NCBI GenBank assembly: GCA_964582465.1
Contig: CAZOQX010000001.1
Coordinates: 89,214 to 153,213, forward strand
Direction: 5' to 3'
Length of the DNA: 64,000 nt
Source of the DNA: an uncultured Candidatus Saccharibacteria bacterium
GTDB taxonomy: Bacteria > Patescibacteriota > Saccharimonadia > UBA4664 > CAZOQX01
Positions 1 through 64,000 of the stretch are shown one piece after another (the first letter of the stretch is position 1; each line of letters opens with the position of its first letter). A program made the translations under genes and the position numbers. The notes under the pieces were generated by a model. The model ran no database searches, had not been told where the DNA came from, and was given only the letters and a program-made list of their open reading frames with translations.

Positions 1-181
1 CCCCTGAAATCGTGATATTACCAGACACTGGCGGCGGATCGGCACTTACTGCCTTGGTGTAGGTCATTAAAAAGACGCCCAAGAGCAATAGGATAAAGCT
101 CAGCAACGCATAGGATGTATGCTCATGCGGCAACAAACGGCCAGTATGGCGATGATTACTAACTTTAACCTTTAGGGCCAT
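1..181 (-). CDS. Partial CDS: N-terminal part of a membrane or secreted protein, continuing beyond the window start
   Basis: Minus-strand ATG at 181..179. Open frame runs off the window start: MALKVKVSNHRHTGRLLPHEHTSYALLSFILLLLGVFLMTYTKAVSADPPP..., with a hydrophobic signal/anchor-like stretch. Not in the ORF track because it is truncated at 60 codons. Confidence 0.3.
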   Translation of the reverse strand, partial: MALKVKVSNHRHTGRLLPHEHTSYALLSFILLLLGVFLMTYTKAVSADPPPVSGNITISG

Positions 182-320
182 TAGGGCCCATTATACCACT
201 TATGCTTACCTGATATAGTGACGATAACCCTGTGTAATACCGGCAAATACTTTGACATCCCGCTCCTGGGCCAGGCGGTGGCTTCAGCAGCCCTAAATTC
301 GTCTTTATCTGAGAATCAGG

Positions 321-349
321 TTGACAAGCTTCTTTAGGTTAGCTAACCT
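321..349 (+). promoter_or_regulatory. Candidate promoter (TTGACA -35) with a perfect 14-bp palindrome AGGTTAGCTAACCT (336..349) overlapping the spacer/-10 region
   Basis: TTGACA at 321..326. Palindrome read directly from the sequence. GAGGGA Shine-Dalgarno then ATG at 379. Confidence 0.35.
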
Positions 350-378
350 GGTAATTACGATTAAGTGAGGGACCATAA

Positions 379-576
379 ATGGCCTACGCGCACACTAACT
401 CAAAGGGGCAGACTTATTATCTGCACATGAAGGACGTCAACCTCAAGGGTGGCCGCGTCCAGCGTATTTACTTTTTTGCCCGTGACGAGCGCCCCGGCGC
501 CGTCGACGAAATGCCGGCTGGCTACCAGGTGGTGGAAAACGCCCGCACTGGCTTGCCGATCCTGAAAAAGGCCTAA
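379..576 (+). CDS. Small hypothetical protein (65 aa)
   Basis: ORF with a GAGGGA RBS 6 nt upstream. Basic, Tyr-rich. No recognisable family. Confidence 0.45.
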   Translation: MAYAHTNSKGQTYYLHMKDVNLKGGRVQRIYFFARDERPGAVDEMPAGYQVVENARTGLPILKKA

Positions 577-668
577 TATCGATCTTGATAGCTAAGAGCT
601 CCCGCTAGCCGGGGGCTTTTAGTTTGTGGTTGTCGTCGTTCAGGTGACTGCGCTATGCTTGTAAGGCT

Positions 669-1436
669 ATGGCAGTGCAAACCGGCTCAATTCTACAAGT
701 TCATAATCTCAAAAAGAAATATGGCGACTTCGAAGCTGTGAAGGGCGTTAGTTTCGAAGTTAAGCGCGGCGAGGTTTTTGGTATTTTGGGACCGAACGGC
801 GCCGGCAAAACCACTACGCTTGAAATGATCGAAGGCATGCGGCCAATCGGTGAGGGGGAAGTTTCCCTTGACGGTCATAATGTCGCCAAAGAGAGATATC
901 GCGTCAAAGAATTAATTGGTGTGCAGCTGCAATCATCCGCCTTCTTTGACCGACTGAGTTTAGTGGAACTCCTGAACTTGTTTGGCAGCCTATATGCACG
1001 GACCGTACATCCTCACGCCCTGCTTAAGCAGGTTGGCTTGAGCGAAAAGGCCAAATCATATGTGAAGAGTTTATCGGGTGGTCAGCGCCAACGTTTCAGC
1101 ATTGCCGCCGCGCTGGTTAATAAGCCCATTGCCATCTTCCTAGACGAACCGACTACTGGTCTTGATCCGCAGGCACGCCGCAACTTATGGGAGCTAATTC
1201 AAGAGATTCGTGCCTCTGGCGTCACCATCCTACTGACAACACATTACATGGATGAGGCTGAGGTTTTGTGCGACCGTGTAGCCATTATGGATGAGGGTAA
1301 GATCATCGCCCTTGATACGCCGCAAAATTTGGTGACGCAATTGCTCGGCCGCGGCTTTAAGCCCAAGCGGATGGTGGCGCCGGCCACTCTGGAAGATGTT
1401 TTTATTGATTTAACCGGTCACGGCTTGAGGGAATAA
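669..1436 (+). CDS. ABC transporter ATP-binding protein
   Basis: Walker A GPNGAGKTT, ABC signature LSGGQRQR, Walker B IFLDEPTTGLD. Paired with the downstream permease. Confidence 0.9.
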   Translation: MAVQTGSILQVHNLKKKYGDFEAVKGVSFEVKRGEVFGILGPNGAGKTTTLEMIEGMRPIGEGEVSLDGHNVAKERYRVKELIGVQLQSSAFFDRLSLVELLNLFGSLYARTVHPHALLKQVGLSEKAKSYVKSLSGGQRQRFSIAAALVNKPIAIFLDEPTTGLDPQARRNLWELIQEIRASGVTILLTTHYMDEAEVLCDRVAIMDEGKIIALDTPQNLVTQLLGRGFKPKRMVAPATLEDVFIDLTGHGLRE

Positions 1437-1437
1437 G

Positions 1438-2640
1438 ATGCGTGTATTAATTGCCATACTTGCCGGAATTTTGATCCTAGGTGCTTTGCGCCGGCAGGTG
1501 ATGAGCCGATCATCCCTCAATCCTCTGACGCTCAAAATTAAAAATCGGGCGGTGCGGGCTCTCATGAGTTTAACCGGAGCTTCGGTGAAAATGTATTTCC
1601 GCAATCGTACGGCCGTTTTTTTCACGCTGTTCATCCCAGTCATCTTCATTCTCATCTTTGGGGTGTTGAATTTTGGCGGTGGCGGTTCAATCGGCATTGA
1701 TGTCACAAACCATTCGCAGTCGCCTCTGGCCAACCAATTCGTGAGCCAGGTCAAAAAGATCCAAGCCTTTAAGGTCAAGGTTGTATCCGAACAGGCGGCT
1801 CGTGATGAACTCGGTAAGGGTAAGGCCGACCTGCAGCTGATTATTCCAAGTAGTTTTGGCGCTGTGACGCAAGCTCAGGCTAAGAGCAGTAATACCATCC
1901 AAGCTTATTATAATGAGGCGCGGGCCCAAACTGGGCAGACGGCTGGACTGATTTTGTCCCAAATCGCCAACCAGATGAACGCTGTCATCACTCAGGCGCC
2001 GCAGGTGATTGCCCTTAAAACCACCGGCGTGAAAGTCAGAAACTTGACCTACATCGATTTCCTCATTCCTGGGATTGTGGCCATGAGCATCATGCAGCTT
2101 GGGATTATCAGCATTGCCTTTGCCTTTGTATCGTTTAAATCTACCGGGCAGCTGCGCCGTCTTCAGGCAACACCGATCCATCCGTCTTACTTCCTTTTCG
2201 GTGAGTCAATCGCCCGCTTGATCATTGGCATGTTGCAGGTTGTGGTATTGGTAGGATTGGGGCTCGCTATTTTCCATCTGCATTTAATTGGCAGCCTTTG
2301 GAACTTGCTGGTGCTAGCGCTCATCGGAACGGCTACATTTCTGGCCATGGGCTTCATGGTGGCCGGACGGGCCCGGGACGAAAATCAAGCTGCTCCAATC
2401 GCAAACCTAATTGCTTTTCCGCAGATGTTCCTTTCCGGCGTCTTTTTCCCGCGTGACTCCTTGCCGCACTGGCTGCACACAATCACTAACTACTTGCCGC
2501 TAACTTATCTATCCGACGCCATGCATCGTGTTTCCAATGAAGGAGTTAACCTCTGGGCCGTTCGCAGCGATGTACTGGGTCTGGCGGTATGGGGCGTCAT
2601 CTCGTTCTTTATAGCGGCGCGCCTGTTTACCTGGGAGTAG
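1438..2640 (+). CDS. ABC-2 family transporter permease
   Basis: 400 aa. N-terminal TM segment, large extracytoplasmic loop, then 5 C-terminal TM helices typical of ABC-2 exporters. Start overlaps the ATPase gene stop. Confidence 0.8.
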   Translation: MRVLIAILAGILILGALRRQVMSRSSLNPLTLKIKNRAVRALMSLTGASVKMYFRNRTAVFFTLFIPVIFILIFGVLNFGGGGSIGIDVTNHSQSPLANQFVSQVKKIQAFKVKVVSEQAARDELGKGKADLQLIIPSSFGAVTQAQAKSSNTIQAYYNEARAQTGQTAGLILSQIANQMNAVITQAPQVIALKTTGVKVRNLTYIDFLIPGIVAMSIMQLGIISIAFAFVSFKSTGQLRRLQATPIHPSYFLFGESIARLIIGMLQVVVLVGLGLAIFHLHLIGSLWNLLVLALIGTATFLAMGFMVAGRARDENQAAPIANLIAFPQMFLSGVFFPRDSLPHWLHTITNYLPLTYLSDAMHRVSNEGVNLWAVRSDVLGLAVWGVISFFIAARLFTWE

Positions 2641-2705
2641 CTGCTTAGCTACGCACAGCCCGAGTTGCTAAAGCGGCTACCTAAACCTTACAATCCAAGA
2701 GGTGT

Positions 2706-2780
2706 GGGCCTGTAGCTCAGCGGTAGAGCGGCACTCTTATAAGGTGTTGGTCGATGGTTCGAATCCATCCGGGCCCACCA
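2706..2780 (+). tRNA. tRNA-Ile with anticodon UAU
   Basis: Cloverleaf folded by hand. Acceptor GGGCCTG/CGGGCCC, discriminator A and encoded CCA. D-arm GCTC-AGCGGTA-GAGC. Anticodon loop CTTATAA (anticodon TAT). T-arm GATGG-TTCGAAT-CCATC. Acceptor and D-arm match the bacterial tRNA-Ile consensus. Confidence 0.7.
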
Positions 2781-2817
2781 GTTTTACAATCTGGAGCCTA
2801 AGAACTATGATTATGAC

Positions 2818-3648
2818 ATGCGATTTTTAGCCGGACTGCTTGGCTCGCTCCTGACTATTTCGATCATAGCTGTCTCAACTAGTTTTGTATTAGATCGGAC
2901 ACTACTTAGCTCCAGTTATTTGGAGAGTAAGGCTCAGCAGACTAACCTTTATAGTGACCTGGCGCGATTGCTGCCGGAACAAATCGGCGCTCACGGTGCG
3001 GCCACCGCGGCTGGGCAGGCGCAAATTACCGACAAGCTCAAAACCGTTATCACACCTGAGGCCATCAGGCAGCACGTGGAGCCGGCCTTAACGCAGATGG
3101 AACAGTTTTATAAAGCTGGAGCTGCCGCACCGGCTGTAATCAACTTTAGTGACCTGGCGGACCGGGCTCGAGCTGCCGGCCTCGATATACCGGCCAATCA
3201 GTTTGATCAGCAAGTGATTCTCACACCTACTGATTCGCCCGCGCGCCCAGTGATTCGCAAGTTCGAAGTGGGCAAGAACTATGCGCTATTTGCAGCTTTG
3301 GCGCTACTGATTGGTCTCGGTTTTGTCAGTTACCGATTGAAAAAGTTTGGCCACTTGCTCGCCGCGCTGATTATCCCTGCCACGTGGTTTGCGGTTCTGG
3401 CTTTTGGTGTGACCAAATTACCGGGCTTGGCAAACGCCAACTTTAAGCTTAACGACCAGGCACAGCCGCTGGGCCCGACCGTAGGCCACTTGGTTGGCGC
3501 GATTTCCCATGATCTAAGCGTGAAATTTCTCGATCTTACAATTATTCTTGTGGCCTTAGCTTTAGCGGTTTACGGCGCTCACTGGTTTTTGTACAAACGT
3601 CCTCGAGCTAGTCAGTCGGTGGGTAAACCCATGGTAACCAAAGCTTGA
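2818..3648 (+). CDS. Hypothetical membrane protein (276 aa)
   Basis: N-terminal TM helix plus 2-3 C-terminal TM helices. Ala/Gln-rich extracytoplasmic region. Confidence 0.5.
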   Translation: MRFLAGLLGSLLTISIIAVSTSFVLDRTLLSSSYLESKAQQTNLYSDLARLLPEQIGAHGAATAAGQAQITDKLKTVITPEAIRQHVEPALTQMEQFYKAGAAAPAVINFSDLADRARAAGLDIPANQFDQQVILTPTDSPARPVIRKFEVGKNYALFAALALLIGLGFVSYRLKKFGHLLAALIIPATWFAVLAFGVTKLPGLANANFKLNDQAQPLGPTVGHLVGAISHDLSVKFLDLTIILVALALAVYGAHWFLYKRPRASQSVGKPMVTKA

Positions 3649-3703
3649 CACTAGCCAGGGCATACAGCATCATTAAGCATAAGAAGAATAATAAGGAGTA
3701 AAA

Positions 3704-4603
3704 ATGGGACCTTCCGAAAGCCCTTTGTCGCCCGATCATATTGAGCACGCTAACCATCACCGGGTGCTGGAGAGCAAGCTAAAAACTTCGAAGTGGCTGC
3801 TCGGCCTAATGGCTGTGGCGGTAGCTGGGGTTGGTGCTGTGGTAGTATTTCTCACTCATGCTGGTGGTACGGGCGACCAGTATTACTCTTTCCAACTACA
3901 GGAAAGTTACACTTCCTACAATAATGGTAAAACTAGTCAAAAAGCCTATACCAACCCGACAGTTTGCAAAGCTAATTACTATATCTGCCATGATCCGAAT
4001 GGTAGTTTGGTACTGGAAAATAGCTATGATCCTTATCAAACCAACTACGCCTGGAAGAGCGGCCCGGCTACTGCCGGACCGGTTAAGGCTTGGTTTGGCC
4101 CGTATTTCTGGGAAGGAAGCTCCGATTACGCCTACAACTGGGGATACACCGGCAGCAATAGCGCCTGCTTCTACATGCAGGATGTGTCAGGCGGTCAAAC
4201 TCATGCTAACGTTACCTTTGCCATTACAGGACGATCGGTAGCTACAAACCAGCTGCGAGTACTCGGTTCGACGCGGGGCAATCTATCGGGCACATACAAA
4301 AACTACTACAACTTCCTTTGCTTGCCCTACTACCACGCGGACGAAGTGAAAGACATTCAATATCGTCTCACTGTTAACAGCGGCCGGGTGCAGACCGACT
4401 TCGTGGAGGTTCAGATTGGCTACTACAATCCATACCCGTACTACGGTGGTGCAGCGATCAAGAACCATAACGGCGTCGAAGCTACGGCTTGCAGCAGTAA
4501 ATCACGTACCGGCAGTTGCGCAAACTCGGCCGATACCACCAAGTACAATGTCAAACGCCAACTTACAAATGTTGATACCAAGCCCGCAGTAGATCTTGAG
4601 TAA
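3704..4603 (+). CDS. Hypothetical Tyr/Asn/Cys-rich membrane-anchored protein (299 aa)
   Basis: One N-terminal TM anchor (LLGLMAVAVAGVGAVVVFL). The rest is Tyr-, Gly-, Asn-rich with 8 Cys. No known family. Confidence 0.5.
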   Translation: MGPSESPLSPDHIEHANHHRVLESKLKTSKWLLGLMAVAVAGVGAVVVFLTHAGGTGDQYYSFQLQESYTSYNNGKTSQKAYTNPTVCKANYYICHDPNGSLVLENSYDPYQTNYAWKSGPATAGPVKAWFGPYFWEGSSDYAYNWGYTGSNSACFYMQDVSGGQTHANVTFAITGRSVATNQLRVLGSTRGNLSGTYKNYYNFLCLPYYHADEVKDIQYRLTVNSGRVQTDFVEVQIGYYNPYPYYGGAAIKNHNGVEATACSSKSRTGSCANSADTTKYNVKRQLTNVDTKPAVDLE

Positions 4604-5729
4604 ACAACAAGCCAGTTCATTTTTTAAGGAGTCCGCGGCCCGCGCCAAGGGCTCCTTAAATGTTTCGACCTTGGCACTTGCCCTAGCAAGCTTGCCGCTG
4701 TCTGCCATTTGGCTACGGCAATTCGGCCTGGCCTGGTTCTACGTATTGGCTGTAATCGGGCTGGGAGCGTGGTTGTGGCGACAGGGCTACTTATCATTGC
4801 CGAACAATCGGCTGATTGCTGGTGCAGGGCTGCTACTTGGCTGGGGTTTGCTTTCATGCCTATGGTCGCCTAGCCGACTGAATAGCTTGGCCTGGACAGT
4901 GCTTCTGCTCGTGAGCTACCTTTTCTTCATTTTGGCCATGCAATTAAAACCGGAGTGGTGGATGCGAGCCTTTGCGATTATAAATGGCGCTTTTGGCTTC
5001 TGGGCGGTGGTTAGCAGGCTGCAGCATGTCGGGCGGTTTGGCGGTACCTTTTTCTGGCCCAACCCAGCGGCGGTCTTTTTAGCGGTTGGCGTAATCATTT
5101 CACTTGCCTTGTTTTTGCATGGCCAGCGCTTCTTCCTAATTTCTTTGGGTTTTAGCTTTGTCGGCTTGATTTTAACTGGCTCAAAAATTGCCTTGATCGC
5201 TCTACTTGCTGTGCTTGGGATTAGATTTTTGCGGGCCCGGCAGACCAAAACGCTCTACCTAGTGGCTGCCCTAATCTTAATTGCAGCGCTGGGATGGAGT
5301 TTAGTGCGCCCGGCCGGGCAAAAGGCGGCGAGGGTCAGTCTGCGCGACCGCACTCGTTATGCGCGGGAGGCTCTTGATGTTTGGAGAGCACATCCCGTTA
5401 TAGGCCTGGGAGCGGGCACGTATCCACTAATAGCACTGCGCGAAACCGCTGGCGAAATCAATCCTTCCGTTAGTGTCCACAATTTTTATTTGCAGAGTCT
5501 AGCCGAGCTCGGCTTGGTGGGTGGTCTAATGCTGCTTGGTCTTGTCATTTTCTTGATGCGGCCACTTTGGTCCGCGTTTGCGAGTGAGGCGTGGGCACTG
5601 CCGGCGGCGGCTTTGATGCTCGCCCTCCACTTTGGCCTAGAGGTCGATAACTTGTACCCGTTGCTCTGGGTGTTGCTCGCGATTCTACTCGGCTTTAGCT
5701 ACCGGGCTGGCGTGCCTGAGAAGCATTAG
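4596..5729 (+). CDS. O-antigen ligase / polymerase (Wzy/WaaL) family membrane protein
   Basis: About 10 TM helices. Conserved O-antigen-ligase motif region HNFYLQSLAELGLVGGL. Confidence 0.7.
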   Translation: MSKQQASSFFKESAARAKGSLNVSTLALALASLPLSAIWLRQFGLAWFYVLAVIGLGAWLWRQGYLSLPNNRLIAGAGLLLGWGLLSCLWSPSRLNSLAWTVLLLVSYLFFILAMQLKPEWWMRAFAIINGAFGFWAVVSRLQHVGRFGGTFFWPNPAAVFLAVGVIISLALFLHGQRFFLISLGFSFVGLILTGSKIALIALLAVLGIRFLRARQTKTLYLVAALILIAALGWSLVRPAGQKAARVSLRDRTRYAREALDVWRAHPVIGLGAGTYPLIALRETAGEINPSVSVHNFYLQSLAELGLVGGLMLLGLVIFLMRPLWSAFASEAWALPAAALMLALHFGLEVDNLYPLLWVLLAILLGFSYRAGVPEKH

Positions 5730-5746
5730 CGTAAAATAGGGGTGTT

Positions 5747-6106
5747 ATGCGCTGGAAGTCGATTCTTTATTACGGTCTAGGGCTGATCTTTTCGGTCTAC
5801 CTTTTTGGCAATCTGATTTCTACGGTGCGTCGTAATTACGACCTGAAATTGCAGATTGCCACAGTGGAGCAGGAAAACGCTGTGCTGAAAGCTCAGAACG
5901 ATCAGTTGCGTTACCAAATTACCTATTATCAAACCCCGGAGTTTGCCGAAAAGGAGGCCCGCGCTAAGTTGGGCCTGCAGCAACCGGGCGAAAACGTCAT
6001 TATCCTTCCCGGCACACAGGCCAAATCGCAGCAGGCACCCGTGAGCATGCCCAAGCCGGCTCCTCAATCCAACTTTCGTCAGTGGCTGAGCTTTCTGTTC
6101 GGCTAA
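5747..6106 (+). CDS. ftsB: Septum formation initiator FtsB/DivIC-like
   Basis: 119 aa. N-terminal TM, then a coiled coil (LKLQIATVEQENAVLKAQNDQLRYQI) and a Q/P-rich tail. Confidence 0.65.
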   Translation: MRWKSILYYGLGLIFSVYLFGNLISTVRRNYDLKLQIATVEQENAVLKAQNDQLRYQITYYQTPEFAEKEARAKLGLQQPGENVIILPGTQAKSQQAPVSMPKPAPQSNFRQWLSFLFG

Positions 6107-6156
6107 AGTCTAAATCTTGATCTTAAAACGGTTAGAACCTATACTACTAAGCGCGT

Positions 6157-6231
6157 CGCGGGGTGGAGCAGTAGTAGCTCGTCGGGCTCATAACCCGGAG
6201 GTCGGTGGTGCAATTCCACCCCCCGCTACCA
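6157..6231 (+). tRNA. Initiator tRNA-fMet (anticodon CAU)
   Basis: Anticodon loop CTCATAA. Three consecutive G-C pairs at the base of the anticodon stem (TCGGG/CCCGG). 1:72 mismatch (C:U) in the acceptor stem CGCGGGG/CCCCGCT. Encoded CCA. Confidence 0.85.
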
Positions 6232-6306
6232 AGAATTCTGGCTTAGTCTGCGAGAGTCCGCTATCATGCGGGCTCAATTTTTTCCAATAGCTCTACTTTA
6301 GGGGAG

Positions 6307-6342
6307 CGAATTGTAAACCAAGCGATAGCTGTTTACAATTCG
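6307..6342. repeat. Perfect 12-bp inverted repeat (CGAATTGTAAAC ... GTTTACAATTCG) with a 12-nt loop, between two tRNA genes
   Basis: Read directly from the sequence. Possible tRNA-processing or terminator-like hairpin. Confidence 0.6.
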
Positions 6343-6352
6343 GAAGAGGCGA

Positions 6353-6427
<75 letters not shown>

Positions 6428-6494
6428 GTAATAATTTGGCTTTGTTGGGCCGGTATATACGTGTTTTTATCTGTAGGAACATAATATGCTTCTA

Positions 6495-6523
6495 TTGACA
6501 TATTATGGTTCTTATGCTATTAT
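6495..6523 (+). promoter_or_regulatory. Near-consensus sigma70-type promoter: TTGACA-N17-TATTAT
   Basis: TTGACA at 6495..6500, 17-nt spacer, TATTAT at 6518..6523. Sits upstream of the high-GC gene at 6579. Confidence 0.5.
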
Positions 6524-6578
6524 TCCTCCGTTCTTAGTGTGGATGACGGGTGACCGTCTTGACAGAAAGGGGGCAGCG

Positions 6579-6971
6579 ATGCCCGCAGTTACCATGTACT
6601 ACCCACGAGGTTTCTTCGACTCCACCGACAAGGCCCGCTTCAGGCGGGACGTCAAGCAGAGCGTGGCCGGCTACATGGACGCAATCGATCCCGCAACGGG
6701 TGAGCGAACCAAGTATGGAGCCGACCCGGACGCGTTCATCGACCTCGTCCTCATCCCCTACGACCCCGACGACGCCGAGGTCACGACGCCGCTCCTTGGC
6801 ACGATTGTGACCTACGAGTGGCCCGACCGGATTGTCAACCTGCGCGACCGGATCAATGCGATCACCAACGAGGTCCGGCGGTCCCTCCCAACCGAGCTCG
6901 TACCGAGAGACCAGGAGGCCATCTCCTTCACCTTCCTCGGCAAGATGGCTGGTGCCTGGGCGGTGGCCTGA
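6579..6971 (+). CDS. Hypothetical protein (130 aa) in a high-GC island
   Basis: ATG with an AAAGGGGG RBS. Codon usage is GC-rich, unlike the flanks. Starts MPAVTMYYPRG. Confidence 0.55.
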   Translation: MPAVTMYYPRGFFDSTDKARFRRDVKQSVAGYMDAIDPATGERTKYGADPDAFIDLVLIPYDPDDAEVTTPLLGTIVTYEWPDRIVNLRDRINAITNEVRRSLPTELVPRDQEAISFTFLGKMAGAWAVA

Positions 6972-7002
6972 CCATCAGTATCCCGCTTCACGCGGCGAGA
7001 CA

Positions 7003-7034
7003 CCCGTCTCCCCCGTGGGGCGGGTTTTTCGTTT
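7003..7034 (+). terminator. Intrinsic terminator: GC-rich stem followed by TTTTTCGTTT
   Basis: CCCGTCTCCCCCGTGGGGCGGG hairpin, then a T-tract, directly after the 6579..6971 stop. Confidence 0.5.
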
Positions 7035-7174
7035 AAGCTTAAACCAAGTCCACCAAATTATTCTTTTGCCATATGGTTTGAAGCGGCGGCGGCTGGTATG
7101 ATAAAGTGGCAATGGATTTTAGGAGAGCACATCTCCTTATTTGTTCTAAACGCATGAAACATTAGAGGAATCAT

Positions 7175-9022
7175 ATGAAAAAACGCACACGCAATTTTTT
7201 GATCTTTATCCTAGCCCTCCTGGGCATCTCCGTACTTCTGGCCTCGGCTACGCCCAGCACTAAGACGCAGAATGTATCGCTATCGCAGCTAATCGATGAG
7301 GTTAATTCCAACAAGATTTCGCAAATTGAGGTGGCGGGTGATAAGTTGACAGCCACTCCTAAAGAATCTGGAGCGGCTAAGCAAATCACATTTAAAGAAA
7401 GCTCGGCTAATCTTAAAGATTACGGTATAGATTACAGCAAGGTGAACGTGGTTACCAAGAATCCGGACGGCGGTGGCAGTCGTATCTTCGACGTTATATT
7501 AACGCTACTACCGATTCTGGTGATCATCGGCTTCTTCTACTTCATGATGCGCCAGGCGCAGGGTTCGAGTAACCAGGCCATGAGTTTTGGTAAGAGCCGG
7601 GCCAGATTGTTTACAGCCGACCGCAAGAAGGTGACATTCGCCGAGGTGGCGGGTGCCGAGGAATCAAAACAAGAGTTGGCCGAGGTGGTGGAATTCTTGA
7701 AATATCCCAGCAAATTTGAGTCGCTTGGGGCAAAGATTCCCAAGGGCGTGCTGCTGTTTGGTCCACCTGGAACAGGTAAGACGTTGCTCGCCCGAGCGGT
7801 AGCCGGCGAAGCGGGCGTGCCGTTCTTTAGCATTTCTGGTTCGGAATTTGTGGAAATGTTCGTCGGTGTCGGTGCCAGCCGGGTGCGCGATCTCTTCCTG
7901 CGGGCTAAGAAGAACGCGCCGTGCATTGTTTTCATCGATGAAATTGATGCCGTCGGTCGCCAGCGTGGTACCGGCATGGGTGGCGGTCACGACGAGCGCG
8001 AGCAAACTCTTAACCAGATCTTGGTTGAGATGGATGGTTTCGAGCAAGGTACAAACGTCATTGTGATGGCGGCGACTAACCGCCCCGACGTGCTTGATCC
8101 GGCCCTGCTGCGTCCTGGCCGCTTTGACCGTCGGGTGACGCTGGATTTGCCTGATCGCAAAGATCGCTTTGCAATCCTTACGGTCCATACCGAAGGGAAG
8201 CCGCTGGCGCCAGAAGTTAATCTCGACGAAATTGCCGCAAAAACTCCGGGTTTCTCCGGTGCCGACCTTTCGAACCTCGCAAACGAAGCTGCTATTTTAA
8301 CTGCCCGGCGCAATATGAAGAAGATTGGTATGAGCGAACTGCACGAGGCCGTGGAGAAGGTGGTGTTAGGGCCAGAGCGCAAGAGCCACATTATGAATGA
8401 TAAGGAGAAGGCAATTACAGCCTACCACGAAGCTGGGCACGCCCTAGTTGGGCATGTCTTGCCCGGGACTAATCCGCTGCATAAAATTTCGATCGTGTCG
8501 CGGGGGAGAGCTGGCGGCGTCACTTGGAGCCTCCCGACCGAGGACAAGTATATGTACACTTTGGCCGACTTCCGGGACGACCTAGCCATGGCCCTAGGTG
8601 GCCGGATGGCTGAAAAAATAGTTTATGGTGCGGAGAATATTACCACCGGAGCCGAGAATGATTTGCGCGAGGCGGCCGATTTGGCTCGCCGGATGGTGAC
8701 AGATTACGGCATGAGCAAGAAGTTGAAGAATCGCGTCTTTAGCTCGGGCCGCAGCCTGTTTTTGGGGCGGGACTTTGCCGAGCAGCGTGAGTACTCCGAA
8801 GATGTGGCAAAAGTAATTGATGAAGAAATCGCCGATTACATTGAGGAGGCCAGCCGGCGCTCCGAAGAGGTCATCACTGCTCATCGACCGATGCTCACTA
8901 AAATTGCCGATAAGTTAATCAAAGAAGAAACCATTGAAGGTGAGGAGCTGGAGAAGCTTTTCAAGGATATCGAAAAGGGCATGGGCATGCCGGCCCGGCG
9001 CTCCCGCCCAACTGCGGCATGA
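7175..9022 (+). CDS. ftsH: ATP-dependent zinc metalloprotease FtsH
   Basis: N-terminal TM segments. AAA+ Walker A GPPGTGKT. Second region of homology. HEAGHA zinc-binding motif. 615 aa. Confidence 0.95.
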
Positions 9023-9552
9023 TCACCCTTCCTATTTCCGAGGAAGAGCGGCAGGGTATATTCAATCAATTTTTACATGCCACCAGGCACGGAGCTTTTA
9101 AAACGGAAGTTTTACAAGACTACTACGAGCTCGATGCCTGCCCATCACTAGATGCCTGGCTAGCGGGAGAGCACAAAAAGTCTCTTGAACTGATGCTGGC
9201 CGATGGGCCGAATGAGTGGCAACTGGCCTACGGTCAATTGCAGGTTAAGAAGACGCGAGTTCATGTGGTGGAGCGGCCGTATTCACCTTACATTGAATGG
9301 GAAATTGAAGGGTATAAGCGGGTCTTGGCACAGGCGACCGGCGAAGACATTCGCCTGGTCGATCAGGACGAACTCGGCCAGAGGTGGTTACCTGACGGCG
9401 ATTTTTGGATTTTTGATGATGACAGAGTAATTCAGTACCACTATGAAGGTACCCACACCGTCTCGGCCGATGTTTACGATACTGGTGATGACATTTCTAA
9501 ATTCCTGGAACTTAGAGAGAGCTTAATAGCGAAGAGTAAGCCACTTAGATAA
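9019..9552 (+). CDS. Hypothetical protein (177 aa)
   Basis: ATGA overlap with the ftsH stop. Acidic, no recognisable motif. Confidence 0.5.
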   Translation: MITLPISEEERQGIFNQFLHATRHGAFKTEVLQDYYELDACPSLDAWLAGEHKKSLELMLADGPNEWQLAYGQLQVKKTRVHVVERPYSPYIEWEIEGYKRVLAQATGEDIRLVDQDELGQRWLPDGDFWIFDDDRVIQYHYEGTHTVSADVYDTGDDISKFLELRESLIAKSKPLR

Positions 9553-9568
9553 TTGCGCGGGCCAGACC

Positions 9569-10057
9569 TCAACCCGCAGTCGAAGTCTGGTGGGAATTGG
9601 CAAGCGCCAATTCACGGAAGAAGCGTTTGATGTCGTGGGTCGTTCGCAGCTTGGATGGTTCCAGCCGACCCTCTTCACGCAGCCGTTCGGCCGCAAAGAT
9701 CACGAAGTCGACCACGTCGCCTTGCTGGTTACAGCCGTGGCAGAAGAACCGACTGTTCGGCCACATTGTAACGGACGGCGTTTTCTCGCTGTGGGCTGGG
9801 CACAGTGCTACAAGCTTGTCGCCACTTTGACGACCTTGCCAGCCGAGCTCAGATAACACCTGTTTCCAAGTAACGGCGCCGCGCGCCCAGGCCGCAAAAT
9901 GGCGACTGATGCGCGGTTGATAACTCGGGACGGGCAGATAGAGCCGGTTGTAGCCCTTGCGCCGGTCGTACATGTAGACGTCGTAGCCAAGCTCGCGACC
10001 GTAGTCTTTGGTGTAGTCCGATAGGGGCCGCTCGTAACGGCGTAACTTTATGCGCAT
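9569..10057 (-). CDS. CHC2 zinc-finger (DnaG-primase-type) domain protein; orphan, mobile-element-like
   Basis: Motif CPAHSEKTPSVTMWPNSRFFCHGCNQQGDVVDF matches the primase CHC2 zinc finger. Local GC is elevated. No primase catalytic domain. Confidence 0.5.
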   Translation of the reverse strand: MRIKLRRYERPLSDYTKDYGRELGYDVYMYDRRKGYNRLYLPVPSYQPRISRHFAAWARGAVTWKQVLSELGWQGRQSGDKLVALCPAHSEKTPSVTMWPNSRFFCHGCNQQGDVVDFVIFAAERLREEGRLEPSKLRTTHDIKRFFRELALANSHQTSTAG

Positions 10058-10258
10058 GGCTCCTTCTTTGTCAAAGGGCCCTGGCTGGCGGCCACAACTC
10101 GGCGCCCCGCTTCCAGGTTCGCGAGAGATCAGCTGGGCACTTGGCAGCTTGGCAATCTCCGCTCCAATGAGAACATCGCCATCGGTTCCCTGATGGACTT
10201 ACAGTCTCACCAAGATTATACCTTAATAACTGATTAGCTAGCCGCTATAATGGCATAA

Positions 10259-11836
10259 GTGAATAAACTGCTAGAACGCGCCAATAGAAGAATTAGTACG
10301 GGGTCGGCCGCCGTCTTAATCGGGGCCGCTTTTATGGCGAGCCGCCTGCTCGGTCTACTGCGCGACCGCTTGCTCGCGAGCCACTTCGGTGTGAGTTCCG
10401 TCACCGACGCGTATACAGCTGCCTTCCGCCTGCCCGATATGCTCTTTACGCTGCTTGTCTCCGGCGCTCTGGCTGTGGCGCTCATCCCGATTCTAAGTGA
10501 GCATTGGCATAAGGGCGAAAAGGAACAGACCTGGGAGCTTGCCTCCAGCCTCATTAATAATCTGGCTCTTATTACTATTTTTGCGAGTGTAATTTTATTC
10601 ATCTTTGCTCATCCGCTGGTAAAACTAATTACGCCTGGCTTTGATGCCCACCGCCATCTGCTCGCCGTCAACATGACAAGGATCATGCTCGTGACGCCGT
10701 TCTTGTTTGCGATTTCAAGCGTGGTCGGCTCAGTTAGCCAGGCTTTCGGCCGGTTTTTGTTTTTTGCTACGGCCGGCATATTTTATAATCTCGGAATTAT
10801 TGTGGGCATTGTGGCGCTCGCGCCTCGCTTCGGAATATATGGTGTGGCCTATGGGGTGGTGATGGGGGCGGCCTTGCAGGTAATTATGCAGGTTTTGGGC
10901 TTGACCGGGTTGGGCTACAAGTATCGCTGGACGCTAAAGTGGCGTCGCACCAGCGTGGGCCGAGTGATTCGCCTGATGATTCCGCGCTCAATTGATCAGG
11001 GTATTGATCAAATCAACTACACTGTCGAAACAATCATTGGCTCGCATCTAGCCGCTGGGTCGCTCACGGCCTACTACTACGCCAATAATTTAAAGAACGT
11101 GCCCCTGGTGCTTTTTGGGACATCAATCGCTACAGCCGCTTTCCCAAGCTTGGCGTCTAGTGCGGCCGCCAAGGACCGGACGGGTGTGGTCGAGAACTTT
11201 GTGCTAAATGGTCGGATGATTCTATTCTTGGTTCTACCGGCGGCTACGGCAACCATTTTGTTGCGCGGCTACATTGTGCGCTTGCTCTTCGGATTCGGCA
11301 ACGCTACCACGGCCAGTACCCTGGGATTTTTTGCCGGTACAATTTTGTTTCAGAGTTTATTCTTCTTAGTGGCGCGGGTCTATTACGCTATGCAGGACAC
11401 CAAGACACCCCTTTTCACCAGTATTTTTGCGATCGGCCTCAATATCATTTTAAGTATTATTTTGGCGCGGCACATGCAAGTGGCCGGACTGGCCTTGGCC
11501 CAATCGATCGTGGCAGCTTTCGAAGTGTCGTTACTCCTTATAATCTTGCGCCGGCGGTTGGGTAACATCGGGCTAAAACCGCTGGGCGAGGGATTGCTTA
11601 GGATGCTGATCGCAAATGCCATCATGGGCAGTGCGATCTACATTTTAGTGGCGCGCGTCCTGCCACTTTATAAAATCGATCGTGGATTCCTGGTGGTCGG
11701 TCCCAAGTTTGCCGCCATCGTCATAATCGGCGCTCTGGTTTATCTCATCCCTTGCTATTTGCTCAACCTAAAGGAGGCCAAGCAATTTGTCTGGCGGCTG
11801 TTTAGTGCCTTGCGCCGGCCGATGACATTGGATTAG
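10259..11836 (+). CDS. murJ: Lipid II flippase MurJ/MviN
   Basis: 525 aa, about 14 TM helices. N-terminal MurJ signature LLGLLRDRLLASHFG...DAYTAAFRLPDMLF. Confidence 0.9.
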   Translation: MNKLLERANRRISTGSAAVLIGAAFMASRLLGLLRDRLLASHFGVSSVTDAYTAAFRLPDMLFTLLVSGALAVALIPILSEHWHKGEKEQTWELASSLINNLALITIFASVILFIFAHPLVKLITPGFDAHRHLLAVNMTRIMLVTPFLFAISSVVGSVSQAFGRFLFFATAGIFYNLGIIVGIVALAPRFGIYGVAYGVVMGAALQVIMQVLGLTGLGYKYRWTLKWRRTSVGRVIRLMIPRSIDQGIDQINYTVETIIGSHLAAGSLTAYYYANNLKNVPLVLFGTSIATAAFPSLASSAAAKDRTGVVENFVLNGRMILFLVLPAATATILLRGYIVRLLFGFGNATTASTLGFFAGTILFQSLFFLVARVYYAMQDTKTPLFTSIFAIGLNIILSIILARHMQVAGLALAQSIVAAFEVSLLLIILRRRLGNIGLKPLGEGLLRMLIANAIMGSAIYILVARVLPLYKIDRGFLVVGPKFAAIVIIGALVYLIPCYLLNLKEAKQFVWRLFSALRRPMTLD

Positions 11837-11903
11837 CTGATCACGCTTGTGTTTTAGCGGGTGAGTGGTATGCTAAAAACTAGCATTAAAGTGGAGTAGA
11901 GTT

Positions 11904-12074
11904 TTGGGAAAGATCGAAGCACTAGTCATAATTCTGGTTATTGTCCTGGTTCTCTTCGGTGGTAAAAAATTGCCAGAGCTGGCCAGGGGTATTGGCCAAT
12001 CTGTTAAGGAAGTTCGTAAGGGCTTTACCGGTGATGTCGATGAGCCAAGCAAAGACGAAAAGCCCAAGTCCTAG
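11904..12074 (+). CDS. tatA: Sec-independent translocase TatA/E; missed by the ORF track because under 60 aa
   Basis: TTG start after a GGAG RBS. Translation (L)GKIEALVIILVIVLVLFGGKKLPELARGIGQSVKEVRKGF..., i.e. TM helix, hinge, FGxxKLPEL amphipathic helix. Immediately upstream of tatC. Confidence 0.7.
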   Translation: MGKIEALVIILVIVLVLFGGKKLPELARGIGQSVKEVRKGFTGDVDEPSKDEKPKS

Positions 12075-12080
12075 ACTTCC

Positions 12081-12968
12081 ATGAGCAAGGGCGTTGCCAG
12101 TCCGTTTTACACCCATGTTCAAGAATTTCGGCGCAGGCTATTCTGGACAGCTTTAGTTTTTCTGGGAGGCGCTGGAGCTGGCTATTTCTTTCGTTTACCA
12201 CTGACTAAGGTACTAAACCAGCCGATTGCTCAGCCACTTTTTTATACTTCTCCGAGCGGCGGGTTTGATTTCTACGTGAAGATTAGTTTGGCGGTTGGGT
12301 TGATGGCTGCAATCCCGGCAATTCTGTATCATCTTGTCCGTTTTATCGACCCGGCTTTTGAACGGAAAATCCATGGCCGACATCTAAGCTTGCTTGTCTT
12401 GCTCTCGTTTACGTTGATGCTAGCCGGCATGGCGTTCGCTTGGTTTGTGGTGTTACCAATGAGTTTGCACTTCTTTTCGAGCTATAACAGCCACTTTTTA
12501 AATCCACTCATCTCGGGTACGGAGTACCTCGCCTTTATTATCAACATGTTGGTAACATTTGCTCTCATTTTCCAGCTGCCCCTGCTGCTGCTGTCCGTCA
12601 ATTGGATTACCCCGATCAAGCCGCGCAAATTATTGAAGTTCCAACGCTACGTGATCGTGGGCAGCCTAATTATTGCCGTCATTTTGCCCTTTACCTACGA
12701 CCCAATTACCCAATTTGTGATTGCGCTGCCGATCATCGGTCTCTATGAATTCTCGGTGCTATTGATTTGGATGGTCAACCGCAGGCCGAAGTATAACTTT
12801 GACGCCTTCCCGAATTATCTACCACAGGACAATCTTAAGCTGGCTGGCCCAGAGCCGGCTACGGTGTTCGTCGATTTGCCTACGCTTGCCCCACCTGCGA
12901 AGATATCCCACCCTGTGCCCTCAAGGGTGCTTGACCTCAGGTCACCACAGCGTAATTACGCCGCTTAA
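12081..12968 (+). CDS. tatC: Twin-arginine translocase subunit TatC
   Basis: 295 aa, 6 TM helices. Conserved N-terminal region HVQEFRRRLFW. Confidence 0.9.
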   Translation: MSKGVASPFYTHVQEFRRRLFWTALVFLGGAGAGYFFRLPLTKVLNQPIAQPLFYTSPSGGFDFYVKISLAVGLMAAIPAILYHLVRFIDPAFERKIHGRHLSLLVLLSFTLMLAGMAFAWFVVLPMSLHFFSSYNSHFLNPLISGTEYLAFIINMLVTFALIFQLPLLLLSVNWITPIKPRKLLKFQRYVIVGSLIIAVILPFTYDPITQFVIALPIIGLYEFSVLLIWMVNRRPKYNFDAFPNYLPQDNLKLAGPEPATVFVDLPTLAPPAKISHPVPSRVLDLRSPQRNYAA

Positions 12969-12973
12969 GCCCA

Positions 12974-15208
12974 TTAGCTAGCTCCCGTTCTAGCTGAGGC
13001 AACCGTGCGAGTGGCAGATAGCGATCGGGTAGTAGCGCTAGTGTGAGTCGTGGCTGAGGGACGCTTGGTAGTAAAGTCAAAGCCAGTGTTACCAGAAACA
13101 TTGGTACCATGGTAGGCCAAGACGGGTGTACGGGTACCGGTAACCGTGATGTCTTGGATGGAGTTATAACTCGATACCCAGGTGCCCGAGGAGCCGAGAG
13201 CGATGGTGGCAGCAGTACCACCAACATTAGATTTGATAGTCAAAACCTTAGTTGAGATCCCAACCGAAGTGAAAGACGTCTGAATGGTCTGAGTAACGTT
13301 CGGACTTAAGTTAATAGTTTTGGCACTTCCCCCGATAAGGAGGCGGTTATAGGTATTCGCTCCCGTGACTGTCAGGGTAGCCGTAGAGTTGGAATCATAT
13401 GTCACTGTACCAAAAGTGGTTCCGTTCGGCGCAAAAGTCATAGTTGCTACAGCTGATCCTGGAGATATCGTAAAAGTCGCTGAGCTAGCATTCACAGTAC
13501 CGCTCGTAACATTGACGATGCTAATGGCATCACGGTTACAGTTCAAAATGATATTCGAGCTTCCCAAGTTGAACGTTCCGCCCGTACAGGTAAACTGGCA
13601 GACAGTGACGGTTTTGCTGTTAGTATCGAAGGTTCCCGCCGAGGCGGTAACGGAAGAGGACGTCGCCCCAGAGGCGGGGGCAAAAGTCAGATTGTCTTGT
13701 AGAGTATAGGTTCCGCCGCCAGATGCCACCTGCGGCCGCCAGCCTAAACCCAAACGCATGCCGTTCGTGGTTAGAGTTTGGCTGCCCCTCCCCCGAAGCA
13801 CCCAGTTGATTACTGCAGCGTCTGCAGTCATGGCTCCTAGAGTTAAGTTGCCGTAAAAGGTGGAATCAAGGTTAGGCGCAAGAGTTGGATTATTAGCAAT
13901 AGCCGAGAAATTCACATGCCGACCTTTACGGGGCATGTCACCGGTGATCGTCCTTCCAGTTGAAGTAATCGAATTGGCGGTAAAGAACACATCGTCCTGC
14001 GCCAAAGGCACCGTTGCACCTGAGGCACCGCCATCTGAAGTTGACCATGAAGTAGTGTTACTCCAGTTACCGCCGGTCGTTGCTACCCAGTAACGATTGA
14101 CGCCGTTGCCGCCATTAGATGTACCGGCGTTAACAGTGAAAGTAATATTCGAATTGCCTAAAGCATCTCCGAGCGAAGTTCCCGTCCAGGCCGCGTTACC
14201 GGGCAGACCAGCACCCGTGATGTCTTGAAAGTCGGCGTTAGTCAGCGAAATGGCCCCAGCTGTAATCGTGGTTGCGGCTCCAAGGGTGTTAGCCTGCACG
14301 AGCAGTCTATTTGTCAGCGAGTTACCAGTAGCAGTAAAGGTGTTCGTGATAGTAACGGAGGAGTGACCCCATGATATTGAGTCAGTCTTGGCGGTCGTAC
14401 CCGTACGGGTAAGGTTTGTGTACGTTGGGTTAGTCGCGTTATTGTCGCCCATGGTCACTATGCCAGAGCCAGAAAAGATCACGGTCCCGTAAGTAACTGC
14501 GGTATTGCCCCCTCGAAAGGTGACGGCTGCCCCTGAGCAAGTAATCGTTGAACTCGCAGCATTGAGCGTCATCCCGCTTGAGTTCTGAGATTGCCATGAA
14601 GTACCGGCGCCTGTGATTGTGATAGCTGAATTTGTAATGGTCAAAGTCCTTGTATTGGTGTTATTCGAGTTAAAATTGCCCAACGAAAGTGTTTGGCCAT
14701 TGGTGTCGAGCGTACCTTGGGTCAGTGTGACAGTACCCGTTGAGTTAGTATTTAATGCACTCGTCAATTGGTAGCTTCCGGTCACGCTCCCCGACCCGAA
14801 GGTAACAGTATTGGGCATGGTCTTGCCCTTAGTGTCAACCACTTGGGGGGTAGCAGCGGTTGTCCTAAGCAAGACCTGGGCCGACTTATTGACCCCCAGT
14901 GTATAGGTCATGGCGTTAGAAAACTTCAGGATTACGTTACCAGTTCCCGCCGTGGCATCACCCATGTTAAGTAGGGTGGAATCACTATGGGTCAGAACGC
15001 CCCCGTAGTCACCCGTTCCAGAGGTACAGTCCAAGGAACGGCAAGCCGAGTTAATGTCTATTGTGACGTTGCCACTGCCTGTTTCGAAAATAACGTCATC
15101 AGCAGTCGTGGGTGGGCCAGACGAATCACCCCCAGCCGACGAGACGTTAGACCATGTACTAGCGGCACTCCAATTGCCACCAGCTGCTTTAGCGTAGAGC
15201 GTAGCCAT
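12974..15208 (-). CDS. Giant paralogous Thr/Ser/Gly/Asn-rich beta-helix-like surface/adhesin-like protein (744 aa), paralog 6 of 6
   Basis: N-terminal module MATLYAKAAGGNWSAASTWS...PPTTADDVIFETGSGNVTID. Repeated GTLDTNGQTxSxG and NxxNTRTLTxxNS motifs. Conserved C-terminal tail ...PVLAYHGT...TRTGAS. Start overlaps the upstream stop (TAATG). Confidence 0.8.
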   Translation of the reverse strand: MATLYAKAAGGNWSAASTWSNVSSAGGDSSGPPTTADDVIFETGSGNVTIDINSACRSLDCTSGTGDYGGVLTHSDSTLLNMGDATAGTGNVILKFSNAMTYTLGVNKSAQVLLRTTAATPQVVDTKGKTMPNTVTFGSGSVTGSYQLTSALNTNSTGTVTLTQGTLDTNGQTLSLGNFNSNNTNTRTLTITNSAITITGAGTSWQSQNSSGMTLNAASSTITCSGAAVTFRGGNTAVTYGTVIFSGSGIVTMGDNNATNPTYTNLTRTGTTAKTDSISWGHSSVTITNTFTATGNSLTNRLLVQANTLGAATTITAGAISLTNADFQDITGAGLPGNAAWTGTSLGDALGNSNITFTVNAGTSNGGNGVNRYWVATTGGNWSNTTSWSTSDGGASGATVPLAQDDVFFTANSITSTGRTITGDMPRKGRHVNFSAIANNPTLAPNLDSTFYGNLTLGAMTADAAVINWVLRGRGSQTLTTNGMRLGLGWRPQVASGGGTYTLQDNLTFAPASGATSSSVTASAGTFDTNSKTVTVCQFTCTGGTFNLGSSNIILNCNRDAISIVNVTSGTVNASSATFTISPGSAVATMTFAPNGTTFGTVTYDSNSTATLTVTGANTYNRLLIGGSAKTINLSPNVTQTIQTSFTSVGISTKVLTIKSNVGGTAATIALGSSGTWVSSYNSIQDITVTGTRTPVLAYHGTNVSGNTGFDFTTKRPSATTHTSATTRSLSATRTVASARTGAS

Positions 15209-18200
15209 CAGCTGGCCCCCGTTCTGGTAGAGGCTAAAGTTCTGGCGTTAGCGCGTGCCCTCGTGACTCCTATCACGCTGCGGGTTACGCTGTTCGGCCG
15301 AATGGCGGAGAAATTGAAGCCCGTGTTGCCCGAAACGTTAGTGCCACGATGAGCTGCCACGGGGATATTGCCAGTCACGGTGATATCGGTTAGAACATTA
15401 TTAGTTTGTGACCAAATACCGGTAGCACCGAGCGCAAATATAACGGGCGTGCCCGGAGTAGCGGAACTGATCGTAATGGGTGAACTAGATCGCCCGATTG
15501 TAGTCATGTACCCCGTAACTGTGAAGGTTTGACCGGCTTGAACGGAAATGGTGTTCACGTCTATAACCACATTCCTAAACGTCGGCGACTGGTTGAACGT
15601 AAACGCCGGTGTTGAGCGGCCTATGATGAGGTCGATATTAGTATAAACATTATTGCCCCAAGATAATTGATGCGGTGTGACTGCCGCCTTATCCCCGACG
15701 ACAATCTGTCCCGCTGATGGGCCGATAGTTGTAGCAGTAGCACTCAGGGTGTATGGCGTACCATTAACACCAATCCCCAACCCAGTGATGATAATTTTGC
15801 CATTATTAAAGGTCAAAACTTTGGTTTGTCCATTATTACCGTTAAAAAGCGGGGTAGTAAGAGCGAACCCATTTAAATTAAGTTCTCCCGTTCCCAAACT
15901 GTTTACGCCCGTTGCACTGGTGAGGGTCATATTATCCATTAATTTATAGCTACCTATGCCGGCTTGAATTTGGCAAGGGGGAGCAATAACGCCGCCTGTG
16001 GTGAGGGTTTGGATGCCTCCGCGTCCGTTATAAATAACTACGTTGTTGTACGTCCCATTCGTTGTTCCGGTCTGGTTCCAGTTGCCCCCAACTGTCACGG
16101 CACCACCGGCGTTGAAGCTTAGTGTGGGTCTATTTTTAACGGCCGAAAAATCAATATCTTTACCGATTCTTACTTGATCCACAGTGATGGTCATACTGGT
16201 TGAGCCGACTGATGCGGCGTTAATATTTACCGCGTCGTGGATTAAGGGGATACTGGCTCCACTTGACCCTCCCGATGAAGCCGACCACGAGTTAGTACTG
16301 GCCCAAGTAATGTTTGGATTTTTGACTGTCACTGTGGCGGCGTTCGTAGAGCTTTCGGTGAACGAGGCTGTACCGGCCGACTGCGTCGTAAAGTTGGCAT
16401 CAAAGGCTGTTGTCCCGGCAATACCGTTTAAAACTACGACTCGGTAAATGTTACCCGTTGCCCAGTTGGAAGTACCGCCGCCGTTACCGATTTCCAGTAG
16501 CTGTGTGCCATCAAACAAGCCCTCAATCGTGGTCGATATGTTTGCGCCTAGCTGCGTCCAGACACTCGGAACGCTGGCGGAATCAGCGGCGGTGAAGAAC
16601 TGCACCGTGCCGGTAGTGCTGTCTCTGGTTGCCCGTACCCACATAGTTGCTCCATTAGTAATACCATTTACCACCGTTGAAGTGGCAGTGCGGAGGGTTG
16701 AACCGTTGGCGCTAGTTCTAAGATTGAAGTTACCCGCCGTATCAACGTAAAAAGCATAGGAGCAGGTTGAGGTCGAGGCGTACTTTGCTGCTAAGTACTG
16801 AACGGCCGCAGGATTGGTCCAGTTATCTAGAGCGACCCTCACCCTTATATCAATCGAGCCGGTAATGGATAGGGCAGCTGAGTCAGGGGCGGTGGCTTCA
16901 CCTGTAGTTAAGCCATTCAGTCTTAAGTATGATCCGTTAAGAGCAGCTGCCGAAACCATATACCTTGTAACTGGGGTGGTAAATTTAGTGCCGGCATTGC
17001 CGTTGCCGTCACCAGAGAGCCCCGTCACCGCCGATAGATCGAGAGGGGTTGCCGTAGTGCCCCCAACCACCCACGTTGAGGCCGAATTAGCCTTTTCAAG
17101 CATAGAACCATCGATATAAAACGTAGTTGCTAGGGTGCCATTGACCTTGACTCCTACCTGCAGGGCATTGCCGAGCGTCGGGTGGGGAGTATTGCCCATC
17201 GTTAAAGTAATTGAGTACCGATCCCACCCTCCGGTAGCAGTACCACTGGAAGTGTAGACGGCACCGTTAGCCCCAAAGTCTACTCCCGCCAAAGTGATGG
17301 GTGTGCCGGCCGGAGCCAGGATATATGTTGAATACGTGTAGGTTGTACCCGACGCGCCATCGGGCAGGCCTTGGCTTGCGCCCAACACATATTGCCAAGC
17401 GCCTTCAGTGGCTCTGGCCGTATCAGTTACAACCTGGAAAGAATAATTTCCTTCCCAAGCAAAGTTAGAGCTAAAGGCGCTACTGGCAGCAGCATTGGCA
17501 GTAGAGTTGTTAGAGTTGGCGCTCCAGCCGCCACTTGAGATTTCCACCCTAGAGCAATGGGGCCTTAAGATATTGTCGCCGGCATTAAAGTTACTCTCCT
17601 TATAAAAGAAAATGTCCTGAAAGTCGCAATTGGAGATCGACGGGGTGTTAGTGTAAATGATATATCTGGCGCTGCCGACCGTGCCGTTGACCACGCTAAT
17701 ACGGTTTGTCACGCTATTGCCCGCAAAAGTGATATTAGTACAAGTCACCGTGGTACTAAGGGCAAGACTGTCTAGTTTAGAGGCCGTGCCGGTGCGAGTG
17801 AGGGTAGATATGGTTGTGCCAGTCGCTGCCGATGTTAAAACTGCCTGCCCGGTCCCCGTGAAGTTGACTGTGCCATAGGCTTGGCCACTGCCCGAAAAAG
17901 TAGCGGCCGCCCCACTTATGGTGATGGTTGAAGAAGCCGCTGAACAAGTTAAACCGGTAATCGCTCCCATGTTAAACGAGGTACCAGTACCAGTGATGGT
18001 TACATTAGCCGTACCAAATACAATCGTTCGGTTGTTTGAGTTATTGGTATTGAATAGTCCCCAAGAAATTGTCTGATTATTTAAATCAAGGGTTCCACTG
18101 CTGAGAGTGGTGGTCGAAGTAGCGGTAGACGTCCAAGCCCGGGTTAGTTGCCACGAACCACCGCTTTGGAACTGAACGTTCCCGGTAGTCGTACCTACAC

Positions 18201-18573
18201 CAAAGTCAACCGTCTGTACCGTTGCCGATGTCGAAGAGAACCTCAAGAGAGAATTTGTGGCACTCACTGGCGTATATGTTCCCGTGAACTTCCAAGCCAC
18301 GTTGCCCGGGCCTGGCGTAGCGTCTCCAATGTCTAATATAAAGGTGGTGTTGTGTGTGAGTGTGCCGGCATAATTGCCTGTCCCAGCGGTGCAGTCTAGG
18401 CTGCGGCAAGCGCCCGAGGCGTCGATAGTTACATTCCCTGAGCCGGCTTCAAAGATAACATTGTCGGCAGACGTTGGAGGTCCGGCCGAATCACCTCCAC
18501 CAGAACCAGTCGCAGACCATGTACCGGCAGCAGACCAGTTACCACCAGCGGCTTTAGCGTAAAGCGTGGCCAT
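15208..18573 (-). CDS. Giant paralogous beta-helix-like protein (1121 aa) with CBM4/9-like and LamG-like inserts, paralog 5
   Basis: Same N- and C-terminal modules. Internal carbohydrate-binding-module-like segment (...FYIDGSMLEKA...). Concanavalin-A/LamG-like segment (YLRLNGLTTGEATAPDSAALSITGSIDIRVRVALDNWT). Confidence 0.8.
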   Translation of the reverse strand: MATLYAKAAGGNWSAAGTWSATGSGGGDSAGPPTSADNVIFEAGSGNVTIDASGACRSLDCTAGTGNYAGTLTHNTTFILDIGDATPGPGNVAWKFTGTYTPVSATNSLLRFSSTSATVQTVDFGVGTTTGNVQFQSGGSWQLTRAWTSTATSTTTLSSGTLDLNNQTISWGLFNTNNSNNRTIVFGTANVTITGTGTSFNMGAITGLTCSAASSTITISGAAATFSGSGQAYGTVNFTGTGQAVLTSAATGTTISTLTRTGTASKLDSLALSTTVTCTNITFAGNSVTNRISVVNGTVGSARYIIYTNTPSISNCDFQDIFFYKESNFNAGDNILRPHCSRVEISSGGWSANSNNSTANAAASSAFSSNFAWEGNYSFQVVTDTARATEGAWQYVLGASQGLPDGASGTTYTYSTYILAPAGTPITLAGVDFGANGAVYTSSGTATGGWDRYSITLTMGNTPHPTLGNALQVGVKVNGTLATTFYIDGSMLEKANSASTWVVGGTTATPLDLSAVTGLSGDGNGNAGTKFTTPVTRYMVSAAALNGSYLRLNGLTTGEATAPDSAALSITGSIDIRVRVALDNWTNPAAVQYLAAKYASTSTCSYAFYVDTAGNFNLRTSANGSTLRTATSTVVNGITNGATMWVRATRDSTTGTVQFFTAADSASVPSVWTQLGANISTTIEGLFDGTQLLEIGNGGGTSNWATGNIYRVVVLNGIAGTTAFDANFTTQSAGTASFTESSTNAATVTVKNPNITWASTNSWSASSGGSSGASIPLIHDAVNINAASVGSTSMTITVDQVRIGKDIDFSAVKNRPTLSFNAGGAVTVGGNWNQTGTTNGTYNNVVIYNGRGGIQTLTTGGVIAPPCQIQAGIGSYKLMDNMTLTSATGVNSLGTGELNLNGFALTTPLFNGNNGQTKVLTFNNGKIIITGLGIGVNGTPYTLSATATTIGPSAGQIVVGDKAAVTPHQLSWGNNVYTNIDLIIGRSTPAFTFNQSPTFRNVVIDVNTISVQAGQTFTVTGYMTTIGRSSSPITISSATPGTPVIFALGATGIWSQTNNVLTDITVTGNIPVAAHRGTNVSGNTGFNFSAIRPNSVTRSVIGVTRARANARTLASTRTGAS

Positions 18574-20684
18574 TAGCTGGCTCCCGTTCTAGTTGATGCG
18601 ACTGTGCGGGCGGCAGAGACTGCTCTGGTTGAGGCTGAACTGTGAGCAACGGCTGAGGGGCGCACAGTACTGGTGGTGATGCCGGTGGTGTTAGAGAGAG
18701 TGCCGTGGTAAGCCAAGACAGGCCTGCGGGTACCGGTGACAGTGATATCTGTGATGGTGTTGTAGGCGGATTGCCAAGTACCTGAACCGAGAGCAATGGT
18801 GGCGTTTGAACCTGGCGTCGATGAGTTAATAGTGATCACCTTGGTGGGGTCGGCGACGGCGGTCAAGGCTCCAGTGATGGTTTGGGTAATGGCACTAGTC
18901 AGGGTAACAGTTTTGGGCGACTGGATAGTCACGTTAGCAAATGTGTTGGCACCGGTGAAAGTAACGGCTCCGATGCCGCCGCCAGCAATCACGAGGTTGT
19001 TGTAGGTTTTGCCGGCACCAGAGAACTGCTTTGACGAAGCCGTGGTGTTGGTGGAGTTGATAGTCGATGTCTGAGCGTTGACTGTGATGTTCGTGCCAAC
19101 AACCCAAAACTGACTAGTGCCAGTCAAGTTCCAAGTCCCCGAGCCCATGTTGATCGTAGTCCCGTTTATGGCTCCGGACGTGGTTTCGCCCACAGCCGTC
19201 ACGTTATGGCCGTTAGCGTCAAACGTACCTGAAGTGATACTTATAGTATTGCCAGGAATGACAAGATCGTCTTGTAGCGCATAAGTACCACCCGGTGCGG
19301 CGACTATGAACGCTCTTGGCATGGTCTTTCCGGCGCTTGTCATGGTGTAGTTCGAGCGGCCGCTAAGTTGGACTGAAATGTTCCCGCCGAAGGTCATTGC
19401 CGATGATAGGGTCAAAGAGCCAAAGAAGAAGTTCGTAATGCCGCCGCCACCGGACATAGTGAAGGTTCTGGTAAAGTCGGTGAAGTTGACGTTCTTTCCA
19501 AGCCTCGGCATATCTCCCGTCAGGGTCCCAGCCGTGGTTGTGTTGATGATGACGTCATCCTGGGGCAGCGGCACGCGTGAAGTCCAGGCAGCGGCACTCG
19601 ACCAGTTATTGGTTCCGCCAACGTAGGTCTGCGTAACTGGGGCATCAAACGTGATGTTCGAATTTCCTTGAGCATCCCCTAGCGACGTACCCGTCCAAGC
19701 AGCATTGGCTGGCAGGCCAGCTCCGGTGATGTCCTGAAAGTCCACGTTTGTCAGCGAAATGGCAGCCGCGTTGAGGGTACGTGACGTACCGACAGTGTCG
19801 CTCTGGACAAGCAACCTGTTGGTGGTCGAGTTGCCAGTAATTGTCAGCGTACCTGTAACAGTCAGGGTGTTGATCCCGAGAATTAGACTGTCTGTCTTGA
19901 CGTTGGTACCCGTTCTCGTAAAGTTTGCGACTGTCAGGTTGTTATTCAAGAGCTTGGGCGTACCGGCCCCAGAGAACACGACTGATGCGCCATTCAAGTT
20001 TAGCGCACTGGTCACTGGCTGTATTGTATTGTTCCCCGAGTAGGTCCCCGTGAATGTGAGGATAGCCGTGTTGGCTGTGACCGTGAGATTATCGGATCGG
20101 ATTTGGTTGGAACCTGTGCCGTTAAGTGTGATCAGTGAGTTGCCAAGCGTCAGCGTGCGCGTGTTGGCATTGTTGGAGGCGAACTGTCCCCAAGAGCAAG
20201 TCTGACCATTAGTATCTAGTGTACCCAGAGTTAGCACAACTGTTTGGCCACCTGAGTTGAAGGTACCAGTGAGCTGCCATGAACCGCCCGCCCCGTTAAA
20301 ATTCACCGGGCCGCTAGATGTTTGGTTGGCAAAATCGACTGCTTGGACAGTTGAGGAGGTTGATAAGAAGGAAATAGTACCACCAGCTGTATATGTCATA
20401 CCTGCCACAAATTTCAGAGCAATGTTGGAAGCACCTGGGGTGGAATCGCCAATGGCTAGGGTGATACCTCCCGAAGCCATTGCCAGAATATGTGTAAACC
20501 CAGTGCAGTTAATTGAACGACAATTGGAGGCTACGTCGATAGTGCAGTTGCCGGGTGAAGAGGCAGTGAAAAACACATCGTCAGCTGAAGTCGGGACGGA
20601 GAAACCAGAGCTACCACCATCAGAATCTGACCATGATGCGGTCGAGCTCCAGTTGGTGCCGCTGCCGACAAAATAGCGCGCCAC
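18573..20684 (-). CDS. Giant paralogous beta-helix-like protein (703 aa), paralog 4
   Basis: N-terminus MARYFVGSGTNWSSTASWSDSDGGSSGFSVPTSADDVFFT is a variant of the NW-S module. Conserved TRTGAS tail. TAATG coupling at both ends. Confidence 0.8.
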   Translation of the reverse strand: MARYFVGSGTNWSSTASWSDSDGGSSGFSVPTSADDVFFTASSPGNCTIDVASNCRSINCTGFTHILAMASGGITLAIGDSTPGASNIALKFVAGMTYTAGGTISFLSTSSTVQAVDFANQTSSGPVNFNGAGGSWQLTGTFNSGGQTVVLTLGTLDTNGQTCSWGQFASNNANTRTLTLGNSLITLNGTGSNQIRSDNLTVTANTAILTFTGTYSGNNTIQPVTSALNLNGASVVFSGAGTPKLLNNNLTVANFTRTGTNVKTDSLILGINTLTVTGTLTITGNSTTNRLLVQSDTVGTSRTLNAAAISLTNVDFQDITGAGLPANAAWTGTSLGDAQGNSNITFDAPVTQTYVGGTNNWSSAAAWTSRVPLPQDDVIINTTTAGTLTGDMPRLGKNVNFTDFTRTFTMSGGGGITNFFFGSLTLSSAMTFGGNISVQLSGRSNYTMTSAGKTMPRAFIVAAPGGTYALQDDLVIPGNTISITSGTFDANGHNVTAVGETTSGAINGTTINMGSGTWNLTGTSQFWVVGTNITVNAQTSTINSTNTTASSKQFSGAGKTYNNLVIAGGGIGAVTFTGANTFANVTIQSPKTVTLTSAITQTITGALTAVADPTKVITINSSTPGSNATIALGSGTWQSAYNTITDITVTGTRRPVLAYHGTLSNTTGITTSTVRPSAVAHSSASTRAVSAARTVASTRTGAS

Positions 20685-22834
20685 TAGTTCGCCCCCGTTC
20701 TGGTTGAAGATAAGGTGCGGGTGGCAGAAGCAGATCTGGTGGTGGCGGAGGTGTGGTTAATAGCAGAAGGTCTAATCGTGCTCGATGTGATGCCCGAGGT
20801 GTTCGATAGCGTGCCGTGATAGGCCAAGACTGGTGTGCGGGTACCGGTGACGGTGATGTCAGTAATGGAATTGTAGCTAGAGCTCCAGGTGCCGGAAGTG
20901 CCAAGAGCGACGGTGGCGGCCGAGCCACCGGTGACAGCATTGACGGTAATGGGATTGGCGGGGGTGCCCAGTGTAACTATCGAGCCTGTGATCGTTTTGG
21001 TTTGACCAGACTTAAACTGCAGCGTCTTAGGACCACCCTGGATAAAGATATTGGCAATTGTTGGTGAGCTATCGAAGAATATGACCGCACCGGTACCACC
21101 GCCGGCAATATATATATTGCCATAGATTGCAGTACCCAGGCTAAGGGTTTTCGACGTGGCCGAAACATCCGACACATAAATGCTAGCTAAGGCTGCACTA
21201 ACCGTAATACCAGAAGTAGCTACATTCCAGATTGTGCCATTACCGGTAATCATCCATTTGCCCGTGCCCATATTGAGAGTGCGGGTGTCAGTGGTAGTTG
21301 AAGTGAAACTCCCGCACCTCACATTAAACCCATTAGCATCGAAGGTGCCGTTACTTAAAGTTATCCCGCCCGACGCGCCAGTATCAATCGAGTAGTTATC
21401 CTGAAGGGTATAACTGCCGCCTGGCGCCAGGAAATTCCAAGCTTCGGGGAAACGCTTACCGCCCGATGTGATAGTCTGGGCGCCGCGACCCCGAAAGTTG
21501 CTGGAAAAGTTGCCGCTAATGCTGAAATTATTGGTCGCTATCAGGTTACCGAAGATATTGGCACCAATCGTAAAGCTAATGGTGCCAGTAAAGCCCGTGA
21601 AATTGATATCCTTCCCCCAACGCGGCATGTCAGCTGTGATGGTACCGGACGCGCTACCGTTGATGATCACATTATCTTGAGGTAATGGCACGCGGCTAGT
21701 CCAGTTACCGGCTGTCGACCAGCTGCCACCGGCGCCAGAACGTGTTTGCGTAGCCGGTGTATCGAATGTGATGTTGGAATTGCCTTGACCATCTCCCAGC
21801 GAGGTTCCGGTCCAGGCGGCATTCCCGGGCAACCCCGCCCCGGTAGTATCTATAAAATCGAGGTTTGTCAGCGAAATGGCGGCGGCGGTAAGCGTACGAC
21901 TAGTCCCAACGGTGCTAGATTGAACCAATAGACGGTTGGTAGTGGAATTACCAGCCAGGGTCAGGGTATTGGTGACGGTCAGGTTGGATAGTATGTTCAA
22001 AACTTCGGTTTTGGCTGCGATTGAAGACGTAAAAGTGAAGTTAGCACAGGTGGTTGTGCCAGCATTGGTAGAACCAAGCGACATGGTTTGAACCACCGTA
22101 GGGGCATATACAATGTTATTATAAGTCGCCACACCACCGGCAAATGCACCGGTGCTGCCGGTTAAAGTGATGGTTGAGCCGCCCGCATTCAGAGTAAGAC
22201 CAGTAGTAGTGGCTGTAGTCCAGGACGTGCCTGTACCAGTAATCGTTATGTTCGAGTTGCCAAGCGTTAAACTTCTAGTGTTTGAGTTATTGGAGTTAAA
22301 TAGTCCCCACGAGCAGGTTTGCCCATTGGTATCGAGAGTACCTTGGTTGTGCGTAACTGTCCCGCCAGTGCCCATATTGAGTGCTCCCGTCAGCTGGTAA
22401 TTACCGGTTGTATTACCGGACCCAAAAGTGACAATGTTGGACATAGTTTTTCCCTTACAATCAACCGCCTGCTGAGTGGCTGAGGTTGATCTAAGTAAGA
22501 GTTGGGCTGACTTATTCGTGCCCAGTGTATACGTCATACCGGTGGAGAATTTAAATGCGACGTTTCCGGCCCCGGCTGTGCCATCTCCAACATTAAGAAG
22601 AGTTGAGTCATTATGGGTTAGGATTCCACCGTAGTCGCCTGTGCCAGCAGTGCAGTCGACCGAGCGGCAGACGGAGTTAACGTCAATCGTGACGTTCCCA
22701 CTGCCCGTTTCGAAAATGACATCATCAGCTGCCGTCGGTGGCCCAGAGGAATCGCCGCCTGCAGATGAGACATTGCTCCAAGTACCGGCTGCACTCCAGT
22801 TACCACCAACCGCTTTGGCGTAGAGAGTGGCCAT
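20684..22834 (-). CDS. Giant paralogous beta-helix-like protein (716 aa), paralog 3
   Basis: N-terminus MATLYAKAVGGNWSAAGTWS... C-terminal tail ...TRTGAN. Stop/start overlaps. Confidence 0.8.
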   Translation of the reverse strand: MATLYAKAVGGNWSAAGTWSNVSSAGGDSSGPPTAADDVIFETGSGNVTIDVNSVCRSVDCTAGTGDYGGILTHNDSTLLNVGDGTAGAGNVAFKFSTGMTYTLGTNKSAQLLLRSTSATQQAVDCKGKTMSNIVTFGSGNTTGNYQLTGALNMGTGGTVTHNQGTLDTNGQTCSWGLFNSNNSNTRSLTLGNSNITITGTGTSWTTATTTGLTLNAGGSTITLTGSTGAFAGGVATYNNIVYAPTVVQTMSLGSTNAGTTTCANFTFTSSIAAKTEVLNILSNLTVTNTLTLAGNSTTNRLLVQSSTVGTSRTLTAAAISLTNLDFIDTTGAGLPGNAAWTGTSLGDGQGNSNITFDTPATQTRSGAGGSWSTAGNWTSRVPLPQDNVIINGSASGTITADMPRWGKDINFTGFTGTISFTIGANIFGNLIATNNFSISGNFSSNFRGRGAQTITSGGKRFPEAWNFLAPGGSYTLQDNYSIDTGASGGITLSNGTFDANGFNVRCGSFTSTTTDTRTLNMGTGKWMITGNGTIWNVATSGITVSAALASIYVSDVSATSKTLSLGTAIYGNIYIAGGGTGAVIFFDSSPTIANIFIQGGPKTLQFKSGQTKTITGSIVTLGTPANPITVNAVTGGSAATVALGTSGTWSSSYNSITDITVTGTRTPVLAYHGTLSNTSGITSSTIRPSAINHTSATTRSASATRTLSSTRTGAN

Positions 22835-25800
22835 CAGCTGGCCCCCGTTCTAGTTGAGGATAAAGTGCGGGGGGCTGAAAGAGATCGGGTAGAAGCAGAA
22901 CTATGTGGAGTGGCAGAGGGTCGTTTGGTAGTAAAGTCAAAGCCGGTGTTGCCGGAAACATTAGTACCGTGATAAGCGAGGACGGGGGTACGGGTACCGG
23001 TCACAGTGATGTCTTGAATTGAGTTATATGAGGATACCCAGGTACCGGAGGTGCCGAGGGCGATGGTGGCGGGGGTACCCGAAACTGTCGAGTAAATATG
23101 GGTGCGTTGTGAATCCAGCCCCCAACGATTAGCCAGATAATATTCTATTGAACTTAAGTTTGGTATGGTTAAGGCCTGGTTGTAGATTAAAACCTCAAAA
23201 ATATCGCCTACAAAAAATTCAGAATCGTTATTTCTGGCCCCAATTCTGCCAGAGGTAAAGGTAGCGGTGTTATTGACCATTGCGACTGGGTTTGTTACTT
23301 GAGCCCCATCTTTTCTTGAGAAGCCAGAGTCTGCTGCCCAGTAAGAAGTAAAAATATGGGGGTCAGTGTCCAGAGGAGTATAGCGATCGGTACGAGTTAC
23401 TCCGTCATCCCCAGCCCGTGTTTGACCAAATTGCGTCCCATTGGTGATTGCAAACAGATATATATTTGATACACCTCCTAATCCAATAATATCTTTGTTG
23501 CTCGCTGTATTTGTTGCCCTTGCCACTACAAACACAACACAAGGAACATCATTGCCAGCCATCGCAGCCACTAAACCTGCGGGCATAACCATATCATCAT
23601 TCACCCCATCAAAGCGCATTGAGGCCATCCCATTCATAACATTAGTCGTGTAGGTTGGTCTGGCTGTGCCAGATTGGGTAACATCAAAGCCATTACCCGA
23701 TTGATCTTGCCAGGTTGATACGGGGTCACCATTTGACCCTGAGTATTGATCGGCTTTAAGCCATAGTTTGCATCCTGCAATTGAGGTTGGAACTATGATT
23801 GCAGGGTTGGTTGAGCCCGGGCCAATGGTTGTGATCGATTGATTAACCGTCGTAACCTGCGATACAGGAAAGATCAAAGTCTTTTGTCCTTGTCCACTGA
23901 CAATAATCTTATTGAACGTGTTCGCCCCGGTAAAAGACAGTGCTTGGGGAGTATCTTGGGCATATCTCAGGATATTGTAGCTCCAGCCACCGCCCGCAAA
24001 GGTCTTATCTACTATGCCCTGACCCGTCAGGCTGATGGTAGAGGTTCCCGAATTAAGTGAAACCATTGTTGTCGCAGCAGTCCAGACCGTACCTGTACTG
24101 TTCACTGTCCATATACCCGCCCCCATGGTGATGGCTGTCTGTCCCTGAAAAGTAATAGTCGTCGCTTTAACGTTATGATTGTTGGCTGAGAAAGTTGTCC
24201 CGACGGCAATCACTAAATTACGGTTTATCCCCATGTCAAAATCATCTTGGAGGGTATAGTTGCCGCCTGGAGCTGCAATTGTGGTAGTGGCTGTCCCTGC
24301 CATCGCGTGACCCGCCATCGTTATGGTATAAGTTCCTCTGCCTTGGAGTTGAAGATTTATTCCCGTCCCAAAGGCGGTTCCAACACCAGCCCCCAAGGTA
24401 AGACTTCCATATAAGATAGGGGCACCAGTCAGGCTTAGGGTTGGAGAGCCCGTTGCCCCGCTAAAATCAAGACTCTTGCCCAATCGAGGCATATCCATGG
24501 TCACGCTTCGCCCCGCCACAAAAGCATTATTTACAACTACGTTATCTTGAGGGAGCGGGACTCTAGTTGTCCAGCCATGAGTGCTCCAGGTGAAAGAGGC
24601 CGTCCCGGTGGCAGTTTGCGTAGCGGCAGGAGTAAAGGTCATCCCCCCATTGCCGCCAGCATCTCCCGACTTGCCTGTTATGGCCGAGAGATCAACTGGG
24701 GTGGTGGCCGTTCCTCCAACTACCCAAGTGGAGGCCGAGGAGTTTTGTTCAAACATCATCCCATCCACATAGAAGGTGGCGGCAACAGCGGCGTTGGTTG
24801 ATACGCCAAGCATTATGGCATTGCCTAGTGTTGGCGAAGGATTATGGCCTGACGTGAAGGAGACGGATAATCTATCCCATGTTCCTAAACCAGTTGCCGT
24901 ACCAGTTCCGGTGTAAACCGTTCCGTTATTACAGAAGTCACAAACAGCCACTCTGAGTGGGGTTCCGGCTGCTGCCTGAACGTAGGCTGAGAAGGTATAG
25001 GCGGTGTCAGACTGAGCATCGACTAGACCTTGGGCTTTGCCCATCACGTATTCCCACATCCCCTGCAAGCTCACACTTCCTGAAGTTGTCAGCTTCATAC
25101 AGTAAGTCCCTTGCCAAGGAGTAACTTCGGTACTTACCGCCCCGGTTAAGGCGATGTTAGAGGTTGAGTTATTAGAATTGAAGCTCCAGCTGCCGATAGA
25201 AAGAGTCTCAAAAGAGGAGTCGGCTACTCTCATGATGTTGCCTCCTGCCGTATAAGCCGAGTTTTTAAACATTAGAATGTCGGCAAAATCGACGTTGGAA
25301 GTAGTCAAGGTAGTACCGTAAGCAAGATATCGCATTGTCCCCACAGTGTTGCTTTGCACAATCAGGCGATTAGTAACGGAGTTGCCAGCCAGCGTCAGCG
25401 TACCGCTCACGTATATACCAGAGCCACCCAGCGCGACTGACCCCGTTAGAGTCGCTGGCCCATTGACGGTTAGATTCGCCAAGATAAACGATGCGGTACC
25501 CGCCAACGTTATAGCCGAGCCATTGAGCGTAAATGATGCGCCGTTCATATTGAGGGCATTGGAAACATTAAAACCACCAGCGGAAAGTGTCCACGTTGAT
25601 GTGTTTGCCGAGACTGTCAGTAAAGTAGCATTAACCAAAAACGCGGAATTGGACGAGGAGGTGAGGGTTATGGCACTAGCTCCGAGAGTAAGTACTGCCG
25701 TAGTAGAGAGGCTATGAGCGAAAGTGTTCCACGAACAGGTTTGCCCGTTGGTATCTAAAGTTCCAGCGCTCAAAGTAAGGTTTCGACATGTCACACCGGA

Positions 25801-26238
25801 TGAGAATTGCCAACTGGCACCAGCGCCATTAAATGTAACATCAGTTGATGCCCCTAAATTTTTAGCCACGAAATCAACGATCTGTTGGGTCGTAGAGGTA
25901 GATATAAAACTGATAGTAAGAGCCCCCACTGCCGTATAGGTCATACCTGCCGAGAACTTTAGGGCTACGTTCCCTGCGCCAGCCGTTGCATCCCCAATGC
26001 TCAAGACAAAGGCGTTATGGGTCAACGTTCCACCGTAGTTACCAGTTCCCGAAGTACAATCTAAAGAACGGCAGGCGGAAGTAGCATCGATCGTGACGTT
26101 GCCGCTTCCCAATTCAAAGATCACATTATCTGAGGCGGTTGGCGGCCCCGCACTGTCTGCCCCCCCAGATCCTGTTGCGGACCACGTACCCGCCGCAGAC
26201 CAGTTACCACCCGCGGCTTTGGCATAAAGTGTAGCCAT
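22834..26238 (-). CDS. Giant paralogous beta-helix-like protein (1134 aa) with CBM4/9-like and LamG-like lectin inserts, paralog 2
   Basis: CBM-like segment (...ATFYVDGMMFEQNSSASTWVVGG). LamG-like jelly-roll segment (LWLKADQYSGSNGDPVSTWQDQSGNGFDVTQ...RFDGVNDDM...). Conserved N- and C-terminal modules. Confidence 0.8.
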   Translation of the reverse strand: MATLYAKAAGGNWSAAGTWSATGSGGADSAGPPTASDNVIFELGSGNVTIDATSACRSLDCTSGTGNYGGTLTHNAFVLSIGDATAGAGNVALKFSAGMTYTAVGALTISFISTSTTQQIVDFVAKNLGASTDVTFNGAGASWQFSSGVTCRNLTLSAGTLDTNGQTCSWNTFAHSLSTTAVLTLGASAITLTSSSNSAFLVNATLLTVSANTSTWTLSAGGFNVSNALNMNGASFTLNGSAITLAGTASFILANLTVNGPATLTGSVALGGSGIYVSGTLTLAGNSVTNRLIVQSNTVGTMRYLAYGTTLTTSNVDFADILMFKNSAYTAGGNIMRVADSSFETLSIGSWSFNSNNSTSNIALTGAVSTEVTPWQGTYCMKLTTSGSVSLQGMWEYVMGKAQGLVDAQSDTAYTFSAYVQAAAGTPLRVAVCDFCNNGTVYTGTGTATGLGTWDRLSVSFTSGHNPSPTLGNAIMLGVSTNAAVAATFYVDGMMFEQNSSASTWVVGGTATTPVDLSAITGKSGDAGGNGGMTFTPAATQTATGTASFTWSTHGWTTRVPLPQDNVVVNNAFVAGRSVTMDMPRLGKSLDFSGATGSPTLSLTGAPILYGSLTLGAGVGTAFGTGINLQLQGRGTYTITMAGHAMAGTATTTIAAPGGNYTLQDDFDMGINRNLVIAVGTTFSANNHNVKATTITFQGQTAITMGAGIWTVNSTGTVWTAATTMVSLNSGTSTISLTGQGIVDKTFAGGGWSYNILRYAQDTPQALSFTGANTFNKIIVSGQGQKTLIFPVSQVTTVNQSITTIGPGSTNPAIIVPTSIAGCKLWLKADQYSGSNGDPVSTWQDQSGNGFDVTQSGTARPTYTTNVMNGMASMRFDGVNDDMVMPAGLVAAMAGNDVPCVVFVVARATNTASNKDIIGLGGVSNIYLFAITNGTQFGQTRAGDDGVTRTDRYTPLDTDPHIFTSYWAADSGFSRKDGAQVTNPVAMVNNTATFTSGRIGARNNDSEFFVGDIFEVLIYNQALTIPNLSSIEYYLANRWGLDSQRTHIYSTVSGTPATIALGTSGTWVSSYNSIQDITVTGTRTPVLAYHGTNVSGNTGFDFTTKRPSATPHSSASTRSLSAPRTLSSTRTGAS

Positions 26239-29000
26239 TAGCTAGCTCCTGTTCTAGTTGAGGCTACCGTGCGGGTAACGGCCGTAGACCTTGTTGTGGC
26301 TGGGGTGTGTGGTATAGCGGATGGCCGGACGGTACTTGATGTAATACCAGTGGCGTTAGAAAGAGTGCCGTGGTAGGCCAACACGGGGATGCGAGTACCG
26401 GTGACAGTACAATCGGTAATGGAGTTGAAAGCCGAGGACCAAGTGCCAGAAGTGCCGAGACCGACAGTGTATCCCTGTCCGGGAGTGCTCGAATTGAAGG
26501 TAATAGCCTTTGTTGAAGTCCCTAAACTTATGATGTTTGATACGTTAGTAGTGCTTCCTGCGAATGTAGTAACAGTTGTTCCTGCTGGGATATAGATATT
26601 GTGAAAATTTCTACCGGGTGCACCCGTAGAAGTTCCAAAATTGATAACACCAGTTCCTCCAGCAAATCTCAAGTCGTATAAGGTAAATGCTCCCAAGACA
26701 AGAGTCTTCTGAGTAGAGGTCGTGTTGGCAATGATGATTTCTGACGTTGATGGGTTAACCGTAAGATTAGTAACCCCAGAAACGGTAAAAACAGTTCCCG
26801 TTGCCGTTAGTATCAGCTTACCCGATCCCATATTAAAGACTGTTCCTGCTACTGTAGGGGATGAGGAGAAGCCACCACAAGTAAAGTTATGGTTGTTCAT
26901 ACTAAAAGTTCCTGAGTTAAATCCAGAAGCAGAGGCAGAGTTTGAGACAAAGTCATCCTGAAGGGTATACGAACCTGCTAGGGCGTTTATTGACAGTACA
27001 CCCGTCCAAGTTACCCCACTTGAAGTGATTGTGTGCGCACCACGGCCTCTTAATATCTGGCTTTGGCCACCCGAAAAAGTCATGCCCGATCTTAAGGTGA
27101 TACTCCCATAATAAGAGGGGCCGCCCGATACAACAGCGGCGCTTGACAAGGTAAACGCCACAGTTGACCCCGAGCAATCAACATTGGCGCCAATATGGTT
27201 CATTTCGATTGTGACAGTTTTACTGGCCGTTCCCATATTGATAAAGACGTTATCTTGAGGCAGCGGAATACGAGAAGTCCACGAAGTTACAGCTGACCAG
27301 TTGGCGCTGGTTTTATTTATAGATACGGTAGCGGCATTGGCTGAGGATTCAGTAAACGAGAGGGCGTCTACAGATTGAGCCGTAAAGTCAGCATTAAAAA
27401 CGGGTGTCCCCGCCCCTGATCCTAAGGCTGAGCCATAGATTTTAGCATTGTAAACATTCCCTTTCAAAAGAGCATTCGTGCCGGCTGTATTAGAGCCAAC
27501 CTCCAAAATGCTAGTAGTATCTGCGATAGTAGCTACCCCCACCGTTGTAATTGTCGTCCCAAGCTGAGTCCATGTAGAGCCGTCATCTGACATATAAAAA
27601 TTACAGACTCTGTGTCCAGCACCGTCGTTTAACGTTAGCGAGCCTCGTAACCATTTAGTGGAGCCATCTGCCAGGCCAGTCGCGACACTTGATATATTAT
27701 TTAGAAAGTTAGTCCCATCGGCTGATGTTCTCATTTGGAGTGTCCCCGCAACCAGAACTTCCAAGCCATAAGCGAACTGACCAGAAACTGCTACCTTAGC
27801 AACGGTCTCGTTATTTGCTGCCGGTGTCCAGTCGTCCAGTGATACTTTGACGTCTATTGTAATATCAGTTGTTATCGATAGAGCTGCTGAGTCGGGAGCC
27901 GAAACATAACCACCCGACACACCATTTAACCTCAAGCTTGTACCCGTTAGTTGGGCTTGCCCATAGTATTGGGTAACTGGCGAAGGGAAAGTGATGCCGG
28001 AATTTCCTAGGCAATCTCCGAGCAAAGTTCCGGTTAAACTGCCCGCAGAACCAGTGATGATAATATCCATAAAATCAACATACTGGTGGGCACCGTGTGA
28101 GCCATTGACGGTAATGGTTGTAGTTTGGCCAGCAGTACCAGAAAAAACAAGAACTCGGTTTATGGCAGAGTTGCCACTTAATGTAAACGTGCCCGTGACG
28201 GTAATTGCCCCTGTAATTTGAAGACCAAACCCTTTATTGACCGGGCCAGTGTAGGTGAAATTTGTGATGGTTGGGCCAGATGAGACGGTTTGGGTGGCAT
28301 TGGCTAATCCGAAAGAGACAGTGCCATAAGTCATACCCGCCCCGCCCGAAAAGACATTGGAGCCATTTCCGTTTAAGTTAATGGTTGAAGAGGCGGCAGA
28401 CAGCGTAAGGTTTCCTACATTTGTCATCGACCAACTGCCTGAGCTGTTGTTTAGCAAAATCGTGGAAGTTCCGACAGTGATTGACCTGACGTCAGTTGTG
28501 GTTGACGTGAAGGACTTTAAGGTCATATTGAAGTTGGCGGTGTTGAAGGTTCCTTTGTTGACGTTAAAGGTCGTCGAAGAGATGAAGGCATCCTGGAGGG
28601 TAACCGTTCCGCCATTGGTTGACCCTGTAAAACCGATGGCGATAGGACAAGACCAGGTTTTTGTAGCCGTAGTTAAGGCACAGGTTCCGCCCGATGCTGC
28701 AATAGTAATAGTACCTGCATAGGTCATCGTCCCCATCGTGGAAGCCAAAGTTAAATCACCCCGTACTGTTAGATTGAAGGTCCCCGCGAATATGCCGGTA
28801 TAACCGGTGCCACCAGCAAAGGTGAGACTGGCACAGTCGGCGGCCTGGTTGACGGTTACGGTGCCGCCACCGGAAGAGCTATCAAAAGTTACAGGGTCAG
28901 TCGAAACTGGCACCGAAAAACCGCTAGAACCACCAGACGAATCCGACCAGTGAGCCGTATCGCTCCAGTTACCGGTACCGCCAACCCAAAAGCGCGCCAT
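26238..29000 (-). CDS. Giant paralogous beta-helix-like protein (920 aa) with LamG-like insert, paralog 1
   Basis: N-terminus MARFWVGGTGNWSDTAHWSDSSGGSSGFSVPVSTDPVTF. LamG-like segment LRLNGVSGGYVSAPDSAALSITTDITIDVKVSLDDWT. C-terminal TRTGAS tail. Confidence 0.8.
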   Translation of the reverse strand: MARFWVGGTGNWSDTAHWSDSSGGSSGFSVPVSTDPVTFDSSSGGGTVTVNQAADCASLTFAGGTGYTGIFAGTFNLTVRGDLTLASTMGTMTYAGTITIAASGGTCALTTATKTWSCPIAIGFTGSTNGGTVTLQDAFISSTTFNVNKGTFNTANFNMTLKSFTSTTTDVRSITVGTSTILLNNSSGSWSMTNVGNLTLSAASSTINLNGNGSNVFSGGAGMTYGTVSFGLANATQTVSSGPTITNFTYTGPVNKGFGLQITGAITVTGTFTLSGNSAINRVLVFSGTAGQTTTITVNGSHGAHQYVDFMDIIITGSAGSLTGTLLGDCLGNSGITFPSPVTQYYGQAQLTGTSLRLNGVSGGYVSAPDSAALSITTDITIDVKVSLDDWTPAANNETVAKVAVSGQFAYGLEVLVAGTLQMRTSADGTNFLNNISSVATGLADGSTKWLRGSLTLNDGAGHRVCNFYMSDDGSTWTQLGTTITTVGVATIADTTSILEVGSNTAGTNALLKGNVYNAKIYGSALGSGAGTPVFNADFTAQSVDALSFTESSANAATVSINKTSANWSAVTSWTSRIPLPQDNVFINMGTASKTVTIEMNHIGANVDCSGSTVAFTLSSAAVVSGGPSYYGSITLRSGMTFSGGQSQILRGRGAHTITSSGVTWTGVLSINALAGSYTLQDDFVSNSASASGFNSGTFSMNNHNFTCGGFSSSPTVAGTVFNMGSGKLILTATGTVFTVSGVTNLTVNPSTSEIIIANTTSTQKTLVLGAFTLYDLRFAGGTGVINFGTSTGAPGRNFHNIYIPAGTTVTTFAGSTTNVSNIISLGTSTKAITFNSSTPGQGYTVGLGTSGTWSSAFNSITDCTVTGTRIPVLAYHGTLSNATGITSSTVRPSAIPHTPATTRSTAVTRTVASTRTGAS

Positions 29001-29049
29001 TAGCTGGCTCCTGCTCTGGTGTTAGGTGACACCAAGGTAACCACGAGGC

Positions 29050-30630
29050 CTACCTATAACTGATCGTGACGTTGACGTCTGCCGTGGTGGTAAAGTCGGC
29101 GTAAAGTCCCGTATTAAATTTACTGTTAATAGTAACTGAGAGCGGCATGAAGAAGGTCGTCGTAAAAGCGGTTGAAAATATCTTAGTGCCAGAGTTGGTG
29201 GTGTTATCGTAAATATCCAAGTTTCCAGCGGTGGGAGCGGAGTCGTTACAAGCAAAGGTGATGGTGTGAATGAAGCCGGCACCCGATTTGATGAGTGTAT
29301 CGGCAGTCACCATGTTGTAGCTCATCTGCTGCTCGACCTTCATGACGTCGTTGGTTTGGTCTTCGCCGGCCACCTTAGTGGCTTGGGTGACGTACAGGGC
29401 ACCGTTAGCGTCTACCTGGAAGGGTTCGTAATCGCCGTTAGTGTTGCCAGCCGAAAGGTCGGTAGGGGTGGATTGGCGGATACCCAGTACCATAAAGCCA
29501 GTGTCGCCGGAGGTGTGGGCCGCATCCTCATTCTTGGCTGCGGCCAGACGAATACGACCGGCTGAGTCAACCGCTATCGGCGAATAGTCACCGTCAGTAT
29601 CGGTCAGGGTGATGGCGTTATCATTTCTGACACCCAGGCTCATCACTCCGGTATCACCGGAAACGTGGGGAGCGTCTTCGGCTTTACCGAGATTGGCTGC
29701 ACCAGTGCCGGGGGTAACGGACCCGGTAGCATTAGATTTAATGTTTACATCAAGTGCATTGCTAGTTGAGCCAATGACGTTGCCGGAGCCGTCAACTACC
29801 TGAGTTTTTTGGCTACCATCAGACTGCTTGGCGCTAGTGGAGGCACCGGTGGGGAGCGAAACTGTTCCGGAAACATTATTAACATTCCAAGTGCCTGATT
29901 GCGTAGCAGCAACGGTGCCGTCAACGGTAATTGAGTTGCCGCCATCTTGAATGTTGACGGCGTTAGCTCCAGAGCCATTATTAACCTTTGTTCCTACGTC
30001 AGTCTGGTCGCTGGCAATTACAACTGGTGTTGATCCGGCCATGTTGGCCTGCCCCTTGTCGGGAGTTTTGGTATCGATTGAATCCAGCGAAGTATTGCCA
30101 ACATCTTGCTTAGCTTCGGTAGCGGCTCCACTGGGTAGGTCCACACTAGCATCCACTTGCACTTTGCCGTCTTTAACGGTTCCGGCGAGGGTTCCCAGCT
30201 TGGTGTTGCCGTCGTTTTGCTTTTCTTCCGTCGCAGGGTTAATGCGCCCGCCAGCAGCGTTTTTCAGGCCAACCACACCACTAACTGTGCCACCGGAATC
30301 ACTAGGCTGCCAAGTTGATGTACTAGAATCGTAAGCCAGTACTTGACCGCCGCGGGGAGTAATGTCGGCTAAACTTTGGCCGCGCAAGCTCAAGGCGTCG
30401 CGAGCATTTCTTAAAGCAGCTCGAACCTCGGGTGATAAATCAGATACCGGAACACCATCTGCCGGCTTGGTGTACTTCCGCCGAACGTTACTTTCGACGT
30501 CGACGAGACCCGCTACTCCGATTATACCCAATGCGCCGAGACCAAGCTTGGCTAAGAAATCCTTACGACTGAGTGGTTGGTTGATTTGCTCGGGTAGATC
30601 AGGAAGGTGTTGCGAGAAACTCGGTTCCAT
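29050..30630 (-). CDS. Repetitive fibre-like Thr/Ser/Gly/Asp-rich protein (526 aa) with a Tat-like N-terminal signal; first gene of the giant-protein operon
   Basis: N-terminus ...LSRKDFLAKLGLGALGIIGVAGLV is an S-R-K-x-F-L Tat-like n-region plus h-region. Repeated xTE(A/E)KQ(D/N)xGNT motifs. Two ~50-aa tandem repeats (DAPHVSGDTGVMSLGVR... / DAAHTSGDTGFMVLGIR...). Confidence 0.7.
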   Translation of the reverse strand: MEPSFSQHLPDLPEQINQPLSRKDFLAKLGLGALGIIGVAGLVDVESNVRRKYTKPADGVPVSDLSPEVRAALRNARDALSLRGQSLADITPRGGQVLAYDSSTSTWQPSDSGGTVSGVVGLKNAAGGRINPATEEKQNDGNTKLGTLAGTVKDGKVQVDASVDLPSGAATEAKQDVGNTSLDSIDTKTPDKGQANMAGSTPVVIASDQTDVGTKVNNGSGANAVNIQDGGNSITVDGTVAATQSGTWNVNNVSGTVSLPTGASTSAKQSDGSQKTQVVDGSGNVIGSTSNALDVNIKSNATGSVTPGTGAANLGKAEDAPHVSGDTGVMSLGVRNDNAITLTDTDGDYSPIAVDSAGRIRLAAAKNEDAAHTSGDTGFMVLGIRQSTPTDLSAGNTNGDYEPFQVDANGALYVTQATKVAGEDQTNDVMKVEQQMSYNMVTADTLIKSGAGFIHTITFACNDSAPTAGNLDIYDNTTNSGTKIFSTAFTTTFFMPLSVTINSKFNTGLYADFTTTADVNVTISYR

Positions 30631-30657
30631 TAAACCCCACGCTTAATGCTTACGTTA

Positions 30658-30687
30658 AGTATAAAAGTTTTTATGCTTATAATGCAA
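30658..30687 (-). promoter_or_regulatory. Candidate promoter for the minus-strand giant-protein operon (TTGCAT-N18-TATACT read on the minus strand)
   Basis: Hexamers read by eye in the divergent intergenic region between 30630 and lepA. Confidence 0.35.
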
Positions 30688-30761
30688 ATCTTTTTGCCTA
30701 GCCGTAAGCATTTGGTGTTGAAGGTTTTGCCTAATATTTTTTGACTAGCTATGCTAGAGCC

Positions 30762-32543
30762 ATGGATCAATCCAAAATCAGAAACTTTTGCATCATTGCT
30801 CACATCGATCACGGCAAATCGACCCTGGCTGATCGCATGCTGGAGCTTACGGGCACGGTGGCCGCGCGCGACATGCATGCCCAGCTGCTTGATACGATGG
30901 AGTTGGAGCAAGAAAAGGGCATTACGATTAAACTTCAACCGGTCCAGATGGACTGGCAGGGGCACACGCTGAATCTCATTGATACGCCGGGCCACGTGGA
31001 TTTTAGTTATGAGGTGTCGCGTTCGCTGGCAGCGGTCGAGGGGGCGATTCTGGTGGTGGATGCGGCGCAGGGCATACAGGCACAGACCCTCGCCAACGTT
31101 TATTTGGCCATTGACGCTGGGCTTACTATTATTCCGGTGGTAAATAAAATCGATTTGCCAGCGGCGGAACCGGACAAGGTTACGACCGAAATTTGCCGCT
31201 TGCTGGACTGTCGTCCGGAGGAGGTTCTACGAGTTTCTGCGAAACAAGGCACCGGCGTCGAGGCACTGCTTGACCGCGTAGTCGCCAAAGTCCCGGCGCC
31301 TAAAGGAAATCCAGATTCGCCTCTAAAAGCGTTAGTATTTGATTCGATTTATGATGATTATCGCGGCGTTATTTCATACCTGCGGCTCGTGGACGGGAGT
31401 TTGAAAGGCAACCAGATCATTCGCCTGATGGTCAGTGGCGCGGAGGGCCTGGCCGGAGAAGTCGGCGTGTTTAAGCCCAAAATGACACCGGCCCCAAGTC
31501 TGAGTGCCGGAGACATTGGTTACGTCGTCACCAACCTAAGATCGGTCAGTCAGGCGCGGGTGGGTGACACGGTAACGCTCGCGCCAGCTCCTGCCGCCGA
31601 GCCGCTGCCGGGGTACCAAGCCGTAAAGCCGTTTGTCTACGCCGGCTTTTTTGCGAGCTCTGGCGATCAGTATCCCTTGCTCAAAGATGCCTTGAGTAAG
31701 CTAGCGCTGAACGATGCCGCCCTATCTTACACCCAAGAGAACTCGCAAATTTTGGGTTTTGGCTTCCGAGTGGGCTTTTTAGGTCTGCTGCATCTGGAAA
31801 TCATTAAAGAGCGGCTGGAACGGGAATACAGTTTGGATTTGGTAGTGACCAATCCTTCGACCGACTATGAAGTAAGAACCACTGATGGCGGCAAGCTCAA
31901 GATTAAATCGGCGGCCGAGTTACCCGACCCCAGTACGATTGCGGAAATTCTCGAGCCTTGGATTACCGGCGAAATCGTGGTGCCGAGCCAGTACGTCGGC
32001 GCCGTGATTCAGCTGGTGACCGGCATTCGTGGGCGGCAAAAGGATTTGAGCTATTTTGATGACACCTTGGCACTGATTAAATTTGAAGCCCCGCTCGCTA
32101 ATGTTTTGACGGATTTTTATGATGCTCTGAAAAGTACCACTAGTGGTTACGGTTCATTTAGTTACGATCTAGCCGACTACCGTCCAGAGAAACTCGTGCG
32201 ACTGGATACCCTGGTGGCTGGCCAACTAATTGATAGTTTGAGTCGGATTGTGCATGCCGAGGAGGCTTACCGCGTGGGCCAGCGCACACTCGATACACTC
32301 AAAGAAGTCATTCCGCGCCAACTATTTGAGGTAACCTTGCAAGCGGCCATTGGCGGTAAGATTATTGCTCGGGAAGATATTAAACCGCTGGGCAAAAATG
32401 TCACGGCAAAACTCTACGGCGGCGACGTAACCCGCAAGCGCAAGTTGCTGGAGAAGCAAAAGGCTGGTAAAAAGCGCATGAAGCGGGTTGGCAAAATCGA
32501 TATTCCCAACGAAGCCTTCATGGTGCTGGTGAGGAAAGATTGA
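30762..32543 (+). CDS. lepA: Elongation factor 4 (LepA)
   Basis: MDQSKIRNFCIIAHIDHGKSTLADR G1 motif. DTPGHVDF, NKID. C-terminal LepA domain. The ORF-track start at 30741 is probably upstream of the true ATG at 30762. Confidence 0.95.
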   Translation: MDQSKIRNFCIIAHIDHGKSTLADRMLELTGTVAARDMHAQLLDTMELEQEKGITIKLQPVQMDWQGHTLNLIDTPGHVDFSYEVSRSLAAVEGAILVVDAAQGIQAQTLANVYLAIDAGLTIIPVVNKIDLPAAEPDKVTTEICRLLDCRPEEVLRVSAKQGTGVEALLDRVVAKVPAPKGNPDSPLKALVFDSIYDDYRGVISYLRLVDGSLKGNQIIRLMVSGAEGLAGEVGVFKPKMTPAPSLSAGDIGYVVTNLRSVSQARVGDTVTLAPAPAAEPLPGYQAVKPFVYAGFFASSGDQYPLLKDALSKLALNDAALSYTQENSQILGFGFRVGFLGLLHLEIIKERLEREYSLDLVVTNPSTDYEVRTTDGGKLKIKSAAELPDPSTIAEILEPWITGEIVVPSQYVGAVIQLVTGIRGRQKDLSYFDDTLALIKFEAPLANVLTDFYDALKSTTSGYGSFSYDLADYRPEKLVRLDTLVAGQLIDSLSRIVHAEEAYRVGQRTLDTLKEVIPRQLFEVTLQAAIGGKIIAREDIKPLGKNVTAKLYGGDVTRKRKLLEKQKAGKKRMKRVGKIDIPNEAFMVLVRKD

Positions 32544-33250
32544 TAAGGGCGGCGGATGTGCAGGCTGAGCTGCGGAAGCTGGCGCGTCCGGAGACAGCTG
32601 AGTTTGCTGCACGATTTTTTAAAACAGGCCCCGGACAGTATGGTGAAGGCGATCAATTCCTCGGTCTGAAGGTGCCGGAGCAACGCGCGGTGGCTCGAAA
32701 GTTCAAAGACTTGAGTTTGGCCGAATGTGAAAAGTTGCTGCAGAGTCCGGTACATGAAGACAGATTAACGAGCCTTTTAATATTGGTGGGCCAGTTTAAA
32801 AGAGGCGACCAGAAAGCTCATCAGCAAATTTACGAAATTTATCTGGCAAACACAGACTGGGTGAACAACTGGGACTTAGTTGATAGTTCGGCCGGGTACA
32901 TCGTGGGTAGCTATCTGGAGCACCGCGATCGGTCGGTGCTGGAACGTTTGGCCCGGTCCGATAGCTTGTGGGAGCGACGGGTTGCGATTATTGCGACCTT
33001 TTACTTCATTATGCAAGGCGATTCGGAATGGACATTCAAAATTGCGACAATTCTGCTGCGCGACCAAGAGGACCTAATCCACAAAGCCGTTGGTTGGATG
33101 CTGCGCGAAGTGGGGAAGCGCTGTTCGCGGCAGGTTGAAGAGGAATTTTTGCGAGCGCACTACAAGCAGATGCCACGCACCATGCTCAGGTACTCAATTG
33201 AGCACTTTTCTCCAACCGAACGCCAGGCCTACCTAGCCGGCACGGTTTAG
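32540..33250 (+). CDS. DNA alkylation repair glycosylase, AlkD/AlkC-like HEAT-repeat family
   Basis: 236 aa. Pattern matches the DNA_alkylation family: ...WVNNWDLVDSSAGYIVGSY...WERRVAII.... Confidence 0.7.
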   Translation: MIRAADVQAELRKLARPETAEFAARFFKTGPGQYGEGDQFLGLKVPEQRAVARKFKDLSLAECEKLLQSPVHEDRLTSLLILVGQFKRGDQKAHQQIYEIYLANTDWVNNWDLVDSSAGYIVGSYLEHRDRSVLERLARSDSLWERRVAIIATFYFIMQGDSEWTFKIATILLRDQEDLIHKAVGWMLREVGKRCSRQVEEEFLRAHYKQMPRTMLRYSIEHFSPTERQAYLAGTV

Positions 33251-33260
33251 GCCAGTCGCG

Positions 33261-33287
33261 TTAGCACTCTTGACTAGTGAGTGCTAA
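33261..33287 (+). promoter_or_regulatory. CIRCE operator (HrcA binding site), perfect consensus TTAGCACTC-N9-GAGTGCTAA
   Basis: Exact 9-N9-9 inverted repeat. Overlapping TTGACT(33270..33275)-N17-TAGTAT promoter. Second half-site TTAGCACTG at 33306. Confidence 0.9.
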
Positions 33288-33319
33288 TTTAATAGTATCT
33301 GTTTATTAGCACTGAAAGG

Positions 33320-34036
33320 GTGAAAGTGCCAATGTCGCCCAGACAAGAGCAAATTTTAAGGACCATCGTTGAAACCTATTCGGCCACAGCCGAACCAGTG
33401 AGCTCGCAGTTTCTCAGCGAGCGCTTTAACGTGTCTTCGGCTACGGTTCGCAACGACATGGCCGTGCTGGAGCGAGGTGATTATATTACTCACCAGCATA
33501 CATCGGCCGGGCGCATCCCTACGGAGCGAGCTTACCGCTGGTATGTGAACCATTTGAATCAAGATCAGACTACTCCCCAAGCTGGCCACGCCGCTCAAGC
33601 GATCGAGCGCCGCATTCGCGATATTGATGTGGCCGAAGAGGCAATTAAAGAGGCCACGGAATCGCTTTCGAAGGTCACAGGTAACCTGGCCGTCGCCACG
33701 CTGCCCGGGCAAGTTTACCGCTACGGCCTGTCGAATTTAATGAGTCAGCCCGAGTTTATGAGTTTTCAGCGTTTGCACGAAATGGCGCGGATTGTTGATT
33801 ACCTAGACGACTGGATGGGCGACCTGGAGTTAACGAGCCCGATCGATGTTTTGATTGGCCGCGACAACCCGCTGGGCAAACTCAGTAATACCAGCGCCAT
33901 CATCGCGCAGTTCCGCTCGCCCTTCAGTGAGCAGAGCTACATTGGCCTAATTGGTCCGGTGCGCCAGAATTATCCCTACGTGATGCATTTAGTCGAGCAC
34001 GTTGGCCGAGCTCTGGAGGAGGCGATCAATGAGTGA
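33320..34036 (+). CDS. hrcA: Heat-inducible transcription repressor HrcA
   Basis: Winged-helix N-terminus MSPRQEQILRTIVETYSATAEPVSSQFL. CIRCE immediately upstream. First gene of the dnaK operon. Confidence 0.85.
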   Translation: MKVPMSPRQEQILRTIVETYSATAEPVSSQFLSERFNVSSATVRNDMAVLERGDYITHQHTSAGRIPTERAYRWYVNHLNQDQTTPQAGHAAQAIERRIRDIDVAEEAIKEATESLSKVTGNLAVATLPGQVYRYGLSNLMSQPEFMSFQRLHEMARIVDYLDDWMGDLELTSPIDVLIGRDNPLGKLSNTSAIIAQFRSPFSEQSYIGLIGPVRQNYPYVMHLVEHVGRALEEAINE

Positions 34037-34514
34037 AAATAAACTAACTCCGGCCGAGCTCGAACAATCCAACCGCGAGCTGAGTGAAAAGCTCGACGAG
34101 GTAGCGAACTTCCTACAGCGTGAGCGGGCTGATTTTCTCAACTTTCGCCGCCGTAGTGAGGAAGAGCGCGCCGAAATATCCAACCTGGTTAAACAAGAAT
34201 TGGTGTTAACACTTCTGCCCTTGTTGGATAATTTGAGCCGGGCCGCTTCACACTTGCCGCCGGGCTTAGCCGAGGACAATTGGGCCAAGGGCGTGGTGCA
34301 GATCGGCCGTCAGGCTGAGGCAGTGCTAGAGGATTTGGGCGTGACAAAAATCGAGACGTTGGGCCAGCCCTTCGACCCCGCCGTGCACGAGGCTTTAAGC
34401 AGCGATGGCACAGGCGACCAAGTGGTAGAAGAGCTTGCCCCGGGTTACCAGGTGGGCGAGACGGTCCTTAGACCGGCAATGGTAAAAGTAGGCAAAAGAA
34501 AGGGAGAAAAATAA
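34029..34514 (+). CDS. grpE: Nucleotide exchange factor GrpE
   Basis: Coiled-coil N-terminus. [10 protein letters not shown] motif. ATG overlapping the hrcA stop (ATGAGTGA). GGAGGAGG RBS. Confidence 0.85.
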
Positions 34515-36421
34515 TGGCAAAAATTATTGGAATTGATCTAGGTACAACTAACTCGGCCATGGCGGCGATGGAAGGTGGTCAGCCGACTATCATTCCGAAC
34601 GCCGAGGGCGGCCGCACCACGCCTAGTGTGGTAGCGATCGGTAAGAACGCTGAACGTCTAGTGGGGCAGTTAGCCAAGCGCCAGGCCATCATTAATAGTG
34701 AGAACACGATTTTCTCAATTAAGCGTTTGATCGGCCGCCGGTTTGAAGACGAAGAAGTCCAGCGCGATATTAAGCTGATGCCCTACAAGATCGAAAAGGC
34801 GGGTGAGAGTGTGAAAGTCAAAATGGGCGATAAGTCCTACACCGCCGAAGAGGTTTCGGCCATGATCTTGGGTAAGCTCAAGGCCGATGCCGAGGCTTAC
34901 CTGGGCCAGCCTGTGACCGAGGCGGTAATTACTGTACCGGCTTACTTCAACGATGCGCAGCGCCAGGCCACTAAGGACGCCGGTAAAATCGCCGGGCTTG
35001 ATGTCAAGCGCATTATTAATGAGCCAACCGCCGCCGCCCTAGCCTATGGGCTCGATAAAAAGAAGGAAGAAAAGATTGCCGTCTATGACCTCGGTGGCGG
35101 TACCTTTGACGTCTCGATTTTGGAATTAGGTGAAGGAGTGTTTGAGGTCAAAAGCACCAATGGTGATACTCATCTGGGTGGTGACGACTTTGACCTTGCA
35201 GTGATGAACTTCCTGGTGGATGAGTATAAGAAGGAGCAGGGAATCGATTTGGCCAAGGACAAGGCAGCCCTGCAGCGCTTGAAGGAAGCAGCCGAGAAGG
35301 CCAAGATTGAACTGTCCTCGACTAACGAGACCGAGATAAATTTGCCGTTCATTACGGCTGACGCTTCGGGCCCCAAACACTTTAGCTACACTTTGAGCCG
35401 GGCCAAGCTCGAAACGTTGGTGGGAGACTTAATTGAAAAAACTACTAAGCCCTGCCAGGACGCGCTAAAAGATGCCGGGCTGAAAGCGAGCGATGTCAAT
35501 GAGATCATTCTAGTTGGTGGTATGACCCGCATGCCGGCCGTGCAAGCGAAGGTCAAAGCGATTTTTGGCCGCGAACCACTCAAGGGCGTGAATCCTGATG
35601 AGGTCGTGGCCGTCGGCGCCGCCATCCAAGCCGGCGTGCTCGGCGGTGAGGTTAAAGACATCCTCCTGCTGGATGTCACTCCTCTGTCCCTTGGCATCGA
35701 AACTATGGGTGGCGTAAACACCAAGCTAATTGAGCGCAATACCACTGTGCCAACCTCCAAGAGCCAAATTTTCTCAACTGCGGCCGATAGCCAGACCTCG
35801 GTTGAAGTGCATGTGCTCCAGGGTGAGCGCGAGTTTGCGAGTGACAACAAGAGCTTAGGTCGCTTCATTCTGGATGGTATTCCGCCCGCTCCGCGCGGTG
35901 TGCCGCAAATTGAGGTCACCTTCGACATTGATGCAAATGGCATCTTGAACGTTAAGGCCGCGGACAAGGCCACCGGTAAGGAGCAGCACATTACGATTCA
36001 GGGTAGCGGTAACTTGAGCGAGGATGAAATCAAGAAAGCTCAGGCCGAGGCCGAGACCAACGCTGAAGAGGACAAAAAGAAGAAAGATTTGGTGGAGGCG
36101 CGCAATCAGCTCGATACGCTCATTTACACGGGCGAAAAGACTTTGAAAGATGCCGGCGACAAAGTTAGCGCCGAAGTCAAGAAAGAAGTCGAGGACGCCC
36201 TGGCCGAGGCTCGTAGCAAGAAAGATTCCGATAATACCGAAGAGCTAAAACAAGCCGCCGAGTCTTTGAGTAGCAAATTGCAACAGGTCGGTGCGGCCAT
36301 GTACAGTCAGGGCGATCAAGCTGCTCCGGCTGAGGGGGGGAGTGAAGCGCCAAAAACTGATGAGCCGGTTGAGGGCGAGGTGGTGGACGAACCAACATCC
36401 GAGACTGACGAGGAGAAATAG
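34514..36421 (+). CDS. dnaK: Chaperone DnaK (Hsp70)
   Basis: [29 protein letters not shown] signatures. 635 aa. Confidence 0.97.
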
Positions 36422-36423
36422 AC

Positions 36424-36753
36424 TTGGCCAGGCAATACGCCTTGCTGGTTTTGACCTGCGCCGACAAAGCTGAGGCTAGCAAAATCACCTCAGCTTTGCT
36501 CGACGCCCGACTCATTGCCTGTGCCAAAGTGGCGCCGGTTGACTCCATTTTTTGGTGGAAGGGTGAACAGGAGCAGGCGAGCGAAGTTCTGCTTATAATG
36601 GAAAGCGCCGAAGATCTTTTTACCCAAGTCGAGCTCGTAGTGAAATCGCTCCATAGTTACGATACCTTTGTGCTCGAGGCCATTCCCCTCTCGCGCCTGT
36701 CGTCTGGGGCGGCCGACTGGCTGAAGGATAATCTTAAAACCGAGAGTGACTGA
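36424..36753 (+). CDS. cutA: Divalent-cation tolerance protein CutA-like
   Basis: 109 aa. CutA1 pattern: [14 protein letters not shown]...LIACAKV...[17 protein letters not shown]. Inserted between dnaK and dnaJ. Confidence 0.65.
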
Positions 36754-37829
36754 TGCCCAAAGATTACTATCAAATTCTAGGCGTCGCGAAAACGGCGTCG
36801 GCGGAAGAGATTAAAAAGGCTTACCGCAAGCTCGCGCTGGAACACCATCCCGATCGTGGCAACGGCGACGACAAAAGATTCAAAGAGATTAACGAAGCCT
36901 ACGAAGTGCTAAAGGACCCGCAAAAACGGGCGCAGTATGATCAATTTGGCTCAGTCGGCCCGAATCCGTTTGGCGGCGGTACTCAAGGCTTTGGCGGCCA
37001 GGGATTTGATTTTGATTTTTCGCAATTCGGTGGTTTCGGCGACATTTTTGACATGTTTACCGGGGGCGCCGGGCAGCGCACCAGAGCGCCACGGGGCCGC
37101 GATATTGAAGTTGCACTCACGCTCGACTTTAAAGAGGCTGTCTTTGGCGCCGACAAGCGCCTTGATTTAACTCTGGAAGATCAATGCGATCGTTGCCATG
37201 GCGCGGGCGCAGAACCCGGCACTAAACTCAAAGAATGCCCGACTTGCAAGGGCAGTGGGCAAGTGACCAAAATCCAAAATACCATTTTGGGCAGTCTGCG
37301 CCAGACGGCGGGGTGCAGTACTTGCCGCGGTCGTGGCCAGGTGCCTGAGCAGCCGTGCACGCAGTGTCAGGGCAAGGGTACGCTGCGCCAATCCAAGACT
37401 GTGAGTATTAAGATCCCGGCCGGCGTGGACCACGGTACGGTCGTGCGTCTCGGCGGTCAGGGTGAGGCCGTGAGTGGTGGGCCGCACGGTGATTTGTATG
37501 TGCACATCGAAGTGAAGCCGCATCGGCAGTTTAAGCGTGAGGGGGGAAATATCTTGAGCGAGACGGCAGTTTCTATGCCAGAGGCGGCGCTTGGCGTAGA
37601 AATTAAAGTGCCAACACTTGAGCGCGAAGTCACACTCAAAGTTCCAGCCGGCACCCAGAGCGGGCAGGTTTTTAAACTCGCCGGCTACGGCGTGCCCACG
37701 GGTAACCGCCGTGGTGATCAATTAGTAAAAGTTCGTGTCGAGACGCCTACCAAGCTTTCGCCGGAGCAAAAAGAATTATTACAAAAACTGGCCGCAACCA
37801 CCGACCGCAAGCATTTTTGGCAAAAGTAG
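36753..37829 (+). CDS. dnaJ: Chaperone DnaJ
   Basis: J domain with HPD (DYYQILGV...HHPDR). G/F region. Four CxxCxGxG zinc-finger repeats. Confidence 0.95.
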
Positions 37830-37845
37830 CTGGTACAATCAAAGC

Positions 37846-38334
37846 ATGGAAGGACACGGAGAAGAACCACAGGATTCAACTGAGCATCCTGATTTAGCCG
37901 ATATTCGCCACGAGTATGGCTACATGGAAGAGGAGCTGGAGGCTTCGGCAAGGGAGACTAAGTTAGCTGCTGCGGCTGAAATAGTCGAGTCGCTTAAGGA
38001 TCTGCCCGAAGAGCTTGGTTTTGCTGAGGGACCGAGTTTGGACGCTCTTAGAGCAAGGGTTGTGGAGATAGGTCGGGTAGGCGGGGAAGTGGCCAAACTA
38101 GCCGAAGCCTATCGCATTCAGGCTGAGATTGAAGTGGGCAAGCTAGTCGGTGATGCTTACCTGCGGGCTCAAATTGGTTTTGCCGTCAGGATGGCACTAA
38201 TTTGGCAAGCGGCCGGGGAATTGGACCTCTTTGCCGAAGACTTAAGTGATGCCTATTTTTATGCTTATAACGCTAGGCTCGATGAGGTGGCCGTGCTGTT
38301 AGAGCAGGCCATTCAGCTTTATAACGAGGCCTAA
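37846..38334 (+). CDS. Acidic hypothetical protein (162 aa)
   Basis: ATG at 37846 after the dnaJ stop. The upstream ORF-track start overlaps dnaJ and is unlikely. Highly acidic, helical. Confidence 0.45.
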   Translation: MEGHGEEPQDSTEHPDLADIRHEYGYMEEELEASARETKLAAAAEIVESLKDLPEELGFAEGPSLDALRARVVEIGRVGGEVAKLAEAYRIQAEIEVGKLVGDAYLRAQIGFAVRMALIWQAAGELDLFAEDLSDAYFYAYNARLDEVAVLLEQAIQLYNEA

Positions 38335-38405
38335 AGTTTGCAAAAATCAGATCACAAGTGTAACTTTTAAGCACGAACATTGAAATGTGATCAAGGGGGC
38401 TTGCA

Positions 38406-38440
38406 GGGCCAAACGAGTATCGTTCGGCCCGGTTTTCGTT
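38406..38440 (+). terminator. Intrinsic terminator
   Basis: GGGCCAAACGA-GTA-TCGTTCGGCCC stem (one mismatch), followed by GGTTTTCGTTT. Confidence 0.6.
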
Positions 38441-38471
38441 TGGCTTTGCAAGCGCTTGACTGGAGGCTACC

Positions 38472-38645
38472 GTGGCACTAAGTAGCACTTTGTATGTACG
38501 GCTGCCAGACGATCTGTACAACAGACTCAAGTCCCACTGCGACAAGGATGATCGGTCTCTGGCCAGCGCCACACGCAGGGCCGTGAGGGAGTATCTCGAC
38601 CGACATGAGGAGAGGGAGGAACGACGAGATGGCCAAGCGGTATGA
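38472..38645 (+). CDS. Ribbon-helix-helix (CopG/ParD-like) antitoxin-like small protein (57 aa); not in the ORF track
   Basis: GGAGG RBS, 5-nt spacer, GTG start. Translation VALSSTLYVRLPDDLYNRLKSHCDKDDRSLASATRRAVREYLDRHEEREERRDGQAV. High-GC. Overlaps the next gene by 17 nt. Confidence 0.6.
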   Translation: MALSSTLYVRLPDDLYNRLKSHCDKDDRSLASATRRAVREYLDRHEEREERRDGQAV

Positions 38646-38880
38646 CGAAGAGATCGCCGTGGAGGTCGCCACCACCGGGGGTATCCCTGCTTCGTTCAAA
38701 TGGCGGGGGCGGACCTACCAAGTGGTCGATGTAATCGGCCGCTGGCGGATCGAAGGCAGGTGGTGGGATGATGGTCGCGATCGCGAGTACTGGCGGGTGG
38801 AAGCCCGCGGCGGGGCGGTCTGGGATCTCTACCTCGACCGTACCACCAATGTTTGGACGCTCGAGCGGCTCTGGGACTAG
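38629..38880 (+). CDS. Hypothetical Trp/Arg-rich protein (83 aa), second gene of the high-GC cassette
   Basis: ATG inside the 3' end of the RHH gene. MAKRYDEEIAVEVATTGGIPASFKWRGRTYQVVDVIGRWRIEGRWWDD... No known toxin fold recognised. Confidence 0.5.
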   Translation: MAKRYDEEIAVEVATTGGIPASFKWRGRTYQVVDVIGRWRIEGRWWDDGRDREYWRVEARGGAVWDLYLDRTTNVWTLERLWD

Positions 38881-38890
38881 GGAGGTTCGA

Positions 38891-39649
38891 ATGGAACGCT
38901 ACTACATCGACGTACCCAGTTTCGTCTTCCACGGCTGGTCGCGCTGGCAGCCCGATTGGAAGCACTGGGCGGCCGGCTTCAACGTCCGCATGGGAGCCGA
39001 CATCGATGTCTTCGCCGGTGCCGCGGTACAAGAAGAGTCCGAGCGGGGCTTCCACTTCAGCGACTCCATTTCTCACCGCGTGCGCTTCCTGGATGTGCCG
39101 TGGAAACATCACGGTGAGTCGGCGCCGGTGACTTACCTCGATCACCAGATCTGGCTCACGCTGGACAGCCTCATTCGTGAGCACGGTTTGGACGAGGCCA
39201 TCCGGGTCTACCTCGCCAGCGGCGAGGGACAGCTTCCTGAGCTGGTCGGCGCCCCATCGCGCTGGGGCGGGCGGACGCTCCGCGTACCGGTGGATTTCAT
39301 CAGGATCTCCCGGATCGTTTCGTCGTGGCAGCACAGGTACGAATCCGTCGTCGCCACCATCGAGGTCGGCCACCATTTGGTGCTCTGGGAGGTCGAGGTC
39401 ATGCCCGCGGGTCAGCGGCCGACTCCCAAACCTGGTCTGGCGCCGGACGGACCAATCCGCGGTGGTCTACGCGACCTGATCGAGCGGCTCTACCTCAAGG
39501 ATCCGGCGGCCGTCCAGGCTATCGCCGAGCGGCACGAGTACGGCGGCAGAGACCCACGAGATCGCACGTTCACATACGCAGCTCCCGGGGTCGATCCCAA
39601 GAGCACGCCGCCGGCGCTCGAGTTCCTCCAGCCGGTCGCGGCGGGATAG
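38891..39649 (+). CDS. Hypothetical protein (252 aa), third gene of the high-GC cassette
   Basis: GGAGG RBS 5 nt before the ATG, 10 nt after the previous stop. High-GC codon usage. No recognisable domain. Confidence 0.55.
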   Translation: MERYYIDVPSFVFHGWSRWQPDWKHWAAGFNVRMGADIDVFAGAAVQEESERGFHFSDSISHRVRFLDVPWKHHGESAPVTYLDHQIWLTLDSLIREHGLDEAIRVYLASGEGQLPELVGAPSRWGGRTLRVPVDFIRISRIVSSWQHRYESVVATIEVGHHLVLWEVEVMPAGQRPTPKPGLAPDGPIRGGLRDLIERLYLKDPAAVQAIAERHEYGGRDPRDRTFTYAAPGVDPKSTPPALEFLQPVAAG

Positions 39650-39760
39650 GCGCTGGACATGTTCTACCGGGGTGGGTGGCTTTACGCTGCCCGCCCCGGA
39701 TTCGTTATTATCGACTTCAAGACGCAAGGGTTGTAAAATAATGGTATAAGCATTAGCACA

Positions 39761-40252
39761 ATGGTAATCGACCCCAGCATCATCATAATCGGTTTAATCT
39801 GCCTCATCGCCACCTACGGACTGCTGCTCGGTCCGGAGAGAGTGCGGACACTGGCGATCAGCGCCTACGTCGGGATTGTAATGGCCAGTGAGCTTTCGAG
39901 TTTTGTAATCAAGGCTCTCAGCGAACGCGTGCACGGCTCGGCTCAAATTTATCTCAAACTGGGCTTGCTTGTTCTGCCAATTATTCTGCTGGAGCTTGGT
40001 CATCATATTAAGGGGCACCATCGCACCCATTTTAAGCACGGCTTGATTGCAACGTTAGCGCTTTCGGTCCTAACCGCGCTACTACTGGTATCGAGCGGGA
40101 TGAAATTACTGCCGCCCAAGCAGTTGCACGCCGCGCTCGATAGCTCATTTCTGACGATTTGGATTTATAATTGGCGGCTGCTCTGGATCGGCTTGGTGCC
40201 GCTGGCTGTAATTGCAGAAGCTTTCATTCGACCTAAAGAGTCACATCACTAA
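39761..40252 (+). CDS. Hypothetical integral membrane protein (163 aa)
   Basis: 4-5 TM helices. Native-like GC. Confidence 0.5.
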   Translation: MVIDPSIIIIGLICLIATYGLLLGPERVRTLAISAYVGIVMASELSSFVIKALSERVHGSAQIYLKLGLLVLPIILLELGHHIKGHHRTHFKHGLIATLALSVLTALLLVSSGMKLLPPKQLHAALDSSFLTIWIYNWRLLWIGLVPLAVIAEAFIRPKESHH

Positions 40253-40283
40253 GCTACACGGCAAATCGCTTAAAACAAAAACA

Positions 40284-40307
40284 GGGCCGCTTGGGCCCCA
40301 TTTTTTG
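40284..40307. terminator. Bidirectional intrinsic terminator between convergent genes
   Basis: GGGCC-GCTTG-GGCCC hairpin flanked by an A-run upstream and TTTTTTG downstream. Confidence 0.5.
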
Positions 40308-40316
40308 CTTCCGAAT

Positions 40317-40652
40317 TTACATACCAGGCATGGGCAGGAATTCGAGCACCTCAATCGAGGCGCCAGGGCGCTTCAAGTGAGGGTGGCTCTTCACCGCTTC
40401 CTCGACGTCACCCTTGTCACCCTCGAGTATGGAATAGCCTGATACGGCCGAGGAGCTCGTGCCGGCACCCTCAGGAGTGATGTGGCTGACACCTTGGAGC
40501 GGCATGCCAAAGTCGACCTTGACCGACTTCTCGGTCTCAGTCTTCCACTGCATCCATTCATCCATGCTCGCCTTCATTTCGGCTTCACTCGCCTGAGCCA
40601 TGAGGTCGCTAGCTGAGGCATCAGAGTTATACAAAACCATGTATTTTGCCAC
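40317..40652 (-). CDS. Hypothetical small alpha+beta protein (111 aa; YciI/Dabb-like fold is a guess)
   Basis: ORF with plausible size and composition. No firm motif. Confidence 0.45.
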   Translation of the reverse strand: MAKYMVLYNSDASASDLMAQASEAEMKASMDEWMQWKTETEKSVKVDFGMPLQGVSHITPEGAGTSSSAVSGYSILEGDKGDVEEAVKSHPHLKRPGASIEVLEFLPMPGM

Positions 40653-40693
40653 TTTTGCATCCTTTGTTATTAATTAATGATAACATTTCCTAA

Positions 40694-41035
40694 TCAGGAA
40701 TTGATAGCCTTAACTCGGCTAAGGACTATCTTTCGAATGAGCATTTCTGGCAGTGGCCGCTCTAGCGTGAATTGGATGGTGCCTTTGGATAGCTGGTAAT
40801 CTACCAGCTGGTCTTTAAACATTTCAACTGGCTGCGAAGTCGGGAAGAGGCTCAGGTGGTCGCGGAAGGCGGCATAGCCCAGTAAATACTTGCCCCGGTA
40901 TTTGAACCCTGGCATGCCATAGCTAATCACTTCCTCAGTTTCTGGAGCAGTTTTTTTGACGATGGAGCGAATTCGCTCCAGTTCGGCTTTTTTTACGGGA
41001 TCAATTTTACTCAAATAATCGTCGATGGCTGACAT
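40694..41035 (-). CDS. DUF1801 (YdhG-like) domain protein
   Basis: 113 aa with the YGMPGFKYRGKYLLGYAAFRDH core typical of DUF1801. Confidence 0.55.
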   Translation of the reverse strand: MSAIDDYLSKIDPVKKAELERIRSIVKKTAPETEEVISYGMPGFKYRGKYLLGYAAFRDHLSLFPTSQPVEMFKDQLVDYQLSKGTIQFTLERPLPEMLIRKIVLSRVKAINS

Positions 41036-41080
41036 AGTTTAACGGTATAGTAAGATTGTAACTATTTTCAAGGAGGTTTT

Positions 41081-41413
41081 ATGGCAGAGAGTATAAAAAT
41101 ACTGGTGTATCCAGCTAAGGACTTAAATGCAAGCAAGACATTCTTTAATACGTTTTTAGGCACCGAGCCCTACGCCGATGCGCCTTATTACGTTGGCTAT
41201 AAGACGGATGGGCTAGAGGTTGGCTTGGACCCGAATGGTGAGGCGGTGATTGCCTATATTGAAGTGGAAGACATCAAAGCAAGTCTGCAAACTTACCTGA
41301 GTGCGGGTGCTAGCCTGCACCAAGATGTCAAAGACGTTGGCGGCGGCCTGCTAATTGCTCAGGTTAAAGATGCCAACGGTAATGTTCTTGGCCTAAGACA
41401 ACAGCCTAAGTAA
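41081..41413 (+). CDS. Glyoxalase/bleomycin-resistance (VOC) family protein
   Basis: 110 aa. Beta-alpha-beta-beta-beta module pattern. GGAGG RBS. Confidence 0.6.
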   Translation: MAESIKILVYPAKDLNASKTFFNTFLGTEPYADAPYYVGYKTDGLEVGLDPNGEAVIAYIEVEDIKASLQTYLSAGASLHQDVKDVGGGLLIAQVKDANGNVLGLRQQPK

Positions 41414-41414
41414 T

Positions 41415-41490
41415 CTGGAGGGCCATCCGGGATTCGAACCCGGGACACGAGGCTTAAAAGGCCCCTGCTCTGCCAACTGAGCTAATGGCC
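41415..41490 (-). tRNA. tRNA-Lys (anticodon UUU)
   Basis: Reverse complement folds as GGGCCAT-TA-GCTC-AGTTGGCA-GAGC-A-GGGGC-CTTTTAA-GCCTC-GTGTC-CCGGG-TTCGAAT-CCCGG-ATGGCCC-T-CCA. Confidence 0.85.
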
Positions 41491-41624
41491 CGCGAAGGGC
41501 ACTCCATATCCTATTATATATTGCTAAAGGCTTCAATGCTGGTATTAAACTGCTTGTGCTTGGACATAGGCAAGACTATTATGAAAGCACAAGCACCTTG
41601 TTGGAAGAATCAGGAGGCGCGGAG

Positions 41625-41972
41625 ATGGCCGAAACGGTCCAATTCGAACAGCCGTGCCCGGGTTGCTCTGGCACGTTGATCCTGGGAGCGGGTAGCGAGA
41701 TCTACCTGTTTCGCGATGGTCCCCAGTTCAACTACATCTTCTCGCCTCCCTGCGACGACTGCAGCCGGCGCGTCATGGTCTTCGGGGCGGCTGACTGGAT
41801 CGTTCAGCTGATGGGAGTGGGCATCGAGCCCAAGTGGGAGGACACCGCGGGGCGCTGGGTCCAGGCCGAATGCTTCGAGGCCACCTTCGCTGCCCAGCTC
41901 AGCCAGGTCGAGCTCAGCCCGCTCCTGTTGGAGCATCAGTACTGGGGAGGATCACCGAGCGTCGTTACCTGA
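41625..41972 (+). CDS. Hypothetical CxxC...CxxC zinc-ribbon-like small protein (115 aa) in a high-GC island
   Basis: AGGAGG and GGAG RBS before the ATG. CPGC and CDDC pairs. GC-rich codons. Confidence 0.5.
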   Translation: MAETVQFEQPCPGCSGTLILGAGSEIYLFRDGPQFNYIFSPPCDDCSRRVMVFGAADWIVQLMGVGIEPKWEDTAGRWVQAECFEATFAAQLSQVELSPLLLEHQYWGGSPSVVT

Positions 41973-42186
41973 TCAACAGGGTTGCTAGCGTCACCGCGAC
42001 AAGTGGTGGCGCTTCGCCCCGAGTCTTGAAGGAAACTTAAAGATTTAGGGCGAAAGGATTAAATAATCCGCCTTTTATAGTTAGTTTCGGTCGGGATGCC
42101 GTAGATATCGTGCGCAAGTGTTTCTATACTTGGCCAGTACAGTTCCCGAGTCTCACCCTAGCGGGTGGGAGAAAGGAGGCGGACGC

Positions 42187-42573
42187 ATGGGCGACCGCAA
42201 CGCGCAGGGACTCGAGCAGCTCATCCGGCACCCGAAGGTGCTGCAGTGGGCGCGCGACGAGGTGGGAGTCGACTCGCTGTTCATCGAGCCGAGGACCTTC
42301 GGTCAGCCCACCGGGGCGACCACCAAGGGCAGCTCGAGCGGCACGGTCTCCGATCCGGAGACGTCCTACATGCTGAAGGGCGGGATGGGTGGCCAGGAGA
42401 TCTGCATCGGGGGCATCCTCGACCTGGTCACGGCCGTCTCCAGCTTCCGGGACGCGATCGGGTACACCGGGCAGATCGGCCAGCTGACCTACCAGCAGCT
42501 GCTGCAGCAGGTCGAGGTGGCCCAGGAGGAGGGGGCCAGATCGACCTCCGGCGCCCACTCCACTCGCCGCTAG
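42187..42573 (+). CDS. Hypothetical protein (128 aa) in a high-GC island
   Basis: AGGAGG RBS 7 nt before the ATG. GC-rich. No recognised family. Confidence 0.45.
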   Translation: MGDRNAQGLEQLIRHPKVLQWARDEVGVDSLFIEPRTFGQPTGATTKGSSSGTVSDPETSYMLKGGMGGQEICIGGILDLVTAVSSFRDAIGYTGQIGQLTYQQLLQQVEVAQEEGARSTSGAHSTRR

Positions 42574-42594
42574 CTCTGCGCACAACTCGGGACA

Positions 42595-42630
42595 GGGCCT
42601 CTCCGCAAGGAGGGGCCCTCCTCGTTTTTT
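42595..42630 (+). terminator. Strong intrinsic terminator
   Basis: GGGCCTCTCC-GCAA-GGAGGGGCCC 10-bp stem followed by TCCTCGTTTTTT. Confidence 0.8.
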
Positions 42631-42655
42631 GAAATCTTGGGGTCTTCATCTACTA

Positions 42656-42723
42656 TTGACAAAATTAAGCGTTAGTGGTATTATTCAAACCTAGTTGACA
42701 GTTTATGAGGTTTTCCTCATAAT
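42656..42723 (+). promoter_or_regulatory. Two tandem consensus-like promoters with a palindromic operator: TTGACA-N17-TATTAT and TTGACA-N17-CATAAT; palindrome ATGAGGTTTTCCTCAT in the second spacer
   Basis: P1 has -35 at 42656..42661 and -10 at 42679..42684. P2 has -35 at 42695..42700 and -10 at 42718..42723. Inverted repeat at 42705..42720. A third TTGACA at 42738. Confidence 0.5.
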
Positions 42724-42842
42724 TTTTGAATTGTTAATTGACATCTCCGGCTTGGGAGCCTTGCTGCCTACTTGTTAGGCGGCAGCGCTCCCAGGCTGGA
42801 ACCATTCTGGTGACAGCCGCGTACAGAAAGGAGGTCTCCGCT

Positions 42843-43019
42843 GTGAGGCCGATCTTCTTCGCGATCCCGACCATGGGGCCGCCGGGCGACCACGCCCACA
42901 CGGCGCCCAAGAGCGCGAGCTTCCAGAAGATGATGCACATCGACGTCGACGTGGCCGGCCGCGACCGCGGATCCGGGATCGAGATCGCCGGCGGCGCCGG
43001 GGCCCTCGAGACGGGCTGA
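42843..43019 (+). CDS. Small peptide gene (58 aa), high-GC
   Basis: AAGGAGG RBS, 8-nt spacer, GTG start. (V)RPIFFAIPTMGPPGDHAHTAPKSASFQKMMHIDVDVAGRDRGSGIEIAGGAGALETG. Alternative internal ATG (MGPPGD...). Confidence 0.4.
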   Translation: MRPIFFAIPTMGPPGDHAHTAPKSASFQKMMHIDVDVAGRDRGSGIEIAGGAGALETG

Positions 43020-43252
43020 CCTCATCGTGAGGTCGCTCTCGGGTGCGAGCCCGAGGGACCCCGGCAACGCGTCCACCGCTGTGCGCAATCGACGCGCGCA
43101 GCCTGACAGGAAGGAGAGGTCGAGCCAATGCGGTTCCACTTCCTCATAGGCTAGGCGACTAGGGCGCCGGCCGGGAGAAAACCGGCTAAGGCGCTATAGC
43201 AGCTCCTTTCCATGCAGGGCGTCATCACCCTCCCAGCAGGAGGACCTGTGCG

Positions 43253-43276
43253 GGGGGACCGCTTCGGCGGTCCCCC
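43253..43276 (+). other. Perfect 10-bp hairpin with TTCG tetraloop (GGGGGACCGC-TTCG-GCGGTCCCCC) in a structured non-coding region
   Basis: Read directly from the sequence. No T-tract follows. Part of a ~320-nt GC-rich non-coding stretch (43020..43340) with several hairpins. Confidence 0.6.
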
Positions 43277-43293
43277 TCGCGGGGCAACACGAA

Positions 43294-43328
43294 GCCACGT
43301 TCAATTCGAACGTGGCTTTTCGCTTTTG
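43294..43328 (+). terminator. Intrinsic terminator
   Basis: GCCACGTTC-AATTC-GAACGTGGC then TTTTCGCTTTTG. Confidence 0.8.
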
Positions 43329-43360
43329 AGAGGACGTGTTAAGATTTTTAGAAAATTGAT

Positions 43361-44803
43361 TTGGAGGGTCTATGCCCTCCTATGCATTTCAAACGCACTA
43401 CACTCGTAAGCTTATTCCTCGCCGCCACCTTAGGCGGCTTGCTGTTCGCCAAATTCGGTTGGCGCCTTAGTCCTTGGTGGCTGCCAGCTCCGCTAATCTT
43501 GTTTTCCAAACCTCTACGTCGTTCTAAAATTCTGGTGCCGGGCTTAATTCTTACCGGCCTGGCCATTGGTTTAATCCGCGGAAACGTTGCTCTCAAATCC
43601 GAGCGCGCCGTCCAGGGCTTGGTGGGCCAGAAGGTTAGCTTGGTTGGTCGGATTGCTGATGACCCCACCCAGCCCGAGACTAAGAGCTACGCGAGTTTTT
43701 CGCTCAACAATCCCCGCCTAAGTGGCCGCACGCTTCCTGGTCATTTCTACATCATTAGTTATGACACCAAGTTGAGACGATCCGAGCAAGTGGCAGTGTA
43801 CGGAAAACTGCGCCCGGGTTTTGGTAGTTTTCAAGCCGAGTTAATCGCCTCAACGACCCAAGTGCTTGATAGACGGGTGAGCTGGCTGGAGCAATTAAGG
43901 CGTAGCTTCTTTGTGGGCATGCAAACCGCCTTACCGGAGCCGCTAGGAGGGCTAGCCATCGGACTATTGGTTGGCAGCAAATCACTCCTACCCAAAACCC
44001 TACAGGCGGAGCTAACGGCGGTGGGGCTCGCCCACTTAATTGCGGTGTCGGGCTATAACTTAACCATTATTGTAAACGCGGTCCGAAATTTGCTCAGGCG
44101 CGGCTCGAAGTTCATGCGAACGGCCGTATCGGGCTGGCTGATCGCAGGCTTTGTGATTGTGAGCGGGGCGAGCCCCTCGATACTGAGAGCGGCAGTGGTA
44201 GCAGGCCTAATGCTCGCGGCGGATTACTACGGCCGGGCTGTTCGTCCCCTGGTCTTAATTTTGCTGGCAGCCGCGGCGACTGCTTTTATTAATCCGGAGA
44301 ATTTATGGCGTGATGTCGGCTGGCAACTATCCTTCCTGGCCTTCTTTGGCATCTTGGTAATCGCGCCAATTTTTACGGCTAAGCTCCACGGCCGGGCCAT
44401 CTTTCTTAAACAGATCGCACTCGAATCTTTGGCGGCTCAAATCATGACACTACCGCTGATATTGGTAGTTTTCGGTCAGCTCTCCGTGGTCTCGCCGCTG
44501 GCGAACTTATTGATATTACCGCTCGTGCCTCTGGCCATGCTCTTTAGCATGATCGCAGGCCTAGCCGGAATGCTCTGGCCGCTTGGCTCGGGGTGGTTGG
44601 GTTGGCCGGCGCTGATTTTGCTCGAAGTAATGTTAAGCGTGGTGGGGATACTGCACCAGCCGCACTGGGCTAGTTTGCAGCTAACTGCCGCCTGGCCAGC
44701 CGCTGTTGCAATTTATGCTTGCTTTGTAGCATGTCTACTTATGCGGCAGTGGTCGAACGGGCGGAATCTCAAGCAGTTTAGTATAATTGAAGGTGATAAA
44801 TAA
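43361..44803 (+). CDS. comEC: Competence protein ComEC/Rec2 (membrane channel domain only; no metallo-beta-lactamase domain)
   Basis: Multi-TM. Competence-domain hallmark AVGLAHLIAVSGYNLTIIV. 480 aa is short for ComEC. The true start may be M8 (43382). Confidence 0.75.
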   Translation: MEGLCPPMHFKRTTLVSLFLAATLGGLLFAKFGWRLSPWWLPAPLILFSKPLRRSKILVPGLILTGLAIGLIRGNVALKSERAVQGLVGQKVSLVGRIADDPTQPETKSYASFSLNNPRLSGRTLPGHFYIISYDTKLRRSEQVAVYGKLRPGFGSFQAELIASTTQVLDRRVSWLEQLRRSFFVGMQTALPEPLGGLAIGLLVGSKSLLPKTLQAELTAVGLAHLIAVSGYNLTIIVNAVRNLLRRGSKFMRTAVSGWLIAGFVIVSGASPSILRAAVVAGLMLAADYYGRAVRPLVLILLAAAATAFINPENLWRDVGWQLSFLAFFGILVIAPIFTAKLHGRAIFLKQIALESLAAQIMTLPLILVVFGQLSVVSPLANLLILPLVPLAMLFSMIAGLAGMLWPLGSGWLGWPALILLEVMLSVVGILHQPHWASLQLTAAWPAAVAIYACFVACLLMRQWSNGRNLKQFSIIEGDK

Positions 44804-44811
44804 GAGCGCTT

Positions 44812-45555
44812 ATGTCGGGTCATTCTAAATGGGCGGGGATTAAACATCAGAAAGCAATCGCTGACGCTAGACGCGGGCAGGCTTTTACGAAGGTTGCAAA
44901 TCTGCTGGTGCTTGCAGCCCGGCAGGGTGGCGCAAACCCCGAATCTAACTTCAAGCTGCGCTTGGCCATCGCTAAAGCTAAAGATGCCAATATGCCTAAT
45001 GCTAACATTGAACGAGCGATTCAGAAGGGCGCTGGCGGTGGAGCTGACGCGACGGTTGAGGAAATTTTATATGAAGGCTATGGCCCAGGCGGCACGGCCT
45101 TTCTGATTGAAGTTGCAACCGATAACCGTAACCGGGCGGCGGCCAGCGTTCGCTCCACGCTCAGTAAGCACGGTGGCCGCATGGCCGAGTCCGGCTCGGT
45201 GAGTTACCAGTTTGAGCAAAAAGGTGTGATTCAACTGGTCGCGTCCGATCCGGAGCAAGCCGCCCTGGACGCCATTGAAGCTGGTGCGAGCGACATTGAT
45301 GAAGGTGAGGGGGAGTTAACTGTTTACACCCTGCCGCAGCAGCTAGAAGCAGTCCGGGGCAAACTGCAGGTGGCCGGCTACGAAGTAAAATCAGCGGCCC
45401 TAGAGTTTGTGGCGAAGACCCCACTCACAATTTCGGATCCGAAGGTAGCCGCAAGCGTCATTAAACTTGCCGGCGCGCTGGATGAGCTGGACGATGTAGC
45501 GGCCACGCATGCTAATTTTGAAATTGATAACGCGTCATTGGAACAGCTCAGTTGA
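44812..45555 (+). CDS. yebC: YebC/PmpR family DNA-binding transcriptional regulator
   Basis: MSGHSKWAGIKHQKAIADARRGQ N-terminus is diagnostic. 247 aa. Confidence 0.9.
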   Translation: MSGHSKWAGIKHQKAIADARRGQAFTKVANLLVLAARQGGANPESNFKLRLAIAKAKDANMPNANIERAIQKGAGGGADATVEEILYEGYGPGGTAFLIEVATDNRNRAAASVRSTLSKHGGRMAESGSVSYQFEQKGVIQLVASDPEQAALDAIEAGASDIDEGEGELTVYTLPQQLEAVRGKLQVAGYEVKSAALEFVAKTPLTISDPKVAASVIKLAGALDELDDVAATHANFEIDNASLEQLS

Positions 45556-46037
45556 AAGTTCTGGGAATCGACCCTGGCACGGCTACGACCGGCTTTGGCG
45601 TGGTAGAACAAACCAGCCGCACGCTCACATTCATTGATGCTGGAGTAATTCAGACTTCCAAAGAGTCACTCATGCCGGATCGTCTAGAAACTATCTTTGC
45701 GGAGCTAACCGAGCTAGTGCTACAACATCGTCCGGACTTTATGGCGGTTGAGCAGCTGTTTTTTGCCCGTAATGTCACGACGGCTATGACAGTGGGGCAG
45801 GCTCGTGGCGTTATTCTGCTGGTGGCGGCTAAGCAACATGTGCCGGTGAGAGAATTTACGCCGCTGCAGGTCAAAATGGCCGTGACCGGCTATGGCCAGG
45901 CCAAGAAAGATCAAGTTCAACAAATGGTGAAGAATATTCTGAAGTTAAAGGTTATTCCGAGACCCGACGACGCAGCTGATGCACTAGCGGTGGCGATCGC
46001 GGGTTCGGCACAGCTCGAGGTTGGTCGTGGCGCCTAG
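45552..46037 (+). CDS. ruvC: Holliday junction resolvase RuvC
   Basis: MKVLGIDPGTATTGFGVVE with the catalytic Asp. 161 aa. Overlaps the yebC stop. Confidence 0.9.
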   Translation: MKVLGIDPGTATTGFGVVEQTSRTLTFIDAGVIQTSKESLMPDRLETIFAELTELVLQHRPDFMAVEQLFFARNVTTAMTVGQARGVILLVAAKQHVPVREFTPLQVKMAVTGYGQAKKDQVQQMVKNILKLKVIPRPDDAADALAVAIAGSAQLEVGRGA

Positions 46038-46839
46038 GCCTAATTTTAGCCCAGCGCTGATTCGGTCCGTCGCGGATTACGCCGAGAGGCTCGGTTTTAC
46101 CGGCAAAGTCGGTATTAATTCGCAGGCAATCAATAGCCGCTCAATTAGGAGAATGCTACGCAACATGCCTGACTATACTTTTGGTATCACTGCGATTGAA
46201 CAAGCTGTTGGTCGTAGAGAACTCAAGGCCTCAAAAGTCCGGGAAATTTTGGAGACTGCATCTGGGCTCAAGGTGCCGCGTTTCAACACCGCGGCCGCCG
46301 GTAGTTTTGAGCCGACTCAATCTGCCGCCGAGCTGCTGACAGCTGTGAGGCAGATCGCAAAGTCGGCTCAAGCTAGGGAAAAAATCATTTTCGCGACCGG
46401 GCATCCAGGCTCATTGCTCGGCTTTATGCAAATCTTAAGTGCTTGGGCTAAGGAGTTGGGCGGCGAGATTTGGCAGCTTAGTGCTGGTTTCCAAGCCGTG
46501 CGACATCGCAAACTTTTCATTGATGCGGTCGGGGATGTTATCGTCACTTCCGATAGTGCCTCGGCCTGGCATACCCACCGGCCAATTTTTATGGATGTAA
46601 TCCTCGCATCTGTACAGCCGGATTTGGTGGTGGCTGATCATGGTTTTACCGGGGCGGCCTTGAACGCTAATATTCCCTCGATTGGAATTTACGACACCAA
46701 CGACCCAGCGCTGCCAGTAGCGCAGTACCTTGGCCTGCCACTCACGGCTGTACCACTAAACGATAATCGGCTAAACTTACGAGGCACCGAACTGGCTAAA
46801 TTTGTAATCCAAAAAATGGCAGACGAAAATGCAATATGA
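46021..46839 (+). CDS. Hypothetical protein (272 aa)
   Basis: ORF overlapping the ruvC end. Motifs ATGHPGSLLGF and VVADHGF. No family assigned. Confidence 0.45.
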   Translation: MVVAPRPNFSPALIRSVADYAERLGFTGKVGINSQAINSRSIRRMLRNMPDYTFGITAIEQAVGRRELKASKVREILETASGLKVPRFNTAAAGSFEPTQSAAELLTAVRQIAKSAQAREKIIFATGHPGSLLGFMQILSAWAKELGGEIWQLSAGFQAVRHRKLFIDAVGDVIVTSDSASAWHTHRPIFMDVILASVQPDLVVADHGFTGAALNANIPSIGIYDTNDPALPVAQYLGLPLTAVPLNDNRLNLRGTELAKFVIQKMADENAI

Positions 46840-47839
46840 TTTGGCAGCTCTCGAGCTAAAACTAGTTAGAATTCTCCGCAAGCAGGGTTTTGTCACCAAC
46901 GAAATCAGGCTGATTGGTTTGCTGGGGCAGGGTAATCGGGGCAGTGTTTTTGCTTTGACCTTGGGCGGGATTTATCATGTGGTGAAAGTTTATAGCTCCA
47001 AGGATGATCTGCGGGCTGAGCTCAAAAATCTCAAGAAGGTTATTCCCAAGGACCGACTGCTATTTTGGTGGGAAGAGCAAAAGTACAGTCCTAAGGTTAA
47101 CTTTGTGGTGCTGGAGGTTCCGGAAGGACAAGAGCTAAATAGCAGCAATTTAACTGAATCCCGCGCCGAGATTCTAGCCGTTCGCCTGGCCGAGCTGCAT
47201 CGCATTCGCTATCGTCAGAGGGTCTCTGCGACTAGTTTGCGAGAGAAGCTGGAGCGCTCAATTCCAGCGTACCTCAAACACATCGAGCTTATGGGCCGAG
47301 ACATCGCGCCGTACAAAGCCATTTCTGATGAACTTGTGAAAGCGGTGCGCGACAACCCCGAGCAATTTAGAGTCAAGAAAGCTCGTATTCACGGCGATTT
47401 ATGGTGGGCTAATATTATTGTGACCAAAGAGGACGTTTACTTGGTAGACTGGGAAAGCCTACGGCGGGGTGATCCGGCCGAAGATATCGCCAAACTGCGT
47501 GTCATAACCTACGGTCACCGCAGTCCGCAACTACCAACCTTCTTCTGGCAAAGTGGGGACGATACTGGCAAGATGCCAATGCTCATGAAAAAAATACTGG
47601 AGTATTCCGATGATCCTGCACTCATCAAGCGTCTCCAGTTTTACATTGCCTACCAAGCTCTGCGTGAACTTGCTAGCCGTTACATCGGGGGCTCAACCCG
47701 CGAAGCCATGAACAAAATCGTGGCGGATGATCTTTTAAACTTGGCGCATGACCCGCTGGCTGCTCCGCCGGATCTTAACCAGTATGGCTATCTGGAAGAA
47801 GTCAAGCAGGAGCACGCCGTGGCCGGGGCTATCCGCTAG
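46829..47839 (+). CDS. Phosphotransferase-family kinase (APH / choline-kinase-like)
   Basis: HGDLWWANIIV (catalytic loop) and VDWESLRRGDPAEDIA (DxD-like) motifs characteristic of the APH/ChoK family. Confidence 0.65.
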   Translation: MQYDLAALELKLVRILRKQGFVTNEIRLIGLLGQGNRGSVFALTLGGIYHVVKVYSSKDDLRAELKNLKKVIPKDRLLFWWEEQKYSPKVNFVVLEVPEGQELNSSNLTESRAEILAVRLAELHRIRYRQRVSATSLREKLERSIPAYLKHIELMGRDIAPYKAISDELVKAVRDNPEQFRVKKARIHGDLWWANIIVTKEDVYLVDWESLRRGDPAEDIAKLRVITYGHRSPQLPTFFWQSGDDTGKMPMLMKKILEYSDDPALIKRLQFYIAYQALRELASRYIGGSTREAMNKIVADDLLNLAHDPLAAPPDLNQYGYLEEVKQEHAVAGAIR

Positions 47840-47897
47840 GCTGGCCTAACTGGCTAAAAGCCATTAAACTAAAAAGTCGAACCAAGGAAGTAAAGGA

Positions 47898-48968
47898 TTG
47901 AAAGAAACAACCAAACTGCGTATTGGCATCTTAGCTCCGACATTTTTGCCCATCCCATCTCCTAAGTACGGTGGTACCGAGCAGGTTGTTTGGCACCTGG
48001 CTGATGGGCTGGTGGATCGCGGTCACGACGTTACGCTCTTTGCTTCCGGCGATGCCAAAACCAAGGCTAAACTCGTGCCGATTTGGAAACAATCGTTTAT
48101 CGCTGAAGACCCGGTCGATGCCTTCGACTTTATCCGCCAAAGCTTTGCGGCCGCAGTGGCAAGTGGCATTGTGTACGAGCATGCCAAAGACCTGGACGTT
48201 TTGCACAGTCATGTGGAGGAACGTGGGCTGTTTGTAGCCCGCGTGGCCGGCTTGCCGCTCGTAAGTACCATTAATGGTAAAATTACTGGCCCCTACCAAG
48301 CCGTGACATACGATTATTACAAAGAGGTTATGAATATCGCGATCAGTCACAGGCACCGTGAGGTTAACGATATGATCGATTGGGCCGGAGTGGTATATAA
48401 CGGCGTAGACCTTAACCGAATTCCTTTTAAAGCGAAACCCGCGGGTGATTATTTGCTCTTCCTGGGCCGGATTTCGGACGAGAAAGATCCGGCCTCTGCC
48501 ATTAAAATCGCCCAGGCGCTAGGTATGCGCCTAGTAATTGCCGCCAAAATTGACCTGAAAGACCGGCGCTACTTTGAATCCGAGGTAAAGCCACTGCTTG
48601 ATGGCTACAAAAAGGCGGAGTTCATCGGTGAGGTTGATTTTGCGACCAAAGTTAAGCTTTACCAGGATGCTCGGGCGACGCTTTTTCCGATCGACTGGGA
48701 GGAGCCATTTGGCCTGGTGATGGTAGAAAGTATGGCGGCCGGTACACCAGTGATAGCTCGTCACCGCGGCTCAGTCCCGGAAATCGTGGCACACGGAGTC
48801 AGCGGTTTCGTGGGAGAAACGAACGAGGAATTGATCGAGTTTACCAGGCGAGTGGACGAAATTGACAGGGCTGCCTGCCGCGCGCAGGCTGAAAAGTTTA
48901 GTGCCGACCGCATGGTGGAGGGTTATCTGGAGTTTTATCGGCGCGCCATTGCCCAGCATGCTAGGTAG
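47898..48968 (+). CDS. Glycosyltransferase family 4 (GT-B, group 1)
   Basis: EPFGLVMVESMAAGTPVIA E-x7-E motif. N-terminal GTEQVVWHL. Confidence 0.85.
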   Translation: MKETTKLRIGILAPTFLPIPSPKYGGTEQVVWHLADGLVDRGHDVTLFASGDAKTKAKLVPIWKQSFIAEDPVDAFDFIRQSFAAAVASGIVYEHAKDLDVLHSHVEERGLFVARVAGLPLVSTINGKITGPYQAVTYDYYKEVMNIAISHRHREVNDMIDWAGVVYNGVDLNRIPFKAKPAGDYLLFLGRISDEKDPASAIKIAQALGMRLVIAAKIDLKDRRYFESEVKPLLDGYKKAEFIGEVDFATKVKLYQDARATLFPIDWEEPFGLVMVESMAAGTPVIARHRGSVPEIVAHGVSGFVGETNEELIEFTRRVDEIDRAACRAQAEKFSADRMVEGYLEFYRRAIAQHAR

Positions 48969-49025
48969 GTTTTAAGCGGCGTCCTAACCTATAATTCGAC
49001 TCAATCTTGACCTATAATAAAGCCT

Positions 49026-50606
49026 ATGCCTGAGGAGTTTGGGAAAAGTGCAATGCCTGAAAATCCTGGCGAGTCGTTTCGCCCGCCCAGTGCTCTTCGT
49101 GACCTGGAGCAAGTGCGGACACCGGAAGGTGTAGCGGCGAGCGCCGATTATTTATTCGCGAACGCCATCTTTGGTCGCGATTCAATCGAAGTGGCCTACG
49201 ATCTCTACCGCTATAAGCCTGAGATCGCAAAGGACGTTATTTTTTCATTGCTGAATCTGCAGGGCCGTAAAGCTGATTCCGTGACGGCCGAAGAGCCAGG
49301 TCGCATTCATCACGAGGCGCGCCGGCCGGTCGTAGAAGATAGTGATCAGGCTCGACAGTCCAATACTATCCTCGAACGTTTGAAGACCGAGCGCGGTATC
49401 ACTACGCCTGAGTACGTCAGTTATACCTCGGTTGATGCGACGCCACTGTTTGTACGGATGGCGTGCGCTTATCTGAAAGAGCACGGCGATAGTTTATCGA
49501 GTACCCAGAAACAGGAGCTTGAGTCCGGAATAGTGGCGGCGGTTGGGTGGATCGAGCAGCGTATCAATAGTTCTGATCTTGCTCTCATCGAGAGCCTGCC
49601 GCCCCAGCACGCCGCCGGCAGTAACGGCTCAGAGACATTGCTGGATGGGCGGTCGGTTTATATTCACCCGAGCGGTGAGCGCTTTAATGAGTCACAGCCG
49701 CTGGCTTCACCCGAAGTCCAGGCTTACGCCGTGGACGCCTTGCGCGGGGCGGCGGACCTACTGGCTGCGACCCCGGGCTTTGATGCCCAGGCGCAGCGCT
49801 GGGTAGAAGAAGCTGATTTATTGCAGCGTCGCACCCTCGAGCTTTTTTGGATGCCGGAGGAAGGCTATTTTGCTATGGGCATAGACCGTAACGAGTCCGG
49901 CACGCCGCGTCAAATTAGGTCTCAGTCTTTAAACCCGGCCATGATGCTAGACACCAGTCTCTTCGACGGCCTAAACGAAACCGAGGACAAACGCTATGTC
50001 GGAGGCATCATTGAGCACATTTATAGCAACGAATTTATGACACCAGTGGGCCTCAGAACCAAGGCTTTGCGCCACGCCGGCGCCACTGGATACACTGATT
50101 ATCAAGGCGCCTGGACGGTTTGGTATCGCGTAAATTATGATGTAGCGCGGGGTTTACAAAGGCAAGGGTTCGGACACCTGGCCGATCAAATCAAAGCCCG
50201 CTTGTTAAACGGCATTAACTTAAGTCAGGGAAATTACGAATTTGCTATCGTTGATCCAAGCGGCGAAGTCCACTACGATGTCGCCGAACGCTTGGCCGGG
50301 GAGCGGAGAGTCTTAGCGGCCACTAATGTGCCGGAGGCGCCACAGGCCTGGACTGTTTCTTTAGCGCTCGCGATTAAAAAAGAACTGGATGGGCGTGCTC
50401 GCGCCAGTGAGGTGCCAGAAGTGACTGAGGGATGGCGGGGCGATTTGGAAACTGAGAGTTTGCGTCGTGTGCCTGACGTTCAAATTATGAAATGGCGCTC
50501 GGAGTTATTGGAGAGGTTCCAAAATACCACTCTCTATCATATTGATACTGATCTCGGTAAACAGGCTGAGGCCACACGCTACCCCAATACGGGGGCCAAG
50601 TCGTGA
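49026..50606 (+). CDS. Large hypothetical protein (526 aa), possibly (alpha/alpha)6 glycosidase / amylo-alpha-1,6-glucosidase-like
   Basis: EPGRIHHE motif resembles the conserved EPGKIxHE of the glycogen-debranching GDE_C family. Weak, recalled from memory. Confidence 0.4.
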   Translation: MPEEFGKSAMPENPGESFRPPSALRDLEQVRTPEGVAASADYLFANAIFGRDSIEVAYDLYRYKPEIAKDVIFSLLNLQGRKADSVTAEEPGRIHHEARRPVVEDSDQARQSNTILERLKTERGITTPEYVSYTSVDATPLFVRMACAYLKEHGDSLSSTQKQELESGIVAAVGWIEQRINSSDLALIESLPPQHAAGSNGSETLLDGRSVYIHPSGERFNESQPLASPEVQAYAVDALRGAADLLAATPGFDAQAQRWVEEADLLQRRTLELFWMPEEGYFAMGIDRNESGTPRQIRSQSLNPAMMLDTSLFDGLNETEDKRYVGGIIEHIYSNEFMTPVGLRTKALRHAGATGYTDYQGAWTVWYRVNYDVARGLQRQGFGHLADQIKARLLNGINLSQGNYEFAIVDPSGEVHYDVAERLAGERRVLAATNVPEAPQAWTVSLALAIKKELDGRARASEVPEVTEGWRGDLETESLRRVPDVQIMKWRSELLERFQNTTLYHIDTDLGKQAEATRYPNTGAKS

Positions 50607-51157
50607 TCGCTACTATTTCGGGGCAAGTTAGCCAAGTTCGTTCCGGATCGGTGGTGGTGGAGTTGGGCGGCCTAGGCTACGAAGTTTTCTTGCCGCTGTC
50701 GGAGGTTTTGGCTCTGAAGGAAGGGGCGAATATAAAGCTGTTTATTCACGAACACATTCGCGAGGATGCTCATACGCTCTATGGATTTAGTGACAACTCC
50801 GCGCAGGATTTATTCGAAAATCTGTTGAGTGTGAGCGGTGTTGGGCCCAAGGTGGCATTGGCGATTTTATCATCGGCGCCGACTGCAAAAATTAAAGAAG
50901 CTTTGGCTGGCGGCGATGCCGACGTTTTTAAAGCCATCGCGGGCGTCGGCCAAAAGACGGCCCAGCGCATCATTGTAGAGCTTCGGGGCAAGCTGGAAGC
51001 TTCAAGTCAGGCTCAGCCGGCTGATCCAGCCTATCAAGCTCTCATTAGCTTGGGTTACACCGCTGCCCAAGCGGCGAAGGCTGCTGCGGCCGTACCAGCC
51101 GATATCACCGACGAGCAGCATCGTATTAAGGCGGCGCTCAAGGAACTAGGCAGTTGA
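50603..51157 (+). CDS. ruvA: Holliday junction helicase subunit RuvA
   Basis: OB-fold N-terminus. HhH pairs [16 protein letters not shown] / [14 protein letters not shown]. Confidence 0.9.
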
Positions 51158-52185
51158 TCGAGCGTATTACTAATCCCGAAGAAGAGGTGAGTGAGCAAGA
51201 GGGTAACTTTGAGGAAACGCTCCGGCCACATTCTTTTTCTAGCTACATTGGGCAAGTGCCTCTGAAGGACAATATTAAACTCGCTATTGCCGCCGCCGCT
51301 AAGCGTGGTGAACAGATCGACCATACCTTGCTGTATGGCCCGCCGGGATTAGGCAAAACTACTTTGGCTCACGTCATAGCGCGGGAAGTCGGTACGAATA
51401 TTCGAGTGACCTCAGGTCCAGCGGTCGAACGGGCCGGTGATTTAGCATCAATTCTCACTAATCTGAGTGATGGTGATATTTTGTTCGTTGATGAAATTCA
51501 CCGCTTGCACCGGACAGTGGAGGAGGTGCTTTATCCCGCCATGGAAGATTTTGCCCTCGACCTTGTGCTCGGGAAGGGGCCGGCCGCCCGGTCGCTGCGT
51601 CTAGACTTGCCGAAGTTTACAATGATCGGTGCCACTACTCGGGTGGGGGCGTTATCCGCGCCGCTGCGCGACCGGTTCGGAATGGTGTACCGCTTGGAGT
51701 ACTATGAGCCGGCTGATATTGAGAAAATTATTAAACGCTCGGCGCGCATCCTTAAGGCCGATATCGAAACGGCGGCAGCGGAGGAGATTGCCCGTCGTTC
51801 GCGCCTGACCCCGCGCATTGCTAATCGTCTGCTGAAGCGGGTTCGCGACTATGCTGAGGTTAAGGCCGATGGTAAAATTACGCGCCCGTTGGCTCTCGAG
51901 GCTCTGGCCAATCTTGAGATCGACGAGCTGGGACTGGATTCCAATGACCGTAAGATGCTTGCGATCATTATCGAGCGTTACAAGGGCGGGCCGGTTGGCC
52001 TCGACACCATTGCTGCGATCTCTGGCGAAGAACGCCAAACTATCGAAGATGTCCATGAACCTTTTTTGCTCCAAATTGGAATGCTGGAACGAACACCCAG
52101 GGGCAGAAGGGTCACACCCGAAGCCTACAAGCATTTAGGCCACGACGTTCCCGGAGGCCAGTCTAGCTTGCTGGGTCAAAACTAA
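51154..52185 (+). CDS. ruvB: Holliday junction helicase RuvB
   Basis: AAA+ Walker [19 protein letters not shown]. Walker [11 protein letters not shown]. Confidence 0.95.
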
Positions 52186-54077
52186 TGCAGTTGGCTGATG
52201 GAGTCTGGTTGGCAGGGCCGTTCTACATTGATTTTGACGCCCTGGGCCAACTACGTATTGCGGGTCCAGGGAATCATTTATTTTTTGGCAGTGCTGGCTT
52301 GTATAAAAAAGATCTACAGATTGACCAGGTTGAAACCGTCGATGGACAGGCGGTGATTGAGGGGTATATTAAGGCCAAGAGTTTTTTGTGGCACGACCCG
52401 GCGCTGGGACATATCCGTAAGGTTCGGCGTCTGGTTGAACTACCTCATAAAACCAAGCCGACTTTTCTCAAGGTGTTTAAGGAAGATCCTGACGCCCTGG
52501 CCCCTAACTTCATTGGCGCCGAGCAGGAGGCAGGCGGCCATGAAATTTCCTATCGCAGAGTTTTTCAAGATCATTGGTACGGCGTGCGACTAATCTTGCC
52601 GCAGACTGTGCGTGTCAAGCGGAAGGACCGCCAACGTGGCTTTAAACTTATCTTAAATAAGGGCGAAATGATCCCTTTCAAACTGGTGACTGACGCCGAC
52701 CATTTGCCGAGGCCGGAGCTGTCGCAGGTTGTACTGACAGACGACTTGGCCGACATAGTGAAGGCGCGACCTGAGCTCGCCCCGATTATTCGTCGGGCAA
52801 GTGCCGAAGCAGAGTACCTAGTTAAATACGATAAAACCAGCGGCTTTGAATATGGTACGGTTTTTCCTCGTGACTGGGTTGAGTCGGCCGACTTAGGTAC
52901 ACACAATCTCACGCCGGAAGCTGTTCGCTACATGCACCACAAGGCGCTAGAATTCGTCGATCCGGCCGGTGAAGCTTGGCACGAAAATATTATTGGTGAG
53001 TTTGCCTATGAGCGCCGGCAGGAAGCCGAGGAGCTTGAGGGCACGATGGATGATCTTTTATCCCGTTCGAGTAAGCTGACGACGGCCATGCGGACCATCA
53101 TCGGCCAACTCGAGGCGACATATGTCTCTAGGCACATGATTGATGTTGAGCCTCGTTATCTATTGGGTTTATTTTCCTACGACCCGAAGGATTTGAATAG
53201 AAAGGACCTTGAGCGCTTGGCTCGGGTGGCGCGACTAGTATTGGAACAAGCTAGGTCAAACCAGCTGATTACTTTCAAACGGCTCTCTCCTCTCTACAAA
53301 CGCCACAAGCATGATGAGTACCACCAGGTTGGTAATTGGCGAGACAGCCGCACTGCCTATCTCGGAGCGGAGCCGCCGATTGCTCCCTTTGACGTTAATG
53401 CCGTCTTCTACCCGCAGGCGCTCGTGCAAATTAAGCGCTACGCCAAAGTGCTGCAGGTTGAGGCTCCGGACATTGATGAATTAATCGCCAAATGGCTAGA
53501 GGTCAAGAAGTGGTATAAGTTTAAAAACCTCGATGGGCAGACTGCCTATGCTCTGGCATTATATGGGGTGAGTGATGCCAGGGATGGCATTCAATTTAAA
53601 CAGCTGAAAGTTAATCATTTGGATGAGTCGTACGACTTATTCTTCGGCACGCCGAGCGAAGCGGACGTTGCTAGTTTCTCTAAACGCTTGATTGACCCGT
53701 ACTACTTCTTTACGCCTTCGGGGCCGACGCTGGTTGGTCAGCGCGATGGCTACAGTACTACCGGCTACCATGGGACGGTGATCTGGACGAAGCAAACGGC
53801 TTTTACAGTGGCGGGCTTGCGGCGGCAAAAGGAGCGCTCTCGGGCCGAGGGTTGGAGCCAGCCTACTCAAGCCCTGATTGATCAGTCGCTCCGCCAAACT
53901 TCGCATGCTGCCCTAGATGCCTTCATTAAACTAGAGGGGTTTCCCGAACTGCACTACGACCTGAAAGGCCAGCCGCATTTCTACAGCGACCAGCCTAAGG
54001 CGGAAGGTCCGATGAATAAAGTTCAGCTTTGGAGTGCCGTCGGTGCGCTGCGGATTATTCGTGATAGCTTGCTCTAA
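52185..54077 (+). CDS. Large conserved hypothetical protein (630 aa)
   Basis: Long ORF coupled to the ruvB stop. Faint YHGTVIWT motif reminiscent of six-hairpin glycosidases. No confident family. Confidence 0.45.
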   Translation: MQLADGVWLAGPFYIDFDALGQLRIAGPGNHLFFGSAGLYKKDLQIDQVETVDGQAVIEGYIKAKSFLWHDPALGHIRKVRRLVELPHKTKPTFLKVFKEDPDALAPNFIGAEQEAGGHEISYRRVFQDHWYGVRLILPQTVRVKRKDRQRGFKLILNKGEMIPFKLVTDADHLPRPELSQVVLTDDLADIVKARPELAPIIRRASAEAEYLVKYDKTSGFEYGTVFPRDWVESADLGTHNLTPEAVRYMHHKALEFVDPAGEAWHENIIGEFAYERRQEAEELEGTMDDLLSRSSKLTTAMRTIIGQLEATYVSRHMIDVEPRYLLGLFSYDPKDLNRKDLERLARVARLVLEQARSNQLITFKRLSPLYKRHKHDEYHQVGNWRDSRTAYLGAEPPIAPFDVNAVFYPQALVQIKRYAKVLQVEAPDIDELIAKWLEVKKWYKFKNLDGQTAYALALYGVSDARDGIQFKQLKVNHLDESYDLFFGTPSEADVASFSKRLIDPYYFFTPSGPTLVGQRDGYSTTGYHGTVIWTKQTAFTVAGLRRQKERSRAEGWSQPTQALIDQSLRQTSHAALDAFIKLEGFPELHYDLKGQPHFYSDQPKAEGPMNKVQLWSAVGALRIIRDSLL

Positions 54078-54365
54078 CTAGCCGGAAAAGGGGTCGCTCT
54101 TGCCCAAGTTGGTTTTGGGCGCCTGTGGCACAGTTTGGAGATTTGAAATCGAGTTGAGCAATTTTTGGTCGAACTGGAAATGTTTTAACTTGTTGTTGGC
54201 CGTAGTCAAATATTGATCGTCGGGGCCAGCCGCGACGATGGAACTGAGCTGGTAAAGAGAATAACCGCACAAAAGAATTACCACGATCGCGATAAGGAAG
54301 AATTTAATCCGGTCGACGGTGTGTAGGAGTTTGAGAGCTTGGGATTTTATTTGGTCTAATTTCAT
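54078..54365 (-). CDS. Small single-TM protein at the distal end of the pilus operon (PilP-like position)
   Basis: 95 aa, one TM helix. Start overlaps the pilO stop. Confidence 0.4.
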   Translation of the reverse strand: MKLDQIKSQALKLLHTVDRIKFFLIAIVVILLCGYSLYQLSSIVAAGPDDQYLTTANNKLKHFQFDQKLLNSISNLQTVPQAPKTNLGKSDPFSG

Positions 54366-54916
54366 TTCTTTAAGTAAGCGTTAATTGTTAGGTTGATGGT
54401 CAAAGGACTGGACGCAGATACACCCTTGGTTACGTTCATTGCGGTTACGCTATTGAAGCGGTTGAGGGTTTCTAGCCTCTGTAAGAAAGTTAAGAGGCCC
54501 GTGTAGCTGCCATTAATCTGAACATTGGCCGGTAGGCTGAGCAGACCGCCAACTACTTGAGTTTGGCTGGTTGATCCCGGCAAACCGCTGCCCGAGAGGA
54601 AGCTAGTGCTGACTAAATCAACTCCAGAGGCCGCCGCGATCTGTTGCAATTGGTTGACGATGGCTGATTGTTGTTTAGTTTTAGGGAGTGCTTCGTAAAG
54701 CTTAGGCACAGCTGACGAAACGGCTTGGTATTTATTCTGCAGCTTTGCTAGCTCGTCCAGGCTGGTATCGGCCAGTTGGACGTCGGCTAGGCGGATTTTA
54801 AGTGTCTGGATTTCGTGACGCAGCTTAGTATTCGCCCACCCGTAGGTAGCGCCGCCGGCCGCAAGCGCCAGCACGATTATGCCTGTCAGCAGATAATAAA
54901 ATTGCTTAGGTTTCAT
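54362..54916 (-). CDS. pilO: Type IV pilus assembly protein PilO
   Basis: N-terminal TM, coiled coil, PilO-like C-terminal domain. Position after pilN. Confidence 0.65.
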   Translation of the reverse strand: MKPKQFYYLLTGIIVLALAAGGATYGWANTKLRHEIQTLKIRLADVQLADTSLDELAKLQNKYQAVSSAVPKLYEALPKTKQQSAIVNQLQQIAAASGVDLVSTSFLSGSGLPGSTSQTQVVGGLLSLPANVQINGSYTGLLTFLQRLETLNRFNSVTAMNVTKGVSASSPLTINLTINAYLKK

Positions 54917-55455
54917 CTGGTTGCCCCCGGCTTAAAGGCGATGTCGAGTTGGGCCTTATAGGCTCCGGCACTAGGGTTGGTAATATTTTCGATATCGACC
55001 CCCTGGACGCGTTTGGATGACGCTAGGGCATCGCGGAAACCGCTGATGGCGGCAAATGAATTAGCCGTGACGGTAATTTGTGAAGGTTTCTTGTTGTCAG
55101 AGGATAGATTGAGTGAATCCCATGACACCCCGGCCGGAGTCAGTGTGGCTAGCTCCTGCAAGAGGGTAGAAAAGTGAGTTTGGCCTTGTTGGACCTGAGA
55201 AATTGCCTGCAACTGGTCCTGTAAATTCTTAGCATTCTGCTCAGTCGTGCTATACGTCGCGATCTTAGCCATGCGGTCAGCAAGATCGTGAGCCGCCTGG
55301 TCGAGCCGGTGTTTTACAAACCAATCGGATCCGGTCACTACCAAGGCGAGCACAATAGCTGCAATTATCAGTGCCCGGAAGTAGCGCACGAGGGTGGCGT
55401 TGCGCTTGGCGAAGGCTATTTGGTTCTTGAGTTCGGGAGGGAGTAGATTAATCAT
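54913..55455 (-). CDS. pilN: Type IV pilus assembly protein PilN
   Basis: MINLLPPELK N-terminus, diagnostic of PilN. TM, then coiled coil. Confidence 0.75.
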   Translation of the reverse strand: MINLLPPELKNQIAFAKRNATLVRYFRALIIAAIVLALVVTGSDWFVKHRLDQAAHDLADRMAKIATYSTTEQNAKNLQDQLQAISQVQQGQTHFSTLLQELATLTPAGVSWDSLNLSSDNKKPSQITVTANSFAAISGFRDALASSKRVQGVDIENITNPSAGAYKAQLDIAFKPGATR

Positions 55456-56518
55456 AGCCCAACCCCTTCATGGCGAGACCGATGGCGGTGTGATAGTGCG
55501 CCCGCTCGGTTTTGGGCGTCTTATCCGTAGTGAGTTTGTCCCAGGGGTCAAAAGCTAAGGCTGCGAGTCCCGTCGCCTGGGCCAGGTAGTCGGCTAGGCC
55601 AGGTACGGCAGCGCCATCTCCAGTTAAGATCAGGCCTTCAAGGCCAGCTCTATTGCCAGAATGATCTTTAAAGTAGTTTGTAACTCGCTTGGCTTCTGCT
55701 GCCACTTGGTCAAGCGAGTCGGCGCTAGCTTGCTTGATCTTGGGCAGCAAATCGCTTGCGCCGAGGCCCAATTTAGTAATAACTTGGCGGCTTTTGGTGT
55801 TGGTTAGCCCTAGTTTTTGCTCTACATTCTTAATAACCGATTCAGTTCCAATACTGACACTACCGGTGACCCTGATGACGCCTGCGAGCACGGCCAGATC
55901 AATTGATTGGGCTCCAAAGTTAATGATGAGAACTGGCTTGGTTTTAGCGACCGCCAGCTGCGCAGCTCGCGCCAGGGCGGCTAAACTAATCTCGATGACT
56001 TCAACTTCGAGCTCAAGCAGGTCGAATAGTTGGATATAGGAATCAACAATCGCTCTGGGAGTGGCGACTAGCAGGATTTCTTGTTGCGGTGCATCTTTTG
56101 TCTTGGGATCTACCGGTTTGGCACCAATTACAGTGTAGTCAATGTAAAGGTCATTGACCGGCACTGGAATATACTGCTCAGATTGGAGTTTGATTGCGCT
56201 GCTGAGCTCGGTCTTTGTCATCGGCGGCAGTTCAATCGTGCGGACAAAGGTCTTTGCGACTGGCAGTGAAGCTGCAACCCTGCGGGCGGAGAGTTTGCCT
56301 ACGGCTGCTTTTTCCAGGAGCGGCTTTACGACTTGAGCTATAGCTTGGGGGTCGGAGATAATGCCCTCCAAGATCACATCAGGTGAAAACCTCGCAGATC
56401 CGTAGCCCGCTACTTTTAAGCCATGATGGCTCTGCTCGAGCTGCATGAGCTTAACTTCTTCCGGGCCAATATCGAAGCCCAAAATCGGCTGAGGTTTGTA
56501 TACTAGTGGTACGCGCAT
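55448..56518 (-). CDS. pilM: Type IV pilus assembly ATPase-like protein PilM
   Basis: Actin-like fold motifs (ILGFDIGPEEVKL ... LTGDGAAVPGL). 356 aa. Confidence 0.85.
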   Translation of the reverse strand: MRVPLVYKPQPILGFDIGPEEVKLMQLEQSHHGLKVAGYGSARFSPDVILEGIISDPQAIAQVVKPLLEKAAVGKLSARRVAASLPVAKTFVRTIELPPMTKTELSSAIKLQSEQYIPVPVNDLYIDYTVIGAKPVDPKTKDAPQQEILLVATPRAIVDSYIQLFDLLELEVEVIEISLAALARAAQLAVAKTKPVLIINFGAQSIDLAVLAGVIRVTGSVSIGTESVIKNVEQKLGLTNTKSRQVITKLGLGASDLLPKIKQASADSLDQVAAEAKRVTNYFKDHSGNRAGLEGLILTGDGAAVPGLADYLAQATGLAALAFDPWDKLTTDKTPKTERAHYHTAIGLAMKGLGYD

Positions 56519-56553
56519 TTTCTAAGCTTTAGCATTTTCATAATTATAGCAGT

Positions 56554-57945
56554 TTAAAGCCGCTCATAGTACCTGACATCCCAAGTAATGGCAGAGCCGC
56601 CTACTGAGTAGCCGAACGTGATGTTGCCATTGTTCTGCAGCTCGATCGTTTGACCGTTGATTCCGCCGACCGCCCCGTTGTTATTAACAAATACCTTGGT
56701 CCAGCGCGCGTAGAAGAGGGTATTTGCTCCTAGCCCGCTATTGCCCATGGTCATCGTTTTTATGCCCTGAGAATTAGCGAGATTAGCACCAGTAACGTTT
56801 GTGCAATCGGGTGAGCAGCTCGCCTTACTGTAAAAGGTAATGAACTTAAATCCCCATCCCGCCTGATTGGACGCAATCACAGCATTGTTAATAAAGTTTG
56901 CGCCACCGCTGCCATCGATCATGATAACTGGGGCAGCACCCAGAGAATCACTGACCTTGATGGCGGCTTGGTTTTTGATGGTGAAGTCGCCATCAATCCA
57001 AATATTTCCCATGACGGTAACGACGCAGGAGTTGTTCAGGCTTACACTGCCTCCGGTGATGTGGGTATTGGCTGGCCAGGTTTTAGAGCCGCTGGAACAG
57101 CTGGCACTTGCCGCATCCATGGTGTTTGTCACCGCTGCTTTTTGAGCGGCGCGGTCGTAGTCGGGCATCGCCATGTAACTAACGCCGCTCGAACCCACTA
57201 GCCCGTTGTTACTCATGCCTGTCGTTGAAGTTTGGTTATTAGCCGTGACATTGCCATAAATGTGGGCAGTGTTGATGATACTAATAGGTTGCCCGCTAGC
57301 ACATAGGGCAGGGTAAGTGTTGTCGGCCGGCGACGGGCAGTTGTAGTAAGCGACATTAACCGTAGCTGGTTGAGTCACCGACCCAATCGTGGCATTGTTG
57401 CTCAGGCTGATCTTGCCGTCAATGTATACCAGGCCGCCGATGATGGCATTATTGCTCATCGCGAGTCCGCCGGCGCCGCTAACAACGGCATAGCCTTGGG
57501 CCTGTGTACCCTCAATGACGAGCTTAACGGTGCGAGTAAGAATTGGCGTGGTGGCGGTTTGGGGAAAGTAAATTTTTCCAACTGAATAAACGATTTTTTC
57601 ATTGGCGATCGAACCGGCAGCACTGCAGGTTTCATACGTCCCCTTGCCCTGGGTGCTGTCGTTAAAAAGCGTGACCGGACTGGCGCCACTGGAAGTAATG
57701 GGACAAGTGATATTTGTGCCGGTATAGCTATTATTTAAGTTGATGTTGTAGAGGAAGCTGTCTGCTCCTGCTTCGGCGACAGCGAGGGCGTCAAGCCCAA
57801 TAAGATTGCGCCGGGCGGAGTTATAAATCGCCGAGCTGTAGAGTGTGATCGCCACAATCATGGTAAAAAAGATCGCCCCAATTATGATAATGACGGGCAA
57901 TATTAATCCCCGCTGACCCCGGAGCTTTAGTCGAACTTTCATCAT
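56554..57945 (-). CDS. PilX N-terminal domain protein: large Asn/Gly/Ser/Thr-rich pilus-associated protein (463 aa)
   Basis: N-terminus MMKVRLKLRGQRGLILPVIIIIGAIFFTMIVAI matches PilX_N. The remainder is beta-rich and repetitive. Confidence 0.55.
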   Translation of the reverse strand: MMKVRLKLRGQRGLILPVIIIIGAIFFTMIVAITLYSSAIYNSARRNLIGLDALAVAEAGADSFLYNINLNNSYTGTNITCPITSSGASPVTLFNDSTQGKGTYETCSAAGSIANEKIVYSVGKIYFPQTATTPILTRTVKLVIEGTQAQGYAVVSGAGGLAMSNNAIIGGLVYIDGKISLSNNATIGSVTQPATVNVAYYNCPSPADNTYPALCASGQPISIINTAHIYGNVTANNQTSTTGMSNNGLVGSSGVSYMAMPDYDRAAQKAAVTNTMDAASASCSSGSKTWPANTHITGGSVSLNNSCVVTVMGNIWIDGDFTIKNQAAIKVSDSLGAAPVIMIDGSGGANFINNAVIASNQAGWGFKFITFYSKASCSPDCTNVTGANLANSQGIKTMTMGNSGLGANTLFYARWTKVFVNNNGAVGGINGQTIELQNNGNITFGYSVGGSAITWDVRYYERL

Positions 57946-58622
57946 TTGTTCCTCAGGCTGGCAATAGTGGTGAAGCTGCTGGTCAAGGTCTGCCCACCCG
58001 ATGTTTTAGTTTGCTTTAGGGTGACTTTAACTGCCTCTGTCCCGCTGGGCGAAGTGACAGGATTATTGGAGGCATCATAATATTGGGTCACGAGGTCGGC
58101 CACATCTTCCACCACCTTGGCGTCGGCTGGACAGCTCGCTGTAACGGCACTGGGCGGGCAAGTCGTAATGGCTGTGTTGCCTGGAGCGCCCGGATTAGCC
58201 AGGGTGCGGCGATAAAGAATTCTAGTAGTAGGGTCAATGAAATAGATCACATCGTTGACATACGGGGTATTGTGTTGGCCATCGATGTAGAGGATATTAC
58301 CGCTCGTGTTGTGAGCCGGGACCGCCAAAATTAAAGTGGCATTATCGCCGGAGGCAGCCGACCAGCTATACAAGTTGCTCGGCGCGCCTGGGGCATGCTG
58401 ATCAGCTAAGGAGTTGGATGCTTCAACGCCGCGAGCTGACCGAATGGTATCCGAGGTAGTTAGCACTGCTTGTTTTGTATTATTCTGGATAATCGTGATG
58501 GTTTGTTGTCGAGCCAAGTTGGCCAGAACTTTGCCTATAAATTGGCCCATAATCAAAACCATAATGGATGTGACCGCGAGAGCGACCAGGAGCTCAAGTA
58601 AGCTGAAACCACGCTCGCTCAC
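57942..58622 (-). CDS. Minor pilin with prepilin-type N-terminal cleavage/methylation domain
   Basis: MSERGFSLLELLVALAVTSIMVL class III signal. Confidence 0.7.
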   Translation of the reverse strand: MSERGFSLLELLVALAVTSIMVLIMGQFIGKVLANLARQQTITIIQNNTKQAVLTTSDTIRSARGVEASNSLADQHAPGAPSNLYSWSAASGDNATLILAVPAHNTSGNILYIDGQHNTPYVNDVIYFIDPTTRILYRRTLANPGAPGNTAITTCPPSAVTASCPADAKVVEDVADLVTQYYDASNNPVTSPSGTEAVKVTLKQTKTSGGQTLTSSFTTIASLRNK

Positions 58623-59029
58623 TTGTTAATTCCTCGGCTGGCAATTAATGTTGCCACGGCGATATTTTTGGTACTCCCAGCTTCAGTGTAGGCGACGTTT
58701 ATCACAACCTTTTTTAAACTGCCGGCTTGTATTTCCGTGATAGTAGCAGTCGCTGATCTCGGTGTGTGCAGAGATGGGTAGGGGCTGAGTTGGCTGATCA
58801 AGTCCACTGTTCCGACTGGAATTGAATTGTATGGTGTGTTGCGGTAGACCTCTTCTTGCTGCTGGACCACCTGGGTGGCAATCGTGAGGTTCTTGGTTTT
58901 GTGATTAAGATTCTGGATGCCGAAGATGGCCGTGATTATTACGGAGACAATTACCCCCATCACGGCGGCGGCAACTATAAGCTCTAATAGGGAGAAACCG
59001 GCTTGAGGGGCCCACCTCGATTTGCGCAT
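58619..59029 (-). CDS. Minor pilin with prepilin-type N-terminal cleavage/methylation domain
   Basis: ...QAGFSLLELIVAAAVMGVIVSVI class III signal. Confidence 0.7.
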   Translation of the reverse strand: MRKSRWAPQAGFSLLELIVAAAVMGVIVSVIITAIFGIQNLNHKTKNLTIATQVVQQQEEVYRNTPYNSIPVGTVDLISQLSPYPSLHTPRSATATITEIQAGSLKKVVINVAYTEAGSTKNIAVATLIASRGINK

Positions 59030-59081
59030 GTTCTTATTTTAGCGTAAGCGTTTTGATTAAGCTAATGGACTAAAAAGGCTG

Positions 59082-59115
59082 AGGGCCGCCAACTCGGGTG
59101 AGTTGGCGGCCCTCA
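59082..59115 (-). terminator. Intrinsic terminator for the dnaN-like gene (perfect 15-bp stem)
   Basis: GAGGGCCGCCAACTC-GGGT-GAGTTGGCGGCCCTC. On the minus strand it is followed by AGCCTTTTTAG. Confidence 0.65.
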
Positions 59116-59131
59116 TGGGCGCTCGGGTGTC

Positions 59132-60238
59132 CTAGCCCACCGGAGCTGGTATGCGGACGGGCATCACGATGTAGGTGAAGTCCGCGCTTTCGCCGCGAAT
59201 GACGCCCGGCTTCAGGCCGTCGCGAACCTGAATGGTCGCCTCATCATCACCAACTGCCAGTAGGCCGTCGGCGAAGTAGCCAGGGTTGAAGGCCACCGTC
59301 ATGTCCTCGCCTTCGTAGGTACCCTCGATGGCCTCGATGGCGTTGCCGAGGTCGGGCGAAGAGGAGGTCAGGCGGACGCCGAGAGCGTTGAATTCGAACC
59401 GCAGCGGGGTGTTCTCACGGGCCAGGATGCCGACTCGGTGCACGGCCGCGAGCAGGTCTCGCCGGTTGACCCTGAGCTGGTTCTCGTAGTGGTCGGGGAG
59501 CAGCTGCCGGTAGTTCGGGAACTGTCCCTCGATCAGGCGGGTGGACATGGTGAAGTCTCCACCCTCGAACCAGGTTTGGCTCGAGCCGAAGTACAGCTTG
59601 ATGTTACTCTTCGCGTCCAGGTCACCCGCCACCCGGCTCATCTCGCCGATGGCGCGGTTGGGAATGATGCAGGAGCTGTTGCTGGCGCCATCGATCGGGA
59701 GCATTCGTACGGCCAGTCGGTAGCTGTCGGTCGCGGCGAAAGCGAGCTCGCTGCCGCTCAGTTCCAGCAGGACGCCAGTCAGGGTTGGCCGGGCTTCGTC
59801 CCTGCTGGCGGCACGGGCTACCTGGGAGACGGCCAGACTGAAGTCGGCGGCCGGTACGGTGAGGATGATCCCGTCTGGTCTCTGCCAGCTCGGGAAGTCC
59901 TCGGACGGCAGCAGCCGTACCACGCCTTCGTAGGCCTGGCACAGGATGCTCGCTTGGCCTCCGTCGGCGGTGAAGGTCACCACCGCCTGGGGCAGTAATT
60001 TGACGATCTCACCGAGCAGCCTGGCCGGGATCAGCGCGACGCCGGCTTCTTCGACCTGTACGGCCAGGTTCAGCCGTGTGCTCACCTCGAGATCGGTGGT
60101 GGTCAGGACCAGCCCTCCGTCCTCGGTCGCTTCGATGTAGACGCCGGTCAGAGCTGGGATGCCGGGGCGATTGGACACGCCCCGTTGCACCGCAGCCAGA
60201 GCCTCGGCCAAGTCGTCGCGGTCTGCGCGGAACTTCAT
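59132..60238 (-). CDS. dnaN: DNA polymerase III beta subunit (sliding clamp) paralog of actinobacterial type, in a high-GC island
   Basis: MKFRADRDDLAEALAAVQRGVSNRPGIPALTGVYIEA...TDSYRLAVRMLP...EGQFPNYRQLLP...MTVAFNPGYFADGL...YIVMPVRIP closely parallel Mycobacterium-type DnaN. AAGGAGG RBS before M13. About 64 % GC. Confidence 0.85.
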   Translation of the reverse strand: MKFRADRDDLAEALAAVQRGVSNRPGIPALTGVYIEATEDGGLVLTTTDLEVSTRLNLAVQVEEAGVALIPARLLGEIVKLLPQAVVTFTADGGQASILCQAYEGVVRLLPSEDFPSWQRPDGIILTVPAADFSLAVSQVARAASRDEARPTLTGVLLELSGSELAFAATDSYRLAVRMLPIDGASNSSCIIPNRAIGEMSRVAGDLDAKSNIKLYFGSSQTWFEGGDFTMSTRLIEGQFPNYRQLLPDHYENQLRVNRRDLLAAVHRVGILARENTPLRFEFNALGVRLTSSSPDLGNAIEAIEGTYEGEDMTVAFNPGYFADGLLAVGDDEATIQVRDGLKPGVIRGESADFTYIVMPVRIPAPVG

Positions 60239-60399
60239 GCTGGGCGCCTCCTTCTGGAGTTGTGGGGTACGCACCTCTTAATAACCAACCGTACAATTTC
60301 TATGAGTTACTCGCAAGCATAAGTGTTGAGGTTGGCGTTAATATTCGTCGGAGTGTATAAATGTAAAACGAAGGTGTGAACCTACACAAGTGAGGAGTT

Positions 60400-61503
60400 G
60401 TGGCCAAAACCGAAATCCAGTTCTTTCCGGAACGGCTTACAGTGGTAACGGAGCGTCTCTACGCCAACTACGAGCAGAAGGGCTATCCCTACAACCGTCC
60501 TGATGCCGTGCTGCCACAGGACTTCGTGCCGCCGCGCTTGGTGCGCGGTGGCAGGGAAGAGGCACTTTACTTCTTCTACCTGTGCATTTACATGCGCATG
60601 CAACAGAGTAACGTCGCGGCGCGCAAAATGGCTGAGATCTATGACATGGAGTTGTGGGAATACTCCCACGGTGGCAACATCTTTGAGCCAGCCGATGCCG
60701 CTAGGATGGATCCCGTGCAAGTGGGAGAATTCATGCGTGCCAATGGGCTGGGCCAGTTCTACAAGACCAACCCGGGTTACTGGGTGCAGAATTCGGCCAT
60801 GCTGATGCAAGAATGGGATGGGGACCCTCGTAACATGTTTGCGAACATTCGCACATACGAAGACGCGCTCAAACATGTGCGGAAGTTCCGGGGATTCGAC
60901 AAAAAGATGACCAGCATGATCTTGTATTTCATGATGGATGTTGGTCTGATGGAGCCCTTCATATTTCCAATCCCAGTTGATTTCCATGTTCAACGTATCG
61001 CCGCCGAAACCGATTCGGTGACATGGCCATACGGTGTGCAGCCTGGAATCACGAATGATCGCCTGGGTGATCTTTTGCGGCCGTTCTTCCAGGATTACGC
61101 AGAGGAGCATGGTGTTAGCCCTTTGCGCTTGGCTGATGTGCTGTGGTTACATGGCAGCTTGATGTGCGAGGACAATCCGGGCAACCGTACCCACGCGGGC
61201 GAATACAATGCTCGTTCTACGCATATCCAGCCCCATCACGTTACCTGGAAAAGGGCTGAGGTTGCTTCGTTCATGCGGTCGTGCGCCCAATGCCCGGTGC
61301 GGAAGCTTTGCACCACCAATGTACCCTCAGAGTACAACTCTACGCTGGGAAAAATTGTACGGGATTCACCGCGCGAAGAGCCTCCTTCCGATTGGTATGG
61401 CGCGTTTGAGTCTACGTTCGAACCAAACGTGGCGACCACTCCAAGCGCCCCAAAGGCTACCAAGGTTCAGCCCCCTCCTTCCGATCATCCCACCCTGTTC
61501 TAG
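60400..61503 (+). CDS. HhH-GPD superfamily DNA glycosylase-like protein with C-terminal Cys cluster (367 aa), high-GC
   Basis: FRGFDKKMTSMILYFMMDVG...PIPVDFHVQRI parallels the EndoIII/MutY helix-hairpin-helix lysine and VDTHVxRV catalytic-Asp region. SCAQCPVRKLC (C-x2-C-x5-C). Confidence 0.45.
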   Translation: MAKTEIQFFPERLTVVTERLYANYEQKGYPYNRPDAVLPQDFVPPRLVRGGREEALYFFYLCIYMRMQQSNVAARKMAEIYDMELWEYSHGGNIFEPADAARMDPVQVGEFMRANGLGQFYKTNPGYWVQNSAMLMQEWDGDPRNMFANIRTYEDALKHVRKFRGFDKKMTSMILYFMMDVGLMEPFIFPIPVDFHVQRIAAETDSVTWPYGVQPGITNDRLGDLLRPFFQDYAEEHGVSPLRLADVLWLHGSLMCEDNPGNRTHAGEYNARSTHIQPHHVTWKRAEVASFMRSCAQCPVRKLCTTNVPSEYNSTLGKIVRDSPREEPPSDWYGAFESTFEPNVATTPSAPKATKVQPPPSDHPTLF

Positions 61504-61619
61504 CCGCCCCGACTGCCGTGTACGCGATGGTCGGGGCGGTTCTCATTATTATCATTAGCGAAAATGCTTGAGCTAACGAAAGCACGAGCGTAATATTAAA
61601 GTACTTACGGCTACACGAG

Positions 61620-62972
61620 GTGGAAGTAAGTCGCACGTTGAATTCTGACGTGCCCGAGACTATGAAGGGGGTGAATCCCTTGGTGGCTCGTCGCGACGAG
61701 ATGGAGCAGTTGGCGCCGCCCCTCAGGGGGCACCCCGATCTCCACATCGTCAAGTCGATCTCAACATCGGCGCCTCGACGACGGCGCAATTCACTGGTTA
61801 ACCAGAAGCATCGCCGCTTGCCTGTTGCTTGCACCAACGTACTGGCGCAAGAGCGAGAGGCAACCGATCCGGAGCACATTCAGGGCATCGCCAGCAACAT
61901 GGAAGAGCTAGGCATGCTCCAGGATCCGATGGCCATCATTTTCACCGAACGCACGGCACTCGAGCGCTATCTGAAATATTGGAACGCGCTCTACGCCGAT
62001 CGTGAGGTCAGTGAAGGGGTCTTCTGGCATCGTGAAGTGGAAGACTTGGTCGAGTGGACGGGGCACCCCGGCTGCTGGATCATCTTAGTCTTCGGTGAGC
62101 ATCGCTACTCAGCCCGAGTGCTGCAGGGGCGGAAGTGGATCGAAGTCAAGGTCCGCTACAACGTCCGCCCTCGCCGTGGCGCCGACATCCAGGTTTCAGA
62201 AAACAGCGCCAAGATTCCGGCACCGGAAGAGCGCGCCAAGTATCTCGACAAGTGCTGGCGCATGGACCAACTGTTGGCTCACCCGCCCACTCTCAAGACC
62301 TTCGCAAACAAGAAGAAGGTGAGTGAGCAGACCGTTCGCGACGCCATCCGGTACAGCCGGCTCCCCCAGTGGGTGGAGAAGGACCATGTCAAGAAGGGCC
62401 ATATCCGCTACCGGCACGCTGTGGAGATTGCTCGACTTGTTGGCACCGAGCACGACGAGAACCGGATGCATTACTACATCCAGCGCACCATTGTCGGTGG
62501 CTGGAAGCCGGAAGACCTGGCGAAGAAGATCAGTGAGTACCTGAAGAACCTGAAGCAGAACAGCTTCGCAATGATGGTTCAGGACCCGAGCGATGATCGT
62601 CACATCCGTGCCCTCATCGCGCGTCGTGACCTTAGGGCCACTCGCGAGGGATTGCGCTGGGCCAAGGGAGTCACCAAGGCTATCCAAGACGGCACGTTCG
62701 ACAATGTTCTGGTACCGCGAAGCGTCAGCCGTTTCCAGTATGAGCTCGCCGAGCATCTGCTGCAGGCGCTACCGCACTCGCCCAAGGGTCGGGAAGCCAG
62801 CGAGGCCATCAGGCGTGCCATGGACGACTTCCTGGTTCCGCTGCATGCGGAGATCTCGGCGCTGCTTGCCGCCAACCCGGTCGATATCGCCGAGCACGAG
62901 CGGGCTCTCATCGCTGCCGACGACGACGTGGAGAAGATCCACGCCCTCGCCGTCCTCGGAACAACCTCGTAA
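61620..62972 (+). CDS. ParB/Srx-like nuclease domain protein with C-terminal HTH (450 aa), high-GC
   Basis: ParB N-domain-like IQGIASNMEELGMLQDPMAIIF and ILVFGEHRYSARV (GERR-box-like). HTH-like KKKVSEQTVRDAIRYSRLPQWV. The true start may be an internal Met. Confidence 0.5.
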   Translation: MEVSRTLNSDVPETMKGVNPLVARRDEMEQLAPPLRGHPDLHIVKSISTSAPRRRRNSLVNQKHRRLPVACTNVLAQEREATDPEHIQGIASNMEELGMLQDPMAIIFTERTALERYLKYWNALYADREVSEGVFWHREVEDLVEWTGHPGCWIILVFGEHRYSARVLQGRKWIEVKVRYNVRPRRGADIQVSENSAKIPAPEERAKYLDKCWRMDQLLAHPPTLKTFANKKKVSEQTVRDAIRYSRLPQWVEKDHVKKGHIRYRHAVEIARLVGTEHDENRMHYYIQRTIVGGWKPEDLAKKISEYLKNLKQNSFAMMVQDPSDDRHIRALIARRDLRATREGLRWAKGVTKAIQDGTFDNVLVPRSVSRFQYELAEHLLQALPHSPKGREASEAIRRAMDDFLVPLHAEISALLAANPVDIAEHERALIAADDDVEKIHALAVLGTTS

Positions 62973-63061
62973 CGGGGCGTTTTGCCACATCCAGTGGTGA
63001 AGCGCCCCAACGCGTTTTATGCCTAAGTTTGTAATCATCTTTATCTAAGTCAAATTTAAAC

Positions 63062-63088
63062 AAAAACTCCGGCGAACCGGAGCTTTTG
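63062..63088. terminator. Bidirectional intrinsic terminator between the ParB-like gene (+) and pilA (-)
   Basis: AAAAA-CTCCGG-CGAA-CCGGAG-CTTTT. Confidence 0.6.
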
Positions 63089-63105
63089 CGTGAAGGACCT
63101 AACTG

Positions 63106-63528
63106 TTATTGAGCTTGGCTTGTAACCTCGTAGGTCGCGGGCGGAACGTTGATCTGTTTGTCGCTGGTGTTCTCCAGCGTCGCGTCTAGCTTGTAGCTAG
63201 TACAGTCGGTTCCGGTACAACCGGCGGGGGTGTAAACGTAGCTTTGACCGCTCTTCGGGTCGCTGGGCATAGCCTTAATGTACTTTGGTGTCAAAGTACT
63301 AGAGAGGCCAGCGTAGTCACCGGATGGGTAGGCCTCGTTATCAGCGTGATACGCTTCCAACGCGGTCTGGGTCTGGCGCAGGTCATTCTTACGCTGAGCG
63401 TCACGAGCCCGTTGCGGGCCGGAAGCTAGATTGGGAACGATCAAGACGGCCAAAATACCGATGATCACAATGACGACCAGAAGCTCGAGCAGCGTAAAAC
63501 CGCCTTGCTTCTTGAGTGCTCTAAGCAT
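63106..63528 (-). CDS. pilA: Major type IV pilin (PilA-like)
   Basis: MLRALKKQGGFTLLELLVVIVIIGILAVLIVPNL prepilin leader. Cys pair near the C-terminus. AAGGAGG RBS. The longer ORF-track start is unlikely. Confidence 0.8.
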   Translation of the reverse strand: MLRALKKQGGFTLLELLVVIVIIGILAVLIVPNLASGPQRARDAQRKNDLRQTQTALEAYHADNEAYPSGDYAGLSSTLTPKYIKAMPSDPKSGQSYVYTPAGCTGTDCTSYKLDATLENTSDKQINVPPATYEVTSQAQ

Positions 63529-63604
63529 ATGAGTGCTTACCTCCTTAATTATTTGGTAGTAGTGTCCTACTTGACCCCAGTATAAAGTGGTTATGCTTCC
63601 TCTG

Positions 63605-64000
63605 TCAAATGGCGTTTGTGAGTTGGGATAGCGGACCGAAAATACTGACCACAAGCAGGCCGACCATGCCGCCCAAAACTACAATTAAAATTGGTTCAAT
63701 AACGGAAGTAAGATTAGACACCACGTTATCAACCTCCTTTTCGTAAAAGTCGGCCAGCTTAAACAAAATGGCGTCGAGTTGGCCGGTTTCTTCGCCTACG
63801 GCCATCATTTGGGCCACAATCGGCGGAAAATCTTTGAATTGCTTAATCTCTTGCGACAACGGTTTGCCGGCTTTGACACCTTCGGCCACAGTAGTGAGAG
63901 CGTTTTGATAAACGGTGTTCGAAAGTGACGTGCGGGTCGAGTTGAGGGCGTCCAGTACACCCAGCCCAGATGACATCAAAGAGCCGAAAATTCGGGCGAA
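63605..64000 (-). CDS. pilC: Type IV pilus platform protein PilC (T2SS F domain), C-terminal part; gene continues beyond the window
   Basis: ...PPIVAQMMAVGEETGQLDAILFKLADFYEKEVD...TM helix. Typical GspF/PilC C-terminal domain. Confidence 0.7.
   Translation of the reverse strand, partial: FARIFGSLMSSGLGVLDALNSTRTSLSNTVYQNALTTVAEGVKAGKPLSQEIKQFKDFPPIVAQMMAVGEETGQLDAILFKLADFYEKEVDNVVSNLTSVIEPILIVVLGGMVGLLVVSIFGPLSQLTNAI

Follow-up and report, generated by a model that had tools for sequence, protein, structure and literature searches.

In a Saccharibacteria-like genome, the interval from tRNA-Lys to comEC contains a run of GC-rich DNA, and the question that it raises is whether this is one foreign island, abutting a tRNA gene and driven as a block, as a preliminary description had it, or an assembly of smaller parts. 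Within the window, the whole 64-kb stretch of DNA that was analysed, the + strand between these two genes resolves into three separate transcription units, A, B and C (Table 1). The single block gives way to three autonomous units with promoters and terminators of their own, built to a common plan: a low-GC promoter spacer, a block of 62-72% GC, a 5' hairpin and AGGAGG, one ORF, and terminal hairpins.

Composition along the window shows three blocks of 62-72% GC alternating with spacers of 30-42% GC, in a genome of about 52% GC, and in all three units the switch in GC falls near the predicted transcription start. A jump in GC beside tRNA-Lys had been correctly noticed, but it is not immediate, as a 109-nt spacer of 41% GC intervenes; the promoter of tRNA-Lys itself probably sits in this spacer (41492-41600), on the opposite strand. 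The cassettes face the 5' end of tRNA-Lys, which is a neighbour and not a part of them, while comEC, yebC and ruvC lie on the other side, the comEC start codon being at 43382, 53 nt past the end of the unit C terminator. Two features settle the + strand as the one transcribed: the G.U pairs in the leader hairpin of unit C and the T-runs that follow the terminators. The identical sequence occurs in an independent assembly (a Logan contig).

The GC content at third codon positions (GC3) is 0.81-0.82 in ORF A, 0.95 in ORF B and 0.98 in ORF C, compared with 0.586 +/- 0.073 for the long ORFs of the window and 0.57 for native genes. Together with the GC of the blocks, these values lie far above the norm of the window and bear out the earlier view that the DNA is compositionally foreign. 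Codon periodicity is significant in all three ORFs (p<5e-5, shuffles), and the same shuffle test finds no significant periodicity in the spacers, the unit C leader or the unit C 3' region. Unit anatomy, foreign codon usage and the coding signal of the ORFs are all read directly from the DNA.

Table 1. Features of the three units and of the adjoining tRNA gene, with positions counted from the first letter of the window.
Feature	Position	Strand	Basis
tRNA-Lys (anticodon UUU)	41416-41491	-	ARAGORN; Rfam tRNA, 67.3 bits
Spacer, 109 nt, 41% GC	41492-41600	+	Sequence
Unit A promoter-like site, TTGCTA-16-TATTAA with TG	41521-41548	+	By eye; 8/12, weak
Unit A 5' leader hairpin, 11-bp outer stem	41551-41595	+	Predicted fold
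ORF A, 115 aa, acidic, CPGC...CDDC motifs	41625-41972	+	AGGAGG 7 nt upstream of ATG
Unit A 3' hairpin stack, then weak T-run	41987-42078	+	Predicted fold
Unit B promoter-like site, TAGATA-17-TATACT	42102-42130	+	9/12, weak
Unit B 5' hairpin, 8 bp, just ahead of ribosome-binding site	42151-42170	+	Predicted fold
ORF B, 128 aa, orphan	42187-42573	+	AAAGGAGG 7 nt upstream
Unit B intrinsic terminator, 11-bp stem, GCAA loop, T-run	42594-42628 (hairpin 42594-42619)	+	Pattern scan, fold
Unit C P1, TTGACA-17-TATTAT, extended -10 TG	42656-42684	+	11/12 against consensus
Unit C P2, TTGACA-17-CATAAT	42695-42723	+	11/12 against consensus
Perfect palindrome TTATGAGG-TTTT-CCTCATAA	42703-42722	both	Over P2 spacer and -10
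Unit C leader long hairpin, 23 bp around one C.C mismatch, 4 G.U	42746-42800	+	Predicted fold
Unit C Shine-Dalgarno AAAGGAGG	42827-42834	+	8 nt ahead of GTG
ORF C, 58 codons, GTG start	42843-43019	+	Codon composition
Unit C non-coding 3' region, ~270 nt, some seven hairpins	43017-43290	+	Fold
8-codon mini-ORF behind GGAAGGAGAGG	43128-43154 (with GGAAGGAGAGG: 43109-43154)	+	Read from sequence
17-bp UUCG-loop helix	43245-43283	+	Holds GGGGGACCGC-TTCG-GCGGTCCCCC at 43253-43276
Unit C intrinsic terminator, 12-bp stem, then TTTTCGCTTTTG	43291-43329 (hairpin 43291-43319)	+	Pattern scan, fold

The two GC-rich genes with strong ribosome-binding sites, ORFs A and B, are present as first described, with AGGAGG 7 nt before ATG in both, and so is the strong terminator behind gene B. 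The promoter-like site of unit A scores under the threshold of the promoter scan. Predicted folding is modest in the 91-nt leader of unit A (z only -1.9), stronger in its 3' region at 41968-42075 (z -6.2) and close to that of shuffled sequence in the RNA of ORF B (z -0.46). AlphaFold2 models made without an alignment were unusable for ORF A (pLDDT 34) and too poor for a fold search for ORF B (pLDDT 53).

Ahead of the small ORF of unit C, the two near-consensus promoters that had been reported are both found. The window has four promoter matches of at least 11/12 where 0.5 would be expected, the other two lying ahead of a native type IV pilin gene (63608-63579) and of a GC-rich orphan beside tRNA-Met (6495-6523); the first indicates that the host uses promoters of this type, and the second that such cassettes recur. 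Judged by its sequence, P2 would start transcription near 42728-42730. A third TTGACA, at 42739-42744, is present as stated earlier, but it lacks a -10 partner and lies inside the P2 transcript. The perfect inverted repeat in the second promoter spacer proved longer than claimed and is plausibly a candidate operator; neither a second copy of the palindrome nor a cognate regulator was found within the 64-kb window. In RNA started at P1, the palindrome would fold as a weak terminator-like hairpin, with a predicted energy of -11.6 kcal/mol over 46 nt.

Downstream of these promoters, structure and coding divide sharply. The leader (42730-42850) folds with a z of -5.0. Its long hairpin, which may serve as an RNase III site or as a stabiliser, contains 4 G.U pairs and can therefore form only in + strand RNA. 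ORF C itself shows no excess structure (z +0.45); with G or C at the third position in 57 of its 58 codons (shuffle p<5e-5), the reported 58-codon frame has the codon periodicity of a genuine coding sequence. Beyond it, the roughly 300 nt of structured non-coding sequence noted earlier are borne out, with no significant periodicity and a predicted energy for 43017-43330 of -167 kcal/mol where shuffles give -129 +/- 5 (z -7.5), and both the perfect TTCG hairpin and the canonical final terminator are in place. The excess RNA structure of unit C is confined to its untranslated parts and the coding signal to its ORF. Two other open frames were considered and set aside. An antisense ORF at 42734-42940 has no promoter or ribosome-binding site, and such an open frame is expected because a GC3 near 1 leaves the in-register antisense frame free of stops. 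A longer, frameshifted gene running past the C stop has a periodicity p of 0.06 only, and its translation is Arg/Ser-rich nonsense.

The arrangement had been called unusual, which does not hold for this genome, since the window contains three or more further GC-rich units (6579-6971, 38472-39649 and 59132-60274), each with a terminator hairpin and with a promoter-like site in the low-GC spacer that precedes it. In all, the window has six or more examples of the cassette design, one of which carries a complete DnaN (59132-60274). The other GC-rich units include a DUF6504/RHH set, with the RHH protein encoded at 38472-38642, and this DnaN, whose best solved relatives we take to be mycobacterial clamps.

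Searches for relatives of the three products returned no credible homologue in the proteins, phages, plasmids or viral contigs searched. A word-indexed search of A, B and C against 5.8 billion protein clusters gave self-hits only, and a full HMMER search of ORF B against 1.8 billion representatives gave three hits, all long repeat proteins (eukaryote-like repeat, RTX and FN3), which we regard as spurious because their scores sum many weak stretches and involve different parts of B. No match of A, B or C to Pfam, PHROGs, NCBIfam or PADLOC is significant, the weak ones being DUF5570 for B (E 0.085) and one PHROG for A (E 0.019), with no PHROG for B or C. Phages and plasmids (blastn, tblastn), peptide scans of IMG/VR and a sequence search of the PDB likewise gave no match. 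The proposed Rfam/Infernal check of the structured region was run: no family accounts for the RNA, as tRNA alone passes the gathering threshold of Rfam 15 in the window, and no family is found for the unit C 3' region at E<=10 on 41400-43500. BjrC68 was rejected, scoring 23.7 bits against a cut-off of 39 and matching the unit B terminator hairpin alone. The exact 24-mer hairpin is absent from IMG/VR, and no second copy of the hairpin sequences, as a repeated element (REP-, MITE- or PATE-like) would have, was found in the 64-kb window or in 92 fetched loci. The island sequence is absent from all 92 of these loci; the relatives reach at most 52% identity among the matches listed in a YebC scan of GTDB genomes and at most 47% in a ComEC scan of JGI metagenomes.

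Signs of insertion were sought at both ends. No tyrosine or serine integrase is encoded in 38000-46000, no transposase or other mobility gene was seen near the cassettes, and no prophage or phage gene was found near them with Pfam and PHROGs. No 10-mer is common to the tRNA region and either boundary, and there are no significant repeats; the short matches present, such as the 13-mer GTCCAATTCGAAC / GTTCAATTCGAAC at 41637 and 43299, are at chance level, with about 10 such pairs expected in 6 kb. A tRNA-targeted integrative island was rejected, as the units lie at the 5' end of the tRNA gene with neither an integrase nor a 3'-end direct repeat. Because the units adjoin the 5' end and neither an integrase nor a tRNA-derived repeat is found, the link of tRNA-Lys to the cassettes looks incidental. 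Hairpin ends of the IS200/IS605 type were also rejected, because the hairpins at the two ends of a unit are unrelated in sequence.

A moron is a single coding region with its own promoter and factor-independent terminator and a composition unlike that of adjacent genes (PMC4378225). Morons are inserted between genes of lambdoid and Mu-like phages and are missing from related phages, the mechanism of their acquisition is not known, and they are mostly uncharacterised genes (PMC4378225). We consider, with moderate confidence, that A, B and C are moron-like, self-contained cassettes that reached this genome by horizontal transfer from a donor with a GC content near 70%. The donor, a lineage that we infer, was probably of the Actinobacteria type or one of its mobile elements. 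Several observations count against the cassette model. No prophage or phage gene lies nearby, no repeat, integrase or transposase points to a mechanism of insertion, and the promoter-like sites of A and B are weak. The start codon and Shine-Dalgarno of unit C lie partly within predicted local structure. The near-saturated GC3 of B and C implies little drift in composition since acquisition; the strongly AT-rich spacers that hold the promoters are therefore not donor DNA changed by drift, and the model does not account for the mosaic.

From the sequence we infer that the cassettes are transcribed and translated, and they may benefit the cell. Host RNA polymerase would start unit C at the tandem promoters P1 and P2, of which P2 may be shut by a dimeric DNA-binding protein sitting on the palindrome, whose 20 bp extend over the P2 -10 element. 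The resulting mRNA, about 600 nt in length, would open with a leader of some 114 nt, and the long hairpin in this leader probably sets stability or RNase III processing. The strong Shine-Dalgarno would direct translation of a soluble 58-residue protein, the 300-nt stack of GC-rich hairpins would shield the 3' end of the mRNA, and the final intrinsic terminator would insulate comEC. Our best guess for the role of the products, by analogy with most morons, is an accessory or conflict-related one.

The same stretch could be the inert debris of a decayed mobile element or of competence uptake, in which case the promoters would be relics or chance matches and ORF C a truncated gene. Such an origin would suit three orphan proteins with no confident predicted fold (AlphaFold2 for A and B), a locus with no mobility genes left and next to comEC, and the marginal +1-frame periodicity past the C stop, where the first 20 codons include 19 with G or C in the third position (p ~0.06). 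We nevertheless hold it to be unlikely, given that the ORFs are intact and have optimal ribosome-binding sites, that a stretch of 70 nt holds two 11/12 promoters where 0.5 are expected per 64 kb, that structure and coding signal are cleanly separated, and that the window repeats the design six times or more, in one case around a complete DnaN.

That the product of unit C is a structured regulatory RNA, either the whole of about 600 nt or a 3' fragment, with the ORF incidental or a second function, seems distinctly unlikely to us. Strong tandem promoters for so small an ORF, a transcript about 70% non-coding, and the excess structure of its leader and 3' region would all fit a regulatory RNA. 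The coding signal in 57 of 58 codons, the full AAAGGAGG site and an ORF with no excess structure argue against it, however, as does the lack of any Rfam family even at E<=10. A GC-rich hairpin stack also follows ORF A, so these stacks may simply be donor-typical 3' ends.

An improbable alternative places the 3' region and terminator in the service of the neighbouring genes, as a cis-acting attenuator or riboswitch-like leader for comEC-yebC-ruvC, read through from P1 and P2 with the mini-ORF as leader peptide. The mini-ORF behind GGAAGGAGAGG would suit this role, and no promoter match lies in the 53 nt between the end of the terminator and comEC. Distant relatives have tRNA-Lys and comEC on one strand, with the tRNA gene immediately in front; comEC may therefore depend, as a rule, on transcription from upstream. 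Compositionally, though, the 3' region goes with the foreign block and not with comEC, it matches no riboswitch or leader family in Rfam, no alternative antiterminator pairing was identified in it, and the relatives have no such leader.

Quite improbable, in our estimation, is a new route of gene capture, by which promoterless, transcript-sized segments of high-GC DNA (perhaps from a host) are placed repeatedly behind host-type promoters, the RNA of unit C being functional beside its small protein. Six or more units have a foreign GC-rich block that begins less than about 20 nt from the predicted transcription start and ends at a terminator, and the promoters of these units lie in host-like, AT-rich DNA. 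Such segments would perhaps be taken up via the adjacent competence and pilus machinery.

Least credible of all, and by now very hard to sustain, is the suggestion that ORF C encodes a RiPP-like precursor or a toxic membrane peptide of a type I system: the small ORF, strong promoters and foreign DNA invite it, but the product is predicted to be soluble and Gly/Ala/Pro-rich (pI 6.2) with 0 Cys, only 6 Ser+Thr and no transmembrane segment (its most hydrophobic 19-residue window reaches 0.26 on the Kyte-Doolittle scale), neither A nor B has a match to any family of modifying enzymes in Pfam, NCBIfam or PADLOC, and 42730-43340 holds no minus-strand promoter match from which an antisense RNA could arise.

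Taken as moron-like cassettes, the units by themselves are orphan genes within a familiar class of horizontally acquired accessory DNA. If they are expressed, high-GC orphans acquired very recently, one of them of 58 residues, are kept and strongly transcribed in a reduced, Saccharibacteria-like genome, and these would be candidates for functions in host interaction or phage conflict. Saccharibacteria live as epibionts on high-GC Actinobacteria. The sharp border between host-like promoter and foreign block, repeated from unit to unit, poses the question of the acquisition route.

Several known systems resemble the locus in part. Like tRNA-linked genomic islands, it combines atypical GC with orphan genes beside a tRNA, whereas its composition alternates by unit and does not form one block. 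In acr-aca operons, a strong promoter with an inverted-repeat operator drives small orphan genes, and in unit C a small foreign orphan likewise follows a near-consensus promoter that a perfect inverted repeat overlaps. Unlike those operons, unit C has no helix-turn-helix (Aca-like) gene after ORF C, where hairpins, a terminator and comEC follow instead, and with no homology to known Acr proteins and no PADLOC or PHROG match the likeness is one of promoter logic alone. Dual-function and 3'UTR-derived sRNAs share with unit C a small ORF on a mostly structured, non-coding transcript ending in a terminator, but a conserved seed, an Rfam match and homologues are all lacking here. From morons, finally, the three units differ in being chromosomal, flanked by tRNA-Lys and comEC and not by phage genes, with no prophage nearby, and in having unusually long and structured 5' and 3' untranslated regions. 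They agree with morons in their foreign composition (GC3 0.81-0.98) and in carrying a single ORF with its own promoter and terminator, as judged by pattern matches that are full in C, include a 9/12 site in B and are weak in A.

The best-supported reading of the three adjacent plus-strand, GC-rich transcription units between tRNA-Lys(UUU) and comEC-yebC-ruvC (cassettes A, B and C), and one that we hold to be fairly probable, is that they are autonomous accessory cassettes of the moron kind, gained by horizontal transfer; a moron is an accessory transcription unit of phages. They stand in a window of about 52% GC whose housekeeping genes find their closest matches in Saccharibacteria and other Patescibacteria; among the matches listed, the best relatives of YebC in genome collections share about 50% identity, and the best metagenome relatives of ComEC share at most 47%. 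Because 41462-46712 was recovered at 100% identity in an independent Logan assembly (run SRR9179560), the arrangement is not a binning or assembly chimera. In four distant Saccharibacteria-like contigs (L084, L087, L089 and L090), tRNA-Lys(UUU) lies upstream of comEC and on the same strand, directly upstream in L090 (a gap of about 90 nt) and up to about 5 kb away in L087. In the window, by contrast, tRNA-Lys and comEC have opposite orientations, suggesting that their junction has undergone a local rearrangement. The island sequence is absent from all 92 fetched loci, and no island homologous to it is known.

All features listed in the preliminary description were found in the sequence, although four corrections were needed. 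GC content had been said to jump immediately at the tRNA, but a 109-nt spacer of 41% GC intervenes, and the supposed single island is instead a mosaic in which GC-rich blocks alternate with low-GC spacers (42% and 30% GC between the three blocks). GC steps in every unit from 30-42% up to 62-72% and reverts past the terminator, and in units with a predicted promoter the step lies no more than about 20 nt from the predicted transcription start. Against a GC3 of 0.586 +/- 0.073 in the long ORFs of the window, ORFs A, B and C have values of 0.81, 0.95 and 0.98. The near saturation of GC3 in B and C indicates little compositional drift since acquisition, which excludes drift of donor DNA as the origin of the AT-rich spacers. 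Two origins are left: a donor element that was mosaic from the outset, or foreign segments that ended up behind host-type promoters.

A, B and C each form a one-member cluster on one contig, and a search for relatives among 5.8 billion clusters returned only the queries themselves. Three long repeat proteins retrieved for B from 1.8 billion representatives by full HMMER were rejected as spurious, since their scores were added up from weak partial matches to different segments of B. Nothing significant was found for any of the three in Pfam, PHROGs, NCBIfam, PADLOC, PDB sequences, phage and plasmid collections or IMG/VR, and single-sequence AlphaFold2 models of A and B (pLDDT 34 and 53) were unusable.

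That such orphans are inert debris seems doubtful. None of 20,000 shuffles matched the three-base periodicity of A, B or C, 57 of the 58 sense codons of ORF C carry G or C at the third position, and ribosome-binding sites lie 8 nt upstream of the ORF C GTG (AAAGGAGG) and 7 nt upstream of the ATG of ORF A (AGGAGG) and ORF B (AAAGGAGG). No periodicity was detected in the A-B spacer (p 0.98), the C leader (p 0.91) or the C 3' region (p 0.06-0.59). Folding follows the reverse pattern, with z-scores of +0.45 for ORF C and -0.46 for 314 nt inside B, against -5.0 for the C leader, -7.5 for the C 3' region and -6.2 for the 3' end of unit A. The leader hairpin comprises 23 base pairs with a single C.C mismatch, and four of its pairs are G.U, which would become A.C mismatches if the opposite strand were transcribed; together with T-runs downstream of the terminators on the plus strand, these pairs indicate an RNA read on that strand. 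We conclude that ORF C encodes a protein, or did so until very recently, between flanks of structured non-coding RNA. A transcript C acting mainly as RNA, which had been proposed beside a small peptide gene, is unlikely; an Rfam scan found no family beyond tRNA, even at E<=10, so the region is not explained as a known RNA. The antisense frame at 42734-42940 is also open, because at a GC3 near 1 there are no TTA, CTA or TCA sense codons to make antisense stops; having neither promoter nor ribosome-binding site, it was rejected as an expected by-product.

The tandem promoters of unit C, P1 and P2, are two of only four matches this good in the 64 kb, both strands included, where local shuffles predict 0.5. 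The palindrome over P2 is present and longer than first described (TTATGAGG-TTTT-CCTCATAA), and no second copy was found within the 64-kb window; as RNA from P1 it is predicted to form a weak terminator-like hairpin. The third TTGACA also exists, but it lacks a -10 partner and lies inside the predicted P2 transcript. From this anatomy we infer how unit C could be expressed. Transcription would originate at P1 and P2, P2 possibly being repressed through the palindrome, which covers its -10 element. Within the roughly 114-nt leader, the long hairpin could determine how stable the mRNA is or serve as a cleavage site for RNase III, translation would yield a 58-residue protein, and the transcript would close with the 3' hairpin stack and an intrinsic terminator 53 nt upstream of comEC. 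The 8-codon mini-ORF in the structured 3' region could be a chance occurrence or a leader peptide; its position behind GGAAGGAGAGG would suit a read-through control element for comEC, a role that we consider improbable.

Features of cassettes A-C and of similar units in the window
Feature	Position	Strand	Details
tRNA-Met	6353-6427		directly before cassette
Cassette after tRNA-Met	6428-7030		promoter, small 5' hairpin, AAAGGGGG, orphan ORF, strong terminator
Promoter	6495-6523		TTGACA-17-TATTAT
130-aa orphan	6579-6971		begins MPAV; GC3 0.83
GC-rich block	38399-39700		block itself 38472-39649, 64% GC
18-nt inverted repeat	38399-38453		precedes block
Ribbon-helix-helix protein	38472-38642		
DUF6504 protein	38629-38877		E 1.5e-14
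252-aa orphan	38891-39649		
14-bp hairpin	39667-39699		closes block
tRNA-Lys(UUU)	41416-41491	-	neighbour, 5' end facing cassettes
GC-rich block	41601-42020		63% GC
ORF A	41625-41972	+	115 aa
GC-rich block	42141-42625		68.5% GC
ORF B	42187-42573	+	128 aa
P1	42656-42684	+	TTGACA-17-TATTAT with TG; 11/12 consensus positions
P2	42695-42723	+	TTGACA-17-CATAAT; 11/12 consensus positions
Palindrome	42703-42722		candidate operator
C leader	42730-42850	+	
Antisense frame	42734-42940	-	rejected
Third TTGACA	42739-42744	+	
GC-rich block	42746-43320		62-72% GC
Leader hairpin	42746-42800	+	
ORF C	42843-43019	+	GTG to TGA
C 3' region	43017-43330	+	
Mini-ORF	43128-43154		MRFHFLIG; 43109-43154 with strong Shine-Dalgarno-like GGAAGGAGAGG
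DnaN unit	59075-60399	-	65% GC
DnaN terminator	59115-59080	-	16 bp
DnaN sliding clamp	59132-60274	-	complete, three Pfam domains; GC3 0.82
DnaN promoter-like site	60380-60352	-	
Type IV pilin-like gene	63106-63525	-	GFTLLELLVVIVIIGILA; preceded by AAGGAGG
Fourth promoter	63579-63608	-	TTGACA-18-TATACT; 11/12 consensus positions

The same cassette design was found again at other sites in the window. The 130-aa orphan behind tRNA-Met has no relative in Pfam, NCBIfam, PDB or IMG/VR. The GC-rich DnaN cassette is surrounded by type IV pilin genes, and phage clamps share at most about 30% identity with its product; its best solved relatives (3P16, 3RB9, 4TR7 and 5AH2) are presumably mycobacterial clamps. 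These relatives and the GC3 level point weakly to a donor that was probably Actinobacteria-like. The fourth promoter lies upstream of a native pilin gene, indicating that promoters of this class drive strong genes in the host, and it offers, within the window itself, a native standard for a strong promoter. The point worth pursuing is the sharp boundary between host-like promoter and foreign transcribed block, which is repeated in this genome.

Two further observations concern other ORFs of the window. The interval from the DnaN cassette to the pilin gene contains a 450-aa ORF (61620-62972) whose GC3 is raised (0.75) and which matched nothing in Pfam or NCBIfam. Six abutting minus-strand ORFs of 703-1134 aa (12974-29000) show an unusual excess of GC2 (about 0.58) over GC1 (about 0.44); the two that were searched have no Pfam match, and the six may together be a family of surface or repeat proteins of very large size.

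The preliminary description is confirmed as an observation, and its interpretation is supported in part. As computed from its sequence, the C protein is soluble and Gly/Ala/Pro-rich with a pI of 6.2, and has neither cysteine nor a transmembrane segment; the absence of cysteine, with no significant Pfam or NCBIfam match for A or B, speaks against the suggested RiPP precursor, and the absence of a transmembrane segment against a toxic peptide of the type I toxin class. Unlike a tRNA-targeted integrative island, the locus has no integrase and no repeat and adjoins the wrong tRNA end, and unlike an acr-aca operon it has no helix-turn-helix gene after ORF C. A moron is defined by a single ORF that has a promoter and a terminator to itself, and by a composition that sets it apart from its neighbours (PMC4378225). 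Cassettes A-C share both structural characters but lie outside any phage or prophage, and so, while moron-like in their working, they are not classifiable as morons. The locus is not a new type of system but an instance of a familiar kind, orphan accessory genes that arrived recently and carry expression signals of their own.

Follow-up and report, generated by a model that had tools for sequence, protein, structure and literature searches.

A probably imported dnaN and a recurrent pair of glycosylase-like and ParB-like genes share a gap in a pilus gene cluster

In the stretch of DNA that we analyzed (the window, 64,000 nucleotides), two separate items interrupt a pilus gene cluster: a lone dnaN and, next to it, a pair of genes for a glycosylase-like and a ParB-like protein. 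The three genes lie where an earlier note on this DNA had placed them, with the 367-aa and 450-aa genes of the pair both on the plus strand, divergent from dnaN, and the pilus flanks are also as described there: pilA on one side, and a minor pilin gene followed by pilM on the other. The features of the locus are as follows.

58619..59029, minus strand: minor pilin, first gene of the downstream pilus operon and left flank (N_methyl, E 5.1e-5)
59080..59115, minus strand: intrinsic-terminator-like hairpin directly 3' of dnaN (sequence scan)
59132..60238, minus strand: dnaN, beta sliding clamp, 368 aa, classed as xenologous (TIGR00663 and Pfam clamp domains)
60239..60274, minus strand: GC-rich dnaN leader with Shine-Dalgarno-like GAAGGAGG (read from the sequence)
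60275..60399, no strand: AT-rich spacer separating the divergent dnaN and HhH-like genes (39 % GC)
60400..61503, plus strand: HhH-GPD/QNG1-fold N-glycosylase-like protein, 367 aa (Foldseek, family conservation)
61504..61539, plus strand: possible terminator, a 10-bp GC-rich inverted repeat (read from the sequence)
61620..62972, plus strand: orphan ParB-fold protein, 450 aa as called (PHROG, relatives, Foldseek)
63060..63089, no strand: hairpin in the gap where the ParB-like gene and pilA converge, terminator-like in either direction
63106..63528, minus strand: pilA, major pilin, right flank (N_methyl, E 1.7e-8, and T2SSG)

The locus had been described as a single island of about 4 kb with roughly 64 % GC between flanks of about 50 %, possibly imported as a unit, whereas our windowed GC and GC3 values show a mosaic. 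The region 59030-63000 averages 58.9 % GC between flanks of ~51-52 %, and its only part to reach 65.4 % is the dnaN cassette of ~1.2 kb (59080-60274). The dnaN coding sequence has 65.1 % GC and a GC3 of 82.4 %, the ParB-like gene is intermediate (60.0 % GC, GC3 75 %), and both the glycosylase-like gene (54.5 % GC) and the left-flank minor pilin gene (49.6 % GC) are host-like. The window's 39 background genes have a GC3 of 0.566 (sd 0.041); relative to them, dnaN lies at a GC3 z-score of 6.3, the ParB-like gene at 4.5 and the HhH-like gene at 2.0. The GC steps sit exactly at 59080 and 60275. Immediately to the left of 59080 the GC content drops to 33-45 %, and the hairpin at this position marks where the high-GC segment begins on the left; at ~60275 the GC content goes from 0.62 to 0.42 and lower, and the dnaN leader marks the right end. 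By composition only the dnaN cassette is strongly foreign, and the raised GC of the ParB-like gene has no explanation under a simple model of a native pair. Further high-GC patches occur in the window at 38.3-39.7 kb and 41.4-43.3 kb.

Both GC-rich hairpins that had been proposed as terminators are present and terminator-like. The hairpin behind dnaN pairs perfectly over 16 bp, 11 of them G-C, closes with a loop of 4 nt and is followed by a T-run when read on the dnaN strand (minus-strand tail GCCTTTTTAG), and the hairpin between the ParB-like gene and pilA forms 13 base pairs on the minus strand and 6 on the plus strand. Just past the stop codon of the HhH-like gene, the inverted repeat CCGCCCCGAC ... 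GTCGGGGCGG, with a 16-nt loop and then a T-rich run, is possibly a terminator as well; the terminator scan missed it because it permits loops of at most 8 nt. The divergent promoter region is AT-rich, as had been stated, and contains, on the strand of dnaN, two pairs of promoter-like hexamers (60380-60352 and 60367-60340), but the part of the claim concerning promoters was not borne out, with 3 such hexamers in the spacer against 2.8 expected in shuffled sequence. A strong promoter-like site at 63608-63579, matching at 11/12 positions, belongs to pilA itself.

Judged by its sequence, dnaN encodes an intact clamp: the product matches TIGR00663 at E 6.9e-82 and has all three Pfam clamp domains, with 368 aa counted from the ATG, or 380 aa from the GTG at 60274 used by the ORF lister. 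Its best homologues are clamps of uncultured "Actinomycetota bacterium" MAGs (59-66 % identity), the two closest of which lie in rpmH-dnaA-dnaN-recF-DciA-gyrB contigs of 70-71 % GC; nucleotide similarity to the Actinomycetota MAG loci is 69-70 % and confined to the CDS. The clamp of a member of the Acidimicrobiia reaches 43 % identity, those of Ammonifex and Jorgensenbacteria (Patescibacteria) ~30 %, and a sequence search of the PDB ranks mycobacterial clamps best (170-184 bits vs 145 for E. coli). The product keeps 168 of the 194 near-invariant columns of the MAG clade (87 %) and is as distant from these outgroup clamps as the clade members themselves, and is therefore not decaying. No clade member is more than 66 % identical to it, whereas the members share at least 72 % with one another, which places it outside the clade as sampled. 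These comparisons uphold the proposal of a xenologous, actinobacterial-type clamp, and point to a high-GC, actinobacterium-like donor. The gene resembles the chromosomal DnaN (TIGR00663) of uncultured high-GC Actinomycetota in full length, domains and identity, but is solitary among pilus genes where its counterpart sits in dnaA-dnaN-recF, and its GC3 of 82 % compares with 91-95 % in its closest relatives there. Actinomycetota top hits had been expected for all three proteins; this held for dnaN, whereas for the glycosylase-like and ParB-like proteins the nearest relatives that carry a name come from Patescibacteria and Candidatus Curtissbacteria.

An independent k-mer assembly bears on the continuity of the contig. 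Logan contig L001 matches window positions 58010-60284 exactly (2275 nt) and thus runs from dnaN via the terminator into two pilin genes, while L002, from the same run and starting at 60260, has both genes of the pair together with pilA and pilC. The left join of dnaN to the pilin genes is genuine. The two contigs meet where the dnaN segment ends on the right, and because they break at 60260-60284, exactly at the GC boundary, the right-hand join is attested by the deposited contig alone. This break, the abruptness of the GC step and the other high-GC patches in the window would be accommodated by an assembly artefact, in which a high-GC dnaN segment from a co-occurring actinobacterium was wrongly joined into the contig. 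We consider such an artefact highly improbable, given that L001 passes unbroken from dnaN into host-type pilin genes, that both boundaries are intergenic with the gene complete from leader to terminator, that pilus genes of one locus occur on both L001 and L002, and that donor-type contigs go on into dnaA and recF, of which there is no trace here.

In Pfam and NCBIfam, no model reaches E<=0.01 for either protein of the pair, so the family labels of both are drawn from homologues and predicted folds. For the 367-aa protein, the earlier HhH-GPD assignment agrees with the predicted fold, whose top 50 Foldseek matches in the PDB are all HhH-GPD-fold proteins; the sole signal from sequence is AGOG (Pfam E 0.086, PDB search E 0.043). 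The protein has the motifs GFxxK (K169) and PxPVDFHxxR (D194) and the cysteines C256, C295, C298 and C304, and these Lys, Asp, His, Arg and four Cys residues are invariant in 30/30 family members. The four-Cys element is probably an Fe-S site: its C-X2-C-X5-C has the spacing with which the Fe-S loop of endonuclease III/MutY ends, that of its last three Cys, although the first Cys lies 38 residues upstream, against 6 in that type of loop. The protein differs from HhH-GPD DNA glycosylases of the Endonuclease III, AGOG and Ogg types in lacking an HhH-GPD Pfam match, in its N-terminal extension and clamp-binding-type C-terminal tail, and in the ParB-fold neighbour that is frequent in its family. 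The tail is Pro-rich, and across the family it resembles the beta-clamp-binding motif QLxLF (consensus QL(S/D)LF, PMC9690074). A strict QLxLF-like pattern is found in 8/30 family tails and in 0/524 other 20-residue windows, and a relaxed pattern in 14/30 tails and 1.3 % of the other windows; the tail of the protein itself, ending in DHPTLF, is a degenerate form.

The 450-aa protein could also start at the ATG at 61663. Its N-domain has GEHRYSA (GxxRxxA), Q191 and E194-N195; an HTH is present too, and the C-terminal region is long and helical. It matches PHROG ParB-like families at E 5.6e-6 and 1e-5, and an exhaustive search gave 163 distant relatives (best E 1e-19); among 31 aligned sequences (the query and 30 relatives), 20 to 23 match ParB_N or HTH_ParB. 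Its model (pLDDT 77) matches Noc, ParB-CDP and KorB in Foldseek at E 5e-9 to 1e-6. In fold, then, it looks like an NTP-binding, DNA-binding protein of the ParB/Noc/KorB type. It had been called a ParB/Srx-like nuclease with an HTH, of which the ParB N-domain and HTH stand and "nuclease" found no specific support. With the CTP-dependent DNA clamps ParB, Noc and KorB it shares, besides these domains, the GxxRxxA motif and the conserved E-N pair. Unlike them, it scores under the Pfam thresholds, is longer (~400-450 aa in the family) and has a distinct helical C-terminal region; GH(R/S)R often replaces GERR in HhH-linked members, and in the protein of our locus the second Arg of the family's GERR is replaced by His. 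The pair loci also differ from ParB/Noc/KorB systems in that no ParA-type Walker A ORF was found in the fetched flanks (~4-6 kb on at least one side).

We fetched 49 loci with a glycosylase-like relative, of which 14 distinct metagenomic loci, with at least 1.4 kb on both sides, were informative. A ParB-like gene directly adjoins the HhH-like gene in 8/14, in four arrangements. The enzyme gene stands without it in the other 6, and no enzyme gene adjoins that of the nearest ParB-like relative, so the partnership is not obligatory. The HhH proteins of the pair loci are mostly only 26-40 % identical to one another, and by this comparative evidence the two genes form a recurrent, widely conserved and uncharacterised pair. 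ParB-fold partners are required for, or activate, DNA-base enzymes in two known cases, DpdB with DpdA and the partner of the phage 5mYOX thymidine dioxygenases (PMC10164549, PMC13229309). The likeness is one of analogy, a ParB-fold gene beside a gene for an enzyme acting on a DNA base, and an interaction of the two proteins at our locus is putative. The enzymes differ in kind, DpdA being a TGT-like transglycosylase and 5mYOX a dioxygenase, whereas the one here is glycosylase-like with an HhH-GPD fold; no other dpd or hypermodification genes lie near the pair, which is chromosomal in Patescibacteria-like genomes and not carried on phages as ParB-5mYOX is.

The best structural match of the 367-aa protein is QNG1, a nucleotide hydrolase and not a DNA enzyme. 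The protein could thus be a QNG1-like nucleotide or nucleoside N-glycosidase for base salvage in a host-dependent bacterium, with a functionally unrelated ParB-like neighbour, as the 6/14 unpaired loci would allow. We find this unlikely. Identity to the queuosine-5'-monophosphate N-glycosylase (QNG1/DUF2419) is ~10 %, and the DUF2419 model gives no match even at E 10. The clamp-binding-type tail is conserved, the cysteine spacing agrees with the endonuclease III/MutY loop, Qng1 is described with neither the four Cys nor such a tail, and adjacency to a ParB-fold gene is maintained across lineages of 26-40 % identity. The Lys/Asp pair is common to Qng1 and DNA glycosylases, but beta-hairpin insertions close the DNA cleft of Qng1 (PMC9881137), and the model of the 367-aa protein lacks these cleft-blocking hairpins.

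The earlier note had raised an accessory DNA-processing or defence module, or the remnant of a plasmid or phage; on this view the three genes came in jointly from a donor of high GC content. The genes are indeed contiguous and interrupt the pilus locus, GC is raised in two of the three, extra dnaN genes are common on actinobacterial plasmids and phages, and beside an enzyme family with a clamp-binding-like tail a clamp neighbour could make functional sense. We nevertheless regard this origin as very unlikely. The composition is mosaic with a host-like middle gene, dnaN is absent from all 49 loci with a glycosylase-like relative (14 with informative flanks), which speaks against a three-gene clamp system, and where relatives of the pair carry a name, the nearest come from low-GC Patescibacteria instead of Actinomycetota. 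A plasmid or phage source is disfavored by clamps from such elements being at most 35 % identical to this one, by the lack of relatives of the pair in IMG/VR, and by borders at which we looked for flanking repeats, an integrase and an adjacent tRNA and found none; a defence role drew no significant PADLOC match (one weak match, E 0.028).

Our preferred reading, to which we give a probability of about 0.6, is that a solo xenologous clamp gene landed beside a clamp-tethered, ParB-assisted module of base-excision type, whose biochemistry we infer. The locus would be a composite of two unrelated items in one permissive intergenic gap between the minor-pilin operon and pilA, a self-contained unit bordering the gap. 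The first would be a single-gene insertion of ~1.2 kb (59080-60274) comprising intact dnaN, its GC-rich ribosome-binding leader and its terminator, from a high-GC lineage sister to an uncultured Actinomycetota clade that has dnaN in a dnaA-dnaN-recF origin cluster. The second would be a two-gene module typical of Patescibacteria-like genomes: an HhH-GPD-superfamily N-glycosylase that keeps the active-site Lys and Asp, with a four-Cys element and a flexible tail bearing a beta-clamp-binding-type motif, and a ParB-fold orphan that combines a nucleotide pocket of the GxxRxxA type with an HTH. The ParB-like protein may bind DNA in an NTP-dependent manner and recruit or activate the glycosylase-like enzyme, as ParB-fold partners do for DpdA and the phage thymidine dioxygenases, and the enzyme, tethered also to a sliding clamp, would remove (or exchange) a base in DNA. 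The imported dnaN, probably expressed from the AT-rich host spacer and possibly tied in function to this module, would provide the organism with an extra, possibly a replacement, sliding clamp.

The locus between the minor-pilin gene and pilA comprises dnaN, a gene for a 367-aa protein and a gene for a 450-aa protein, and the pilus identity of its flanks is given by N_methyl, T2SSG and PilM_2 matches. Its features are as follows.

55448..56518: PilM_2 match, part of the pilus identity of the flanks
58619..59029, minus strand: minor-pilin gene of the left flank, encoding a 136-aa protein with an N_methyl match
59080-59115: hairpin of 16 perfectly paired bp around a 4-nt loop, with a run of T residues on the strand that encodes dnaN
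59132..60238, minus strand: dnaN (beta sliding clamp), between the minor-pilin gene and pilA
60400..61503, plus strand: gene for the 367-aa protein, between dnaN and the gene for the 450-aa protein
61620..62972, plus strand: gene for the 450-aa protein, convergent with pilA
63060-63089: hairpin in the gap where the 450-aa gene and pilA converge
63106..63528, minus strand: pilA, the right flank, with N_methyl and T2SSG matches

The earlier note had described this region as a single block of about 64 % GC bounded by two hairpins. Both hairpins, the one beside dnaN and the one between the 450-aa gene and pilA, were confirmed. The GC content averages ~52 % over the window and 58.9 % over 59030-63000, and the high-GC description is correct for the dnaN segment (59080-60274, 65.4 %; the 450-aa gene reaches 60.0 %), but the region is not one island, since the 367-aa gene has 54.5 % GC and the spacer at 60275-60399 has 39.2 %. 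Measured against the third-position GC of 39 other genes in the window (mean 0.566, sd 0.041), dnaN deviates with a z-score of 6.3, the 450-aa gene with 4.5 and the 367-aa gene with 2.0. On a fine scale the GC content steps at ~59080 and at ~60275, so the strongly foreign piece is ~1.2 kb long and spans a single gene together with its leader and terminator. There are no integrase or transposase ORFs between 58.6 and 63.1 kb, direct repeats flanking the dnaN segment are at chance level and the nearest tRNA gene lies at 41.4 kb; these three results give no support to an integrated mobile element or genomic island.

The dnaN product matches the DnaN equivalog model TIGR00663 over its full length (E 6.9e-82, 275.3 bits against a cut-off of 137.65), and the clamp domains PF00712, PF02767 and PF02768 all score above threshold. 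In a search of 5.8 billion proteins the best non-self matches were 59-66 % identical and, where named, were labelled as "Actinomycetota bacterium" MAGs, which bears out the suggestion that the clamp is of actinobacterial type and foreign. Among solved structures, mycobacterial clamps rank first with 170-184 bits versus 145 for that of E. coli. The two closest homologues lie in contigs of 70-71 % GC with the gene order rpmH-dnaA-dnaN-recF-DciA-gyrB-gyrA, and nucleotide similarity between these contigs and the window (69-70 %) is confined to the coding sequence and ends at the ends of the CDS. The window gene, unlike these homologues in their dnaA-dnaN-recF setting, has pilin genes and the 367-aa gene as neighbors and not the origin-proximal dnaA-dnaN-recF(-gyrB) arrangement. 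The window contains neither a DnaA-box cluster nor a skew switch, and a replication origin at the dnaN site was therefore rejected.

Within the set of the 117 best homologues, pairwise identity is 72 % or more (median 78 %), whereas the window clamp is 59-66 % identical to all of them and deviates at 26 of the 194 near-invariant columns of their clade. Its identity to outgroup clamps is almost equal to the mean of the clade members: 43.5 % versus 44.3 % for an Acidimicrobiia clamp, 29.7 % versus 30.8 for that of Ammonifex and 29.9 % versus 31.5 for that of a Jorgensenbacteria genome. The simplest reading of these comparisons is that dnaN would be a normally constrained gene from an unsampled sister lineage and not a decaying copy. 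At ~30 % identity, it is no closer to a Patescibacteria clamp than actinobacterial clamps are, which marks it as foreign to the likely host. Clamp genes in plasmid and phage collections are at most 35 % identical to the window gene, so no vector can be named, and a mobile vector was rejected on this figure together with the lack of flanking repeats. The clamp P0002 was also rejected as a closer relative, because its high score arises only through internal duplication, and it adjoins dnaA. A fetched locus (L061, JGI contig Ga0484305_00372797, 1719-3344) carries, beside dnaA, a 541-aa dnaN with a second copy of its first one and a half clamp domains, which is either a real internal duplication or an assembly artefact.

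All of the window proteins that were looked up lie on one NCBI contig of 157,252 bp, and we used Logan contigs assembled from run SRR9179560 as a partly independent check of the join. One of these, L001 (2275 nt), equals window positions 58010-60284 exactly and has dnaN, the terminator and two pilin genes on it without a break, which supports the left junction of the dnaN segment. The other, L002 (4503 nt), begins at 60260; on it are the 367-aa gene, the 450-aa gene, pilA and pilC. The right junction falls on the 25-nt stretch that the two contigs share (60260-60284), exactly at the GC step, and the break there could reflect a branch in the assembly graph, caused by strain polymorphism for the insertion, or a drop in coverage. 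We consider a chimera of assembly quite improbable, because each contig includes genes of the same pilus locus and because the insert is a complete gene unit with intergenic DNA at both of its bounds. We conclude that the clamp gene dnaN is imported and intact, and that it has a leader and a terminator of its own.

For both non-clamp genes the nearest named relatives are from Patescibacteria, and the composition of the region is a mosaic, which speaks against the proposal that all three genes arrived as a single unit from a high-GC donor. The pilus- and ComEC-rich gene content of the window also fits Patescibacteria. The window DnaK matches E. coli DnaK from end to end, while matches to the Geobacillus and M. 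tuberculosis proteins start ~100 residues into the query with an offset of ~23-25 residues. This alignment pattern is consistent with an insert that, to our knowledge, is lacking in Firmicutes and Actinomycetota. Taken together, these three observations indicate that the host is very probably not an actinobacterium and that the clamp is xenologous.

Several other features of the window were recorded. A second high-GC patch at 38250-39700, reaching 64 % in 1.2-kb windows, contains the gene for a 91-aa DUF6504 protein (38605..38880, E 2.3e-14) and a 293-aa ORF (38768..39649; 65 % GC, third-position GC 78 %) with no Pfam match, and may likewise have come from a high-GC donor as a small import. 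A third patch of 60-63 % GC at 41400-43300 extends from a tRNA-Lys(UUU) gene (41416..41491, minus strand) to comEC (43361..44803). The ORFs in this patch have no Pfam matches, and the tRNA gene was rejected as its attachment site because a search for att-like direct repeats gave none. Six consecutive large ORFs (703-1134 aa) occupy 12974-29000 on the minus strand, and their second-position GC (~0.58), which is above that of the first position (~0.44), suggests Ser/Thr/Ala/Pro-rich surface proteins; the two that were scanned are both without a Pfam match. The window also has a tRNA-Ile gene with the anticodon UAU (2706-2780), which is uncommon in bacteria, and two tRNA-Met(CAU) genes at 6157 and 6353.

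For the 367-aa protein, Pfam and NCBIfam gave nothing at E<=0.01, the sole signal being AGOG at E 0.086. Six close homologues were found at 31-36 % identity, among them a protein of a "Patescibacteria group bacterium" MAG and one that JGI annotates as endonuclease III, and a profile of the seven sequences run against the PDB gave a marginal match to AGOG (archaeal 8-oxoguanine glycosylase) over the PxPVD segment (E 0.043). Confidence in the predicted structure is high for residues 1-258, and the top 50 PDB matches found by Foldseek are HhH-GPD-fold proteins only; the model thus predicts the two-lobe helical HhH-GPD fold. A metagenome scan added 44 loci to the family, and we scored conservation over 30 distinct full-length members. 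The Lys of GFxGFxxK (K169), the Asp, His and Arg of PxDFHxxR (D194 lies in PxPVDFHxxR) and four Cys residues (C...C-X2-C-X5-C) are invariant in 30/30. The endonuclease III/MutY iron-sulfur subgroup has the loop spacing C-X6-C-X2-C-X5-C, whereas the 367-aa protein has C-X38-C-X2-C-X5-C, in a region that is modelled with pLDDT below 50. K169 and D194 are probably the structural equivalents of the catalytic residues of the superfamily; a hairpin Lys and an Asp are the sole residues invariant across HhH glycosylases and Qng1 (PMC9881137). The protein differs from QNG1/DUF2419, as it has neither the profile match nor the cleft-closing beta-hairpin insertions and C-terminal tail of that family.

Many members of the enzyme family end with a short basic or Pro-rich linker followed by a PPQLxLF-type sequence. 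The strict pattern Q[LIM]x[LIMF][FL] occurs in 8/30 tails and in none of 524 other 20-residue windows, and a relaxed clamp-motif pattern occurs in 14/30 tails compared with 1.3 % elsewhere. Clamp-binding motifs of bacteria have the consensus QL(S/D)LF and mostly lie at the C terminus (PMC9690074), in agreement with these tails. The window protein ends in ...PPPSDHPTLF, a degenerate version of the motif.

The 450-aa protein has no Pfam or NCBIfam match even at E 10, and a word-indexed search found only the protein itself. An exhaustive search found 163 relatives at E<=1e-3 (best E 1e-19, identities 25-31 %, most of them 360-440 aa long), and two PHROG ParB-like families match at E 5.6e-6 and 1e-5. 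Among 31 aligned sequences, the query and 30 relatives, ParB_N matches 20 and HTH_ParB matches 23. The predicted structure (pLDDT 77) matches Noc, ParB-CDP and KorB with E 5e-9 to 1e-6. The GxxRxxA motif reads GEHRYSA (residues 159-165) in the window protein and GERRxRA in most relatives, and G159, R162, Q191, E194 and N195 are invariant in the family. Homology and the model both place the protein in the ParB/Noc/KorB type, with a predicted N-terminal NTP-binding domain containing GxxRxxA followed by an HTH. The identities given to the three genes in the earlier note (clamp, HhH-GPD protein, ParB-like protein) hold; we dropped the term nuclease for the ParB-like protein, as nothing was found that points specifically to nuclease activity. 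The cluster of the closest relative includes a Candidatus Curtissbacteria protein, and the gene of that relative stands alone amid housekeeping genes. A ParABS partition system is not supported, as no ORF with the parA Walker A motif KGGxGK[ST] is present in the window or in any locus with the pair. A GC-rich inverted repeat of 10 bp, with 16 nt in its loop and a T-rich stretch after it, lies between the glycosylase-like and ParB-like genes at 61504-61539, so the two genes may be transcribed separately in the window; a gap of 4 bp separates them in the closest Patescibacteria locus.

To evaluate the recurrence of the pair we ran profile HMMs of both families and of dnaN on all fetched loci, and adjacency was counted in 14 distinct loci having at least 1.4 kb on either side of the enzyme gene. 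In 8/14 loci the enzyme gene directly adjoins a ParB-like gene, which is found in the same orientation, either upstream or downstream, or in divergent or convergent orientation. The enzyme proteins of these loci are mostly 26-40 % identical, so the adjacency has been kept in at least seven separate lineages, the window included. The profile HMMs and an ORF check found neither dnaN nor an ORF with a ParA-type Walker A motif in the fetched ParB-adjacent loci. The three-gene clamp/glycosylase/ParB system envisaged at the outset is not upheld by these results, and dnaN is not part of the enzyme/ParB module. Hidden ParB-like genes were searched for in the remaining 6/14 loci and none was found; the neighbors there are housekeeping or unrelated genes (a TrpRS/TyrRS-type synthetase, glutamate dehydrogenase, a reverse transcriptase, a PIN protein and ORFs without a match). 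The enzyme loci have 37-53 % GC and small, dense genes, and one belongs to a deposited Patescibacteria MAG. The recurrent adjacency without dnaN or parA argues for a functional or co-mobile two-gene module, which would occur in varying chromosomal contexts of Patescibacteria-like genomes. In some fetched loci a reverse transcriptase, an HNH-like ORF or a PIN-domain gene flanks the glycosylase-like gene (L033, 7252-8202 and 4891-5670; L034, 7123-7530), which hints that this gene is sometimes located in variable or mobile regions. A phage origin of the pair was rejected after IMG/VR scans with both family alignments found nothing. A known anti-phage defence system is likewise not supported: in PADLOC, dnaN and the HhH-like protein had no match and the ParB-like protein had one weak match (E 0.028).

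In the mechanism that we propose, the glycosylase-fold enzyme, tethered to the clamp, would break an N-glycosidic bond in DNA, and the ParB-like protein, bound to DNA in an NTP-dependent manner, would recruit or activate it. Precedents for this last step are DpdA, which needs ATP hydrolysis by the ParB-fold protein DpdB to insert preQ0 into DNA (PMC10164549), and some phage thymidine dioxygenases that require a cognate ParB (PMC13229309). The Dpd system and the pair are alike in logic only. Dpd comprises the TGT-like DpdA, a ParB-fold DpdB with a DGQQR motif and DpdC, whereas our locus is without a TGT-like gene, the partner enzyme has the HhH-GPD fold, and the ParB-like protein has GEHR and is of the ParB/Noc type with an HTH. 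No description of an enzyme/ParB pairing of this kind was found within the searchable papers. We assign a probability of about 0.15 to the reading that the pair is an undescribed ParB-assisted, clamp-tethered DNA base excision or exchange system of Patescibacteria-like bacteria, with the imported clamp kept as a dedicated or replacement platform; in such a system a modified purine, for example, would be removed or swapped during replication.

The transfer of dnaN is a new instance of an already known process. By itself, an entire gene for a replication clamp has crossed phyla and entered an apparently reduced, host-dependent bacterium, where it sits within a pilus/competence neighborhood (comEC is at 43.4 kb). 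It offers a clean, datable case of the exchange of core replication machinery, and raises the question of whether a foreign clamp can work with the resident replisome or replace it. The imported clamp may serve the neighboring enzyme, act as a duplicate of a native clamp or have taken its place. The enzyme and its ParB-like partner are known kinds of protein, but as a pair they are unannotated and have no curated model. If their partnership is not functional, the apparent island would be a coincidence of two ordinary events, which is still a useful result. If it is functional, activation by a ParB-fold NTPase would extend from transglycosylases and dioxygenases to the base-excision fold, and this extension would fall in a poorly understood bacterial radiation.
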